The notes under the pieces are model-generated. The model had not been told where the DNA came from and ran no database searches. It saw only the letters and a list, made by a program, of their open reading frames with translations. From positions 1 through 41,704 of the forward strand of contig JBKDBI010000306.1 of the NCBI GenBank assembly GCA_046314695.1: a DNA stretch of 41,704 nucleotides, read 5' to 3'. The translations under genes and the position numbers were made by a program. Below, one piece after another: positions 1-41,704 of the stretch; position 1 is the stretch's first letter; each line of letters opens with the position of its first letter. Source of the DNA: Bacteroidota bacterium (GTDB taxonomy: Bacteria > Bacteroidota > Bacteroidia > NS11-12g > UBA955).

Positions 1-2
1 TC

Positions 3-965
3 AACTGGCCCGGCATGGACGGCTTGGCTTACGGCGGCATCGCTGGCCGACCTCTCATCATCCGTGGCATCCCCGGACCTAATGGTGAGCGGCCAACGCT
101 CAGAATCCCGGACACGCTTGGATGTGGACTTCGCATCGTCGGGGGCTTGCAGCACATCCAGCTACGTGGTCTACGACTTGTGGGCGGGACGCATGGTTCA
201 CTCGTTGCTATCCAAGGGGACGCAGGAAATATCTTGGTTGAAGACTGTGAACTTTCAGGTGGAGCCATTGGCGTTTCCATTCAAGGGATGGACCGTCGCA
301 CCGGCCCCGTTCGCATCCGCCGCAACATCATCCGCGACCAACGCCACCCCGCCAGCCACAGCCAAGGCATCTACGCATCCGCCGACACGATGACGCTCGT
401 TGAGCAGAACGTCCTGTTCAACACGGGCAACCGCGACCAGTTCTCGCACGGCATGTACCTCGTCCACACGGCGGGCGCGACACGCATCGTCACACACAAC
501 TGGATCATCAGCCCCGGTAGCGCATCCATCCAAGCACGCGGAGGCGACTTCACCATCATCTCGAATGTCTGCTACAACTTCAACACGGGCATCGGCGGCG
601 GGCATCCAATGGCCGTGCGTGACGACGTGTGGACATCGGCCCTCATAAGCAACAACCTGCTTGACGCGCCGCGTTTGACCGAGCCTGCACAGTGGGGCAT
701 CTCGTACATGCTGGGCCGTCCGATCATCATCGAGAACAACATCCAGCGCGGTGTGCCCCGCCCGTGGATGCCGCCCACTGCGCAAGGCGGCGGTGTCGAG
801 CGTGTGCCGCTGGGCGACGTGCGGATCGGCGACAACGACGTGAATCCCACGAAGACGAACGAAGATTGGGACAGCATCATCCGCACGCTCCTCTCCCGCA
901 AGTCCGGCGAGTGGGGGCCGCAGTTTGAGACGAGCGGCATCATTGAAAGGGCACGCAGCAAGTGA
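3..965 (+). CDS. Right-handed parallel beta-helix protein, probably 5'-truncated by the window edge
   Basis: Repeated beta-helix strand motifs (NILVEDCELS, VRIRRNIIRD, TLVEQNVLFN, IISNVCYN, LISNNLLD, IIENNIQ); frame is open from position 3 upstream of the ATG at 15. Confidence 0.7.
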   Translation, partial: NWPGMDGLAYGGIAGRPLIIRGIPGPNGERPTLRIPDTLGCGLRIVGGLQHIQLRGLRLVGGTHGSLVAIQGDAGNILVEDCELSGGAIGVSIQGMDRRTGPVRIRRNIIRDQRHPASHSQGIYASADTMTLVEQNVLFNTGNRDQFSHGMYLVHTAGATRIVTHNWIISPGSASIQARGGDFTIISNVCYNFNTGIGGGHPMAVRDDVWTSALISNNLLDAPRLTEPAQWGISYMLGRPIIIENNIQRGVPRPWMPPTAQGGGVERVPLGDVRIGDNDVNPTKTNEDWDSIIRTLLSRKSGEWGPQFETSGIIERARSK

Positions 966-1123
966 CCATCTACGCAACACCGGAACAACTCACCGCCATC
1001 GTGCAGGCGGTCAACAAGTGGACCGACATCAAGCGTCGGTTCAACGCAGGCCAGGCGATGATGCACGAAGTCATCGAGGTTGAACGCGAGATGATGAAGT
1101 TGGTGGACCAACTGAAAGGCTGA
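962..1123 (+). CDS. Small hypothetical protein, 53 aa (not in ORF track)
   Basis: GTG overlaps the upstream TGA; reads VTIYATPEQLTAIVQAVNKW...LVDQLKG*; fills the gap to the RNAP ATG. Confidence 0.65.
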   Translation: MTIYATPEQLTAIVQAVNKWTDIKRRFNAGQAMMHEVIEVEREMMKLVDQLKG

Positions 1124-1125
1124 AC

Positions 1126-3675
1126 ATGAGCATTGTCACGGACGACGTGCAGCAACAACAAGCGGAACGCAACTTTCACTGGGAACGCGCGGCGGTGCAG
1201 GACGGCATCGACCGCTACTGGCAGGGCGTGAGTGACGCACAGAAGCGTGACCAACTCGCCATGTCACCCGTGTGGCGACCGATCATCGCTCTCATGCACG
1301 AGCAGGCGGCGGTGGGTTTCTCGGCTGCACGCAAGAGCGTGGAGTCTGGCCGCTGGCGCGAAGAACTGCAAGGCATCATCGGCCTTGTCAGTGACGCGAA
1401 ACTGGGTGCCATCACGGCCAACACGATGGTGTCGATGTGTGCCCGCGCAGAGGAACTGTTTATCGGTGAAGACGACGCAACCTCACGCCGCGCCGCACCC
1501 ATGCGATCAGTCACGCGAGAAGTGGGCAAGGTGATTGTGGCCGCAGCCGGACACGCACTCATGGGTGCTGACCTTGCCGACCAGCGCGAACTCGCCAGTG
1601 AACGCAAGCGTCTGGCGAAGGAAGGTGAGTACGAATACGACTGGTCGCAGGATGAAGATGTGGCGTTGCTCTATCGCCTCAGCGCAAGTGGCAAGGTGCC
1701 ATTGCACAGTCGCGTCATCACCGAACTCCGCAAGAGTGATTACGGGTCGCAGATGAACGCCACCGAGCGTTTCCTGCACACCGTTGGCGAGTGGGCAATC
1801 GGCGTGGCGTGGGGCGCGATGGTGCTGCCACAGGAACGCAAGGACGAAAGCGGCGAGGTGGTCACCGAGTACGTGCGTCCGTTCCTGCGTGTCTCCATCA
1901 AGAACGGCAAGCGTCGCGCCATCCCCGCCGTCACGTTTACGTCGGAAGTGGCGAAGATGGTGGACCGCCGCCATGTAAGCCGCGAGGCTGGGCACCCCCG
2001 GTTTCGTCCGCTGCTGACAGAGCCGAAGAAGTGGGCGTGTGACGAGCATGGCCGCATCTCGCAGCGTGGCGGATACCACAGCATCAACGCGCCGATGATT
2101 AGCGCGACGACCGCAGCCCAGCGCACGCTGTTGCGAGAAGCGTCGATGCCGTTGGTGGTCAAGGCGATGAACGCCATGAACAGCCAGACGCTCATGCTGT
2201 TTGATCCGATCCTGTCCATGCAACGCGAGGCGATGAGTCGCGGCATGGAAGTAGGCAAGCTCCCCCCGTTCTACCCGCCCGACAAGCCGCCGCGTCCGGC
2301 AGCCGCAGACGAAGACAAGGACATCAACCGCAAGTGGCGCAGCGCGGCCCGCAAGTGGTGGGAGAGTGTGTACGAGATTGTCGGTCGCCAGGTCACGCAC
2401 GCGGAGTGCTTGCGACTGGGTGAAGAAATCGCGTCGCAGAATGACGGCCTGTTCTGGCAGGACTACGTGCTGGACTTCCGTGGCCGTGCATCGGTGCGGT
2501 GTGCGTCACTCACGCACTACGGCTACGACGCGGTGCGTGCGTTGACAGTGAGTGCGGTAGACAAGCCGATGACCGAGCGTGGTATGCGGTGGCTGAAAAT
2601 CCACGCCGCAAACTGCTGGGGCAAAGACGGGCTGGACAAAAAGAGCTTCAACACGCGGGCCAAGTGGGCAGACGACAACGCGGCCAACATGGAGCGGGCC
2701 GTGCGGATGGGCCTAGATGACGAGTGGTGGCAGCAAGCCGACGACCCGTGGCAGTTCTGGCAGGCGTGCGTGGGCCTGTGCGAGCCGGACAAGTGGGGGC
2801 GGCGCATCTTCGTCGGGCGTGACGGCACGTTCAACGGGATGCAGCACTGGGCGGCAATCACTCGCGACCCAGTGACGGCGGCGATGGTCAACCTCTGCGA
2901 GAGTGACGACGCAACCGACCCGCGTGCGCCGTATGCGGAGGTGGCTGCTGCCGCACGACAACTGCTCCCGCCGCAACTTGCGAAACTGGTCACGACCAAG
3001 GTTGCAAAGCCGCAGGTCATGCTGAGCGTGTACGGCGTGACGGCCTACGGCACGACCAACAACATGCACGCATCGCTGATGAAGGAGCATGGGCTGTCTG
3101 ACGCGCTGGCAAGCAAAGTGCGCAAGGCCATCGTCATGGTGGTGCAGAAGGTCATGGAGGAGCGGATGGGTAACGCCGTCGCCATGATGGAGTATGTGTC
3201 GCGGTCGGCGAAGGCAGTGGCGGATACGGGTGTGCTGCCTGCCTGGTCCACGGTTCTGGGATTCCCCGTGGTGCAGCCGTACATGTCGGTCCACAAGAAC
3301 GTGAACGTGCTGGGCAAGCAGTTGGCACTGGTAGACCACGCCAGCCCCAAGCCGCGAGTTCGCAAGAACGGCAGTGCGGCCAGTCCCAACTTCATTCACA
3401 GCGTCGATGGTGCCCATTTTATGCTGACGGCGGCAGACCACGCCGCGGCGGACATTCCCATGATCGGTCAGTTCGACCGCTTCTGTTCGCTGCCCGCAGA
3501 CGTGGACGAGAGCGCGGCCATCACCACGGCGGCGTTCGTTGAGACGCACAAGGCCGACCCGATGGGCTTGTTTGTGGAAGCCTGCCGCCAGCATGTGCCC
3601 GACTTGCCCGACCCGCCCGCACGCGGAAACTGGGACATCGAGCGCGCCGCCAAAGCCACCTACGCCTTTAGTTAG
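1126..3675 (+). CDS. Single-subunit T7/mitochondrial-type DNA-dependent RNA polymerase
   Basis: 849 aa; DFRGR, WLKIHAANCWG, motif A DGTFNGMQH, motif B K-x7-YG (AKPQVMLSVYG), SPNFIHSVDGAH, motif C QFDRF, C-terminal YAFS like T7 FAFA. Confidence 0.96.
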   Translation: MSIVTDDVQQQQAERNFHWERAAVQDGIDRYWQGVSDAQKRDQLAMSPVWRPIIALMHEQAAVGFSAARKSVESGRWREELQGIIGLVSDAKLGAITANTMVSMCARAEELFIGEDDATSRRAAPMRSVTREVGKVIVAAAGHALMGADLADQRELASERKRLAKEGEYEYDWSQDEDVALLYRLSASGKVPLHSRVITELRKSDYGSQMNATERFLHTVGEWAIGVAWGAMVLPQERKDESGEVVTEYVRPFLRVSIKNGKRRAIPAVTFTSEVAKMVDRRHVSREAGHPRFRPLLTEPKKWACDEHGRISQRGGYHSINAPMISATTAAQRTLLREASMPLVVKAMNAMNSQTLMLFDPILSMQREAMSRGMEVGKLPPFYPPDKPPRPAAADEDKDINRKWRSAARKWWESVYEIVGRQVTHAECLRLGEEIASQNDGLFWQDYVLDFRGRASVRCASLTHYGYDAVRALTVSAVDKPMTERGMRWLKIHAANCWGKDGLDKKSFNTRAKWADDNAANMERAVRMGLDDEWWQQADDPWQFWQACVGLCEPDKWGRRIFVGRDGTFNGMQHWAAITRDPVTAAMVNLCESDDATDPRAPYAEVAAAARQLLPPQLAKLVTTKVAKPQVMLSVYGVTAYGTTNNMHASLMKEHGLSDALASKVRKAIVMVVQKVMEERMGNAVAMMEYVSRSAKAVADTGVLPAWSTVLGFPVVQPYMSVHKNVNVLGKQLALVDHASPKPRVRKNGSAASPNFIHSVDGAHFMLTAADHAAADIPMIGQFDRFCSLPADVDESAAITTAAFVETHKADPMGLFVEACRQHVPDLPDPPARGNWDIERAAKATYAFS

Positions 3676-3689
3676 CAGTCGCTAAGTTT

Positions 3690-3712
3690 GTAAACGCTAA
3701 CACTCTGGGATA
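3690..3712 (+). promoter_or_regulatory. Candidate phage-RNAP late promoter
   Basis: AT-richer gap just after the RNAP gene; TAAACGCTAACACTCTGGGA aligns loosely with T7 TAATACGACTCACTATAGGG (CACT core); only one copy seen. Confidence 0.25.
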
Positions 3713-3726
3713 CAGGGAGGTCATCC

Positions 3727-4236
3727 TTGCACACGCTGACGCTTCTCTTTGTCCCGCCGCAGCCCGTCTTTCATGTCGGGCTGTTTGGCCGTATTGCCAA
3801 GAAATTGAGTCCCTTGTTCCCGCACGTTTTGGTCGGCTATCACGAGTCATTTCTGCATGTCGTGCCTCTGCACGGTGCAGTGTGCTTGCCGCAAAACTGC
3901 GTACCAGCCAACGCCGTAGCCATCACCTTGGTCACACCCAAGCCCATCAGCATGATCCCCTCGGCTGTCGTCGGCCCTACATGTGTCATCACGGCCAAGC
4001 GCGTGTTGGCCCTTGGCAATCTGCGTGTGCCGTGGCACATCCAGACCCCGCAGGCGTTGTACCGCCACCTCGAAAACCACCATGCCCGACTATCGCAATC
4101 CGCCACAGAAGATCGAGCCGCCGCCGCAACTGTTCCCCACGCTTGCGGAACTGAGCGAGCCTGTGCGGGAGAAGATTCTGCAAGAACTGGAAGCACGTGC
4201 CACGCTTGTCCTGCCGCCTCCGGGCGACCTGCTTGA
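3727..4236 (+). CDS. Hypothetical protein, possibly permuted papain-like (His before Cys)
   Basis: GGAGGT RBS before TTG; PHVLV...TCVITAKRVL...TPQALYRHL pattern; 3' end overlaps the next ORF by 155 nt. Confidence 0.45.
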   Translation: MHTLTLLFVPPQPVFHVGLFGRIAKKLSPLFPHVLVGYHESFLHVVPLHGAVCLPQNCVPANAVAITLVTPKPISMIPSAVVGPTCVITAKRVLALGNLRVPWHIQTPQALYRHLENHHARLSQSATEDRAAAATVPHACGTERACAGEDSARTGSTCHACPAASGRPA

Positions 4237-4327
4237 CCACAAGCGATTGATTGATTACACGGGGGCCTACACAAAGCACGAGTTTGTCAAGTTTGTCCGG
4301 CGTTCCGTGACACCGACCAAGGAATGA
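4082..4327 (+). CDS. Hypothetical protein, 81 aa
   Basis: ATG at 4082 (MPDYRNPPQK...); ends next to the following start; position of the small pre-portal genes in T7-like phages. Confidence 0.6.
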   Translation: MPDYRNPPQKIEPPPQLFPTLAELSEPVREKILQELEARATLVLPPPGDLLDHKRLIDYTGAYTKHEFVKFVRRSVTPTKE

Positions 4328-4330
4328 CGC

Positions 4331-4540
4331 ATGGGAGCGATTTTCAGTCCCCCTTCTGCGCCGGACCTTGCCCCCATTCAAGACCGCGACCCCACAGAAC
4401 TCGGCCCGGTCGAGCAGGCCAACCTTCGCCGTGAACTCGCCCGCCAGCGAGCCAACACCACCGTCGCCAGCCTGACCATCCCTCGCGATGTGCCTGCCCA
4501 GCAAGCCGGTGTGGGCACGCGCCCGCCCTCCACCACATAA
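4331..4540 (+). CDS. Small virion assembly protein (T7 gp7.3-like by position)
   Basis: 69 aa, MGAIFSPPSAP start, immediately upstream of the portal; AAGGA RBS. Confidence 0.55.
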   Translation: MGAIFSPPSAPDLAPIQDRDPTELGPVEQANLRRELARQRANTTVASLTIPRDVPAQQAGVGTRPPSTT

Positions 4541-4543
4541 GCC

Positions 4544-6199
4544 ATGAACACCTACAACGCACCCGCCAGCATCGCATCTCAATACGAGACGATGACAGGT
4601 GACCGCGAGTGGCCGCTCGCCCGCGCACGCGAGGCAGCCGCCTACACGCTCCCGTGGGTGTGCCCCGACGACGACCATGTTACCCGCAACAGTGACGACC
4701 CGATCAAGTACGCGGCCAACCAAGCCGTCGGTGGCCGTCTGACGCAAGGCCTTGTCGCACAGATCGTGCAACTGCTGCTGCCCTACCAAGCCAGCCTGTT
4801 CACCTACAACGTCGCGCCCAAGTACCAGGGCAACACAAGCCGCCTCTCCCGCCAGCAACGTGAGACGTTTGAGACGATGCTTCGCACTCGCGCGGAAGCC
4901 ATCTGCAACCTCATTCACTCGCAGAGTGCGGCTCCCAATCGCGGGCGGCGCAGCGGCACGGTGCTGGCGGCAACCACCGCCCTTGTCGCCCAGAAGCTCA
5001 TCACGGGCAACGCCTGCTGGCGCATCGACGACGAAGGTGCCATCACCGTTTTCCCGCTCGCCAACTGGGTGGTGCATCGCGACTCGATGGGCGACATTCT
5101 GTGCCTCATCGTCAAGGAACGCATCAACCCGCTGGAACTGACGGAGGCCCAGCAAACAGCCATCGCTGTCGCCAAGCCGAGCGAATGGACAGACCTGCAA
5201 CAGAAGTCCGCCGCCTACGACCGTTTGCGTGACGTGTTTCACAAGATGGAGTGGGATACGGGCACGCAGCGTTGGCGCGTGACGAGCGAGTGCATGGGCG
5301 TGCAGATCGCCGACATGACTGACCCCACGCCGCCCTACTGGTGCAGCGCGGACAACCTCATGCCGGGCGAACACTACGGCAACTCGCTGGTTGGTATTGC
5401 CCTGCCCGACCTTCGCACCATCGACGAACTGACCATCGCCATGCGTGACCACGCTGCGATGGCCGCGTTCTGCGTCATGGCTGTGGACTACCAGAGCAGC
5501 GCGAACGAAGCGCGACTGAAAGCCCTCCAGCCCCGCGAAATCACGCGACTGAGCGTGCGCGGCGGGCAGGTAGACGACGTGGCTTTGTTTAGCCCCACCA
5601 ACGTGCCGTCGTTCCAAGTCAGCAAGGACAGCCTTGACCGCACCGTGCAGTCCATGAGCCAGTTCTTTCTGGAGCCGGGCGGCATGGTGCGTGAGTCTGA
5701 GCGCACGACCGCGCTGGAAGTGGCCCGCGTCACGCTCCAGCAACTCCAGAACTCGCTGGGCGTGCTAATTCAGACGCTGACCGAGCAGTATTCGCCTCAC
5801 CTCATTCGCCGCTACGAGCGCATTGCCGAGTCGATGAGCGTGGTCCCGCAGTTCACGCAGGAAATGCGTGACATGCTGGCCCTTCGCATGAAGACGGGCG
5901 CGGCTGCACTTGCTGACCAGCAGGGCGCGACGCAGCTTATCACCTACATCGACATCGAAACCAAGCTGGCGCAGCAGGAAATCCCCTCCCACATCGACCG
6001 CCGCGCGGTGTCGATGCAGTTGGCGAAGCACTTCCACATCGACACAAGCATCATCTTCTCCCGTGAAGAACAGCAGCGGATGGAGCGAGAGAAGCAGAAC
6101 GCTGCCGTCGCCCAGCAATCCGAAATCGACGTGAATCGCATCACCGCCGAGGGTGCACAGAAACTGCTTCTCAATCAAGCCGGTGTCGCGGCGGCGTAA
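4544..6199 (+). CDS. Head-tail connector (portal) protein, T7 gp8-like
   Basis: 551 aa; YTLPW, LITGNA, FPLANWVVHRDSMG, GEHYG and RESERTTALEV match gp8 family motifs. Confidence 0.93.
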   Translation: MNTYNAPASIASQYETMTGDREWPLARAREAAAYTLPWVCPDDDHVTRNSDDPIKYAANQAVGGRLTQGLVAQIVQLLLPYQASLFTYNVAPKYQGNTSRLSRQQRETFETMLRTRAEAICNLIHSQSAAPNRGRRSGTVLAATTALVAQKLITGNACWRIDDEGAITVFPLANWVVHRDSMGDILCLIVKERINPLELTEAQQTAIAVAKPSEWTDLQQKSAAYDRLRDVFHKMEWDTGTQRWRVTSECMGVQIADMTDPTPPYWCSADNLMPGEHYGNSLVGIALPDLRTIDELTIAMRDHAAMAAFCVMAVDYQSSANEARLKALQPREITRLSVRGGQVDDVALFSPTNVPSFQVSKDSLDRTVQSMSQFFLEPGGMVRESERTTALEVARVTLQQLQNSLGVLIQTLTEQYSPHLIRRYERIAESMSVVPQFTQEMRDMLALRMKTGAAALADQQGATQLITYIDIETKLAQQEIPSHIDRRAVSMQLAKHFHIDTSIIFSREEQQRMEREKQNAAVAQQSEIDVNRITAEGAQKLLLNQAGVAAA

Positions 6200-6220
6200 T
6201 CCGGTACAGGAACACAACGC

Positions 6221-7141
6221 ATGTCAGTCATTACGCCCGCCCCGCAAGGGACACCGGGCACGCCTGCGCCCACAACGCCCGCAACAGGCACGCCCGCAGG
6301 CACGCCGTCCACTCCCGCTCCCGCAAGCACGCCGCCTGTCACTAAGCTGGCGGGCAAGTACGAGAACCGCGACGCTCTCAACAGCGGAATCCGCGAACTC
6401 GATCCCACTGTCACCCCCGAGGTGCTGGCGGCGATGCCTGATGCTCACGCGGAGGTGCTGTATCGCACCGCCCAGCGTGCGTTCACGAAGGAACGCCAGC
6501 AGGCATCGGGCCAAACGGGAAACGCAAACCCCTTCGCCGCTCTGACCGCCCCGGCGAAGGTCGAAGTCGAGGCCGGTGCTGACCCTCGGCAGATTTTCGA
6601 GGCGGCAGGTGTCAACTTTGACGCAGCCATGCAGGCGGGCAAGTTGTCAGAGGCCGACAAGAAGGCCCTGACCGACAAGTACGGGTGGGACAAGACCACC
6701 ATCGCCCTCGCTGAAACGGCAGGCCGCACGAAGTACGAGATGACCAAGGCCGAGCGTGACGCAGCGATTGCAGTCCGCAACGCCCAGATCGAATCGCAGG
6801 TCTATCCCGTCTTTGGCGGCAAGCAGGAGATGGACAAGTTGCTGTCGCAGGCTCAGGAAGCTCTGGGTGCGGCAGAGGTTGACCTGTTCCGCAAGATGCT
6901 GGGTGACCCCGACGTGAACGCCGTGAAGGTGGCAGCGGAGTTGTTCAAGACCCGCATGGCCTTGAAACTCGGCCAGCCCACGGGCACGGGCGTGACGGCG
7001 ACACCGATGGGGACGGTTGCGCCCAAGCCGACCACGCCAGCGGAACGGCGGCAGGCTCTGGAGAAGTTCTCTAAGGGCCTTCTCACACAAGCAGAACTCG
7101 CGGCTGCACTCAAAGACGTGCCCGCGCCCAAGAAAGGCTGA
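6221..7141 (+). CDS. Capsid scaffolding protein, T7 gp9-like
   Basis: Between portal and capsid; KLAGKYE motif, GKLSEADKKAL, VFGGKQEMDKL; Pro/Thr-rich N-terminus. Confidence 0.8.
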   Translation: MSVITPAPQGTPGTPAPTTPATGTPAGTPSTPAPASTPPVTKLAGKYENRDALNSGIRELDPTVTPEVLAAMPDAHAEVLYRTAQRAFTKERQQASGQTGNANPFAALTAPAKVEVEAGADPRQIFEAAGVNFDAAMQAGKLSEADKKALTDKYGWDKTTIALAETAGRTKYEMTKAERDAAIAVRNAQIESQVYPVFGGKQEMDKLLSQAQEALGAAEVDLFRKMLGDPDVNAVKVAAELFKTRMALKLGQPTGTGVTATPMGTVAPKPTTPAERRQALEKFSKGLLTQAELAAALKDVPAPKKG

Positions 7142-7147
7142 TAGTCC

Positions 7148-7507
7148 ATGATTGACCTTGCCATCGTTGACGATGGGTTGAAGCTCGGCGTTGAGCTTCA
7201 CCTGTCTGTGCTTGGGCGCACGCCTGAGCGTCAGCAAGACTACTACGTGGTGGCCGCACACAAGCGTCGCCCGCCCGAAAAGCTCATCAGCAGCGAACCC
7301 ATGATCGCCCGCAGCGACCCGCACATCACGCCCAATGACGCGGCCCGTGATGCCATCGCCAAGATCAAGGCGATGCCCGCCCCGCCGAACGCGGAAGACG
7401 TGATTGCCGCCAAGGACAGTGAACTCGCGCGGCTGCGTGCGGAACTGGAAGCGGTCAAGGAACAGAAGCCCGCGAAGGCTGACAAGTCCGCGAAGAAGTC
7501 TGACTGA
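7148..7507 (+). CDS. Hypothetical protein with coiled-coil C-terminus
   Basis: 119 aa ORF tightly packed after the scaffold gene. Confidence 0.7.
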   Translation: MIDLAIVDDGLKLGVELHLSVLGRTPERQQDYYVVAAHKRRPPEKLISSEPMIARSDPHITPNDAARDAIAKIKAMPAPPNAEDVIAAKDSELARLRAELEAVKEQKPAKADKSAKKSD

Positions 7508-7512
7508 ACACC

Positions 7513-7549
7513 ACACACCCCGACCGAAACGTCTGGGTGTGTTTTTCTT
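7513..7549 (+). terminator. Intrinsic terminator-like hairpin
   Basis: acacaccc-C-gac-cgaaac-gtc-T-gggtgtgt followed by TTTTCTT. Confidence 0.65.
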
Positions 7550-7704
7550 GCGCCGCTGTGGCGCATTTTTCCCCGTCGTGTCGAGAGACGCGCCGCCTCG
7601 CATGTCGTCAGCAGTGACCCCCGATCCAATCGGACACGTCACGCACGACAGGAATACCGGCTGAAAGTCCACCCTCGGCATGGCACGCTCACAAGGAGTA
7701 CGCC
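7549..7704 (+). promoter_or_regulatory. Structured 5' leader of the major capsid gene
   Basis: tgcgcc-GCTGT-ggcgca hairpin, cgtgtc-GAGA-gacgcg hairpin, nested tgtcgt..gtgac..ccgat/atcgg..gtcac..acgaca stem, then AAGGAG RBS. Confidence 0.5.
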
Positions 7705-8835
7705 ATGTCACTGTACACAGTGCAGAATCCTGCACAGGGTCAAACTGCTGACCCCCGCGAACTGCTCGCCAAAGTCCTTCACGGCATTCAAGAGCCGATC
7801 ACGCCCAACCTGATGTTCTACGGACAGAGCATCCCCGGCGTGAAGATCATGCCCGCTGGTCAAGGCGGAAGTCTGCAAGTCATCTTCAACTCGGTTATGA
7901 CCCCGGCCAGTGCGGTCCGCGCGCTGGAAGGTGTCGGCCAGTCGGCCATCACGGCTCGGCGCGAATACCTGTTTGCTCGCAACCAGGAGTTCCTGCGCCA
8001 GACGCTGCGATACACCGACACCGACATGGAAGACATTCCCTCGCTGCTTCTGCGTGTCCAGCAGGACCGCGTTGCTGCCGAGAAGAAGGTGTTCCAAGCA
8101 CTTGACCGTCAGATCATCCTCGCAGCGTGTATCGCGGCGCGTCAGCCCGCCCTCACGCTCACGCAGGACGGCCAGAACCTCGTCAGCCACTTGGGCGGCA
8201 CGCGCGTGACCAACACGACCGGCCAGACCACGGCAGACGCGGCCATTCTCAACCGCTACCCCAGCAGCACGACCGGCTTTGCCAACGCTGTTGCTGACCT
8301 TGAAACGCTCGTGCGCAACATGGGCGACAAGGGTGTGGATGTGGAAGGCAGCATGGTGTGGGTCCACCAGCAGTTCCTCAACGCTCTCCGCAGCGGCAAG
8401 GATGCCAACTACTTCAGCATCGACTTTGCTGGCGGTGCTGGCAACAGCATCCCGTACATGAAGATCGGCACCATCGCGGGCCTGCGTATCGGTCCCGCGC
8501 TGCGCACCTTCAACTTCATGGGCACCGAAGGCCACCTGCCGGGCATCGACCTGAGCGGCACGGCGGTCAACGCGGCCTATCCGGGCATCACCAGCGACCT
8601 TCGCGCCAACTTCGCTCCCTCTGCTGGCACGGGCACGCCCGTCGCCATCGTCATGGGTCCGAATCCCAGCAACTCCACGGCAGAAGCGGTCCACGTTGCG
8701 GTTCACCGCGACTTCCGCGCGGATGCCTTGGAAGACCCGGAACTGTTCTTCACGGGCGCGCAGTACTCGATGCGGGCGACGGTCTTCCCGGCCAACCCCT
8801 CGTGCGTCGGCACCATCGAAGTCACCAACAGCTAA
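7705..8835 (+). CDS. Major capsid protein
   Basis: 376 aa after the scaffold; strong RBS; downstream terminator; GGSLQV, ALDRQI and KIGTIAGLRI resemble gp10-family features. Confidence 0.82.
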   Translation: MSLYTVQNPAQGQTADPRELLAKVLHGIQEPITPNLMFYGQSIPGVKIMPAGQGGSLQVIFNSVMTPASAVRALEGVGQSAITARREYLFARNQEFLRQTLRYTDTDMEDIPSLLLRVQQDRVAAEKKVFQALDRQIILAACIAARQPALTLTQDGQNLVSHLGGTRVTNTTGQTTADAAILNRYPSSTTGFANAVADLETLVRNMGDKGVDVEGSMVWVHQQFLNALRSGKDANYFSIDFAGGAGNSIPYMKIGTIAGLRIGPALRTFNFMGTEGHLPGIDLSGTAVNAAYPGITSDLRANFAPSAGTGTPVAIVMGPNPSNSTAEAVHVAVHRDFRADALEDPELFFTGAQYSMRATVFPANPSCVGTIEVTNS

Positions 8836-8854
8836 GCCGTTTTCACAGACACAC

Positions 8855-8889
8855 ACCCCGCGCGGTCACCTTGATCGCGCGGGGTTTCT
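8855..8889 (+). terminator. Terminator after the capsid gene (T-phi-like position)
   Basis: accccgcgcggtca-cct-tgatcgcgcggggt then TTCT. Confidence 0.7.
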
Positions 8890-8904
8890 CACAAGGAACA
8901 AAGC

Positions 8905-9474
8905 ATGTCATTCTCACCCCATGAAACTACGCTGCGTCGTGCGTTCGGCACGCCGACCTCGTATGGCACTGTCGCGTCTCCGGCCACAGGCCAGATCAGC
9001 GCGCAGGAAATCGGTGCCGAAGGTTCGTATCGCGGCATCCGTCTGAGCCTCACCAACGTCCCCATCGCCATCACCAACGCCAACGAATTTGGCTCGGCTG
9101 ACTTGTGGACGTTTGTTGCTGGCTCTCTCGACATCAGCAACGCATGTGTTGACTTGACGGTGCAGGCCAGCGCGGGCATCCCGCAGACGACCTCTGCACT
9201 GGCAATGTCGCTTGGTACCGCTGCCACGGCAGACACCACGCTGAGCGGCGCAGAAGCCAATGCGGTTGCGTCCACCACGCTCGCGGCCCTCGTCGCTGGC
9301 GCAGGCACGTTCCGCGCCGGTGCCAACACGTCCGTGAGCCGTATTGGCGGCATCACCGCCCAGACGCTGCGCCTCAACGCTGCGTTGACCGGCAACGTGA
9401 TGACCGCCGACGCGACGCTGACGGTGAGCGGCACCATCGACGTGTATTTCACGCTCGCACGCGCGTTCGCGTAA
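8905..9474 (+). CDS. Ala/Thr-rich virion protein (possible capsid decoration protein)
   Basis: 189 aa, beta-rich, directly after the capsid gene; AAGGA RBS. Confidence 0.6.
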   Translation: MSFSPHETTLRRAFGTPTSYGTVASPATGQISAQEIGAEGSYRGIRLSLTNVPIAITNANEFGSADLWTFVAGSLDISNACVDLTVQASAGIPQTTSALAMSLGTAATADTTLSGAEANAVASTTLAALVAGAGTFRAGANTSVSRIGGITAQTLRLNAALTGNVMTADATLTVSGTIDVYFTLARAFA

Positions 9475-9493
9475 TCAGTCCCCTTTCCCCCTC

Positions 9494-9530
9494 CTGCCCC
9501 GCATGTTGCGAAAGCCGTGCGGGGTGGTTT
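9494..9530 (+). terminator. GC-rich hairpin with short U tail
   Basis: ctgccccgcatg..gc-GAAA-gc..cgtgcggggtgg then TTT. Confidence 0.45.
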
Positions 9531-9851
9531 ATGTCTGACTTCTCGAAGGCGTACGAGGACATTCTCGCAAACTTGCACACGGAGGTAGGCGTTGCAGCCG
9601 GTGACGCTCGTAACCGGGCTGCTGAACTGGCACGAGCGATGGCGGCTGTGCCGCTGGAGCCAGACGAAAGCCAACGCAAGAAGATGGTCGCGAGCATCTA
9701 CGCCAGCGCGATGTTGGCTGCTGAAATCGTCGCCATCAAGAGTCGCAAGGCCAGTTACAAAGCGTTCGAGCGCGGTTTGCTCGTCGCTCTGGATGTGGGC
9801 CTTGCGGCACTCACGAAGATTCCTCTGCCGCCCACTTCCACGAGGGTGTGA
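9531..9851 (+). CDS. Hypothetical alpha-helical protein
   Basis: 106 aa ORF in the virion operon. Confidence 0.65.
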   Translation: MSDFSKAYEDILANLHTEVGVAAGDARNRAAELARAMAAVPLEPDESQRKKMVASIYASAMLAAEIVAIKSRKASYKAFERGLLVALDVGLAALTKIPLPPTSTRV

Positions 9852-9854
9852 TTC

Positions 9855-10130
9855 ATGGCATCCACGCCCATCTCCGGCTCGGTCAACATCAACTTTGGAC
9901 CAACACCACGCACAAGCGGTGTGTTCACCATCGCCATGCAGCCCAACACACGCATCATCATGCTGTCGCAGGCGGCTGGTCCGTATCCGGGCAAGGGCAC
10001 GCTTGCGGACGAAGCGGAAATGGACAGCGTGCAGGTGATGACCACCGTGGTTGGTCGCAACGTGACGTGTCACTGGACTTCCAGTGGTGCCGTCGTCGGC
10101 TCATTTCGCTTCAACTGGATAGCGGTGTAA
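9855..10130 (+). CDS. Hypothetical beta-rich virion protein
   Basis: 91 aa, tightly packed between neighbours. Confidence 0.65.
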   Translation: MASTPISGSVNINFGPTPRTSGVFTIAMQPNTRIIMLSQAAGPYPGKGTLADEAEMDSVQVMTTVVGRNVTCHWTSSGAVVGSFRFNWIAV

Positions 10131-10133
10131 CAC

Positions 10134-10775
10134 ATGGCAATCATCGAAAACGGTGCGACTTCCACGCAGGCCAAGGTGGAAGCTGGCAACACTCGCGCGA
10201 TAACAGTTGCGCGTGGCGATGCCTACGCCGTCAGCGCGGTTACAGGCACGGTGGGCGCAGCACTTATTGCCAACTCATCGGTGTTCGCCATGCGGCTTGA
10301 TCCGTCATCGGCTCGCCTCGCTTTCATTGAACGTATCCGCCTGCAATACACGACCACTGTGGCGTACACCACGCCGCTGACTGCTGGCCGTCGCTTGGCA
10401 CTGTTCCGTGGCTCGGGCGCGGCTCCTAGTGGTGGCACGGCCATCACTACTGCCGTCAACAAGTCAACCACGTCTCCGTTGTCCGAGTTCAACACCGCGC
10501 AAGGCGGCAACATGAATGTTGCTACCACGGGCGCGCTGACTGTCACGGGCATCACGTTTGAAGCAGACCCCATCCGCACGATGAGCCTCGTGCATGTGGG
10601 CAACGCGGGCAACTACGCGGAGATGCTGTGGGAGTTCCACGCCTCTGAGTGTGCCCCCGTCGTTCTCCAGCCCGGCCAGGTTCTCGCTATCCGCAATCCC
10701 GCAGCAATGGACGCTGCTGGTACGTGGCAACTTGTCGTCAACGTCGATTGGCATGAGGCTGTGGCCCTTGCCTGA
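10134..10775 (+). CDS. Putative beta-sandwich virion protein
   Basis: 213 aa, Ala/Thr/Gly-rich; PVVLQPGQVLAIRN C-terminal motif; resembles 14468..14944. Confidence 0.65.
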   Translation: MAIIENGATSTQAKVEAGNTRAITVARGDAYAVSAVTGTVGAALIANSSVFAMRLDPSSARLAFIERIRLQYTTTVAYTTPLTAGRRLALFRGSGAAPSGGTAITTAVNKSTTSPLSEFNTAQGGNMNVATTGALTVTGITFEADPIRTMSLVHVGNAGNYAEMLWEFHASECAPVVLQPGQVLAIRNPAAMDAAGTWQLVVNVDWHEAVALA

Positions 10776-10784
10776 AAGGAACAC

Positions 10785-10988
10785 ATGAACGCAACTCTGA
10801 AACCTCTGGTTGAATCCGCCATCCGCTATGCCCTCGCGGTGTGCGTTGGTTACTTCGGCATCAACATCGCGCAGGAGCAATCCAGCACGTTTGTTGCTGT
10901 TGCCGCCACTGTCGTCGTCGGCGTTGGTTCCGTGCTGTGGAGCAAGTACAGCGACAAGAAAGTTGTGGAACAGGCGGTGACCAAGTGA
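10785..10988 (+). CDS. Holin-like small membrane protein
   Basis: 67 aa, two hydrophobic segments, basic C-terminus (WSKYSDKK). Confidence 0.6.
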   Translation: MNATLKPLVESAIRYALAVCVGYFGINIAQEQSSTFVAVAATVVVGVGSVLWSKYSDKKVVEQAVTK

Positions 10989-11209
10989 AGAAGTCAGCCA
11001 TCATCTGCCTGCTCATGTGCCTGCCTCTGGGCGGGTGTGTTTCGGGTGCGGTCAGCGCGGCCAACATCAAGCCCGCCACCGAGAACATCCGCGCGCGTCA
11101 CGACGCATACGTCAACGCCGACCCCATGCTCTCGCAGGCTGCCAAAGAGCAGTACCTGCGTGAGTCGCGGTGGCTCGATGACGCACTCAGCGAGGCGGTG
11201 AAGCCGTGA
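10985..11209 (+). CDS. Lipoprotein (possible o-spanin-like)
   Basis: GTG overlapping the upstream stop; MKKSAIICLLMCLPLGG-C signal with lipobox. Confidence 0.6.
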   Translation: MKKSAIICLLMCLPLGGCVSGAVSAANIKPATENIRARHDAYVNADPMLSQAAKEQYLRESRWLDDALSEAVKP

Positions 11210-11517
11210 TGCTCTACCAACTCGCTTCTGCCGTTCCGAGCGGGTTGCACATCAGCGACGCTTCCACGCTGAACGTCGCTATCGGCTCCGCCGTCGCGGT
11301 CATTTCGTTTGCTGTGGCTGCGACGTGGTGGGTTGCCAAGACGCTTGGCAAGATCAACACGCAGATCAAGGACATGTCAGAGAAGTGGAACAACTCGTTC
11401 ACGCTTGAAAAGGCGAGCGAACAGGCCCTTCGCATGGCAATTGAGAACCCCGGCATGCGCGTGCCCGACCCACGCGACCCAACCAAGATCATCGAAGTGA
11501 AGCCCACTTCGCGATAG
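11206..11517 (+). CDS. Single-pass membrane protein (lysis-module candidate)
   Basis: Hydrophobic VAIGSAVAVISFAVAATWWVA followed by a coiled-coil-like stretch. Confidence 0.55.
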   Translation: MMLYQLASAVPSGLHISDASTLNVAIGSAVAVISFAVAATWWVAKTLGKINTQIKDMSEKWNNSFTLEKASEQALRMAIENPGMRVPDPRDPTKIIEVKPTSR

Positions 11518-11526
11518 GACAACTTC

Positions 11527-12867
11527 ATGTCATACCGACTTCAAGTGCCAACGTCGTACAACACGGCGGGGCTTCGTGCTGCGCTGGCATCGACCGCTTG
11601 TGATGTTCGCATGGGCATCGGCATCGACTCACGCACGGCACTGGATGCGTCCAACTGCCCCGTGTGGCATGGCATCATCCGCACTTGGGATGTGCCGTGG
11701 TCGGGCATCCTGTGCCGCGCGGCAAGCCTCGGCTCTGCGTTCTGGGCATCGGGTGGTTTCTCCAACACCAACTTCGCCGCCGCCCGCGCGATTCTCCGGC
11801 CTGACCAAGCCAACAGTGCGGCGATTGCTGACATTGCACCGACGCAGATTCTGGACTATCCGTTCAGCGGCGACGCTCCGACACTGAGCGCGTCTCCGTA
11901 CATGCAGCAGTTCCTGACGGGCTGGGGCAGCTCGGTGCGTGGCAACCCGTGGGCATCACAGCAGACCATCGCCCGCATCCCGTGGTATCGCCACGCTGGC
12001 GGTGTGACCACGGTTCGATTCCGGTCGTATCGCAAGACTGGAACTGACGCAAGCCCGACGTACAACAACGTCGCTACGCCGTCATCCGTGTCTATGGCGG
12101 GCGCGGACGGCTGGCAGTTCACTGACATGGACTGTGGTGCGGGAACCGACGACCCCGGTTGCGGCCTTATTGAAGGCGGCACGGCAGTTGTTGAGACTGG
12201 CACGCGCATGCTGGTCGGTCCCGTGTCGTACTACCGGGGCACGGCTGGCAATCGCACGACGGGATTCTGTCTCGCGCCGTGGGGCGTTGGTGGCTACTGC
12301 ACACTCGACGCAATCCGTCAGTGGGGTGGCGATGGCGCGAACGCCTACTGCACTACGGCGAACGCTGCATGGTTCTTGGCAAATGCGATGTTCGCGCCAA
12401 ACTACCAAATGCTGTGCGGCGCAGGCCAGAACTCGACTAGTCTGCTGACTGGCGCAGACCCGCAGGAACAGACACAACTCAACGCTGGCGACCAGACCAA
12501 CTACTACAACAACATCAAGTTGATTATCGACGCGATGAACGCCGCGTATGACGCTGCTGCACTTCCTCGCCCGACCTACATCCTTGTGAACGACTTCCGC
12601 ACGGGCTACACCGCGACTCACCACGAAACTCGCGGGCGCGCGCTGTATCGCATCGCACAAGAGATTGGCAGCATCTTCATCGACCTGTACCAGCTTGCGC
12701 TCAACTCGCCTGCAATCTGGACACCAGACAACATCCACCTGACCGGCCCGACTGTCACCAACTACTCGTTCACGGTTGGCAGCGGCGCGGACTACATGGC
12801 CGCGACCATGTGGAATGAAATCATGAACCCCAACCAGACCTTCCGCGTTCGCGGTCGATTCCGCTAA
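11527..12867 (+). CDS. SGNH/GDSL-hydrolase-like virion protein
   Basis: Blocks GIDSRT (I), GVGG (II), GQNS (III), PDNIHLT (DxxH, V), with a beta-rich insertion between blocks I and II. Confidence 0.65.
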   Translation: MSYRLQVPTSYNTAGLRAALASTACDVRMGIGIDSRTALDASNCPVWHGIIRTWDVPWSGILCRAASLGSAFWASGGFSNTNFAAARAILRPDQANSAAIADIAPTQILDYPFSGDAPTLSASPYMQQFLTGWGSSVRGNPWASQQTIARIPWYRHAGGVTTVRFRSYRKTGTDASPTYNNVATPSSVSMAGADGWQFTDMDCGAGTDDPGCGLIEGGTAVVETGTRMLVGPVSYYRGTAGNRTTGFCLAPWGVGGYCTLDAIRQWGGDGANAYCTTANAAWFLANAMFAPNYQMLCGAGQNSTSLLTGADPQEQTQLNAGDQTNYYNNIKLIIDAMNAAYDAAALPRPTYILVNDFRTGYTATHHETRGRALYRIAQEIGSIFIDLYQLALNSPAIWTPDNIHLTGPTVTNYSFTVGSGADYMAATMWNEIMNPNQTFRVRGRFR

Positions 12868-12876
12868 GGAGCATCC

Positions 12877-13425
12877 ATGTCATTCAACTTGTACTCGTCG
12901 GGCATGAACCGATTCGGCCCGTTCACGGCGACGGCGGCAACCATCACTGGGCCGCTGATTACTGCACCCACCGCCAGCAGCGTGCTGGTCCAGCTTGGCG
13001 GCAGCAAGCCCAACAACATCCGCTATCGCGGCGTGCAACTCCTGTTTGCCGCCAACGCCGACAACGCCACGGGCAACTTTGCCATCTGGGCGCGGCACAA
13101 CTTTGTGAACGCCCAGCAGGCTGACATCAGTGGCAACACCATCATCAGTCTCGGCACCGGCACATTCACGGCTGGCAACATCGTGTCGCCCGCAGCGGCC
13201 ACCGACTTTATTGCCGACACACTGACATTCACAGCCAGTGCGTTCTTGACGAACCTGCTGACGACGCTGGGTGCGGCTGCGCCGCTGGTTCACTCTCCCG
13301 CCGACAATACGCCCGCCGTGCTTCGCATCGAAGACCTCGGCAACTACGACATCTATGTGGACGTGTGGCGTGCTGGCGCGTCACCGGCAACTGACGTTGA
13401 AGTCTACGTGGAGACGAACACCTAA
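12877..13425 (+). CDS. Hypothetical Ala/Thr-rich virion protein
   Basis: 182 aa; TAAGGAG RBS. Confidence 0.65.
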   Translation: MSFNLYSSGMNRFGPFTATAATITGPLITAPTASSVLVQLGGSKPNNIRYRGVQLLFAANADNATGNFAIWARHNFVNAQQADISGNTIISLGTGTFTAGNIVSPAAATDFIADTLTFTASAFLTNLLTTLGAAAPLVHSPADNTPAVLRIEDLGNYDIYVDVWRAGASPATDVEVYVETNT

Positions 13426-14021
13426 TGGACATGCTCGACATGGTGCGTGATGTTCTCGAACTCGCCGAGAACACATCCTGCGCCGCACTCGATCCGGCAG
13501 GGGCACGGGGCCGCAGCAAGCAAGCTGTCGCCCAGAGCCACATCGAGCGTCGCGCGCGTGAAGTCCAGCAGACCTTCACCCTGTCGTGCAACATGTTCGA
13601 CGACGTGACGCTCACGCCCGACGTGAACGGCTACCTCGTCTTTGACGGCAGCACGCTCAGTGCAGAGCCGGGTGAGAACTGGCCCTTTGAGCGCATGTCG
13701 ATCATCGGCAACCGCGTCTACAACCACAAGGACAACACCTACGTGTTTCCCGAGGCCGTGACACTCAACGTGCGGCGAGCGTTCACGCCTGAGTGCTTGC
13801 CCAACCACGTCCAGTTGTTCGTCGTCGCCCGTGCAGCCCTTGCGATGTGCGATGCTGCCAAAGACCGTGCCCGCTACGCCCGCATTCTGGAGCGTGAACG
13901 CGAGGCACGCATCTCGATGCTCAACGAAGAAAACGCCTTGCAGCGCAATCGCATCCCCCAGAAGCGACGCACGCCCATGTGGCAAGACCGTGACTGGTAC
14001 ATTCAGCGGAGGACGACATGA
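13425..14021 (+). CDS. Tail tubular protein A (gp11-like), copy 1
   Basis: 198 aa; LDMVRDVL...AREVQ...VTLTPDVNGYL...GNRVYNHKDNTYVF...ECLPNHVQLFVVARAA matches the gp11 pattern. Confidence 0.8.
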   Translation: MDMLDMVRDVLELAENTSCAALDPAGARGRSKQAVAQSHIERRAREVQQTFTLSCNMFDDVTLTPDVNGYLVFDGSTLSAEPGENWPFERMSIIGNRVYNHKDNTYVFPEAVTLNVRRAFTPECLPNHVQLFVVARAALAMCDAAKDRARYARILEREREARISMLNEENALQRNRIPQKRRTPMWQDRDWYIQRRTT

Positions 14022-14443
14022 GTTGCGACCGCCGCGTGTTTGGCCTGACGGTCACCACCGCGCCGTATGTGCCTTTGTCGTGCTGCCCCGATGACACCGA
14101 TCCGGGCACGGACCCCGGCACAGACCCTGGCACTGATCCGGGAACTGGCCCCGGTGACGGCAACCCCGACACGAATCCTGGCACGATTGATCCTAGCGCG
14201 GGCGGCATTATTGTCGAAGGCGACAACATCCCCCAGCCCAACCCGCAACCTGACCCGCCGATTCGTACGCGGCGACGCATTCTGCTCAGTCGTCCCAACT
14301 TTGCACCCGTCCCCAGTTTCCGCAACAACTGGCGTTGGCGTAACCGCACTATCGGCGGTGTCACCAACCCCGGCAACACCGGCCCCATCAGCACGGGTGG
14401 CACGCTTACGCCCGGTGGCGGCATGACCGAAGAACCCCGCTGA
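14018..14443 (+). CDS. Pro/Gly/Asp/Thr-rich low-complexity protein
   Basis: 141 aa; ATGA overlap with the upstream gene; TDPG x4 repeat. Confidence 0.6.
   Translation: MSCDRRVFGLTVTTAPYVPLSCCPDDTDPGTDPGTDPGTDPGTGPGDGNPDTNPGTIDPSAGGIIVEGDNIPQPNPQPDPPIRTRRRILLSRPNFAPVPSFRNNWRWRNRTIGGVTNPGNTGPISTGGTLTPGGGMTEEPR
14095..14142 (+). repeat. 12-nt tandem coding repeat (TDPG x4)
   Basis: acc gat ccg ggc / acg gac ccc ggc / aca gac cct ggc / act gat ccg gga; differences fall at third codon positions. Confidence 0.85.
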
Positions 14444-14467
14444 CACAGCACAACCAAGGAATCACGT

Positions 14468-14944
14468 ATGCCTAGCGATTGGAAAACGTCTTTCGCCGAT
14501 GTCGCATTGGCGGCTGGCACCACGCCCAAAGTCTTCTTCAACATCACCGCCAATGCCAACTGTGACATCATCGTGCGCAAGCTCATGGTGGCGTTCGTGG
14601 ACGCAAACACGTCCAACGTCAACGTGCGTGTGCTTCGCGCGACCGGCACCGCATCGGGCGGCAGTGCAGCCACGTTCGTCAACGTGGACAGTGGCAGCAG
14701 CGAGACGGCGCGGTTCTCTGCGCTGCGAGCGACTGGCAGCAACATCTCCGGCCTCACAGCCAGCAGCGTCTACTCGGTGCGAAGCGTCGCCAGCAACTAC
14801 GGCGTGGACATCATCGCCGCCGACGAGGGCCTGAATCGCCCCGGCATCGTGCTGCGTGGTGGTGAAACGCTCATGCTCGAAATCACCGGCGCAACGTCGC
14901 ACACGGTTTCCGCCGCCTACGTCGAAGTGGCCGTCAGCCAGTAA
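14468..14944 (+). CDS. Putative beta-sandwich virion protein
   Basis: 158 aa; RVLRATGTASGG and PGIVLRGGETLMLEI; AAGGA RBS. Confidence 0.65.
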   Translation: MPSDWKTSFADVALAAGTTPKVFFNITANANCDIIVRKLMVAFVDANTSNVNVRVLRATGTASGGSAATFVNVDSGSSETARFSALRATGSNISGLTASSVYSVRSVASNYGVDIIAADEGLNRPGIVLRGGETLMLEITGATSHTVSAAYVEVAVSQ

Positions 14945-14953
14945 GGAGCATCC

Positions 14954-15559
14954 ATGTCTGTGATGACACGACTCGAAGGGGTCAACTGGATTCTCATGCG
15001 CTGCGCCAACTACAGCACAGCAGCCCTTGACTCCAGCGGCACATGGCCCAGCAAGACCTACAACCGCAGTGACGCGGGCGATGCCGAAGCCGTTCTGGAC
15101 ATGGCCTGCGATGAGGAAGTTGCTGGCGGACTCCCCTCGTGCAAGCGGTACAACGTGGAGTTCAATCTCGCAGCGGCTGGCACCATCAACCTTGGATCGA
15201 CAGCGGTGCAGGTGCAGGGCGTTGGCAAGCTCGCACGTCAGGACATTCGCCTGATTCCCAGCGGCGGCACGATGATTGCCACGGCAGACGGCAACAGCAC
15301 GTTCCAGCCGGGTCTCTACACGTTTGACGTGTGGGACCGCCGCTCGTTTGAAAACCTGCCGCGCAACGAGCAACTGCGTGTGCTGGCAACGGCCACGCGC
15401 CGGTATCAGCAGTTGAAGATGCCCGACAGCGTGGATGAACGCGGCATCGCGTATGACGCGGCGGTGGCATCAGCCATCACGCCCCCCAGTGTGCCCAACG
15501 CACCGGCGTATCCGGGCAGTCCCACCATCGCACCTCCGATGCCTCAGCGTCAGCAGTAA
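14954..15559 (+). CDS. Tail tubular protein A (gp11-like), copy 2
   Basis: 201 aa; MTRLEGVNWIL...DAGDAEAVLD...SFENLP...LATATRRYQ; directly upstream of tubular B. Confidence 0.75.
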   Translation: MSVMTRLEGVNWILMRCANYSTAALDSSGTWPSKTYNRSDAGDAEAVLDMACDEEVAGGLPSCKRYNVEFNLAAAGTINLGSTAVQVQGVGKLARQDIRLIPSGGTMIATADGNSTFQPGLYTFDVWDRRSFENLPRNEQLRVLATATRRYQQLKMPDSVDERGIAYDAAVASAITPPSVPNAPAYPGSPTIAPPMPQRQQ

Positions 15560-15562
15560 CTT

Positions 15563-18457
15563 ATGAGCCGCACCAGCCGTCGCGACGACTTTGCGGGCGC
15601 AGGTATGAACCTGCCCACCGGTACACTCAGCGGCGGCATCAGCCAGCAGCCAGAGTCCGCCCGCTTTGGCAACCAGGTAAGCAACGCCATCAACTGCGAC
15701 TTCGCCGTGATGAACGGCGCAAGCCGCCGCGCGGGCACGGCGTATCGCTCGGTGTACGCGCTGACAGCAGCAGCCAACTACCGCCTGCACGCCATCGACC
15801 GCGACTCGCTGGAGCGGTACGTGATTCTGCGCGGCATGGTCGGCAGCGACATGCGGCTGCGTCCCTTCGAGCGTTACAACGACGCGGCTCCCGTCGAAGG
15901 CACAGTCACCTACGGCACGGGCGCACAGGCGTATCTCAACGCCAATGGCGCAACGGCCAATGACATCAAGCTCGTGACGGCAGGCGACACCACGTTGGTT
16001 ATCAATACCAAGTGTCCGGTCGCCATGCTCACCAGCCCGTCGTATTCACTCACGGCGACGTGGGATGATGCCGACACGATGGTGGCGCAGACTCCCGTGA
16101 TTGGCACGTATCACCAAGCACGCGCAGACGGCGTTGACCTTGCAGCGGGTTTCTACGAGTACGTCGGTGCTGGATTTGCCAACACGTTCCCGACCTACTA
16201 CGCGAAAATCTGGCCGTACACGAACTGGGACCAGTTGCGTGGCGACTGGGACAACAGCGGTAGCGACCCCAAGTGCTTCCGCATGGCGTTCCGCCGCGTG
16301 ACCCTAAGCCAGACCGGCGTGACTGCCGCGCTGGTATCGGGCGATGAGTGGACGTTGACGAAGGTGGGCGGCTTTACTGGCTACACCCTTGTCGCTGGCG
16401 ACATGGTGCGCATCACTGGCGGCACCGGCGTGACGTTTGCGGCTGGCGAATCCAGCGGATTCCTCACGGTTGTCAGCAAGGACAGCAACGACCAGATCAC
16501 CGTGCGTGACGCAGCCACTGGCCCGGCGTACAGCCCCGGTGCATCGGTGGCCCTTGCGGCCACGGGCGATGTGGTCATTGACGGCGTGGGCCGCGAGTTT
16601 GAAATCTCCATCAACTTCTCTGGCCTTGTCGGTTCGTCGATCAACGACATGAGCGACATTGCCGACCGCATCCAGCAGGAGTTCCGCGACCTTGGCGGTG
16701 ACGATGTGCTGGTGGGGTGGGACAGCTCACTCAACGGCAACGGTTCGTTCCGCGTCACGGGTCCGTGGGCTGGAAACCAGACGACCGTGTATCCGCCGCT
16801 TGCTCCCATTCAGAACACGGGCGGCGACGGCGACTTGACGATGGATGATCGTCCGTTCACCAAGACCCCCAGCGAGTTCACTGTTGTTGCCGGGACTGGC
16901 CCGCTTGCCAGCGGTTCGTTTCCCATTGCTACTCGCTGGCAGAAGGTGTACGCGAGCGACGAAGAAAACTACAAGCCCGACCCGTCAACCATGCCGCACG
17001 CGCTGCGTCGCGCAAGTTTCACGGGGAACGGCAGCACGGCATCGACGTGGAACCTTGACGCTATCAACTGGAACGCGCGCGAGGATGGTGACAACGAAAC
17101 GAATCCCGCTTTGCCTCTGCTCACTCAGGGCCAGCCCATCACGGCGGCGACTGTCTTCCGCAACCGCCTCATTCTCGCCAGCGGCTCGCGACTTGCGTGC
17201 AGCCGCATCGACGACATCTACAACTTCTACCGCGTGCGTGCGGACACACTGGCCGATGATGATGCATTTGGCCTGCTTCTCTCCGATGCACAAGTGCCCA
17301 CCGTCTACGAACTGGCTCCCTACGCAGACCAGTTGCTTGCCATGAGCCAGCCGGGCCGCGTCTTTGTGATTGGCGGCGACACGTTCACGCCCGCACGCGC
17401 CACTGTCACCATCGGCCCCTCGGCTCCCGCTGTGGACCACGCGCCCGCTGTTGCCAACGGTGTGGCGTACTTCTTGTCCACCCCCGCCGTGACGGACGGC
17501 CAGGTGCGGCAGGTTGCCAATCTGCAACGCTTGACCTTCGACACGCTCTCGCAGTCCAGCCTTGGCGAGAACGTTACCGACCACGTTCCTTCACTGCTCG
17601 AAGCATCTGCCGACCGCTTGGTGCATGTGCCCGGTGAAGATTGGCTGGGCATCATCACACGCGATGCACGCCTGCACTACGTCCTGCGCAATGCGTTCCT
17701 CAACGGACGCGAAGTGTTGCGGGCGTGGAGCGTCTACCAGTTTGACGATTCCTACCGCATCGTCGATGCTGTCCCTCTCCGCAACGAAGTCTGGTATCTG
17801 GTGGAGCGTGTCACGCGCGATGCTAACCAGAACATCACAGCCAGCAGCGGCCAGTATCTGTTTGAGGTCATGCGCATCACGCGCGACTCCACCGCCCTCA
17901 ACGTCGTCACCGGCTCCACCCAGTTGCCGCTGATGATGGACCGCCAGACCAGTTTGGCGGGCACGTTTGACGGCACCTACACCAACTACACGCTGCCGTT
18001 CACGGACCTCACGCTGACCAAGGTGCGGACACCGGACGGCGTGCTGCGTGACCTTGAACGCACCAGCGGCACGGCTGCTCGCGTGCTTGGCAACTACGCG
18101 GGCACAGGTGTCTTGTGCCGTCCGTACAACTGGACGGTGACGCTCACGCGGCCCTTCTTCCGCTTCCAAGGCGGTACGGCGGCACTGAGCGAAACCGTTG
18201 TGGCATCGGCCATGATGATGCGGATGCGCCGCACGGCAGCGATGCAGATTCAGATTGCACGCAGCAACGACACCGTCATCCGCAACTACACGCCCGCCAA
18301 CGGCTTTGAAGCGGGCGAAACCTCCATCCGTGTCGCGCCCATCGGCGGGCTGGACAACATGACCATCACCGTCGCCAGCAACGACCATCGCCCGTGCAAC
18401 CTGCAAAGCGTGGAGTTTGTCGCGATGGGTACACGTCGCCCGGCCCCGCTGACCTAA
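15563..18457 (+). CDS. Tail tubular protein B (gp12-like nozzle) with a large insertion
   Basis: 964 aa; LSGGISQQP...RRAGT N-terminus, VFRNRL, AWSVYQF and C-terminal SNDHRPCNLQSVEF are typical of gp12. Confidence 0.9.
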   Translation: MSRTSRRDDFAGAGMNLPTGTLSGGISQQPESARFGNQVSNAINCDFAVMNGASRRAGTAYRSVYALTAAANYRLHAIDRDSLERYVILRGMVGSDMRLRPFERYNDAAPVEGTVTYGTGAQAYLNANGATANDIKLVTAGDTTLVINTKCPVAMLTSPSYSLTATWDDADTMVAQTPVIGTYHQARADGVDLAAGFYEYVGAGFANTFPTYYAKIWPYTNWDQLRGDWDNSGSDPKCFRMAFRRVTLSQTGVTAALVSGDEWTLTKVGGFTGYTLVAGDMVRITGGTGVTFAAGESSGFLTVVSKDSNDQITVRDAATGPAYSPGASVALAATGDVVIDGVGREFEISINFSGLVGSSINDMSDIADRIQQEFRDLGGDDVLVGWDSSLNGNGSFRVTGPWAGNQTTVYPPLAPIQNTGGDGDLTMDDRPFTKTPSEFTVVAGTGPLASGSFPIATRWQKVYASDEENYKPDPSTMPHALRRASFTGNGSTASTWNLDAINWNAREDGDNETNPALPLLTQGQPITAATVFRNRLILASGSRLACSRIDDIYNFYRVRADTLADDDAFGLLLSDAQVPTVYELAPYADQLLAMSQPGRVFVIGGDTFTPARATVTIGPSAPAVDHAPAVANGVAYFLSTPAVTDGQVRQVANLQRLTFDTLSQSSLGENVTDHVPSLLEASADRLVHVPGEDWLGIITRDARLHYVLRNAFLNGREVLRAWSVYQFDDSYRIVDAVPLRNEVWYLVERVTRDANQNITASSGQYLFEVMRITRDSTALNVVTGSTQLPLMMDRQTSLAGTFDGTYTNYTLPFTDLTLTKVRTPDGVLRDLERTSGTAARVLGNYAGTGVLCRPYNWTVTLTRPFFRFQGGTAALSETVVASAMMMRMRRTAAMQIQIARSNDTVIRNYTPANGFEAGETSIRVAPIGGLDNMTITVASNDHRPCNLQSVEFVAMGTRRPAPLT

Positions 18458-18472
18458 TTGACAAGAGGACGT

Positions 18473-19033
18473 ATGAGCCAAAACACAGGAGCGTCTGTCG
18501 GCGCAGGCGCAGTTTCGGGCGCGGCAACAGGCGCAATGCTGGGCGGTCCTTACGGTGCCATCATTGGCGCAGTCGTTGGTGCTGGCCTTTCGCTCTGGCA
18601 GTCAGCCAGCAATCGCGGTGCCGCCAGTCGGCAAATGAACGCGATGGCCGCTGGCGCGTCGCTCGAAATTCAGCAAACAGACGATGCGTTTCGACTGCAA
18701 CGGCGCAAACTGTTGCAACGCGGTCAGCTCGCACTTGGCAGTTTGCGGGCATCGGCGGCGGAACGCGGACTGACAACGGCGGAAGGTCTGGGCGAAGCGA
18801 TGGTGAGCGTGCAGCTTGCCAATGACGCCATTGACCAGCAAATCAACGAAACCAATCGCCGCAACAGAATTGCGACCATTCGTCGCAACTACGAGGCTGG
18901 CATCGTGGGTGCGCAGCAGATGGCCGGGAACCTCCTTGTTGACACGTTGCAGGGTGCAACATCCGGTGCCCTTGCTGGCTCGCAACTTGGCTCCAATTTT
19001 GATCGCAGCAATCTCAATCGCGAAATCTCATGA
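18473..19033 (+). CDS. Internal virion protein (gp14-like)
   Basis: ATG at 18473 after GAGGA; Gly/Ala-rich hydrophobic N-terminus; position after tubular B. Confidence 0.7.
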   Translation: MSQNTGASVGAGAVSGAATGAMLGGPYGAIIGAVVGAGLSLWQSASNRGAASRQMNAMAAGASLEIQQTDDAFRLQRRKLLQRGQLALGSLRASAAERGLTTAEGLGEAMVSVQLANDAIDQQINETNRRNRIATIRRNYEAGIVGAQQMAGNLLVDTLQGATSGALAGSQLGSNFDRSNLNREIS

Positions 19034-21231
19034 GCGCAACCCCATCCACCATCACCGGCACGCTCGATGTGCTGCGTCAACCCGTGACGATTGCCGCGCC
19101 CGACACGACGGCATCGGACATCTTCGGCATTCTGCGCGGCGGGGCTGCGCTGGCAAGCGAAGTGATGGACACCAACCGTCGCTTTGACCGCGAAGTGCAG
19201 CAGATGGAGCGCGAGGCACGAGCGGAAGCGGCCCAGATGGCACAAGAAGCCATCGACAAAGACAACCGCGACCGCGCAATTGCCCGCGAAGGCCAGCGAG
19301 AGCGTGAGCAACTGGCAAATGAAGAATCCGCCACACTGCGCGGCTTGTTCCTTGACGGTGCCAACCGCGAACTTATCCGCCTGACCGAGCAGGTCAACAG
19401 CAATGACCCCAGCATCCTGCCTGTGGTGGGGGATTCGCCCGAAGATCGGCAGGCGTGGGCGGATTCGTTTGCTGCCAACGTCGCGTCTTCGCTGTCCATC
19501 GCGCCTGATGCTGTCGCTGGCGAACGCCGCGACATTGCCAACCGTGTGCTTGCGCTGTTTAGCAACAAGAGCGTGAACATCCGCCGCGACGGTGAGGAGC
19601 AACGCCACTTCTTCGTCGGTCAGCAGCTTCGTTCGCCGAATACCACGCCCGAGCAATTCCGCGACACGGTGCAGGCCATCAACGCCAACGCCAAGTTCAC
19701 GCCGCCCGAGAAGATTCTGAGTGAGGTTGTCGCTCCGGCCCTTCGTGACATCGCTCAGAGCGGTGACGTGGAGAAGGTCAGGGCCATCGTTTCGACGCTG
19801 GGTTATGACAAGGACGAAACCACGTCGGCCTTTGCCACCGACCTCGTGCAATCGGCGCAAGTCGCCCAGACTCGCCTGCGCAATCAGCAGCAGAGCGAGA
19901 TTCGCGGGCAACTGATGGACGACTTGTTCTTCAGCACGGGCGATGACGGCACGCCCGACGTTGGCAAACTGACCGCACTGCGCCAGCGTCTGACGAGTGA
20001 AGTGAAGAACGGCACGGTGGACCCCGACTTTGCCGTGCGACTGCAGGGCAGCATTGACAACTCCATTGCGCAGGTGTCCGCACAACGCGAGCGTGAGCGG
20101 CAAGAACTCGAAAAGCAAGACCTCAAAGACAGGCTGATTGCTGCCACCGGCGCGGCCATGCTTGCGGGCGACACCACGCTTGCTCCCGATCCGGCCGTTG
20201 CGGGCATGTCTCGCTCGCAGGCAATGGAGATGGGGTGGAGTGCAATCATGCAGTCCACGATTCTCAACGAGGCCAACAAGGCTCGTGCGAATGGCATCAC
20301 GGACCCGCGTGCAGTTGAGGCGAACGCTGCCGCTGCTGCACTGCCGTCGCTTGTGAGCAAGGCCGCGCGCATCCATTACGTGCCCGACGACTGGCGCACG
20401 ACGGTGCGTGAAGCACTCTCGCAGGCGGAAACGGCCAGCAACAGCAACGAACCTGCACGGGCAACGCCCACGATGCAGCGTGCATGGGCCATCTACTCGC
20501 AGGCGGCGGCACGCAGTCCGTCTTACGCCAGCACGCTTATCGGTGACGAGAAGATGGCAGCGACGATGGAACTGATTGCGCACCAGATGGAAGTGCCAGG
20601 CACGACGCTCGATCAAGCGTTCGCCTTTGCCACGCGCCGCCGCACGGTGGGTTTCACCCGCATCCCCGACAACGACAAAGAAGTCGTCAAGGTCGCGGAC
20701 GGTGACCGCGTGACGCAATCACACCTTGCCCGCATCGCCAACACGTTCACGCGCCGTGGACTTCCGCCCGAGCAGGCTCTCCCGCTGGCTGTCAAGCACT
20801 TTGACAACAACAGCGTGGAAGTCAATGGCCGCAAGGTCTACATGGGTGCAAGGGAGAACTTGTACAGCCGCGTGAATTCCAGTGTCAGCAGCGACCTGCC
20901 CGGCGCGATGGAGTTCTTGCTTGACGACATTGCCGCCAAGTCCGGCCAGTCATGGACAGATGTGGACGGCAAGCCCGCCACAGGCAAAGACCTGTCGTTC
21001 ATGCTCGATGTGGAGAGCGGTGTCTACATGGTCTACGACACCCGCACGGGTTCCACTGTCCCTTTGCAGCCCAAGACTGCCGAAGACGTGAGCCAGATCG
21101 CGTTCACGACCGACCAGCTTGCGGCGGCGTTGCCCAACCCCTACCAGCGTCGCGAGCAGGCACGTCGCGCCGAACAAGAACGCAATCGCAACTCCAATCT
21201 CAATACCGGCATGATGCCGTTCGCGCGATAA
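19030..21231 (+). CDS. Internal virion protein (gp15-like)
   Basis: 733 aa, helical, Ala/Gln/Arg-rich; size and synteny. Confidence 0.7.
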   Translation: MSATPSTITGTLDVLRQPVTIAAPDTTASDIFGILRGGAALASEVMDTNRRFDREVQQMEREARAEAAQMAQEAIDKDNRDRAIAREGQREREQLANEESATLRGLFLDGANRELIRLTEQVNSNDPSILPVVGDSPEDRQAWADSFAANVASSLSIAPDAVAGERRDIANRVLALFSNKSVNIRRDGEEQRHFFVGQQLRSPNTTPEQFRDTVQAINANAKFTPPEKILSEVVAPALRDIAQSGDVEKVRAIVSTLGYDKDETTSAFATDLVQSAQVAQTRLRNQQQSEIRGQLMDDLFFSTGDDGTPDVGKLTALRQRLTSEVKNGTVDPDFAVRLQGSIDNSIAQVSAQRERERQELEKQDLKDRLIAATGAAMLAGDTTLAPDPAVAGMSRSQAMEMGWSAIMQSTILNEANKARANGITDPRAVEANAAAAALPSLVSKAARIHYVPDDWRTTVREALSQAETASNSNEPARATPTMQRAWAIYSQAAARSPSYASTLIGDEKMAATMELIAHQMEVPGTTLDQAFAFATRRRTVGFTRIPDNDKEVVKVADGDRVTQSHLARIANTFTRRGLPPEQALPLAVKHFDNNSVEVNGRKVYMGARENLYSRVNSSVSSDLPGAMEFLLDDIAAKSGQSWTDVDGKPATGKDLSFMLDVESGVYMVYDTRTGSTVPLQPKTAEDVSQIAFTTDQLAAALPNPYQRREQARRAEQERNRNSNLNTGMMPFAR

Positions 21232-21234
21232 CAC

Positions 21235-24200
21235 ATGAGCCAATTCACAACTCCCACCACGCCCACCGGCCCGCAAGCACAGCCAGAGTTCCCGCTTGCC
21301 GCAGAGCCGCCGCTCACGAGTGTCGCGCCTGTTACGGGCGACCCCGACTACTACCGCAAGATAGCCGCGCTGTCCAAAGCCAACGGCGAGTGGTCACTGA
21401 ATCAACTCACCTACGACGTGAGCATTGACCAGTGGACTGGCTTCCAGATCGGGCGGCTGGCTGCACGGGTGCGTGCTTCGCAGGAAGACGTTGACCCCAC
21501 CTTTGACATCTTTTCCCGCTGGGACGACTTCACCGATGGCGTGGCTCCCGCCTACTGGGAGGACATTGCCCGCGCTCGCAGTGAGGGTGAAGCGAACATT
21601 CTCAAAGCCCAGTATCAGGACACCACTGACCGCCGCCAGCGCATTGCCGAGGCAGGCGTTGCGGGCACGGTGGCGACTGTTGCGGCGACGTTCATGGACC
21701 CGCCGCAGGTTGCCATCATGCTTGGATCGGGCGGGCTTGGTGCAGCCATCGGCGGCGCACGCGGTGGCTTCCTCGCTACCCGTGCGGGCATGGCCGTGTC
21801 ATCGGGACTCATCAACGCTGGCACACAGTTGCCACTGGACGTGCTGCGCTCTGCCGATGATCCGTCCTTTGGCGGCGGTGACATTGCTGGCAACTTCATT
21901 GGCAACTTCGCTTTCGGTGCCCAGCAGCCGTTGACCGCTGGGTTCAATCGCGCAACGCGATTCCTCGCAGGTGGTGCGGCCCAGTCCCTTGGCGCACCCC
22001 TCCAGTTTCGCGGCGAAGACTTCTCCAACGCCGATGCGCAAGTGGCGATGGCGACACAGTTCTTCTTTGGCGGCGCGTTCAATGCCATCCCCGCTGTTCG
22101 CAACCCGCTTATCGACGCGGAAGCTGTGCGGCTTGCCAAGCTCGCGCGCGACATTGCAGACGAGGCGGACGTGAATGCTGCTGTGACGCTGCGTGTTGGT
22201 ACGCCTACGCCCAAGGCGAATGAGACGATTGCCCGCAACCGTCGTCGCCGCGAAGCTCCGGGCATGAGCATCCAGCAGTTTGGCGAAGCTCTTGCCAGCA
22301 CGCGCATCCTCAACCAGACCGCAGATCAACTTGGCGTGCAGCCCACAATTCGGCCCGCGTCCGAGCGTCTGCAACAGCGCACTGACGCGCTGGGTGCCCT
22401 TGTGGGTGAACAGCCTCGCCCCGTGGACCAGACCCCGCTGACGCAACTGCAATCGCTCATCGACTCTTTCGGCAAGGCGAGGACAACCGACGAGCCGATG
22501 GCCCTTGACTTCACCGTGCGCTCGCTGGAGCGTCGCGGCCTTGGCCCTCGCAGCATTCTCAAAGACGGCACCTACGTGTTCGCCAGCCAAGACGCGGCGC
22601 AGGCGTTTGTGCGTGAGAGCAACGGCGTGCTTGCAGGCACGACCGGGCGGTTCTTCTCGGCTACGCAGGTCATGGGCAGTGACACATGGATTGTCACTCG
22701 CAAGTCGGCCAAGGCTGTGTTTGACGAGAACTTGTCGGCATGGAAGTCGCAGCGCGAAGACGTTGAACGCGAGATTGAACTCGCGTACCTGCAAGACGAC
22801 ATTGAAGCCCGCCGCAGCCAGCCCGATCCACCGGACTCGTACGCCATCCCCCTCGCGTTGCCCGAGCCTGCACAACCGCGCCGGTTCTGGGATGAAGCCC
22901 AGCGCATCGCGCGTGAGCGTGCGCTACAGATTGAGATGGTGCCCACGGCAACAGCCATGTCACCCGAGGCCGTGCAGACCATCGTGCAGCGTCGTAACGC
23001 CGCCGATGCCGCCGGACTTACTCGCCCGATTCTGGACCGCATTGCCTACGGCATGAGCGATGCCCAGATTGTGTCGGTGGTGCGCAATGCGTTCGGCGAC
23101 CTCCCCGTGACGGAAGCCAAGAACCTCGTCACGTCCGTCCGCATGTCGGCGGGTGCGCCGCAGGTGGGCACGCCCCAGTTGCAAAGCTGGGCCAAGCAGT
23201 ACCGCGACACGTTCGGCCTTGCTGACCCGGCATCGCCCAGCAATCCGATGACGGCGCGCAATCTGACCATCATCGCAGGCAGCGACATCGGCCTTGGCGG
23301 CACCTCCATCGCCGCCCGCATGGCTGGTTTCTCGCGCGTGTCGCTGGATGCTTCGTACAAGCCCGGCGACTACGACCTGAGTGGTGTCACCTTCGACTCG
23401 ATGGAAGGCGCAGAGCGCATTATCTCGCGCATGTCCATCTTCTCGCAAGGCTCGCAGATTGCCAACAGCGACAAGATGCCGCTACGTCTCATGGCCGCGA
23501 TGGTCATGGGCGATATGCGCGGCGAGAACTCTGCCAGCGGCCTTGTGCAGCGCGGTGCCCGCCAGCGGCAGTTTGACAGTGCGTGGGGCCAGACCCGCGA
23601 CAAGGCGCGCGAGGCGTTCAACAAGCAGCAGAGCGAAGCGGGCTTGCCCACCATGTCAGCGGGAGACTTTGACAACCTCGTGGGTGAGTCATACCGCAAG
23701 ATGCTGGCGGGCGTTCGCAGTGAGAACCCGCACGTCCAGAGCGTGCTGGACTTCATGGTGCAGCAGCAGGCCAAAGGCCTTGCTGACAGCAAGCGCAAGG
23801 GCGATGCGTCCGCGATGGACGTGCCTGATACGGCCATGCACCCCAATCAAATCTGGGTGCGCGACCGCATCGACGGTGCTGTTGAGACATATGGGCACAT
23901 CCGAGTGAAAGAGGCACTGGCCGAGGCCATCATGCCCGCGTCACGCCGCCGTGTGGCCGCAGCCTTTGCAGAACGCAATGGCGACCAGACGCTGTTTGAC
24001 TTCCGCGTGGCCGATCAAGAACAGTTGATCGAAGCCGCCGCCCGCGTGCAGGCAGAGACGCAGGCGGACAGCATCATCCGCAACGGTGGCACGCAGAAGG
24101 ATGTGCTGGCCCAGATCAACGGCATCCCCATCGAGATGTCACTGGAAGCCACCATCGCGGCCTACCGCGCTAACCCGCTGCTTCGCACGCTCAGTGACGA

Positions 24201-26019
24201 GCAGGTCGAGGCCCTTGTCCGGCAGATGAAGCAGGACCAGGCGATGCCGCCCATCTACCGGGCAGCTATTGAGATTGACCAGAACTACACCCACCGCTGG
24301 CTGGAGAACACGTTCGGTCCCGGCACGCAAGGCGAGATGCGCGAACTCCGCATCATGGACATGCTGGACAACAGCGCGGAAGCCATGATGAAGCGGTGGA
24401 ACAACGCCCACGAGGGCCGTCTTGCCATGCTCGAACTGGAGCGTGCGTACTCCAGCGTCACCCAACCCGGTGGCGGCACGAGCGACCCCGCCCGCCAGCG
24501 TCTGTTCGTTACGCCCGGCCAGTTTGAGACGTACATGCGTCAGCAACTGACTGACGGCATTGGCGACCTCGCCAGCGCAGACGAATCAGCCTTGAACGCC
24601 CTGCGTCACCACGTCAAACTCTTGGCCGGTGCGCCTACCTACGTCCCCGGCAGCGACCGGGCCGAGGGTGCGTTCCGCATGGTCAACGGCTTGTCGAGCG
24701 TGACCAGTGCGCGCGTGATGATGAACCCCACCGCGCCCATCCAGAATCTGACCGAAGTGGCGACCGCACTTGCTCACAGCCACCCCGCCGTGGCAGCCAA
24801 GGCCGTGCCCGAACTCGACCAGATGATGAAGGCCCTCGCCAACGGCGTGGACGATCCTGAACTTCGTCACTACGCCTTCGTCATGGGCATGGGCCAGAAC
24901 CTCGCGTCTGGTCGCCCGCTTGGACTCTTGGACGATGCCGCGCCAGCGGTTGTCGGCACCGGGAAAAGCACGCTGCTCAAAGCCGGGCAGAAGGTGCAGG
25001 CGGCAGGCCAGACGGCAGGCCACTACGCCTACAAGCTGTCGGGCAACACCAGCACGCAGGACGCTGCTGAAATGGGCGTGACGATGATCGCCATGAAGCA
25101 CTTCCGCCTTGCGGCGGATGGTGAAATCAAGTGGCGCGCCGCCGATCTTGAACAGTTTGGCCTGTCGCAGCAACGCTTTGAAAGCATTGTCGCGGACATG
25201 CAGGCCCACCGTGTCAAGAACGACCTTGGCTTCTACAACCTCAACGAAGACAAGTGGCAGCCCGAGAACGCCGCCGCCTTCCGCCGCGCCTTGCTTGGCT
25301 GGACCACGCGATACGGCAACGTGATGAACGCGGGCCTCATGCCCTCGTACACCACCAACAACATCCTTGGCCGCATGTTGACGCAGCTGAGCCGGTTCGG
25401 CATCCAGAGTTGGCAGAACCGCGCCCTCCAGCCCGCCTTCAACGTCGCTCGCGCCGCGCCCGGTCACAAGGGCGAGGCTCTGGCGATGGCCGCGACTTCG
25501 TACATCACGCAGTCCGTGGGCGCATCGGCTGCCTACGCGCTAGGCGTGTACCTCAACAGCATCGGTCGCCCCGACGCTGAGGAGTACCGCAACCAGATGC
25601 TGTCGAAGGAAATGCTGGCCCTCACGCTCTACAGCCGCGCAGCGTGGTCAAGCCTGACGCCCCGCATCATGGATGTGGGGTTGCAACTTGCTGGTGCCAA
25701 CTCCATCTTCGCTCCTATGCGTTCGTCGGGTGTTGGCACTGGCAGCGGCCCCCTTGGCGCGGCGGGCCAGACCCCGCTGGGTTCGTGGATTTACTCGGCG
25801 TTCAGTATGCCACTCGCCATCGCCGAAACGCTCTACAGCGACGAGCGTGAGTGGACCACGCGCGACCAGCGGCGACTGGAAGAAACGCTGCTGTTCCCCT
25901 CCGCCTACATGAACCTGCGCAACATCAACGCCCACCTCTACCAGACGGTCGGCATCCCCACGCCCGAAGAAGTGCGTGAGAGCCGCGAAAGCACGCGGCA
26001 ATTCGTCTCGCCCAACTGA
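21235..26019 (+). CDS. Large internal virion (ejection) protein (gp16-like)
   Basis: 1594 aa; C-terminal NILGRMLTQLSRF motif and hydrophobic segments; size and synteny. Confidence 0.78.
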   Translation: MSQFTTPTTPTGPQAQPEFPLAAEPPLTSVAPVTGDPDYYRKIAALSKANGEWSLNQLTYDVSIDQWTGFQIGRLAARVRASQEDVDPTFDIFSRWDDFTDGVAPAYWEDIARARSEGEANILKAQYQDTTDRRQRIAEAGVAGTVATVAATFMDPPQVAIMLGSGGLGAAIGGARGGFLATRAGMAVSSGLINAGTQLPLDVLRSADDPSFGGGDIAGNFIGNFAFGAQQPLTAGFNRATRFLAGGAAQSLGAPLQFRGEDFSNADAQVAMATQFFFGGAFNAIPAVRNPLIDAEAVRLAKLARDIADEADVNAAVTLRVGTPTPKANETIARNRRRREAPGMSIQQFGEALASTRILNQTADQLGVQPTIRPASERLQQRTDALGALVGEQPRPVDQTPLTQLQSLIDSFGKARTTDEPMALDFTVRSLERRGLGPRSILKDGTYVFASQDAAQAFVRESNGVLAGTTGRFFSATQVMGSDTWIVTRKSAKAVFDENLSAWKSQREDVEREIELAYLQDDIEARRSQPDPPDSYAIPLALPEPAQPRRFWDEAQRIARERALQIEMVPTATAMSPEAVQTIVQRRNAADAAGLTRPILDRIAYGMSDAQIVSVVRNAFGDLPVTEAKNLVTSVRMSAGAPQVGTPQLQSWAKQYRDTFGLADPASPSNPMTARNLTIIAGSDIGLGGTSIAARMAGFSRVSLDASYKPGDYDLSGVTFDSMEGAERIISRMSIFSQGSQIANSDKMPLRLMAAMVMGDMRGENSASGLVQRGARQRQFDSAWGQTRDKAREAFNKQQSEAGLPTMSAGDFDNLVGESYRKMLAGVRSENPHVQSVLDFMVQQQAKGLADSKRKGDASAMDVPDTAMHPNQIWVRDRIDGAVETYGHIRVKEALAEAIMPASRRRVAAAFAERNGDQTLFDFRVADQEQLIEAAARVQAETQADSIIRNGGTQKDVLAQINGIPIEMSLEATIAAYRANPLLRTLSDEQVEALVRQMKQDQAMPPIYRAAIEIDQNYTHRWLENTFGPGTQGEMRELRIMDMLDNSAEAMMKRWNNAHEGRLAMLELERAYSSVTQPGGGTSDPARQRLFVTPGQFETYMRQQLTDGIGDLASADESALNALRHHVKLLAGAPTYVPGSDRAEGAFRMVNGLSSVTSARVMMNPTAPIQNLTEVATALAHSHPAVAAKAVPELDQMMKALANGVDDPELRHYAFVMGMGQNLASGRPLGLLDDAAPAVVGTGKSTLLKAGQKVQAAGQTAGHYAYKLSGNTSTQDAAEMGVTMIAMKHFRLAADGEIKWRAADLEQFGLSQQRFESIVADMQAHRVKNDLGFYNLNEDKWQPENAAAFRRALLGWTTRYGNVMNAGLMPSYTTNNILGRMLTQLSRFGIQSWQNRALQPAFNVARAAPGHKGEALAMAATSYITQSVGASAAYALGVYLNSIGRPDAEEYRNQMLSKEMLALTLYSRAAWSSLTPRIMDVGLQLAGANSIFAPMRSSGVGTGSGPLGAAGQTPLGSWIYSAFSMPLAIAETLYSDEREWTTRDQRRLEETLLFPSAYMNLRNINAHLYQTVGIPTPEEVRESRESTRQFVSPN

Positions 26020-26027
26020 GGCCATCC

Positions 26028-26369
26028 ATGACAACCAATCAGCCTCCCGAAGCCCATCGCACGGTCACGCCGCGCCAACTGGTCAACGCCACCCTTGTCA
26101 AGATGCACGACATCATGGTGCATGGCAAGGAAGTCATCGCACCAGACAGCAACGTCGTGCGTGTCTCGCCTGATGCCAAGATGTTCGAGGCTGTCAAGGA
26201 CTTCGTGATGGCGATGGGCTATCAGCACAACGACAACATCGAGAATGTCATTGACGATGTGGTCAAGGGCATACCCCGCGTACTGCCCGCGTCACCTACC
26301 AGTGATGCAGTGCCCGACTTCTCTGCACCAGCGTCTGTCCCGCTCGAAAAACCACGCATTGTCAGATAA
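26028..26369 (+). CDS. Terminase small subunit (by position)
   Basis: 113 aa immediately upstream of the large subunit; SPDAKMFEAVKDFV resembles gp18-type motif. Confidence 0.55.
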   Translation: MTTNQPPEAHRTVTPRQLVNATLVKMHDIMVHGKEVIAPDSNVVRVSPDAKMFEAVKDFVMAMGYQHNDNIENVIDDVVKGIPRVLPASPTSDAVPDFSAPASVPLEKPRIVR

Positions 26370-26372
26370 CAC

Positions 26373-28130
26373 ATGGGTCAACCACTGAGCCGCGAGTACC
26401 TCACTCGCATCGTGAACGACTGGGACTTCTACGTCGATGAATGCTTTCGACTGATGAAGTGGCCCAAGCAGGCACTCACAGCCTACGAGCGCGCGATGTT
26501 CCGCGACATGGCGTTCGGCCATCCGCGCCGCGTTATCTGCGCACCGCGCGGTATCGGCAAGACCTACGGCGTGACCATGCTTGCGACGTGGCGACTGCGC
26601 CGCGACCGCAACCGCCGCATCATCATCGTCAACTACAACGACAAGTACGCGGGCAAGACGCTGTTCCTTATCCGCGAGATGCTGGAGAGCCTGCCGTTCC
26701 TGCAAGACCTGGCTCCCAAGGGCCAAGACGTTGACAACCGCCTGTCCTTCAACGTCCACGGCGCGCTGCCCAATCGCCAGCCCAGCGTGAGCGTCGGCAG
26801 CATCAACGCCAGCTTGGAGTCGATGCGTGCCCACAGCATCTTCTTTGACGACGTGGAGACGAAGAAGAACGTGGTGACGGTCGAGGGCCGCGAGACGCTG
26901 AAAGCCCAGACCAACGAAGGCACCAACATCATCTACCCCGCCTCCACCGATGCTGTGGACGCGCCTGAAATCATCGTCACGCAGACCCCCAAGCACGACG
27001 AGTCCATTGTCCGCACCTTCAAGGATCGCGGGTTCAACGTCTTCTGCTACCCGCTGCTCGTGCCATCCGAAGGCGAGCCTGGCCCGTACATGCTGGCTCC
27101 CGCCGCCGAACGCCTCATGCGTGACCTCGCGCCTGGCACGCTGCTGGTTCCTCGCTTCTCGCCCGCCGAAGTCGCCGAACGCCGCGCGGCCAAGCACGAG
27201 TTCTGGCGTGAGCAGCAGCAGGCTGTGAGCCTTGGCGGACTCGAAGAACGCCCGCTTAGTCTCAGTGACCTCATCGTCTTTGACTTCCCCCCACCCCCCG
27301 GCAAGTTGCCGCTGGGTGTCTCGTGGGGCACCAGCAACAACAACGGCAGCACAAAGCTCAGCATCCCCTGCCTCGGCTTTGGCAACGACGCGCTCCACGG
27401 CCCCATCTTCGTAGACAAAGAGTTCGCCAGCCCCTTCGCTACCAAAGCCGCCATCGACCCCAGCGGCAAGGGCAAGGACAAGACGGGTATCGCCATCGGC
27501 AGCACGCTGGGCGGCATGGTCTTCGTGCATCTGGTGGACGGCATGCCGGGCGGTGTGGATGAACCGACCATCGAGCGACTGGTGTTGCTCTTGAAGCAAT
27601 ACCGCGTGCAGGAAGTGGTGTTTGAAAAGAACTTCGACACCACGGGCATCTACCAGCAGACGCTGGAGACGCTGATTCACCGCCATCACGCCCAGCCTGG
27701 CGACCCGCTCTTTCCCGAGGGATGGACCTGCCGCGTCGAAGGCATCCACAGCACGCGCAACAAGGAAGACCGCATCATCACCAGCCTGCAATCCATCATG
27801 GGTTCGCACCGGCTGGTCATGCACCCCCAGACGCTGCGCCCTGACCTGCGTGAAGAAGACTCGTTCTACAACGAGTTGCAGTACCAGATTGCCAACATCA
27901 AGCAGACCGAGAAGCGCGACGGCAAGGTGGTGCGCAGCGTGCTGCGTGAAGACGGCAAGATCGACGCGCTGGCGATGCTGGTGACGGCCTTGCAGCAGTT
28001 CCGCCGTCTGGAGCCTGCCATCCAGCGTCAGACCGCCATCGAGCGTGACATGGACCGCGAGCGTCCCATCACCCCCGGCCCCCGCGCCGCCTTTGCGGGC
28101 CGCTCAGACTACCGCCGCGTCCGCCACTAA
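26373..28130 (+). CDS. terL: Terminase large subunit, T7 gp19-like
   Basis: Walker A APRGIGKT, Walker B IFFDDVE, nuclease AIDPSGKGKDKT, EKNF, KEDRII, DGKIDAL. Confidence 0.95.
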   Translation: MGQPLSREYLTRIVNDWDFYVDECFRLMKWPKQALTAYERAMFRDMAFGHPRRVICAPRGIGKTYGVTMLATWRLRRDRNRRIIIVNYNDKYAGKTLFLIREMLESLPFLQDLAPKGQDVDNRLSFNVHGALPNRQPSVSVGSINASLESMRAHSIFFDDVETKKNVVTVEGRETLKAQTNEGTNIIYPASTDAVDAPEIIVTQTPKHDESIVRTFKDRGFNVFCYPLLVPSEGEPGPYMLAPAAERLMRDLAPGTLLVPRFSPAEVAERRAAKHEFWREQQQAVSLGGLEERPLSLSDLIVFDFPPPPGKLPLGVSWGTSNNNGSTKLSIPCLGFGNDALHGPIFVDKEFASPFATKAAIDPSGKGKDKTGIAIGSTLGGMVFVHLVDGMPGGVDEPTIERLVLLLKQYRVQEVVFEKNFDTTGIYQQTLETLIHRHHAQPGDPLFPEGWTCRVEGIHSTRNKEDRIITSLQSIMGSHRLVMHPQTLRPDLREEDSFYNELQYQIANIKQTEKRDGKVVRSVLREDGKIDALAMLVTALQQFRRLEPAIQRQTAIERDMDRERPITPGPRAAFAGRSDYRRVRH

Positions 28131-28139
28131 GGGAACATC

Positions 28140-28910
28140 ATGGCCGCACGAAACATCCGCGTCATGGCTTGGAGTTGCGGGCACTCACCCTTCACGCCGC
28201 GTCGCCACATCGAGTTCCTGCTAGGCCGCGCAGCTGAGTTTCGACCCGACGTGATGATAAACCTTGGCGACTGGTTTGAGTCCTGTGGCGGCAGTGTGCA
28301 TGACAACGAATACGACCACGACCAGCGCGATGAGTACGAGTTCGCTGCCGACATGTCTCGTCGCATACGTGAAGCGGTTGGCGACAAGTGCAAGCTCGTG
28401 TGGCTGCTCGGCAACCACGATGACAACCTGCAAGCCCCTGACAAGCGGCGTGTGCCCCCGCAACTGCGAAGCCTCGTCCACTGGAACAACTCCGAGTGGC
28501 GTGATGAGTTCCTGCGATGGGAGCAGATCCGCTACGAGAACAGCGCGCGCGGAACCTACCACGTCGGGCAGCTTGTCTTCTACCACGGCTACGACGCTGG
28601 CAAAGTGAGTGACGAGAAAGAGGCCATGCGGATGAACCGCGTGACCGGCTTCCACGCTCACCGCTGCTTTATTCGCGGCCACACCCACCGCCCCGTGCCC
28701 GTCACGCAGATGGGCATGGCGAAGTTCAACGAGCTTCCGTGGTGGTACGCCAACGTGGGCACGATGGGACCACTCAAACCAACGTGGACGCAGCGGCTTG
28801 ACACAAGCCATTGGTGGCCTGCGACGTTTGAAGCTGAGTGCAAAGAAGGACGACTGAGCCGCATCCACGGCAAGAACTGGTCAGCAGAAGTGAGGATGAT
28901 GCCGACATGA
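28140..28910 (+). CDS. Calcineurin-like metallophosphoesterase
   Basis: SCGH, LGDW, GNHD, YHG and GHTH motifs. Confidence 0.85.
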   Translation: MAARNIRVMAWSCGHSPFTPRRHIEFLLGRAAEFRPDVMINLGDWFESCGGSVHDNEYDHDQRDEYEFAADMSRRIREAVGDKCKLVWLLGNHDDNLQAPDKRRVPPQLRSLVHWNNSEWRDEFLRWEQIRYENSARGTYHVGQLVFYHGYDAGKVSDEKEAMRMNRVTGFHAHRCFIRGHTHRPVPVTQMGMAKFNELPWWYANVGTMGPLKPTWTQRLDTSHWWPATFEAECKEGRLSRIHGKNWSAEVRMMPT

Positions 28911-29686
28911 CGACCCCCGTCCCCTACTTCCAAACCGACGACGTAACGCTCTACTGCGGTGACTGTCTGAAAATCCTACCGAACTTGGGCAAGGTTGACG
29001 CGGTGGTGACGGACCCACCTTACGCCATGACTGATCTTGAATGGGACAAGGCGTTTGATATTGGTAGGTGGTGGGACTTGGTTGAGGCTGTTACTGGTAA
29101 GGGAAAAGCCACCGTTCTAACCGCAAGTCAGCCGTTCACCAGTTTAATGGTGATGAGCCGACGTAGTCGCTTTCGTACCGAGTGGATATGGAAGAAGAAC
29201 GCTGGCAGCAACTTCGCTACCACCAAGTGGCATCCGATGAAAGAACACGAGTCTGTTCTGGTATTTGGTGACGGGCCCACCACGTACAACCCAATCAAAC
29301 AGCCAAGAAGTAGTCCCCTGAAAGCCGGGTACACCAACACCAGCAACACCGGGAAGCGTAAGGCGTACTCGGGGGTGATGGTGAACAAGGGATTCACGGT
29401 GACAGACGGAGAGATGCGAGTTCCTTCGTCGGTTCAGCAATGGAACCGAGAACGCGGACACCACCCAAATCAGAAGCCCGTCGAGATGTTCGGATATTTC
29501 ATACGCACGTACTCGAATGAGGGCGAAACCGTCCTCGATCCCTTCATGGGTAGCGGCACCACAGGCGTTGCCTGCGTGAAGACGGGACGCAAGTTCATCG
29601 GTATTGAACTTGATCCGGCCTACTGCGAGATTGCAAAGCAACGCATCGAGAAGGCTCTTAGTGAAAGAGGTCAGGCAGTGGCATAG
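28907..29686 (+). CDS. DNA amino-methyltransferase (N6A/N4C, beta class)
   Basis: ATG at 28907; LYCGDCL, DPPY (motif IV), HPNQKP, DPFMGSGTT (motif I). Confidence 0.93.
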   Translation: MTTPVPYFQTDDVTLYCGDCLKILPNLGKVDAVVTDPPYAMTDLEWDKAFDIGRWWDLVEAVTGKGKATVLTASQPFTSLMVMSRRSRFRTEWIWKKNAGSNFATTKWHPMKEHESVLVFGDGPTTYNPIKQPRSSPLKAGYTNTSNTGKRKAYSGVMVNKGFTVTDGEMRVPSSVQQWNRERGHHPNQKPVEMFGYFIRTYSNEGETVLDPFMGSGTTGVACVKTGRKFIGIELDPAYCEIAKQRIEKALSERGQAVA

Positions 29687-29706
29687 CAACCAACAGGGGG
29701 TGACTC

Positions 29707-29805
29707 ATGGCGTGGCCTTCCATCGAGCCAATGTTCCCTGACGACCTCTGCTCACCCGACTTTGACGACCTCGTGGCAGACAACCCCTACATCAGCCCGA
29801 ATTGA
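29707..29805 (+). CDS. Possible 32-aa acidic peptide
   Basis: AGGGGG RBS; MAWPSIEPMFPDDL...NPYISPN*; fills the gap. Confidence 0.35.
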   Translation: MAWPSIEPMFPDDLCSPDFDDLVADNPYISPN

Positions 29806-29806
29806 C

Positions 29807-30088
29807 ATGAGCAACACAACCGCAATCTTCCGACGTGCTGCGTACATGGCCGAGGGCAAGTACCGGCTGACCTACCTCCTGCGCATCAGAGAGCAGTGCG
29901 AGGGCTGGTTCGCCGTCTCCATCTGCGTCTCGTCCAACTGGTTTGACACCGCGTATTCCCACCCTGTCGAGAACGCAAAGCGTGAGGAATGGATCATCGT
30001 GCCCGAAGAACAGTTCAACGTGGAGACCATCTACGCGCTGCTGGAGATGATGAGCAAGGAATACTTTCGGGTGAAGGACAGGCACTAG
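29807..30088 (+). CDS. Hypothetical protein
   Basis: ATG at 29807 (MSNTTAIFRR...), 93 aa. Confidence 0.55.
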   Translation: MSNTTAIFRRAAYMAEGKYRLTYLLRIREQCEGWFAVSICVSSNWFDTAYSHPVENAKREEWIIVPEEQFNVETIYALLEMMSKEYFRVKDRH

Positions 30089-30242
30089 CCGTCACTTCTG
30101 GCGTGTACTGCGGGTTGCTGCTCACAATCATCTGGCAGCCGCCATTGCCCGTGACGAAGCAACCAGCCTTGTCCAGCGCGCGGATGTAGTCAGCCAGCAC
30201 GGGCGAGGCAAACGCAGTCATCGTCGGTACGCCGTCAACCAT
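30015..30242 (-). CDS. Hypothetical protein
   Basis: GAGGGGG RBS; last gene of the minus-strand cluster; convergent overlap with 29807..30088. Confidence 0.45.
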   Translation of the reverse strand: MVDGVPTMTAFASPVLADYIRALDKAGCFVTGNGGCQMIVSSNPQYTPEVTASACPSPESIPCSSSPAARRWSPR

Positions 30243-30260
30243 CTGTCACCCCCCCTCGTC

Positions 30261-30479
30261 TCAGCAAATGTCCTGCTTGAACAACTCTTTGCCCGTCTCA
30301 CTGTCAACGAGAGTGACCGACACGGGCGACAACGCCTGATACACGATGCACGCATAGGTGCGCCAGTCAACGACCCCACAGCACACGAGCATCTTGCACA
30401 ACGCTTCGTCCTGCGCCTTGGCAACCGTGCGTGCAATGTCCTGCTTCAACAAGTCAATCCGTTTCCGTAGTTCATCCAT
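30261..30479 (-). CDS. Hypothetical protein
   Basis: GGAGGT RBS; 72 aa; overlaps the end of the upstream gene. Confidence 0.6.
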   Translation of the reverse strand: MDELRKRIDLLKQDIARTVAKAQDEALCKMLVCCGVVDWRTYACIVYQALSPVSVTLVDSETGKELFKQDIC

Positions 30480-30750
30480 CTGTCCACCTCCGTATCAACT
30501 CCAACCGCTCTGCCACCTTCTCTGCACTCAACACCACCACACGCCCCTTCGCATACCGCGCCTTCACAATCTTCCGCAGCGCACTCTCACACCCCTCACG
30601 CCCGCCCCTACCGCGTGCGTACACACGCTTCTGGTCATACACCCGCCAGAACCCCGTCTTGTACACCACGCCCGTCAGACGGCCCCAGAAGCCAACAGCG
30701 TCGATGTACGGGTCAGTCGCGGGGTGCCAGGGGAAGTCAGTTGTTGTCAT
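30472..30750 (-). CDS. Hypothetical basic protein
   Basis: 92 aa; ATGA overlap with the SLOG gene. Confidence 0.6.
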   Translation of the reverse strand: MTTTDFPWHPATDPYIDAVGFWGRLTGVVYKTGFWRVYDQKRVYARGRGGREGCESALRKIVKARYAKGRVVVLSAEKVAERLELIRRWTDG

Positions 30751-31115
30751 TCAACTCGCACCACTGTCACGCCAGCCTTCTCCGCGCGCCTCACCATGTC
30801 AGCCGTCCCGGTCCCGCCGGGGAACGCCACTACCACGTCTGGTTTCCCCAAGTCCAGCATCCGCTGGTTGCGTAGCGGACCTGCCTTACGTCCAAGCTCA
30901 CGCCAATCCTCTTGCGTCACAGGGAAGATGTACTGACCCACGCTGTTCAACTCAGCCCACCGCTTAGCAGCCGTGTCCGCTCCCGTCGCACCACCGTGGA
31001 TGATCTGTGCGATGGGACGTTGCATGTGAATCTCACGCAGGGTGTCCCACACGTAGCCGGTGTTGTTGTAGTCCCGTCCGCCGCACACCAGCACCTTGTA
31101 GCCTTCACTGTCCAT
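30747..31115 (-). CDS. DUF2493 / YspA-related SLOG family protein
   Basis: KVLVCGGRDY, IIHGGATGAD, AGPLRNQRML, VVAFPGGTGTADMV; start re-called at 31115 with AAGGGG RBS. Confidence 0.85.
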   Translation of the reverse strand: MDSEGYKVLVCGGRDYNNTGYVWDTLREIHMQRPIAQIIHGGATGADTAAKRWAELNSVGQYIFPVTQEDWRELGRKAGPLRNQRMLDLGKPDVVVAFPGGTGTADMVRRAEKAGVTVVRVE

Positions 31116-31213
31116 TTGCATACCCCTTGAAAAGTTTTGCCGAGTTGTGAGGGGGTCGATTGACGAGTCTCGGCTCGCCACTTTCCCCCCGTACCCCCCC
31201 CTCGCGCTGTCGT

Positions 31214-31352
31214 CCGGTGTGCGTCGTTGGCCTGTGCAGCCAGCGTTGTCACTCGCAAGTGTCGTGTTCTCAGGTAGTTGCGTCATCGGTGTGCGTTTCG
31301 GTGTGCGTTTCATCGCCTGGATGCCGCTCGTTCGCGTTCGCCTGGATGCCGC
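31214..31352 (+). repeat. Short direct repeats in a low-complexity region
   Basis: cggtgtgcgtttc x2 in tandem plus cggtgtgcgt at 31215; tcgcctggatgccgc x2. Confidence 0.7.
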
Positions 31353-31512
31353 ACACCCGTTGCGAGTCGCATGCGTGTGAGAGAGCCGATGCCATCCCTG
31401 CCTTTTTCCTCATGCTGTCCTGCTCGCTTGCGTCACACACACCGCGCGTCTGCTCGCGTTCGTTGGCCCTGCGGTTGTCGCGATCGCGCTGTCTGTCGGT
31501 TAGCATCATCAT
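31270..31512 (-). CDS. Doubtful low-complexity ORF
   Basis: GAGGA upstream, but it lies within the repeat-rich region. Confidence 0.25.
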   Translation of the reverse strand: MMMLTDRQRDRDNRRANEREQTRGVCDASEQDSMRKKAGMASALSHACDSQRVCGIQANANERHPGDETHTETHTDDATT

Positions 31513-31753
31513 CCATCCTCAGGCACATGCACGCACACACCAGAGAGCCTAGCCATGTGTGTTGTGTGAGCTGCTCGCGTTGGTGTGCGTGTGCGTGTGT
31601 CTGGGGTTACCAGTTGCGTCCGTGGTCTTTCATGTTCGTTACCACTAACTAATAAACAAGAGGATACGAGGGCAAAACTCTGAATTCCACCCTTGTCTAC
31701 TCACACGAAAGGGTGAATCTGTAAGAATATGATGCAGACTGTTTACAGTGTGC

Positions 31754-31782
31754 TTGCACTACTCCGATGGTTGTGGTATACT
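31754..31782 (+). promoter_or_regulatory. Host sigma70-type early promoter
   Basis: TTGCAC - 17 bp - TATACT with extended -10 TG; AT-rich upstream; predicted +1 near 31788. Confidence 0.8.
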
Positions 31783-31787
31783 ACTGC

Positions 31788-31837
31788 ACCGCTAGCGATG
31801 TGCTAGCGACTCGCGCAAACGAGTAGGAGAATGACCA
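31788..31837 (+). repeat. Structured intergenic module A (leader half only)
   Basis: cgctagc-GATGT-gctagcg, actcg-CGCAAA-cgagt, AGGAGAATG. Confidence 0.85.
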
Positions 31838-32047
31838 ATGTCCACCGCTAATTACGTTGTCTGTGTTCGCCGTGTTGAGGGTGCCGAGTGGGTTGCCGAC
31901 TCTGGGCACGCCACCAACAAGGATGCGTATGCACGTGCTGACAGCCTTAGCCCCACGGCTTACGACGTGTGCGTGCTGACCGCTGACCTCGCCCGCCTTA
32001 TGCGTGTTGAGGTTCCGCCTGTGGGCTGGTCCTACGTCACCTGCTAA
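31838..32047 (+). CDS. Early hypothetical protein
   Basis: 69 aa; AGGAG RBS. Confidence 0.75.
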   Translation: MSTANYVVCVRRVEGAEWVADSGHATNKDAYARADSLSPTAYDVCVLTADLARLMRVEVPPVGWSYVTC

Positions 32048-32137
32048 CCCTCTCGCCCACACCCGTGCTACCGCGCCGGTGTCGGTTTCACCTACCAACG
32101 TGGTAGGCTCGCGCAAACGAGTACAGGAGAATGGATC
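32048..32137 (+). repeat. Structured intergenic module B
   Basis: acacc-C-gtgc-TACC-gcgc-C-ggtgt, TTTCA, cctacc-AACGT-ggtagg, ctcg-CGCAAA-cgag, AGGAGAATG. Confidence 0.88.
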
Positions 32138-32473
32138 ATGGCTAAAGCGAAGGTTTCCAGCAAGATCACGTATCAGCAAGCGGCTGCGGCTATGTCGCTG
32201 GAGCGCGATCGCGTTATCCGTGACGCACAATCGTCTATGCGTGCTTCACAGTGCTTCACGGATGCAAAGGTCTACGGATTCCCGTTCGGAGTCGGCAAAG
32301 ACTACCCGGCAACCAGAATCCTCGGCTGGTGCCGCCCCGACGAAGACATTCCCGCTAGCTGTGAACTTATCGCCCGCATTCCGGTGTCCAATCTTTCCGA
32401 GTTGCAAGCTGTGCGAATGCTTGCCGACAAGATGCAGTCTTTCCCCGCATTCAACTGTGAGAAGATCGCCTAA
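32138..32473 (+). CDS. Early hypothetical protein
   Basis: 111 aa; AGGAG RBS. Confidence 0.75.
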   Translation: MAKAKVSSKITYQQAAAAMSLERDRVIRDAQSSMRASQCFTDAKVYGFPFGVGKDYPATRILGWCRPDEDIPASCELIARIPVSNLSELQAVRMLADKMQSFPAFNCEKIA

Positions 32474-32553
32474 GCCCCTCGCCCACACCCTACCGGGTCT
32501 GGGCCAGTTTCCGCCCGCTGTGGGCGGTGTGCGCAAACACACTGGAGAATGGT
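32474..32553 (+). repeat. Structured intergenic module C
   Basis: gccca-C-accc-TACC-gggt-C-tgggc, AGTTT, ccgccc-GCTGT-gggcgg, tgtg-CGCAAA-caca, GGAGAATG. Confidence 0.88.
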
Positions 32554-33342
32554 ATGGAACTTCGTGATTTTGTCGGTATGCGTGTGCGATGGTCAGATAT
32601 GGCGAACTACCGGACTGGCGTTGTTTTCAACGTCCGCAAGCCGGATCGCACCGTCTACACCATCGGCGCGACAATGCAATCTGTCGCCATCGTGCTCGAT
32701 GTGGTCTGGGATGATGGTCTCATCACGCGGGAGAGTCCGCTAGACCGCTGGGAAGTCCTGCCGGGCTTTGCTGACGCGGACGAAATCGCCAAGATGCTGC
32801 ACGATGCAGACCAGAAACAAGCGCAGAAGGAAGCGGAAGCCCGTGCAGAGAAGGCAGAAAACGCCACTATCCGCGCGTCGCTCCCCACGCTTCACCCACA
32901 CTTGCTGACAGTGCAAGCCCGCAAAGACTGGGCACCCGGTCGAATCGCTGCCGAGAACATCCGGCGCGAGTTGAAGCGACTGTACCCGAAGGTGAAGTTT
33001 TCGATTCGCTACAAGTCCTTCTCGGGTGGCAACTCTATTGACGTTTCATGGGTCGATGGTCCCACATCCGCCAGCGTAAACGCCATCATCGGCAAGCACG
33101 AATACGGGTCCTTCGATGGGATGACGGACTGCTACAACTACGACAGCGAATCGGATCGAACATGGGGCGATGTGTTCGGCAGTGCGAAGTACGTGCACGC
33201 TTCACGCACCCATACCATCGACGCAGTACGCGCGGCGTGGAAGTCCAAGGGCTTCAACGCTGACGAAGTGCCAGCTACAGACGCTTGGCAGTCTGACTTG
33301 TGGCAGCACATGTTCCTCGCGTGGTCTGAGACTGCTTTCTGA
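32554..33342 (+). CDS. LPD29 domain-containing protein
   Basis: Start re-called at ATG 32554; AAENIRRELKRLYPKVKFSIR...SIDVSWVDGPT...GSFDGMTD...FGSAKYV. Confidence 0.8.
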   Translation: MELRDFVGMRVRWSDMANYRTGVVFNVRKPDRTVYTIGATMQSVAIVLDVVWDDGLITRESPLDRWEVLPGFADADEIAKMLHDADQKQAQKEAEARAEKAENATIRASLPTLHPHLLTVQARKDWAPGRIAAENIRRELKRLYPKVKFSIRYKSFSGGNSIDVSWVDGPTSASVNAIIGKHEYGSFDGMTDCYNYDSESDRTWGDVFGSAKYVHASRTHTIDAVRAAWKSKGFNADEVPATDAWQSDLWQHMFLAWSETAF

Positions 33343-33431
33343 CCTACCACCCCTCGCGCGTTCCCCAACGGGACCGCGCGGGATTCACTGGGCGATGTGC
33401 CCACACATACTACCGCACACAGGAGGTTTAC
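33343..33431 (+). repeat. Structured intergenic module D
   Basis: accacccctcgcgcg-T-tccc-CAAC-ggga-C-cgcgcggg, ATTCA, tgggc-GATGT-gccca, AGGAGG; third hairpin absent. Confidence 0.82.
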
Positions 33432-33731
33432 ATGGGAAAGTACCGCATCATCGACGTTTCACTCAGTTATTCATACATGGGCAATCCGCATCCGTCTGTG
33501 GTTGCGGCATGGCGTGACATTGTGGAGGGCTTGCGTCTGAATGGTCGCGTTGTTGAGGTGACTCAGCAGCACATCGACGATGCAGACGGTGACGACGATT
33601 CGGCGGAGTTGCAAGCTGTGGCTGACATGGCAGAGGACGAAGCCCGTGCTGAATACGTCGCCAAGTTCCCCGCGTCAGATTGTTCGATGATGGTTGTCGA
33701 AGTGGCGCACCTTGAAAGCACGCCTGCCTAA
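33432..33731 (+). CDS. Early acidic hypothetical protein
   Basis: 99 aa; AGGAGG RBS; DDADGDDDS tract. Confidence 0.75.
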   Translation: MGKYRIIDVSLSYSYMGNPHPSVVAAWRDIVEGLRLNGRVVEVTQQHIDDADGDDDSAELQAVADMAEDEARAEYVAKFPASDCSMMVVEVAHLESTPA

Positions 33732-33852
33732 CCCACCCACGCCGCACACCCCAACGGGTCTGCGTCGTCTTCCCTGCCCGCTGTGGGTAGGAAACAAGTT
33801 GCCCCCGCGTCACGCAAATGACCGGGGGCGTGTCCAAAGTCGGAGAAAGACT
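33732..33852 (+). repeat. Structured intergenic module E
   Basis: cgca-C-accc-CAAC-gggt-C-tgcg, CTTC, cctgccc-GCTGT-gggtagg, gccccc..gtca-CGCAAA-tgac..gggggc, GGAGAA. Confidence 0.85.
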
Positions 33853-34317
33853 ATGGCGACGAACAATAGCAAGCCCACCCCTCGCGTCAATGAAGATGCC
33901 GAACGCTTTGACGAAGTGACGGGGGGCTACGACATGGTTGACCATGACCGCGCGGCGAAGCGGATCATGGCGGATCTGCGGAAGATGCCCGAACGGGTCG
34001 AGGGGCACACGCCGGGGCCGTGGCGGTCGCACGGGGAGGCCGTGTGGTCTACCCACGAATCTGTCAGTGGCCCCGTCACTAAGGGCACCCGCACTAACCA
34101 TGTGTGCGCCGTGTCTTCGCGGTTGAAGATGCCAGAGGCCGAGCGTGCCGCCAACGCCCGCCTCATCGCCTCCGCCCCTGACCTGCTGGCGGCGTGCCAA
34201 CGGGTTCACAAGTACCTCAACCACCCCAACGACGGCGCGGGGCGTGCGACGGTTGAGCTTTGCCTGTCCGAACTGTCTGCCGCCATCGCCCGCGCGACGA
34301 ATGGGGGTGGGATGTGA
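33853..34317 (+). CDS. Phage protein of the HTPGPW...ANARLIAAAP type
   Basis: Start re-called at ATG 33853; HTPGPW and ANARLIASAPDLLAAC motifs. Confidence 0.75.
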   Translation: MATNNSKPTPRVNEDAERFDEVTGGYDMVDHDRAAKRIMADLRKMPERVEGHTPGPWRSHGEAVWSTHESVSGPVTKGTRTNHVCAVSSRLKMPEAERAANARLIASAPDLLAACQRVHKYLNHPNDGAGRATVELCLSELSAAIARATNGGGM

Positions 34318-34505
34318 AGTGCAACCTTTGCGGATACGAGATTTGGCGCGGCGGCACCTGCCAGCGCACGTGCAAGTATGACAAGAAAACCGGCCACTTC
34401 AACCGTGGCAAGACGTGCCACATCGGGTGCGCCGAGAAGCATTACCAAGACCACCACGACACCAAGAATCCTCGCTCGCTCGCGTCAATGCAGCTCACCA
34501 AATAA
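34314..34505 (+). CDS. Small Cys/His-rich protein
   Basis: GTGA overlap; CNLC...CQRTC...CHIGC..H. Confidence 0.6.
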   Translation: MKCNLCGYEIWRGGTCQRTCKYDKKTGHFNRGKTCHIGCAEKHYQDHHDTKNPRSLASMQLTK

Positions 34506-34591
34506 CCACCCCTCGCGCCCCACTTGACCGTGCGGCGCGGGTTTCATCGGCCCCGGATTGCAGGGGTGTGCGCAAACACAAGGAGAATGGA
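34506..34591 (+). repeat. Structured intergenic module F
   Basis: ccacccctcgcgcc-C-cac-TTGACC-gtg-C-ggcgcggg, TTTCA, degenerate second hairpin, tgtg-CGCAAA-caca, AGGAGAATG. Confidence 0.85.
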
Positions 34592-34837
34592 ATGGAAACG
34601 AATCACAAGCCCGGAACCGTGCGCCGTCTGTATTGCAACTGCTGCGGAAGTGCGAATGGTCGCTTCGCCCAGCACTGGAACCAGGACACCGGATACGGCA
34701 TCTGCCGCCCGTGCGTGCTGAAGTGGTACCGTGGCAAGGGCCACACCGAGGCCGACATCGAGCAACTGTTTGGCAAAGAGGGTGTGAACTGGGCCAACGC
34801 CGAGCAATGGGCTGAGATCGAAGCTGCTAACGCCTGA
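34592..34837 (+). CDS. Small zinc-finger-like protein
   Basis: Start re-called at ATG 34592; CNCCG...QHWNQDTGYGICRPC. Confidence 0.7.
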   Translation: METNHKPGTVRRLYCNCCGSANGRFAQHWNQDTGYGICRPCVLKWYRGKGHTEADIEQLFGKEGVNWANAEQWAEIEAANA

Positions 34838-34894
34838 CATACCACCCCTCGCCCCTCGCCTACCCGCGCGGGGCGGGATTGAAAGGAGAACAGG
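34838..34894 (+). repeat. Structured intergenic module G (first hairpin only)
   Basis: accacccctcgcccc-T-cgc-CTACCC-gcg-C-ggggcggg, ATTGA, AAGGAGAA. Confidence 0.8.
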
Positions 34895-35125
34895 ATGAAG
34901 GACGACGAATTTCAGTCGGTTCCGGCACACGTCTACCCCGGCAAAGTGACGGTGGTAGTTGCAAGGCTGGACGAAGCGAGCGGCAAGATTCATTGGCAAC
35001 GCCTCGTGTATGAGGAGGAGGTGTTTCCGAAGCACATGGCATTGGTGAAGGTGGATGTTGAGGAGGCGATGATGAAGGTGATGCGTCGAGTGCTACCGCC
35101 AACGGGAGGCACCACCAATGCCTAA
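34895..35125 (+). CDS. Hypothetical protein
   Basis: 76 aa; AAGGAG RBS. Confidence 0.7.
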   Translation: MKDDEFQSVPAHVYPGKVTVVVARLDEASGKIHWQRLVYEEEVFPKHMALVKVDVEEAMMKVMRRVLPPTGGTTNA

Positions 35126-35372
35126 CTCCCTACCCCTCGGCCCCGCCATGCAACTCGCTCGCATCACTGCCAACTACCACCCCACCAACAAGGGTGAACT
35201 GGCGAACCTTCACAAGATCGAACGACGCGGGCGTGACATGCTGCTGTCAACCCTCGTGGGTGCCATGAGCAAGTACGGCGGCGCGGTCTACATCGTGACC
35301 GCCAAGGGCACACACGTCCGCATCAGCGGTGTTGAGGACACGCTCGGCGCAGAGAAAGCGGGGCAGCCATGA
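35118..35372 (+). CDS. Hypothetical protein upstream of the integrase
   Basis: 84 aa; GGGAGG RBS; overlaps both neighbours. Confidence 0.65.
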   Translation: MPNSLPLGPAMQLARITANYHPTNKGELANLHKIERRGRDMLLSTLVGAMSKYGGAVYIVTAKGTHVRISGVEDTLGAEKAGQP

Positions 35373-36457
35373 TCCTCGTCACACCCCGTCGCAACGGCGC
35401 GAAGGGCTGGCGTGCCTGCTGGAAGCAAGCCCAGCCGGACGGCACTGTCCGCGAAGTCTACAGGCACATCGGCGACGTTACCAAGGCCAAGGCCCAACGG
35501 GTCTGCGCGGACATTCAACGCGAGCTTGACGAATCACCCCTCGCTGCGCCGTCGTCACTGTCGGCATGGTCGCGGCGGTTCTTTGAGTGCTGCGGGTCGC
35601 TGTCTGAGGACACCGAAGGGCTGTACACGCTGACCTTCACGCGACTGCTGGAACACTTTGGCGATGTGGAGCTAGGCGAAGTCACGGACGCGGACGCGAG
35701 GAGCTTCCTGACGTATCTGGAGGCACTACGCAAGCCGGACGGTACAGCTCTGTCCTCGTCGTCGATCAACCGGCACCTACGCGATGCGCGGCGGATATGG
35801 GCTATCGCTGTCGAGGCGAAGCTCTGCCGAGAGAACCCGTTCGCGTCGGCTGCGGCGCGTGAGGGGCGGGCGAAGCACAAGGTAGGGGTAGCGTTCACCC
35901 GCTACGTGCCCCTCTCCGAACTTGCCATGCTGCTGAAAGCGTGCCCCAGCGAGGACTGGCGGCTGGTGTTCCAAGTCGCACGGCTGGCAGGGCTGCGGCG
36001 CAACGAGATCGAGCGGCTGGAGTGGGGGAACATCGACCTGCAAGCCCGCACTATCACGGTCGAGGGCGATTTCGAGGACGGCGCATCGCGCGAGGGCACC
36101 AAGAAACGCCGCCGCGTGGTGCCCATCGTGCCCGAGTTGTACGACGTGCTGGCGAACCACCCCTCGCGGACGGGGCTGCTGGTGCAGGTCAACCAGAGCA
36201 ACTTCGAGCGTGACGCGCGCGGCATCGTGGAGCGGAGCGGAGTGGAGGACTACGGCAAGCCCCTGCACAGCTTGCGGGCGAGCTTTGCGAATGACATGAT
36301 GGACAGACACCCGATCCAGGACGTTGCGGAGTGGTTGGGCCACTCGGTAGAGGTCGCGATGCGGCACTACAGGCAACGGGAGCGGGCGAGTAGAATCGAC
36401 GCAGCCGTGAGCGTTCCGCTGTCAAAATCACATCGCACAACCCTAGCGATTGCATAG
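35369..36457 (+). CDS. int: Tyrosine recombinase / phage integrase
   Basis: GLRRNEI (R), TKK (K), HSLR (HxxR), LGHS (H), RHY (Y); SAM-like core-binding region ending in ENPF. Confidence 0.93.
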   Translation: MILVTPRRNGAKGWRACWKQAQPDGTVREVYRHIGDVTKAKAQRVCADIQRELDESPLAAPSSLSAWSRRFFECCGSLSEDTEGLYTLTFTRLLEHFGDVELGEVTDADARSFLTYLEALRKPDGTALSSSSINRHLRDARRIWAIAVEAKLCRENPFASAAAREGRAKHKVGVAFTRYVPLSELAMLLKACPSEDWRLVFQVARLAGLRRNEIERLEWGNIDLQARTITVEGDFEDGASREGTKKRRRVVPIVPELYDVLANHPSRTGLLVQVNQSNFERDARGIVERSGVEDYGKPLHSLRASFANDMMDRHPIQDVAEWLGHSVEVAMRHYRQRERASRIDAAVSVPLSKSHRTTLAIA

Positions 36458-36560
36458 GTTTGCAGGCAATCTTTCCGAATATCATCCCATATAACTTGCA
36501 ATTCACTCAGGCGCAATGTATCTTATGTTCGTGACGCAGGCCCCTATCAACACAATTTGC
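36420..36560. other. AT-rich gap after the integrase, candidate attP region
   Basis: Local drop in GC next to the 3' end of int; no core or arm sites could be defined. Confidence 0.3.
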
Positions 36561-36687
36561 CCGGAAGGATGCGAGAGCGTCTTTGGTGTCCCCTGCGTCA
36601 CGAACATGGGCACCACCGGGATTTCATCGAGAAACTTTGCAACGCGGCCAATGTCGCGCGGCGTTCGCACGGAAAGAGGAGGAAGTG

Positions 36688-37203
36688 ATGACCACCCCCC
36701 AGCCGGACAGCCCGGCCCCAGCAAAGATTGAACAGTGGCACGTCAAGTGGTACGCCCACGACGAGAAGATGCGTGCCGACATGCGTTCGGTCGGCATGAA
36801 CGCCGAGGCCGATACGCAGGCCCTTTCGTCTGACGGCGAGCGGCTTGTCTACAACGCCGATGGCAACGTGGTGTGTCGCGTCGATCCGACGAAGACGTTC
36901 AAGCGTGGTAAGGGGCACGAACACGCGGACGCAGCCCGCGATGCCCGCGCATCGTTGCTGGCATCCGCGCCCTCCCTCTACGCCTACGCGAAGGCTGTTC
37001 AGATTCGCAAGGCACTGTCTGACGCACTCATTGACGAGTTGACGGCGGACTCGCGCAAGCCTTCGGATGCCAGCAACGCAGCCAGCGAAGCGTTCCAATC
37101 ACATCTGGCCGCGATGGGATGGGACCGCAAGCAGTTTGCAGGCGACTTCCTTGAAACCTACCGCGCCGCCGCCCTCGCCCAAGCGGAGGGACGCAACCCA
37201 TGA
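36688..37203 (+). CDS. Hypothetical protein
   Basis: GAGGAGG RBS, start re-called at 36688; ARASLLASAPSLY resembles the motif in 33853..34317. Confidence 0.7.
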   Translation: MTTPQPDSPAPAKIEQWHVKWYAHDEKMRADMRSVGMNAEADTQALSSDGERLVYNADGNVVCRVDPTKTFKRGKGHEHADAARDARASLLASAPSLYAYAKAVQIRKALSDALIDELTADSRKPSDASNAASEAFQSHLAAMGWDRKQFAGDFLETYRAAALAQAEGRNP

Positions 37204-37610
37204 AATGCTCCCTTGCACTCATCGCCTGCGCGTTCCTCTCGCTGGGCGCTGGCTACTACGACCGCTACGCACGCATCCTCCCCGCCATCGAACACGTCGA
37301 GTCGTCCGGCCGCGCGGATGCGGTCGGTGACGGCGGGAAGGCTGTCGGGATTCTCCAGATTCACCCGGTGATGGTCGCGGATGTGAACCGCATCGTCGGT
37401 GAAGACCGCTGGACGTTGGAAGATCGGTTGTGCCCGGACGAAAGCCGCGCGATGTTCCGCGTGTACAGCAACCACTACTCGAAGGACGCGAGCGACGAGG
37501 TTGTCGCTAGGCGATGGAACTCCGGGCCACGCGGTGACCGCAAGAAGGCGACGGAGAAGTACTGGAAGAAGGTTCAGCGCGCGATGCGCGAGCAGGAGGC
37601 TGCCAAGTGA
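37200..37610 (+). CDS. Lysozyme-superfamily protein (lytic transglycosylase-like) with signal peptide
   Basis: AIEHVESSG (catalytic Glu), AVGILQI, ARRWNSGP; hydrophobic N-terminus MKCSLALIACAFLSLGAG. Confidence 0.8.
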   Translation: MKCSLALIACAFLSLGAGYYDRYARILPAIEHVESSGRADAVGDGGKAVGILQIHPVMVADVNRIVGEDRWTLEDRLCPDESRAMFRVYSNHYSKDASDEVVARRWNSGPRGDRKKATEKYWKKVQRAMREQEAAK

Positions 37611-38116
37611 ACACATGGAAGCAACATCCACGCTTTGCCAGCATTGAGGTTTCAGACGACGGGCTGATCCGCCGCACAAACCGCCAGCCGTACAGCCTGA
37701 CCAAAGACAAGGACGGCTATGTGCAGGTGGGTGCAAGAGTGAACGGTCGTCGCGTCACCATGAAGGTGCATCGCGCGGTTGCGGAGACGTTCATCGGTCC
37801 AGTAGTTGGCATGGACGTGAATCACCTCAACGGAGTCAAAGACGACAACCGTGTTTGCAACTTGCAGATTTGCACAAAGTCGGAGAACCACTTTCATGCC
37901 CGCCGCGTGCTGGGGCAATTGGTTGGCGAACGCAATGGTTGTGCCAAGCTGACCAACCAACAGGCCCAAGAGATTTACAACGCAATGCGTCGCGGCGAGA
38001 AGGCAAAGGACATAGCCGCACGCCACGGTGTTCAACCCAAAGAGTGCCGTCGCATTCTTCGCGGCGAGCGTTGGGCGCATGTGGTCAAGCGTGATGAACA
38101 GGAGAACAAGCAATGA
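37607..38116 (+). CDS. NUMOD4-HNH homing endonuclease-like protein
   Basis: WK..EVSDDG, VHRAVAETF, VNHLNGVKDDNRVCNL..SEN..H; C-terminal HTH-like segment. Confidence 0.9.
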   Translation: MNTWKQHPRFASIEVSDDGLIRRTNRQPYSLTKDKDGYVQVGARVNGRRVTMKVHRAVAETFIGPVVGMDVNHLNGVKDDNRVCNLQICTKSENHFHARRVLGQLVGERNGCAKLTNQQAQEIYNAMRRGEKAKDIAARHGVQPKECRRILRGERWAHVVKRDEQENKQ

Positions 38117-38631
38117 GCGATTTACCCAAGGGCGACGCGGCCCTCATCGCCGCAATCAACTCCGGCGCGCCCGTGCCGACGAACGAGCGGCAGGCGGGGG
38201 AACTCACGCAGCGTTGGGGGGTGTGGTACAGCACTCCAACCGAAGGCGCATGGTGCGAACCCACGTTTGGCAATGAATCGGACGCGATTCGATTTGAGCA
38301 GCGCAGCAACGCGAAGGCTCAGCGTTACGACCCGTCGTGTCGCTACGAAGTCCGCCCGTACACCGCCCCCTCGCCCACCCCACCCGCCGCGCCGGGTGAG
38401 TGGAAGGTGAAAGAGGCAACGGTGAACGTCGGCTGGTACGTAGACCACCCGCAGTACGCATCGCTGCACTGCATCACCAAGTCATACGCGGACTTCATCG
38501 CCACCCGCCTCAACCGCGCGGACGCGATGGAGCGGGCGTTGCGCAAGTGCATGTCGCTGATTGGACCGCTCGAAGCGACCAACAAACGGCTCGAAGCGTT
38601 CCAAGCTGCCGAAGCCGCCCTCCGCAAGTAA
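38113..38631 (+). CDS. Hypothetical protein (WGVW...YEVRPY family)
   Basis: 172 aa; AGGAG RBS. Confidence 0.7.
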   Translation: MSDLPKGDAALIAAINSGAPVPTNERQAGELTQRWGVWYSTPTEGAWCEPTFGNESDAIRFEQRSNAKAQRYDPSCRYEVRPYTAPSPTPPAAPGEWKVKEATVNVGWYVDHPQYASLHCITKSYADFIATRLNRADAMERALRKCMSLIGPLEATNKRLEAFQAAEAALRK

Positions 38632-38672
38632 CCCCTCCCTCCCCGCGTTGCCGGTGGGCGCGCGGGTGGGTT

Positions 38673-38765
38673 GACTCGGAAGCGAAATCAGGCCTCGCAC
38701 TGCAACGGAAGCCAGCGTTCGCTGAGTGGTTGCGGAGGATGCGGGTTCAAATCCCGCCCGAGTCA
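38673..38765 (+). ncRNA. tRNA-like RNA with a non-canonical extended anticodon arm
   Basis: Acceptor GACTCGG/CCGAGTC plus A; D arm GCGA/TCGC; T arm GCGGG-TTCAAAT-CCCGC; 5-nt variable loop; no 7-nt anticodon loop. Confidence 0.75.
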
Positions 38766-38816
38766 TTTCCTCTCTCTCCTTGCTGGCGGCATCCGCATGT
38801 CCCCGCCAGCACCTCG

Positions 38817-38850
38817 CTCCGCCGCCGACGAAAGGACGCGGCGGGGTTTT
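38817..38850 (+). terminator. Terminator-like hairpin downstream of the tRNA-like RNA
   Basis: ctccgccgc..GAAA..gcggcgggg then TTTT. Confidence 0.55.
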
Positions 38851-38862
38851 CAGGAGGATCAC

Positions 38863-39267
38863 ATGATCGAAGCACACGAAGTATCGGAAACGGTTGGAGA
38901 AGCGTTGGCCGCATGGGATGCAGGCAAGCCTGTTGTCACCATTGAAATGGGCGGCATGGGCGACGGGTACGAACACGCAATTCAATCGCTCGCGTTTGAG
39001 ATCATCCGCACTTGGCAGCACACGGTGCCGCAAGGTGAAGAAATCACCGACGAGCGATGGCGGCTGATGGGCATTGATCGCGACGGCATCGTTGCCCGCA
39101 TGGACAAAGAACACGGGTTTAGCGGCGCGCAGGTTGGTGCCGCCAGCAACTTGGCTGCGTGCGTCGTTCGCCGTGGCTATCGGAACGCGGTAATGGATTC
39201 GCGGCTCGATGCAGACCGCCGCATGTGGTGGACAAAGAGCGGTCGGCACGAGGTGCAACGTGCCTAA
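38863..39267 (+). CDS. Hypothetical protein
   Basis: AGGAGG RBS; start re-called at 38863 (MIEAHEVSETV...). Confidence 0.75.
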   Translation: MIEAHEVSETVGEALAAWDAGKPVVTIEMGGMGDGYEHAIQSLAFEIIRTWQHTVPQGEEITDERWRLMGIDRDGIVARMDKEHGFSGAQVGAASNLAACVVRRGYRNAVMDSRLDADRRMWWTKSGRHEVQRA

Positions 39268-39460
39268 CGAATGGCCCGACCGCACGACGTGGGCGGAGTC
39301 GATGGGATGCCTCGCGGCGATGGTGGACGCCTGGCACGACTCCCGCGCCGTGGGCGTGGACGTGAAGCTCGTGCGGTGCCCGGACTGCAAGGGCACGGAC
39401 GACGAGTGTGAGCGGTGCGAGGGGAGTGGTGAGGTTGTAGACGAAAGGAGCAAGCCATGA
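39260..39460 (+). CDS. Small protein with DnaJ-type CxxCxG zinc motifs
   Basis: GTG at 39260; CPDCKG...CERCEGSG. Confidence 0.6.
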   Translation: MPNEWPDRTTWAESMGCLAAMVDAWHDSRAVGVDVKLVRCPDCKGTDDECERCEGSGEVVDERSKP

Positions 39461-39672
39461 GCGACGAAGCGAAGAAGTGGGGAATCTGGATGAAGGACAA
39501 TACCGGAGGTGTCTTTCGTGAGTGTTGGACACTTCGCGGCGAGAGCCACGAGGTGTACGACAACAAGGCGGAGGCAGAGGAGTGGGTTCGCAAGTACAAC
39601 ACGTTCTTTGATAGCACTTCCTACGAGGTCCGCGAGTACACGCCCGCCGCGAGAGGGGGCAGCAGTGAGTGA
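39457..39672 (+). CDS. Hypothetical protein (WGIW...YEVREY family)
   Basis: 71 aa; AAGGAG RBS. Confidence 0.7.
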   Translation: MSDEAKKWGIWMKDNTGGVFRECWTLRGESHEVYDNKAEAEEWVRKYNTFFDSTSYEVREYTPAARGGSSE

Positions 39673-40045
39673 GACAACCACAACCTACGGCGTGTGGTAC
39701 ACCGACCGCGACGGCCAATCTGGTTGGTTTAGCAACTGCGGCCACACCGAGTTTCCGCTTGAACAAGCCACACGGATAGCCAAGCGCGCTCATGCTGATT
39801 CGGTCGGCACTGAGTACGCAGACACGACGTACGCCGTCGTCCCGTACGAAGGCGTTGTACGCAAGTCCGAACTCAACACCCTCGCCGCCGAGAACGCGAG
39901 GTTGCGGGAGTCCATGTTGGAACTGCTGCGGCTTGCGATGGACCCGAAGTGCACGGGCTATGTCAAGCGAGACAGCAAGGGCGACATTGGCAGCATTCGC
40001 AGAGCGGGCGACATCATCGAAGACGCGAAAGCGTTGTTGAAGTAA
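39665..40045 (+). CDS. Hypothetical protein (YGVW...YAVVPY family) with coiled coil
   Basis: GTG at 39665 after GAGGGGG. Confidence 0.65.
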   Translation: MSETTTTYGVWYTDRDGQSGWFSNCGHTEFPLEQATRIAKRAHADSVGTEYADTTYAVVPYEGVVRKSELNTLAAENARLRESMLELLRLAMDPKCTGYVKRDSKGDIGSIRRAGDIIEDAKALLK

Positions 40046-40242
40046 CCACCCCCCCGGCGCGAGCCGGGCCTCTACCACGGCTTGCCAGCAGTCGTCACCA
40101 CGGCCCTCGGGATTCCGAGCAAGCAGGACGCTGGCCTCTGTCTCGGCTCGGATACGTCCGTGCTGAGGCATTCTCGAAGGCGGCTTGTTGCCGCGATTGA
40201 CTCCGCTTGCGTCCACGAGCGCAGGCGGGGTTTGGATAGACC
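40046..40242 (+). other. Multi-hairpin intergenic region (candidate ncRNA or leader)
   Basis: cccggc-GCGA-gccggg; ctcgg-gatt-ccgag; gtctcggc-t-cgga-TACG-tccg-t-gctgaggc; gcggc-ttgtt-gccgc; ctccgcttgcg..cgcaggcgggg-TTT. Confidence 0.45.
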
Positions 40243-41133
40243 ATGAACAACGACTTTGACATCTTCGCAAAGCACACGCTCGAAGTTCACACCACCGAAC
40301 TCACCGCATCCTGCATGAAAGCCGTGCAGTTGCGTCACGAGGGCAAGGTGCTTGGCGAGACAGGGCAGGCGTTGTTCAAGGGCGTGGTTGGGCACGAGAT
40401 GCTTCGTCGGCTGCACGAGGGCCGCGAAGTCGGCACCACCGACCAACTGACAGCATGGGCTATCGCACAGCAGAAGGCAGAGAACATGCCGTGCAGCGAA
40501 TCGGTGAAGACGAACGCCGCCGAGTATGTGCGTGAGACAGCCGCCGTCGTCAGTGAGTATCAACACCGCCTGCTTGCCAACACCAACACCATCGGCTGCG
40601 AATTGCCCGTGCGTGCCACCATTGAAATCGACGGCGAGGAAGTGAACTTCGCTTCACACATCGACTGGCTGGGCAAGGTCGATGGCGTGCTAACCGTGCG
40701 CGACTGGAAGTTCCGCGAAGAACGTGCCACCCGCGCGTACATGCAACGCAACATGCAGATGGCGGCTTACTGGTGGGTGTTGCGTAACGGCCAGGTGAAC
40801 ATCGGCGGCGAGTGGTTCACCATGCAGCAGGATGTGCAGGTCGAACTCATCGACATGTGGAACTTGAAGCCATACGCGAAGAAAACAAACGGCATCGACG
40901 ACAACGGCGAGCCGCGTGAGTTTCAGAAGGGCGACACGCGACCGCTTCACAGCATCGTGAGTCGCGGCAACTTCAAGGACGATGCTGCTTTTCTCAGTGA
41001 GTTTGCCACGCGCGTCAGGATGATGCGCGCTGGCCTTTGGCCGACGAACCCCGATCCGCAGGGCTGCATGACTTGTCAGTCACGAACCGCGTGCCCTGCG
41101 TTCGGATGGGAGAACGACGATGAAATTGTCTGA
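40243..41133 (+). CDS. PD-(D/E)XK nuclease, Cas4/AddB-like
   Basis: E, HIDW, VRDWK, QMAAY; N-terminal Cys plus C-terminal CMTC-x5-C (four-Cys Fe-S-type staple). Confidence 0.85.
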   Translation: MNNDFDIFAKHTLEVHTTELTASCMKAVQLRHEGKVLGETGQALFKGVVGHEMLRRLHEGREVGTTDQLTAWAIAQQKAENMPCSESVKTNAAEYVRETAAVVSEYQHRLLANTNTIGCELPVRATIEIDGEEVNFASHIDWLGKVDGVLTVRDWKFREERATRAYMQRNMQMAAYWWVLRNGQVNIGGEWFTMQQDVQVELIDMWNLKPYAKKTNGIDDNGEPREFQKGDTRPLHSIVSRGNFKDDAAFLSEFATRVRMMRAGLWPTNPDPQGCMTCQSRTACPAFGWENDDEIV

Positions 41134-41704
41134 ACAGTGCGACAAGATCGCAGCCGCTTTGGTGTCTATTGGTGACGACGTGCGATTCGTCGGCAAGAGC
41201 GGCAACAACTCGTATGACAAGTACGACTACGCCAAGCTCGATGACTTTGTGCGTGCGTGCGCCGCCGCAATGAAGCAGCACAGGGTGACAGTGCTTGCGT
41301 CGCAGCCCGAGACTGTTCCGTGTGAGGATCGGACGACGAAGAACGGCGGCAAGGAACACGTTGTTCGCGTTCGCGTTCTCATGCGTGCGCTGCACACAAG
41401 CGGACAGTGGGCAGAGATTGAAGTGTGGGGCGAAGGGCAGGACCGCGCGGACAAGTCCGTTTACAAGGCAAACACGGGCGCACGCAAGTACGGCTACGCG
41501 ATGCTGTTCGGGCTGGCTACGAGCGACGACCCCGAAGCTGACGAGTCGGTCGGCACGGCGGCACCAGCAGCACAACGCGCCGTCGCACCCAGTATGAGCG
41601 CAGACGAGTGCAAGGCATTGCTCGCGAAGTGGACGGGAATCAAGGAACCCAAGGAACTGCAAGCCGCCGGCGTGAAGTGTTTCTCGCTCGCTGGCGTGCA
41701 GCTG
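41120..41704 (+). CDS. erf: ERF-family single-strand annealing protein, 3'-truncated (not in ORF track)
   Basis: MKLSEQCDKIAAAL...KYDYAKLDD...LHTSGQW...GQDRADKSVYKANTGARKYGYAMLFGLATSDDPE; open to the window end. Confidence 0.88.
   Translation, partial: MKLSEQCDKIAAALVSIGDDVRFVGKSGNNSYDKYDYAKLDDFVRACAAAMKQHRVTVLASQPETVPCEDRTTKNGGKEHVVRVRVLMRALHTSGQWAEIEVWGEGQDRADKSVYKANTGARKYGYAMLFGLATSDDPEADESVGTAAPAAQRAVAPSMSADECKALLAKWTGIKEPKELQAAGVKCFSLAGVQL

What the first reader, a model, noticed from the sequence alone, without database searches (positions are those of the whole stretch)
31754..34894. Array of early genes separated by a conserved, covarying three-hairpin module
Seen in sequence: seven intergenic spacers (A-G) downstream of one sigma70 promoter share a layout of stop codon, C-rich ACCACCCCTCGC-like spacer, hairpin 1, short U-rich linker, hairpin 2, hairpin 3, GGAGAA(TG), start codon. 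Stems differ in sequence but keep pairing. Hairpin 1 (B-G, 6 of 6) has a pyrimidine-C mismatch 3-4 bp below an AC-containing loop. Hairpin 2 has an RHYGT loop (GATGT, AACGT, GCTGT) on five different stems. Hairpin 3 has an invariant CGCAAA loop in five modules on stems ctcg/cgag, tgtg/caca and gtca/tgac. The ORFs between modules are unrelated to each other. Inference: fixed loops and a fixed mismatch on exchanged stems indicate selection on structure and a specific reader. I do not recognise this as a named element. It could be a modular processing, antitermination or gene-cassette system.
Basis: partly seen in the sequence, partly recalled or inferred. Interest (0 to 1): 0.9.

Follow-up and report, generated by a model that had tools for sequence, protein, structure and literature searches.

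The report
Structured spacer modules framing swappable phage genes
In an uncultured freshwater T7-like phage, the small early genes are separated by a repeated set of RNA hairpins that keep their shape while their sequence changes, and related phages swap whole genes exactly between these spacers.

Summary
The window is a whole T7-like temperate podophage contig. One conserved sigma70-type promoter (31754-31782) heads an array of nine small ORFs plus an integrase. Seven spacers carry the described layout, with gaps: A has no hairpin 1, D no hairpin 3, G neither hairpin 2 nor 3.

Hairpin 1 is a roughly 30-nt sense-strand hairpin with a kept pyrimidine mismatch. It covaries strongly: 10 of 12 pairs change on both sides, and 92% of cells pair against 69% in shuffles. 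Its model hits only such arrays, in two phage clades. It finds no strong match in the rest of the host bin and none in 100 related genomes. Rfam has no match.

Relatives keep the modules (91-97% DNA identity) although RNA polymerase is only 41% identical. The ORFs between modules are mostly unrelated. One metagenome contig replaces ORF3 exactly between two modules.

Best reading: promoterless expression sockets. These are a 3' hairpin or attenuator, 5'-UTR hairpins and a Shine-Dalgarno site, which also serve as homology patches for ORF swapping. The closest known analogues are the PeSL cassettes of T4-like phages. The RNA-level function and any specific reader remain untested.

The parts
31754..31782 (+). 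Early sigma70-type promoter, TTGCAC-17 nt-TATACT
   Evidence: Read. The CTTG and TATACT parts are invariant in the window, L061, L066 and G001 (alignment A6).
31783..31837 (+). Module A (5' UTR of ORF1): H2 31790-31808, H3 31809-31824, GGAGAATG 31826-31833; no H1
   Evidence: Fold; motifs.
31838..32047 (+). ORF1 (69 aa, no family); distant homologue sits in slot 6 of L066
   Evidence: blastp gives 32% identity, E 4e-6, to L066 3200-3559.
32048..32137 (+). Module B: H1 32055-32086 (core 32059-32082, C.C mismatch), H2 32091-32107, H3 32108-32121, GGAGAATG 32126-32133
   Evidence: The H1 model scores it only 15.6 bits because its lower stem is shifted.
32138..32473 (+). ORF2 (111 aa, no family, no homologue in the relatives)
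32474..32553 (+). Module C: H1 32478-32507, H2 32512-32526, H3 32527-32542, GGAGAATG 32544-32551
   Evidence: 48.7 bits.
32554..33342 (+). ORF3 (262 aa, LPD29/LPD30 domains); replaced by about 200 other letters in a metagenome contig
   Evidence: Pfam hit. 88% identical to the L061 slot-2 ORF. Joint 32550->33346 in run X15 and matching loose ends in X16.
33343..33431 (+). Module D: H1 33353-33382 (U.C mismatch), H2 33389-33403, no H3, AGGAGG 33421-33426
   Evidence: 65.4 bits.
33432..33731 (+). ORF4 (99 aa, no family); absent from L062, where a D-type H1 is joined to an E-type H3
33732..33852 (+). Module E (long form): H1 33739-33768, H2 33773-33791, extended H3 33801-33829 (CGCAAA 33813-33818), small hairpin 33838-33852 with GGAGAA in its loop
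   Evidence: 49.9 bits.
33853..34505 (+). ORF5 (33853-34317, phrog_1273, conserved in the close relatives) and overlapping ORF6 (34314-34505, unique)
   Evidence: The central part of ORF5 varies in metagenome contigs (loose ends).
34506..34591 (+). Module F: H1 34512-34541, H2 34550-34567 (8-nt loop), H3 34568-34581, GGAGAATG 34582-34589
   Evidence: 63.1 bits. 96.6% identical to L061 and 96.9% to L062, although the flanking ORFs are unrelated.
34592..34837 (+). ORF7 (81 aa, unique)
34838..34894 (+). Module G (short form): H1 34848-34877 (U.C mismatch), GGAGAA 34885-34890; no H2 or H3
   Evidence: 61.4 bits.
34895..36457 (+). ORF8 (34895-35125, unique), ORF9 (35118-35372, conserved small protein) and tyrosine integrase (35369-36457), which close the array without further modules
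   Evidence: No strong H1-model hit lies downstream.
8855..8885 (+). Perfect 14-bp hairpin followed by UUCUCACA, just after the presumed capsid gene; the phage's clearest terminator-like site, used for comparison with H1
   Evidence: 23.3 bits; z -5.2; -27.1 kcal/mol.

Best explanation
The spacers are copies of one family of promoterless, structured intercistronic modules in the early operon of a T7-like temperate phage. That operon is read by the host RNA polymerase.

Shown:
- The sense-strand RNA can form H1, a roughly 30-nt GC-rich hairpin that starts 3-11 nt after each stop codon. It has a kept pyrimidine mismatch and is followed by W-U-U.
- One to three further small hairpins (H2, H3, sometimes a fourth) follow, and they leave the Shine-Dalgarno site unpaired or in a loop.
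- The stems covary. The family occurs only in such arrays.
- Relatives and natural variants exchange whole ORFs precisely between the modules.

Inferred:
- H1 serves the upstream cistron as a weak attenuator and as a 3'-end hairpin that protects it.
- H2 and H3 form a standard 5' UTR that insulates and exposes the ribosome-binding site of the next cistron. Any ORF dropped into a slot would then be expressed in the same way.
- At the DNA level, the motifs shared by all modules (the leader CCACCCCTCGC on the left, GGAGAAT on the right) and the near-identical orthologous modules act as homology patches for recombination between co-infecting relatives.
- Different stem sequences in the copies within one genome would limit deletions between neighbouring modules.
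For: Structure:
- 20 copies: 92.4% of cells pair against 69.1% in shuffles, and 10 of 12 pairs change on both sides.
- 29 model-aligned copies from 9 sources: 92.9% against 70.3%, 11 of 12 pairs. This alignment leans towards the model.
- RNAalifold agrees.
- A U.G pair at stem position 2 in 23 of 29 copies fits only the sense strand.
- The mismatch columns hold C.C, U.C, C.U or C.A in 25 of 29 copies. Three more carry the mismatch one register off, and one copy has U.G.

Geometry, on 22 copies:
- Distance from stop codon to stem is 3-11 nt, median 8.5.
- Hairpin energy is -10.3 to -24.9 kcal/mol, median -18.1.
- The 8-nt tail holds 2-5 U, median 3.

Distribution:
- The H1 model gives 5 strong hits in the window, all inside the array.
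- It gives 6 strong hits in each of two complete relatives, G002 and G001.
- In the rest of the host bin the best hit scores 29 bits.
- None of 100 related genomes has a match at E<=0.001.

Exchange:
- Module F is 96.6-96.9% identical and module G 91-98% identical to relatives. The ORFs beside them are unrelated.
- RNA polymerase is only 41% and TerL 49% identical to G002.
- L062 joins a D-type H1 to an E-type H3, with ORF4 gone.
- ORF1's homologue sits in another slot in L066.
- An X15 contig replaces ORF3 between 32550 and 33346, that is between GGAGAAT and the leader.

Socket idea: module A is H2+H3+SD alone at the 5' end. In 5 long modules the MFE fold puts the Shine-Dalgarno purines in a hairpin loop.
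Against: - No experiment or read-level RNA data bear on function.
- H1 fails the usual terminator criterion: none of the 6 is found by the scan that asks for 5 T in 8.
- If H1 terminated efficiently, six in series would starve the integrase and everything downstream.
- Simple insulation does not explain three kept features: the mismatch, the GNNGU loops of H2 (12 of 26 modules with a hairpin in that position) and the GCA/GCU in nearly all H3 loops. These hint at a reader that this explanation lacks.
- The three metatranscriptome contigs laid on the array stop before H1 rather than after it. These are contigs from one study, so this weighs little either way.
- Many copies are paralogues or orthologues, so the covariation counts are not independent events.
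Confidence: 0.55

Rival explanations
1. Processing punctuation, as in T7 early mRNA. A host endoribonuclease cuts in each module, for example RNase E at the G-G|W-U-U junction just 3' of H1. This would leave H1 as the protective 3' hairpin of the upstream mRNA and H2 as the 5' hairpin of the downstream one.
For: - 26 of 29 H1 copies are followed by A/U-U-U directly after two G's. This fits the RN|WUU core motif reported for RNase E in Salmonella (PMC5222698, passages read).
- In T7, cleavage at intercistronic hairpins leaves 3' hairpins that act as stability determinants (review PMC3867540, passage read).
- Module A lacks H1, as expected if H1 belongs to the upstream cistron.
Against: - The two G's are paired in the stem, whereas the RNase E motif was defined in single-stranded segments.
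- H1 has only 12-13 bp. An idealised E. coli RNase III substrate has 22 bp.
- H1 is almost all G-C, and G-C pairs act as antideterminants in the RNase III proximal box (PMC1540722, abstract).
- The host and its RNases are unknown.
- The RNA contigs gave no usable ends.
Confidence: 0.2
2. Sites for a dedicated trans-acting reader. H2 and H3 (and the H1 mismatch) would bind a phage or host protein, or act on RNA polymerase directly, as nut/boxB or put RNAs do in lambdoid phages. The result would be antitermination through the H1 hairpins, or translational control.
For: - Loop motifs are kept on unrelated stems and in two deeply diverged clades. GNNGU occurs in 12 of 26 H2 hairpins, and GCA/GCU in nearly all H3 loops.
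- The mismatch is kept in 28 of 29 copies.
- An H2+H3 pair sits right behind the promoter, upstream of all H1 hairpins.
- The comparison with nut and put is recalled, not tested.
Against: - No array protein is shared by all arrays. Only ORF5, ORF9 and the integrase are shared within the window's clade, and none was detected in G001's array by blastp.
- ORF1 and ORF2 are not conserved.
- H3 loops are not in a fixed register across relatives.
- No Rfam family matches.
Confidence: 0.12
3. Signals for the phage's own single-subunit RNA polymerase, either promoters or terminators, rather than for host machinery.
For: - The leader CCACCCCTCGC is conserved in sequence, as T7-type promoters are.
- The hairpin after the capsid-like gene, where T7 has its terminator Tphi, shares the G-G-G-U-U-U-C tail.
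Against: - The leader motif is not found upstream of middle or late genes. Exact copies outside the modules lie inside ORF5 and the integrase gene, and the 1-mismatch copy at 4476 lies inside coding sequence.
- The array lies upstream of the polymerase gene and behind a sigma70-type promoter.
- The H1 model scores T7 Tphi at -0.7 bits on its sense strand.
Confidence: 0.05
4. Integron-like site-specific recombination sites. Folded H1 hairpins with an unpaired base would be substrates of the adjacent tyrosine recombinase, which would insert and excise ORF cassettes.
For: - An array of unrelated promoterless ORFs sits behind one promoter and next to a tyrosine recombinase.
- The hairpins are imperfect, with conserved outer arms and variable tops.
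Against: - The integrase scores 21.9 bits against the integron-integrase model, whose cut-off is 265.
- It lies downstream and is co-oriented.
- Modules do not travel with an ORF. Module F is the same between different upstream and downstream ORFs, and ORF3 is replaced with both flanking modules kept.
- Exchange boundaries lie at both module edges, not at one crossover point in H1.
- H1 (30 nt) is much shorter than attC sites (recalled).
Confidence: 0.03

Closest known systems
PeSLs (promoter-early stem-loops) of T4-like myoviruses (PMC2839356: abstract and section 13 read; PMC4122927: abstract read)
   Same: - Short composite regulatory motifs lie between a stop codon and the next Shine-Dalgarno site and start codon.
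- They are concentrated among small early genes of unknown function and contain a stem-loop.
- Insertions, deletions and replacements between related phages have their boundaries at the motifs.
   Different: - PeSLs carry a strong sigma70 promoter in every copy, and their stem-loop was shown to terminate. Here one promoter serves the whole array.
- The modules here hold up to four hairpins of fixed geometry, with a kept mismatch and kept loop motifs.
- The U tract is short.
- The phages are podoviruses with a high-GC genome.
RNase III processing hairpins between T7 early genes (review PMC3867540, passages read; details of the T7 sites recalled)
   Same: - Both occur in a T7-like phage early operon read by host polymerase.
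- A hairpin with an internal irregularity lies between cistrons.
- The hairpin could stay on the 3' end of the upstream mRNA.
   Different: - H1 is about half the length of an RNase III substrate and nearly all G-C.
- It has extra 5'-UTR hairpins.
- No cleavage has been shown.
Start-associated sequences (SAS/ESAS) of Cluster K mycobacteriophages (PMC3203893, passages read)
   Same: - A repeated motif overlaps the ribosome-binding site of non-structural genes.
- It is often preceded by an inverted repeat.
- It is conserved in front of unrelated gene families, and its function is unknown.
   Different: - The authors found little support for RNA hairpins in ESAS. Here compensatory changes support the hairpins.
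- The motif differs, and the phage type and host differ.
Integron attC sites
   Same: An array of promoterless ORFs lies behind one promoter, separated by imperfect hairpins whose shape is conserved more than their sequence, next to a tyrosine recombinase.
   Different: See the membership tests. The integrase is not of the integron type, the modules stay in place while ORFs change, and the size and position of the sites differ.

Membership tests
PeSL (T4-like phages) | A sigma70-type promoter within each motif | tested here: not met
   The consensus scan finds no + strand promoter-like site in 29500-41704. That scan also misses the array's own promoter. By reading, no module holds a TATACT-like -10. 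Only the promoter at the head of the array is conserved.
PeSL (T4-like phages) | A stable stem-loop between stop codon and next start, acting as terminator or attenuator | tested here: inconclusive
   The stable hairpin is present (median -18.1 kcal/mol). Termination was not tested, and the U tract is short.
PeSL (T4-like phages) | Indels and replacements between related phages bounded by the motifs | tested here: met
Intrinsic (Rho-independent) terminator | GC-rich hairpin directly followed by a U-rich tract | tested here: not met
   The hairpin is present. The tail holds 2-5 U in 8 nt, median 3, over 22 copies. None of the 6 window copies passes the scan that asks for 5 T in 8.
RNase III processing site (T7 type) | About two helical turns (22 bp) of double helix | tested here: not met
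   H1 has 12-13 stacked positions including the mismatch. The requirement is taken from PMC3867540.
RNase III processing site (T7 type) | Proximal and distal boxes free of G-C antideterminants | tested here: not met
   H1 stems are almost entirely G-C. The criterion is from the abstract of PMC1540722 and holds for the E. coli enzyme only.
Integron (attC + IntI) | Integron-type integrase | tested here: not met
   TIGR02249 scores 21.9 bits against a cut-off of 265.
Integron (attC + IntI) | The recombination site belongs to and moves with the cassette's ORF | tested here: not met
   Module F is identical between unrelated ORFs, and ORF3 is replaced while both flanking modules stay.
Any Rfam 15 family | Covariance-model match | tested here: not met
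   At gathering threshold the only hit is a tRNA at 38673-38765. At E<=5 in 31700-35400 there are three snoRNA chance hits far below their thresholds.
Lambdoid nut (boxA/boxB) or HK022 put antitermination RNA | Defined boxB loop with a cognate N protein, or two-stem put RNA acting on polymerase | not testable with these tools
   No model of these elements was found in the Rfam results. No arginine-rich N-like ORF was seen by reading ORF1 and ORF2. The family features are recalled.

The most novel reading that the evidence does not exclude
The module is a new RNA 'punctuation code' with its own reader. A host or phage factor would recognise the mismatched H1 and the GNNGU and GCA loops, to cut, stabilise or read through at every gene boundary. 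That would make each slot a true plug-and-play expression socket. In this reading the same motifs spread between phages whose core genes are only 30-49% identical, so the element itself, rather than the genes, is the conserved and mobile unit of the early region.
Probability: 0.2. Interest if true: 0.85.

Novelty: new variant of a known kind. Interest (0 to 1): 0.62.

Why it matters
Phage early regions are the main store of small genes of unknown function, many of them likely aimed at the host. How such genes are gained, lost and still expressed correctly is poorly understood outside the T4-like PeSL case.

This finding offers a second, structurally different solution. It is RNA-structured rather than promoter-based. 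It occurs in an uncultured clade of T7-like temperate phages found in freshwater metagenomes of several studies.

It supplies three things:
- a candidate new RNA motif family with real covariation;
- a marker (covariance model) for finding hypervariable early-gene arrays in metagenomes;
- a natural design for insulated, swappable cistrons, which is of interest for synthetic operons.

Tried and rejected
Searches that led nowhere:
- blastn of the array against 50,697 phage records gave one 58-nt chance-like hit.
- The H3+SD pattern in IMG/VR gave 59 single, chance-level hits and no array.
Only L070 was real.
- The integrase found no relative in genome contigs in two scans, and only L061 in IMG/VR.

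Ideas rejected:
- T7 Tphi as a relative of H1. Only the loop resembles some copies, and the model scores -0.7 bits.
- Kissing between H1 and H2 loops. CAAC/GUUG fits only about 3 of the 10 modules read by eye.
- Pairing of the C-rich leader with the Shine-Dalgarno site. It appears in several MFE folds, but it uses different leader bases each time, and composition alone would give it. I did not pursue it.
- The leader as a phage promoter.

Alignment limit: the H2/H3 alignment A5 put H2 out of register, so no pair counts were made for H2. I tabulated loops from MFE folds instead.

Host link: a search for the tRNA-like segment found only a 25-nt match in the bin. The host is therefore not established.

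RNA runs X19 and X20 (one study, contigs only):
- Three contigs lie on 32102-32475, 33577-33734 and 34654-34837. All end 0-3 nt after a stop codon, whereas DNA contigs run on through the modules.
- This could reflect RNA ends, poor coverage of H1, or branching of the assembly graph.
- DNA contamination of the RNA libraries is not excluded.
- I draw no conclusion on expression or ends, and parts without cover are not evidence.

Tools and files not available:
- Supplementary files of papers were not seen. The reporter data for PeSL promoter and terminator activity are in a supplementary figure of PMC2839356.

Literature: searches found no description of this module. They were few and keyword-based, so 'not described' holds only for those searches.

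Full report
WHAT THE WINDOW IS. The window is one whole contig (C306, 41,704 bp) of a 510-contig metagenome bin. It encodes a single-subunit RNA polymerase (1126-3675), portal, scaffold, tail, internal virion protein and large terminase (PHROGs). It also encodes a tyrosine integrase (35369-36457; Pfam). It is therefore a T7-like, probably temperate, podophage. No cultured phage is close: the best RNA polymerase matches among 50,697 phage records are 26-27% identical. Near-identical DNA occurs in freshwater metagenome runs. 18 runs hold at least half of the sampled words, and the 20 runs that hold any part of it come from 9 studies. One of those runs may be the source.

THE OBSERVATION. A promoter, TTGCAC-17-TATACT, lies at 31754-31782. 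Its CTTG and TATACT parts are invariant in four phages. Behind it lie ORFs at 31838, 32138, 32554, 33432, 33853, 34314 (overlapping the previous one), 34592, 34895 and 35118, then the integrase. Only ORF3 (LPD29/LPD30) and ORF5 (phrog_1273) match any family. No two array ORFs of the window match each other.

A lacks H1, D lacks H3, and G has only H1. H1 in B-G has a C.C or U.C mismatch below a 3-4-bp upper stem and an A/C-rich loop. H2 loops are GAUGU, AACGU, GCUGU, GAUGU and GCUGU in A-E. H3 has the loop CGCAAA in A, B, C, E and F on three different stems. GGAGAATG occurs four times in the window, all in the array, against 1.03 expected.

RELATIVES.
- Close clade. The integrase led to L061 (a complete 47-kb IMG/VR record, G002) and to metagenome fragments L062-L066. 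All carry the same kind of array behind the same promoter.
- Second clade. Pattern and model searches added G001 (58 kb, complete) and its near-copies L211, L220 and L222, plus L221, L212 and L213.
- Core divergence. G002's RNA polymerase and terminase are 41% and 49% identical to the window's. G001's are 26-34% and 30%.

HAIRPIN 1.
- Size. In 13 of 22 copies the MFE hairpin is exactly 30 nt, as 8 bp, mismatch, 4 bp, 4-nt loop, or as 8 bp, mismatch, 3 bp, 6-nt loop.
- Covariation on a MAFFT alignment of 20 copies. 92.4% of cells pair (shuffles 69.1%, 0 of 500 as high; slid partners 27-51%). 10 of 12 pairs change on both sides. RNAalifold predicts the same helix and leaves the mismatch columns open.
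- Covariation on 29 copies aligned to the model. This alignment leans towards the structure. The figures are 92.9% against 70.3%, and 11 of 12 pairs.
- Strand. The second stem pair is U.G in 23 of 29 copies, which fits only the sense strand.
- Mismatch. The mismatch columns read C.C 17, U.C 5, C.U 2 and C.A 1. Three further copies carry the mismatch one register off, and one copy has U.G.
- Tail. It is TTTC in 15 copies, ATTG in 5 and ATTC in 2, with TT invariant.
- Geometry. The stem starts 3-11 nt after the stop codon. The energy is -10.3 to -24.9 kcal/mol. The 8-nt tail holds 2-5 U.
- Distribution. The model finds five strong copies in the window, all in the array. Copy B scores weakly because its lower stem is shifted. 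A 23-bit hit is the perfect hairpin after the capsid-like gene. The rest of the bin gives at most 29 bits. None of 100 related genomes has a hit at E<=0.001.
- Rfam has nothing relevant.

HAIRPINS 2 AND 3. I examined 31 modules.
- Four orthologous short modules have no hairpin after H1.
- 26 modules have a hairpin in the H2 position. Its loop is GNNGU in 12 of them, counting L061_c. This occurs on unrelated stems and in both clades. Five have the loop GGAUUGCA on two different stems.
- The hexamer CGCAAA stands in the H3 position in 12 modules, and in 8 of those it is the MFE loop. Other relatives have CGCUAA, UGCUAC, AUGCAA, GUGCAA, UUGCAC, UAGCAC or UGCA. Only a GCA/GCU core is general.
- Long modules extend H3 to 10-15 bp. 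In 5 of them the MFE fold puts the Shine-Dalgarno purines in the loop of a fourth small hairpin.

The three-hairpin architecture is therefore conserved, but the 'invariant' H3 loop is a feature of close relatives only.

GENE EXCHANGE AT THE MODULES.
- blastn of the array against relatives shows conserved modules flanked by non-homologous DNA. Module F is 96.6% identical to L061 and 96.9% to L062. Module G is 91% and 98% identical. The H1 of D is 98% identical to L062. The integrase gene is 75-91% identical.
- All-vs-all blastp finds only ORF3 (L061), ORF5 and ORF9 (L061, L062, L066) and the integrase shared. Every other slot holds an unrelated ORF.
- ORF1 has a 32%-identical homologue in slot 6 of L066.
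- L062 has a hybrid module, with the H1 of D joined to the H3 of E, and no ORF4.
- In L221, the module that matches G001's fifth precedes the ORF that follows G001's sixth.
- In DNA run X15, one contig joins 32550 to 33346 with about 200 other letters in between. ORF3 is thus replaced from just after GGAGAAT to the start of the leader. X16 shows the matching loose ends.

The modules stay while the ORFs change.

HOW IT MOST LIKELY WORKS. Three things are shown: sense-strand hairpins under selection, confinement to early arrays, and ORF replacement bounded by the modules.

The rest is inferred. Each module gives the upstream cistron a 3' hairpin and the downstream cistron a standard structured 5' UTR with an exposed ribosome-binding site.

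H1 is unlikely to be an efficient terminator. Its U tract is short, and none of the 6 copies passes the scan. Six efficient stops in series would also silence the integrase and the genes beyond it. A weak attenuator, a 3'-end protector, or both fit better.

At the DNA level, near-identical orthologous modules and the motifs shared by all modules give recombination its footholds. Different stems within one genome would limit deletions between neighbours.

The kept mismatch and loop motifs are not explained by this reading. They keep the idea of a specific reader alive.

RIVALS.
- RNase E processing at G-G|W-U-U fits the published RN|WUU motif. However, the G's are paired, and the host is unknown.
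- RNase III is disfavoured by helix length and G-C content.
- The integron-like reading fails on integrase type and on the behaviour of the sites.
- The phage-polymerase signal reading lacks copies near middle and late genes.

COMPARISON AND NOVELTY. The closest described system is the PeSL of T4-like phages. That is a composite promoter plus stem-loop between ORFans at which modular shuffling occurs (PMC2839356, PMC4122927). The present modules share position, context and role in shuffling. They lack the promoter and have a fixed multi-hairpin anatomy with covariation. I therefore rate this a new variant of a known kind. My few keyword searches found no description of it.

Noticed in passing
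window 8855-8885: A perfect 14-bp hairpin followed by UUCUCACA lies directly after the presumed capsid gene (7705-8835). T7 has its terminator Tphi at the same position. Its tail resembles the tail of H1.
   Followed up: partly
L068:7309-7330 (IMG/VR contig, lower GC, otherwise unrelated): A 22-nt stretch is identical to the H2 hairpin of module F. It again lies in an intergenic position, just upstream of a gene and after another hairpin. An 18-nt exact match alone could be chance in a collection of this size.
   Followed up: partly
window 31314-31753: About 440 nt of non-coding DNA lies upstream of the early promoter, with CA/GT-rich runs. The part 31521-31721 is 92.5% identical to L066:91-291. 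This may be a genome end or a regulatory region.
   Followed up: no
window 38672-38766: A 95-nt tRNA-like gene is present. ARAGORN calls it tRNA-Phe (GAA), and the Rfam tRNA model scores 42.6 bits. This is unusually long for a tRNA. Only a 25-nt match to it exists elsewhere in the bin.
   Followed up: partly
window 34279-34319 and ORF5 33853-34317: ORF5 has conserved ends and a variable middle. A 41-nt patch at its 3' end is 100% identical to L061, although the proteins are 43% identical. Metagenome contigs diverge inside its central part (loose ends).
   Followed up: partly
window 32475, 33734, 34837: Three metatranscriptome contigs (two runs, one study) end 0-3 nt after the stop codons of ORF2, ORF4 and ORF7. 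DNA contigs run through the modules at those places. The cause is unresolved.
   Followed up: partly
whole window versus G002 and G001: The early array and integrase are far more alike between these phages than the core genes are. The integrase is 73% identical in protein and the modules 91-97% identical in DNA. RNA polymerase is 41% and terminase 49% identical. This suggests recent exchange of the early region between diverged phages.
   Followed up: partly
stop codons of the array (22 copies): 19 of 22 stop codons before H1 are followed by C (UAAC or UGAC).
   Followed up: no

Follow-up and report, generated by a model that had tools for sequence, protein, structure and literature searches.

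Phage tRNA genes are commonly taken either to supplement codon usage or to replace tRNAs that host defences have destroyed. Neither reading is available for a gene that has the shape of a tRNA but lacks an anticodon loop, and the locus described here raises the question of what such an RNA is and what it does. A tRNA body that does not decode calls for another explanation: it might punctuate mRNA, act as a decoy or carry a small hairpin. The window, meaning the whole stretch of DNA that was analysed, is the complete 41,704-bp contig C306 of a 510-contig metagenome bin. Its gene content is that of a T7-like, integrase-bearing phage with nearly all genes on the plus strand, as judged from Pfam and PHROGs. 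A first-pass annotation had suggested a maintained tRNA mimic at this locus, and we analysed its anatomy, its surroundings and its possible relatives. Coordinates of all features are collected in Table 1.

Table 1. Features of the window and of two further contigs of the same bin.
Feature	Position	Strand	Description
tRNA-shaped RNA gene (the element)	38673..38765	+	93 nt; discriminator A at 38765; CCA not encoded; Rfam RF00005, ARAGORN, minimum-energy cloverleaf
Acceptor stem, 5' strand	38673..38679	+	7/7 Watson-Crick pairs with 38758-38764
D arm	38682..38698	+	4-bp stem 38682-38685/38695-38698; 9-nt loop containing GG
Extended arm replacing the anticodon arm	38700..38735	+	36 nt; 7 bp enclosing 22 nt; fold prediction
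Variable loop	38736..38740	+	5 nt; sequence and Rfam
T arm	38741..38757	+	5-bp stem; loop TTCAAAT
Acceptor stem, 3' strand	38758..38764	+	Sequence, Rfam, fold
Upstream hairpin	38642..38666	+	G+C-rich; just past the stop codon of the 172-aa ORF; context fold
First downstream hairpin	38781..38811	+	Context fold
Second downstream hairpin	38816..38850	+	10 bp (38816-38847), then TTTT; terminator-like; just 5' of the next ORF's ribosome-binding site
Upstream ORF	38113..38631	+	172 aa; no family match
Downstream ORF	38863..39267	+	134 aa; no family match; ATG at 38863 with Shine-Dalgarno
Single-subunit RNA polymerase	1126-3675		T7-like phage gene
Large terminase	26373-28130		T7-like phage gene
Tyrosine integrase	35369-36457		Pfam/PHROGs
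Stop-codon and hairpin modules	32036-32082, 33339-33385, 34498-34544, 34834-34880; also about 38629-38670		Resemblance of the 38642-38666 hairpin judged by eye
tRNA-like gene of contig C235	24701-24789 (L288 9702-9790)	-	89 nt; 33-nt arm; 43.5 bits
tRNA match of contig C67	2563-2673	-	111 nt; 36.1 bits; missed by ARAGORN

The Rfam check proposed in the first-pass annotation returned a tRNA above the cut-off: RF00005 is the only family matched across the 41.7-kb window, on the plus strand at the position of the element, with 42.6 bits and an E value of 7.1e-6 (the gathering score of RF00005 is 29 bits). At the locus no other Rfam family reached E 0.1. Each anatomical detail reported earlier is present in the sequence, namely a perfect 7-bp acceptor stem, a 4-bp D stem with GG in its loop, a T arm with the loop TTCAAAT and a variable loop of 5 nt. 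The arm of 7 bp enclosing 22 nt in the place of the anticodon arm was likewise found, as were the A at position 8 (38680) and the missing CCA, the trailer opening with TTT; most tRNA genes of the bin are likewise without encoded CCA. Together with the RF00005 score, the element thus has the 7-bp acceptor stem, a D arm with G18-G19, a 5-bp T stem with T-loop and the discriminator A73, and all 23 stem pairs of its four helices are intact. With tRNA position numbers assigned by hand, the core departs from the tRNA consensus at two places: an A stands at position 8, and at position 21, the last nucleotide of the D-loop, a C replaces the usual A. The Levitt pair 15-48 consists of A and U.

Folding the 93 nt gives the cloverleaf as the structure of lowest energy (-39.9 kcal/mol, z -2.41, with 4/200 shuffles equally stable), and this shape is also retained when 238 nt of context are folded. 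The extended arm is predicted to consist of 7 bp followed by a 6x4 internal loop and a 4-bp hairpin with a 4-nt loop, at -13.9 kcal/mol. An alternative fold with tandem G.A pairs, 3 bp and an 8-nt loop reaches -11.0 kcal/mol. Folded alone the arm shows no unusual stability (z -1.65), since 65 of 1000 shuffles are as stable. The element lacks the normal anticodon arm, in which a stem of 5 bp closes a loop of 7 nt that has U33 and a purine at position 37. The Rfam alignment puts 26 nt where the model has 7, and the would-be positions 32-33 pair with the opposite nucleotides inside the stem, so that the former loop is a continuous helix with nothing inserted in a loop. These data support a tRNA-shaped gene with intact acceptor stem and elbow that is unable to decode.

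Could the element still yield a working tRNA, if the insert were excised after transcription? ARAGORN, whose use had been suggested as a further check, does call the element, as a 95-nt "tRNA-Phe(gaa)" with the anticodon at position 37. The call comes only through its intron model and needs G33 as well as a 17-nt "intron". We enumerated all excisions of one contiguous 19-nt piece that leave a 17-nt arm (n=18). A 5-bp stem is kept in 8 of the 18, and U33 is obtained in none, so the element is not an intron-bearing decoder; splicing to a normal anticodon loop, the outcome named beforehand as speaking against a tRNA mimic, did not emerge from the enumeration. Self-splicing introns of group I or II are far larger than an insert of 17-26 nt, and no Rfam intron family matched. 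Pfam, applied to 26 ORFs, and PHROGs, applied to 24, revealed neither an RNA ligase nor a splicing endonuclease, and an ordinary tRNA-Phe(GAA) is already present in the bin. We therefore reject the spliced decoder as contradicted by the sequence itself and give it next to no weight. The "tRNA-Phe" label is wrong here, and tRNA counts from viral metagenomes may include such non-decoders.

Several other RNA classes were considered and rejected. The tmRNA and Y RNA/YrlA options raised in the first-pass annotation did not survive: ARAGORN found no tmRNA in the window and the pair 3:70 is C-G, not G-U, whereas for a Y RNA the topology differs, tRNA is the only Rfam match at the locus and the TROVE domain of Ro60 (PF05731) had no match in the bin including the phage contig, although control genomes did match. 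By the established identity rules of the synthetases that act independently of the anticodon, none of their identity elements could be read in the element, given C-G at 3:70, the lack of a long variable arm and the lack of G-1. An antisense role was rejected on duplex energies. The best duplex of the 23-nt insert with any 60-nt window of the plus strand had -32.0 kcal/mol, like that of 30 shuffled inserts (-31.8 +/- 1.7 kcal/mol, best -35.4). Kink-turn and sarcin-ricin readings of the internal loop were compared by hand with their consensus, and the strand order fits neither. The frame of the 134-aa ORF is open back to a TTG at 38671 and so spans the element; translation across it was rejected as well, since relatives of the protein align only from residue 8 of the ATG-started form and a Shine-Dalgarno sequence precedes that ATG.

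The element is intergenic and lies on the same strand as all neighbouring genes, 41 nt past the stop codon of the 172-aa ORF and 97 nt ahead of the start codon of the 134-aa ORF. The flanking hairpins seen in the first reading are real in the 238-nt context fold, with one upstream and two downstream. The second downstream hairpin is missing from a consensus terminator scan, its loop being longer than the scan permits. No sigma-70-like promoter was found in 38300-39000. Contigs from three metatranscriptome runs of low depth (2-4) cover parts of the flanking ORFs (37741-38417, 39012-39244 and 39670-39851); none covers any part of 38447-38985, and contigs at such depth cannot show absence. Several early-region ORFs are followed by a repeated module in which the stop codon is succeeded by C-rich sequence (CCCCTCGCG-like), a G+C-rich hairpin and a few T residues. 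Such modules are probably terminators or mRNA-end hairpins.

Beyond RNA polymerase and large terminase the phage encodes portal, scaffold, tail tube and internal virion protein. The early and lysogeny region after the terminase holds a DNA methylase, the tyrosine integrase, an HNH endonuclease, a PD-(D/E)XK exonuclease and an Erf-type annealing protein. The G+C content of the contig is 61.7% compared to 52.9% for the bin, the bulk of which lies at 50-56%, and host assignment from binning is therefore unsafe. Further G+C outliers in the bin are the contigs C464 (61.5%) and C235, C508 and C343 (about 66%). The phage RNA polymerase was not found in 400 sampled genomes of the bin's phylum nor in 190 of its order. 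Phage contigs of the bin were probably grouped by coverage and not by host. Of 24 listed DNA runs, 17 contain the stretch 37600-39900 in nearly identical form, with 0.96-1.00 of the sampled words present. The 20 rows of holders of this stretch come from 12 studies of 2017-2025, mostly labelled freshwater, with three labelled fungus metagenome, which points either to a phage of very wide distribution or to a source that recurs. Near-identical copies of this kind indicate that the phage is common but offer no divergence for an analysis of conservation.

More distant relatives of the element were sought in several collections. Among 50,697 phage records, blastn with 1.5 kb around the element gave no match; used by itself, the element matched various tRNAs over short T-arm stretches only, in the best 25 of 85 records, T5 not being one of them. 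Nothing was found at the DNA level in the family of the bin, of which 124 other genomes were searched. The exact pattern of the 3' half had 0 matches in IMG/VR and likewise 0 in 185,579 species genomes, one for each species; a loose 3'-end pattern had 38 matches in the latter, of which 0 lie within a tRNA. A gapped pattern of D-loop and T-loop retrieved 5 unrelated stretches from IMG/VR and at least 119 from JGI metagenomes, and the frame of the element was present in none of the 119 examined. Two patterns of arm motifs retrieved at least 119 and at least 109 stretches from IMG/VR, with no relative among the 80 examined for each or in a 12-mer check of all loci. The matches examined were coding sequence or ordinary tRNAs carrying ACGGAAG in the D-loop. 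In these pattern searches near-identical copies from the same species may fall outside the scope. A homologue search for covariation in the extended arm had been proposed earlier; no homologue was found in any collection searched.

The neighbouring genes led to relatives of the phage itself. The 172-aa protein has no relative in IMG/VR, the 134-aa protein has relatives of 40-43% identity on two IMG/VR contigs, neither record containing a tRNA anywhere, and the RNA polymerase has one IMG/VR relative of 40% identity, contig G527. This contig also encodes a counterpart of the upstream beta-helix protein with 71% and of the integrase with 73% identity. The three nearest phage relatives found are all without the element. 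The tRNA content of G527 is limited to a 57-nt sub-threshold match at 39728-39784 on the minus strand, which corresponds to the 5' part of a tRNA-Gly(CCC) and extends through the anticodon loop. The fragment lies about 440 nt downstream of the integrase gene and runs into a terminator-type hairpin. It is likely to be an attachment site that provides the 5' half of a tRNA and not the usual 3' half. The same motif of stop codon, C-rich run and hairpin that recurs in the window follows this fragment.

Strain variation at the locus was compared in one diverged DNA run, X16. A second strain gives rise to a bubble in the assembly there (contig depth 20.8 vs 38.9): the two versions agree over the 30 nt ending at 38666 and again over the 30 nt starting at 38741, and the difference covers exactly 38667-38740 and with it the element's 5' three quarters. 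In this strain the T arm and the 3' acceptor strand are unchanged and the rest of the element is different or missing, which makes the element either dispensable or replaceable there. The 172-aa ORF varies in this run too: a second joint skips 68 nt inside its 3' end (38541-38610), and 11 differences lie in a bubble of 123 nt (38153-38275), which puts the divergence of the co-occurring strain in the ORF at about 9%. Of the "maintained tRNA mimic" proposed earlier, the tRNA shape without decoding ability stands; maintenance is unproven, with no homologue in any collection, a core that deviates at A8 and C21 and a different sequence in the second strain of X16.

An Rfam scan of the whole bin yielded 39 tRNA matches. 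Apart from 36 ordinary ones with 46.7-73.5 bits, the three lowest are the element, which ranks second lowest, and the tRNA-like genes on contigs C235 (43.5 bits) and C67. The C235 gene also has an enlarged arm and begins 5 nt after a normal tRNA-Met(CAT). Its contig, with 66% G+C, is phage-like (AAA_24 ATPase, PD-(D/E)XK nuclease, many orphan ORFs) and unrelated to the window. In both genes the 5' strand of the arm contains ACGGAAG and the 3' strand contains CUGA; together they can form two G.A pairs, an A-U and a G-C pair. This module is part of the minimum-energy fold in the C235 gene, and in the element it belongs to the alternative fold, 2.9 kcal/mol above the minimum. A shared 7-mer as long was obtained in 124 of 5000 shuffled pairs of the two arms, and ACGGAAG is common in phage tRNA D-loops; the module therefore is a weak lead and not a finding. 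The C67 gene, on a 2.9-kb contig, has a loop of ordinary appearance, CTTTAAA, and between this loop and the 3' strand of the stem an A+T-rich insert of about 45 nt; a T-arm fragment of another tRNA lies just upstream of it. In two unrelated IMG/VR contigs ARAGORN called a 123-nt "tRNA-Asn" (L164 484-606) and a 110-nt "tRNA-Leu" (L165 289-398), both with large internal inserts.

Natural RNAs of the same design are on record for phage T5. Its record NC_005859.1 annotates RNA1 at 30501-30644 (144 nt) and RNA2 at 32959-33083 (125 nt) as "tRNA-like stable RNA with unknown functions", the stability being that of the record annotation. Minimum-energy folds of both RNAs show acceptor, D and T arms and a much enlarged arm in the place of the anticodon arm. 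Like the element they are phage-encoded, keep acceptor, D and T arms and carry an enlarged helical domain without the normal 7-nt loop. They differ in that they are 125-144 nt long, have an extra arm and lie inside a large tRNA cluster of a virulent 122-kb phage, whereas the element has 93 nt and stands alone in the genome, about 42 kb in size, of a temperate T7-like phage. By blastn (best 25 of 85 records) no similarity in sequence between them was seen, so that the likeness is one of design and not of descent. The element is thus of the same kind as RNA1 and RNA2, a simpler further case of a kind already on record and not a fresh class.

Comparison with other RNAs places the element more closely. 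With the canonical tRNA of RF00005 it shares the cloverleaf, the elbow of G18-G19 and T-loop and A73, and it differs by the missing 7-nt loop and U33, by A8 and C21 and by the 36-nt arm. The same architecture, with acceptor, T and D arms kept, is found in the man-made tRNA scaffold of Ponchon and Dardel, in which a hairpin insert replaces the anticodon stem-loop; according to the account in PMC3753655 the chimera is recognised by E. coli factors, the RNA accumulates and the scaffold serves for the production of stable RNAs. It shows how a cell handles such an RNA, not what purpose a natural element has. YrlA and other bacterial Y RNAs contain a tRNA-like module of D, T and acceptor parts and occur in phages too, and one of them is described as being cut by RNase P and given CCA (PMC4201824). 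The element, unlike YrlA, ends within the acceptor stem, and its bin holds no TROVE gene. Host RNase P also frees the C4 RNA of P1/P7, the CI RNA of P4 and the M3 RNA of phi80 from longer transcripts; as presented in PMC5499578 these are hairpin-like antisense immunity RNAs with no T-loop equivalent. The element differs from them by its full cloverleaf, and no antisense target stands out in the window.

The explanation that we put forward tentatively, and to which we assign slightly less than an even chance, is that the element encodes a tRNA-derived, anticodon-less RNA that is released by tRNA-processing enzymes, and that its release divides the early transcript as well. The acceptor stem, the T arm and the D-loop elbow are the features by which RNase P, the 3'-end tRNA nucleases and the CCA-adding enzyme identify their substrates, and a U at -1 is favourable for RNase P cleavage. 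The element would be transcribed within an early polycistronic transcript, no promoter of its own having been detected. RNase P would then cut at G+1, with U at -1, 3' processing would follow after A73 and CCA would be added, and a stable tRNA-shaped RNA of about 96 nt with a rigid 36-nt arm could accumulate. This RNA would not pair with codons and is unlikely to be charged by most synthetases. The same event would sever the 172-aa ORF from the 134-aa ORF in the early mRNA, and the flanking hairpins may cap or protect the new ends. Such a role in "tRNA punctuation" would not need an anticodon. Among the roles suggested in the first-pass annotation, that of an RNase P/Z processing signal appears to fit the anatomy best. 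The benefit to the phage may lie in the cut, in the RNA or in both. We count in favour of a processed RNA the tRNA model as sole Rfam match, the cloverleaf as the fold of lowest energy, the continuous helix at 32-33, the fully paired stems and the 18 excisions without U33, then the intergenic position on the strand of the neighbours with hairpins on both sides, as well as the tRNA scaffold, the C235 gene and the T5 RNAs; the explanation is weakened by the lack of a homologue, the relatives without the element, the second strain of X16, A8 and C21, the second-lowest score in the bin, an arm that is not significantly stable and, in contrast to the T5 RNAs, a place outside any tRNA cluster.

The main rival to a processed RNA is the reading as a relic, in which an insertion or duplication would have remodelled the anticodon arm of a former phage tRNA gene that is now without function but has not yet decayed further. 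A8 and C21 are at odds with the tRNA core, the score falls below the range of all 36 ordinary tRNA matches of the bin, the nearest relatives do without the element, the co-occurring strain of X16 differs over the 5' three quarters and the arm is no more stable than many of its shuffles. These points speak for a relic. Random decay is, on the other hand, not expected to leave 23 stem pairs intact and former loop positions paired. Small phage genomes have scant room for dead DNA, and at 42 kb this one is no exception; moreover the same design recurs in T5 and in C235. We consider the relic rather unlikely, while taking it seriously. A smaller chance, which we would call improbable, goes to a decoy or sponge, a CCA-bearing RNA that would bind a host factor reading the upper half or the 3' end of tRNAs, such as a tRNA-end-modifying toxin or a tRNA-sensing defence, and would thereby shield host tRNAs or blunt an alarm. 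Acceptor stem, T arm and elbow being intact while decoding is lost is consistent with such a role, and phage tRNAs have been proposed in PMC10264068 to counter tRNA-targeting host defences. Against it, Pfam and PHROGs recognised no defence or counter-defence gene beside the element. PrrC, RloC and colicin-type nucleases read the anticodon loop, and nucleases of this type should not be decoyed by a loop-less RNA; from what is established about these enzymes, the role of an anticodon-nuclease decoy that had been suggested earlier fits poorly.

A connection with integration, by which the tRNA-derived sequence would be or descend from the attachment site of the tyrosine integrase, appears less probable still than a decoy. 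The phage does encode such an integrase, a tRNA-Gly(CCC) 5' part follows the related integrase gene of G527, and in X16 it is the T arm and the 3' acceptor strand that stay constant while the rest differs. Phage attachment sites carry a fragment of a tRNA, whereas the element is a complete cloverleaf with both acceptor strands. Its 3' end occurs in no tRNA of the 185,579 species genomes, with no exact match and all 38 loose matches outside tRNAs, and within the bin the only match is one of 17 nt in the T arm, to a tRNA-Met. Four ORFs and 2.2 kb also separate the element from the integrase gene, and A8 and C21 are unlike a copy of a working host tRNA. A broader idea starts from the arm shared with C235: phages of unrelated lineages might display a protein-binding hairpin on a tRNA body that is processed and stabilised by the host, the common module would be a shared ligand site, and the RNAs would form a widespread undescribed regulatory class. 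We regard this as a speculation with a poor chance of being correct. In the candidate ligand module GAAG of the 5' strand would face CUGA of the 3' strand and could form two sheared G.A pairs followed by A-U and G-C; AC-G precedes the module in both arms.

The element shows that the design known from T5 is found in a small temperate T7-like phage too, there as one gene with simple surroundings, and it offers a cleaner system in which to study the role of such RNAs. Elsewhere in the window a 90-nt near-perfect hairpin is found at 31517-31606, which an irrelevant microRNA model matches on both strands. It sits in a divergent region between minus-strand genes (30261-31313, 31781-32230) and the plus-strand early genes and may be an operator or origin-type palindrome.
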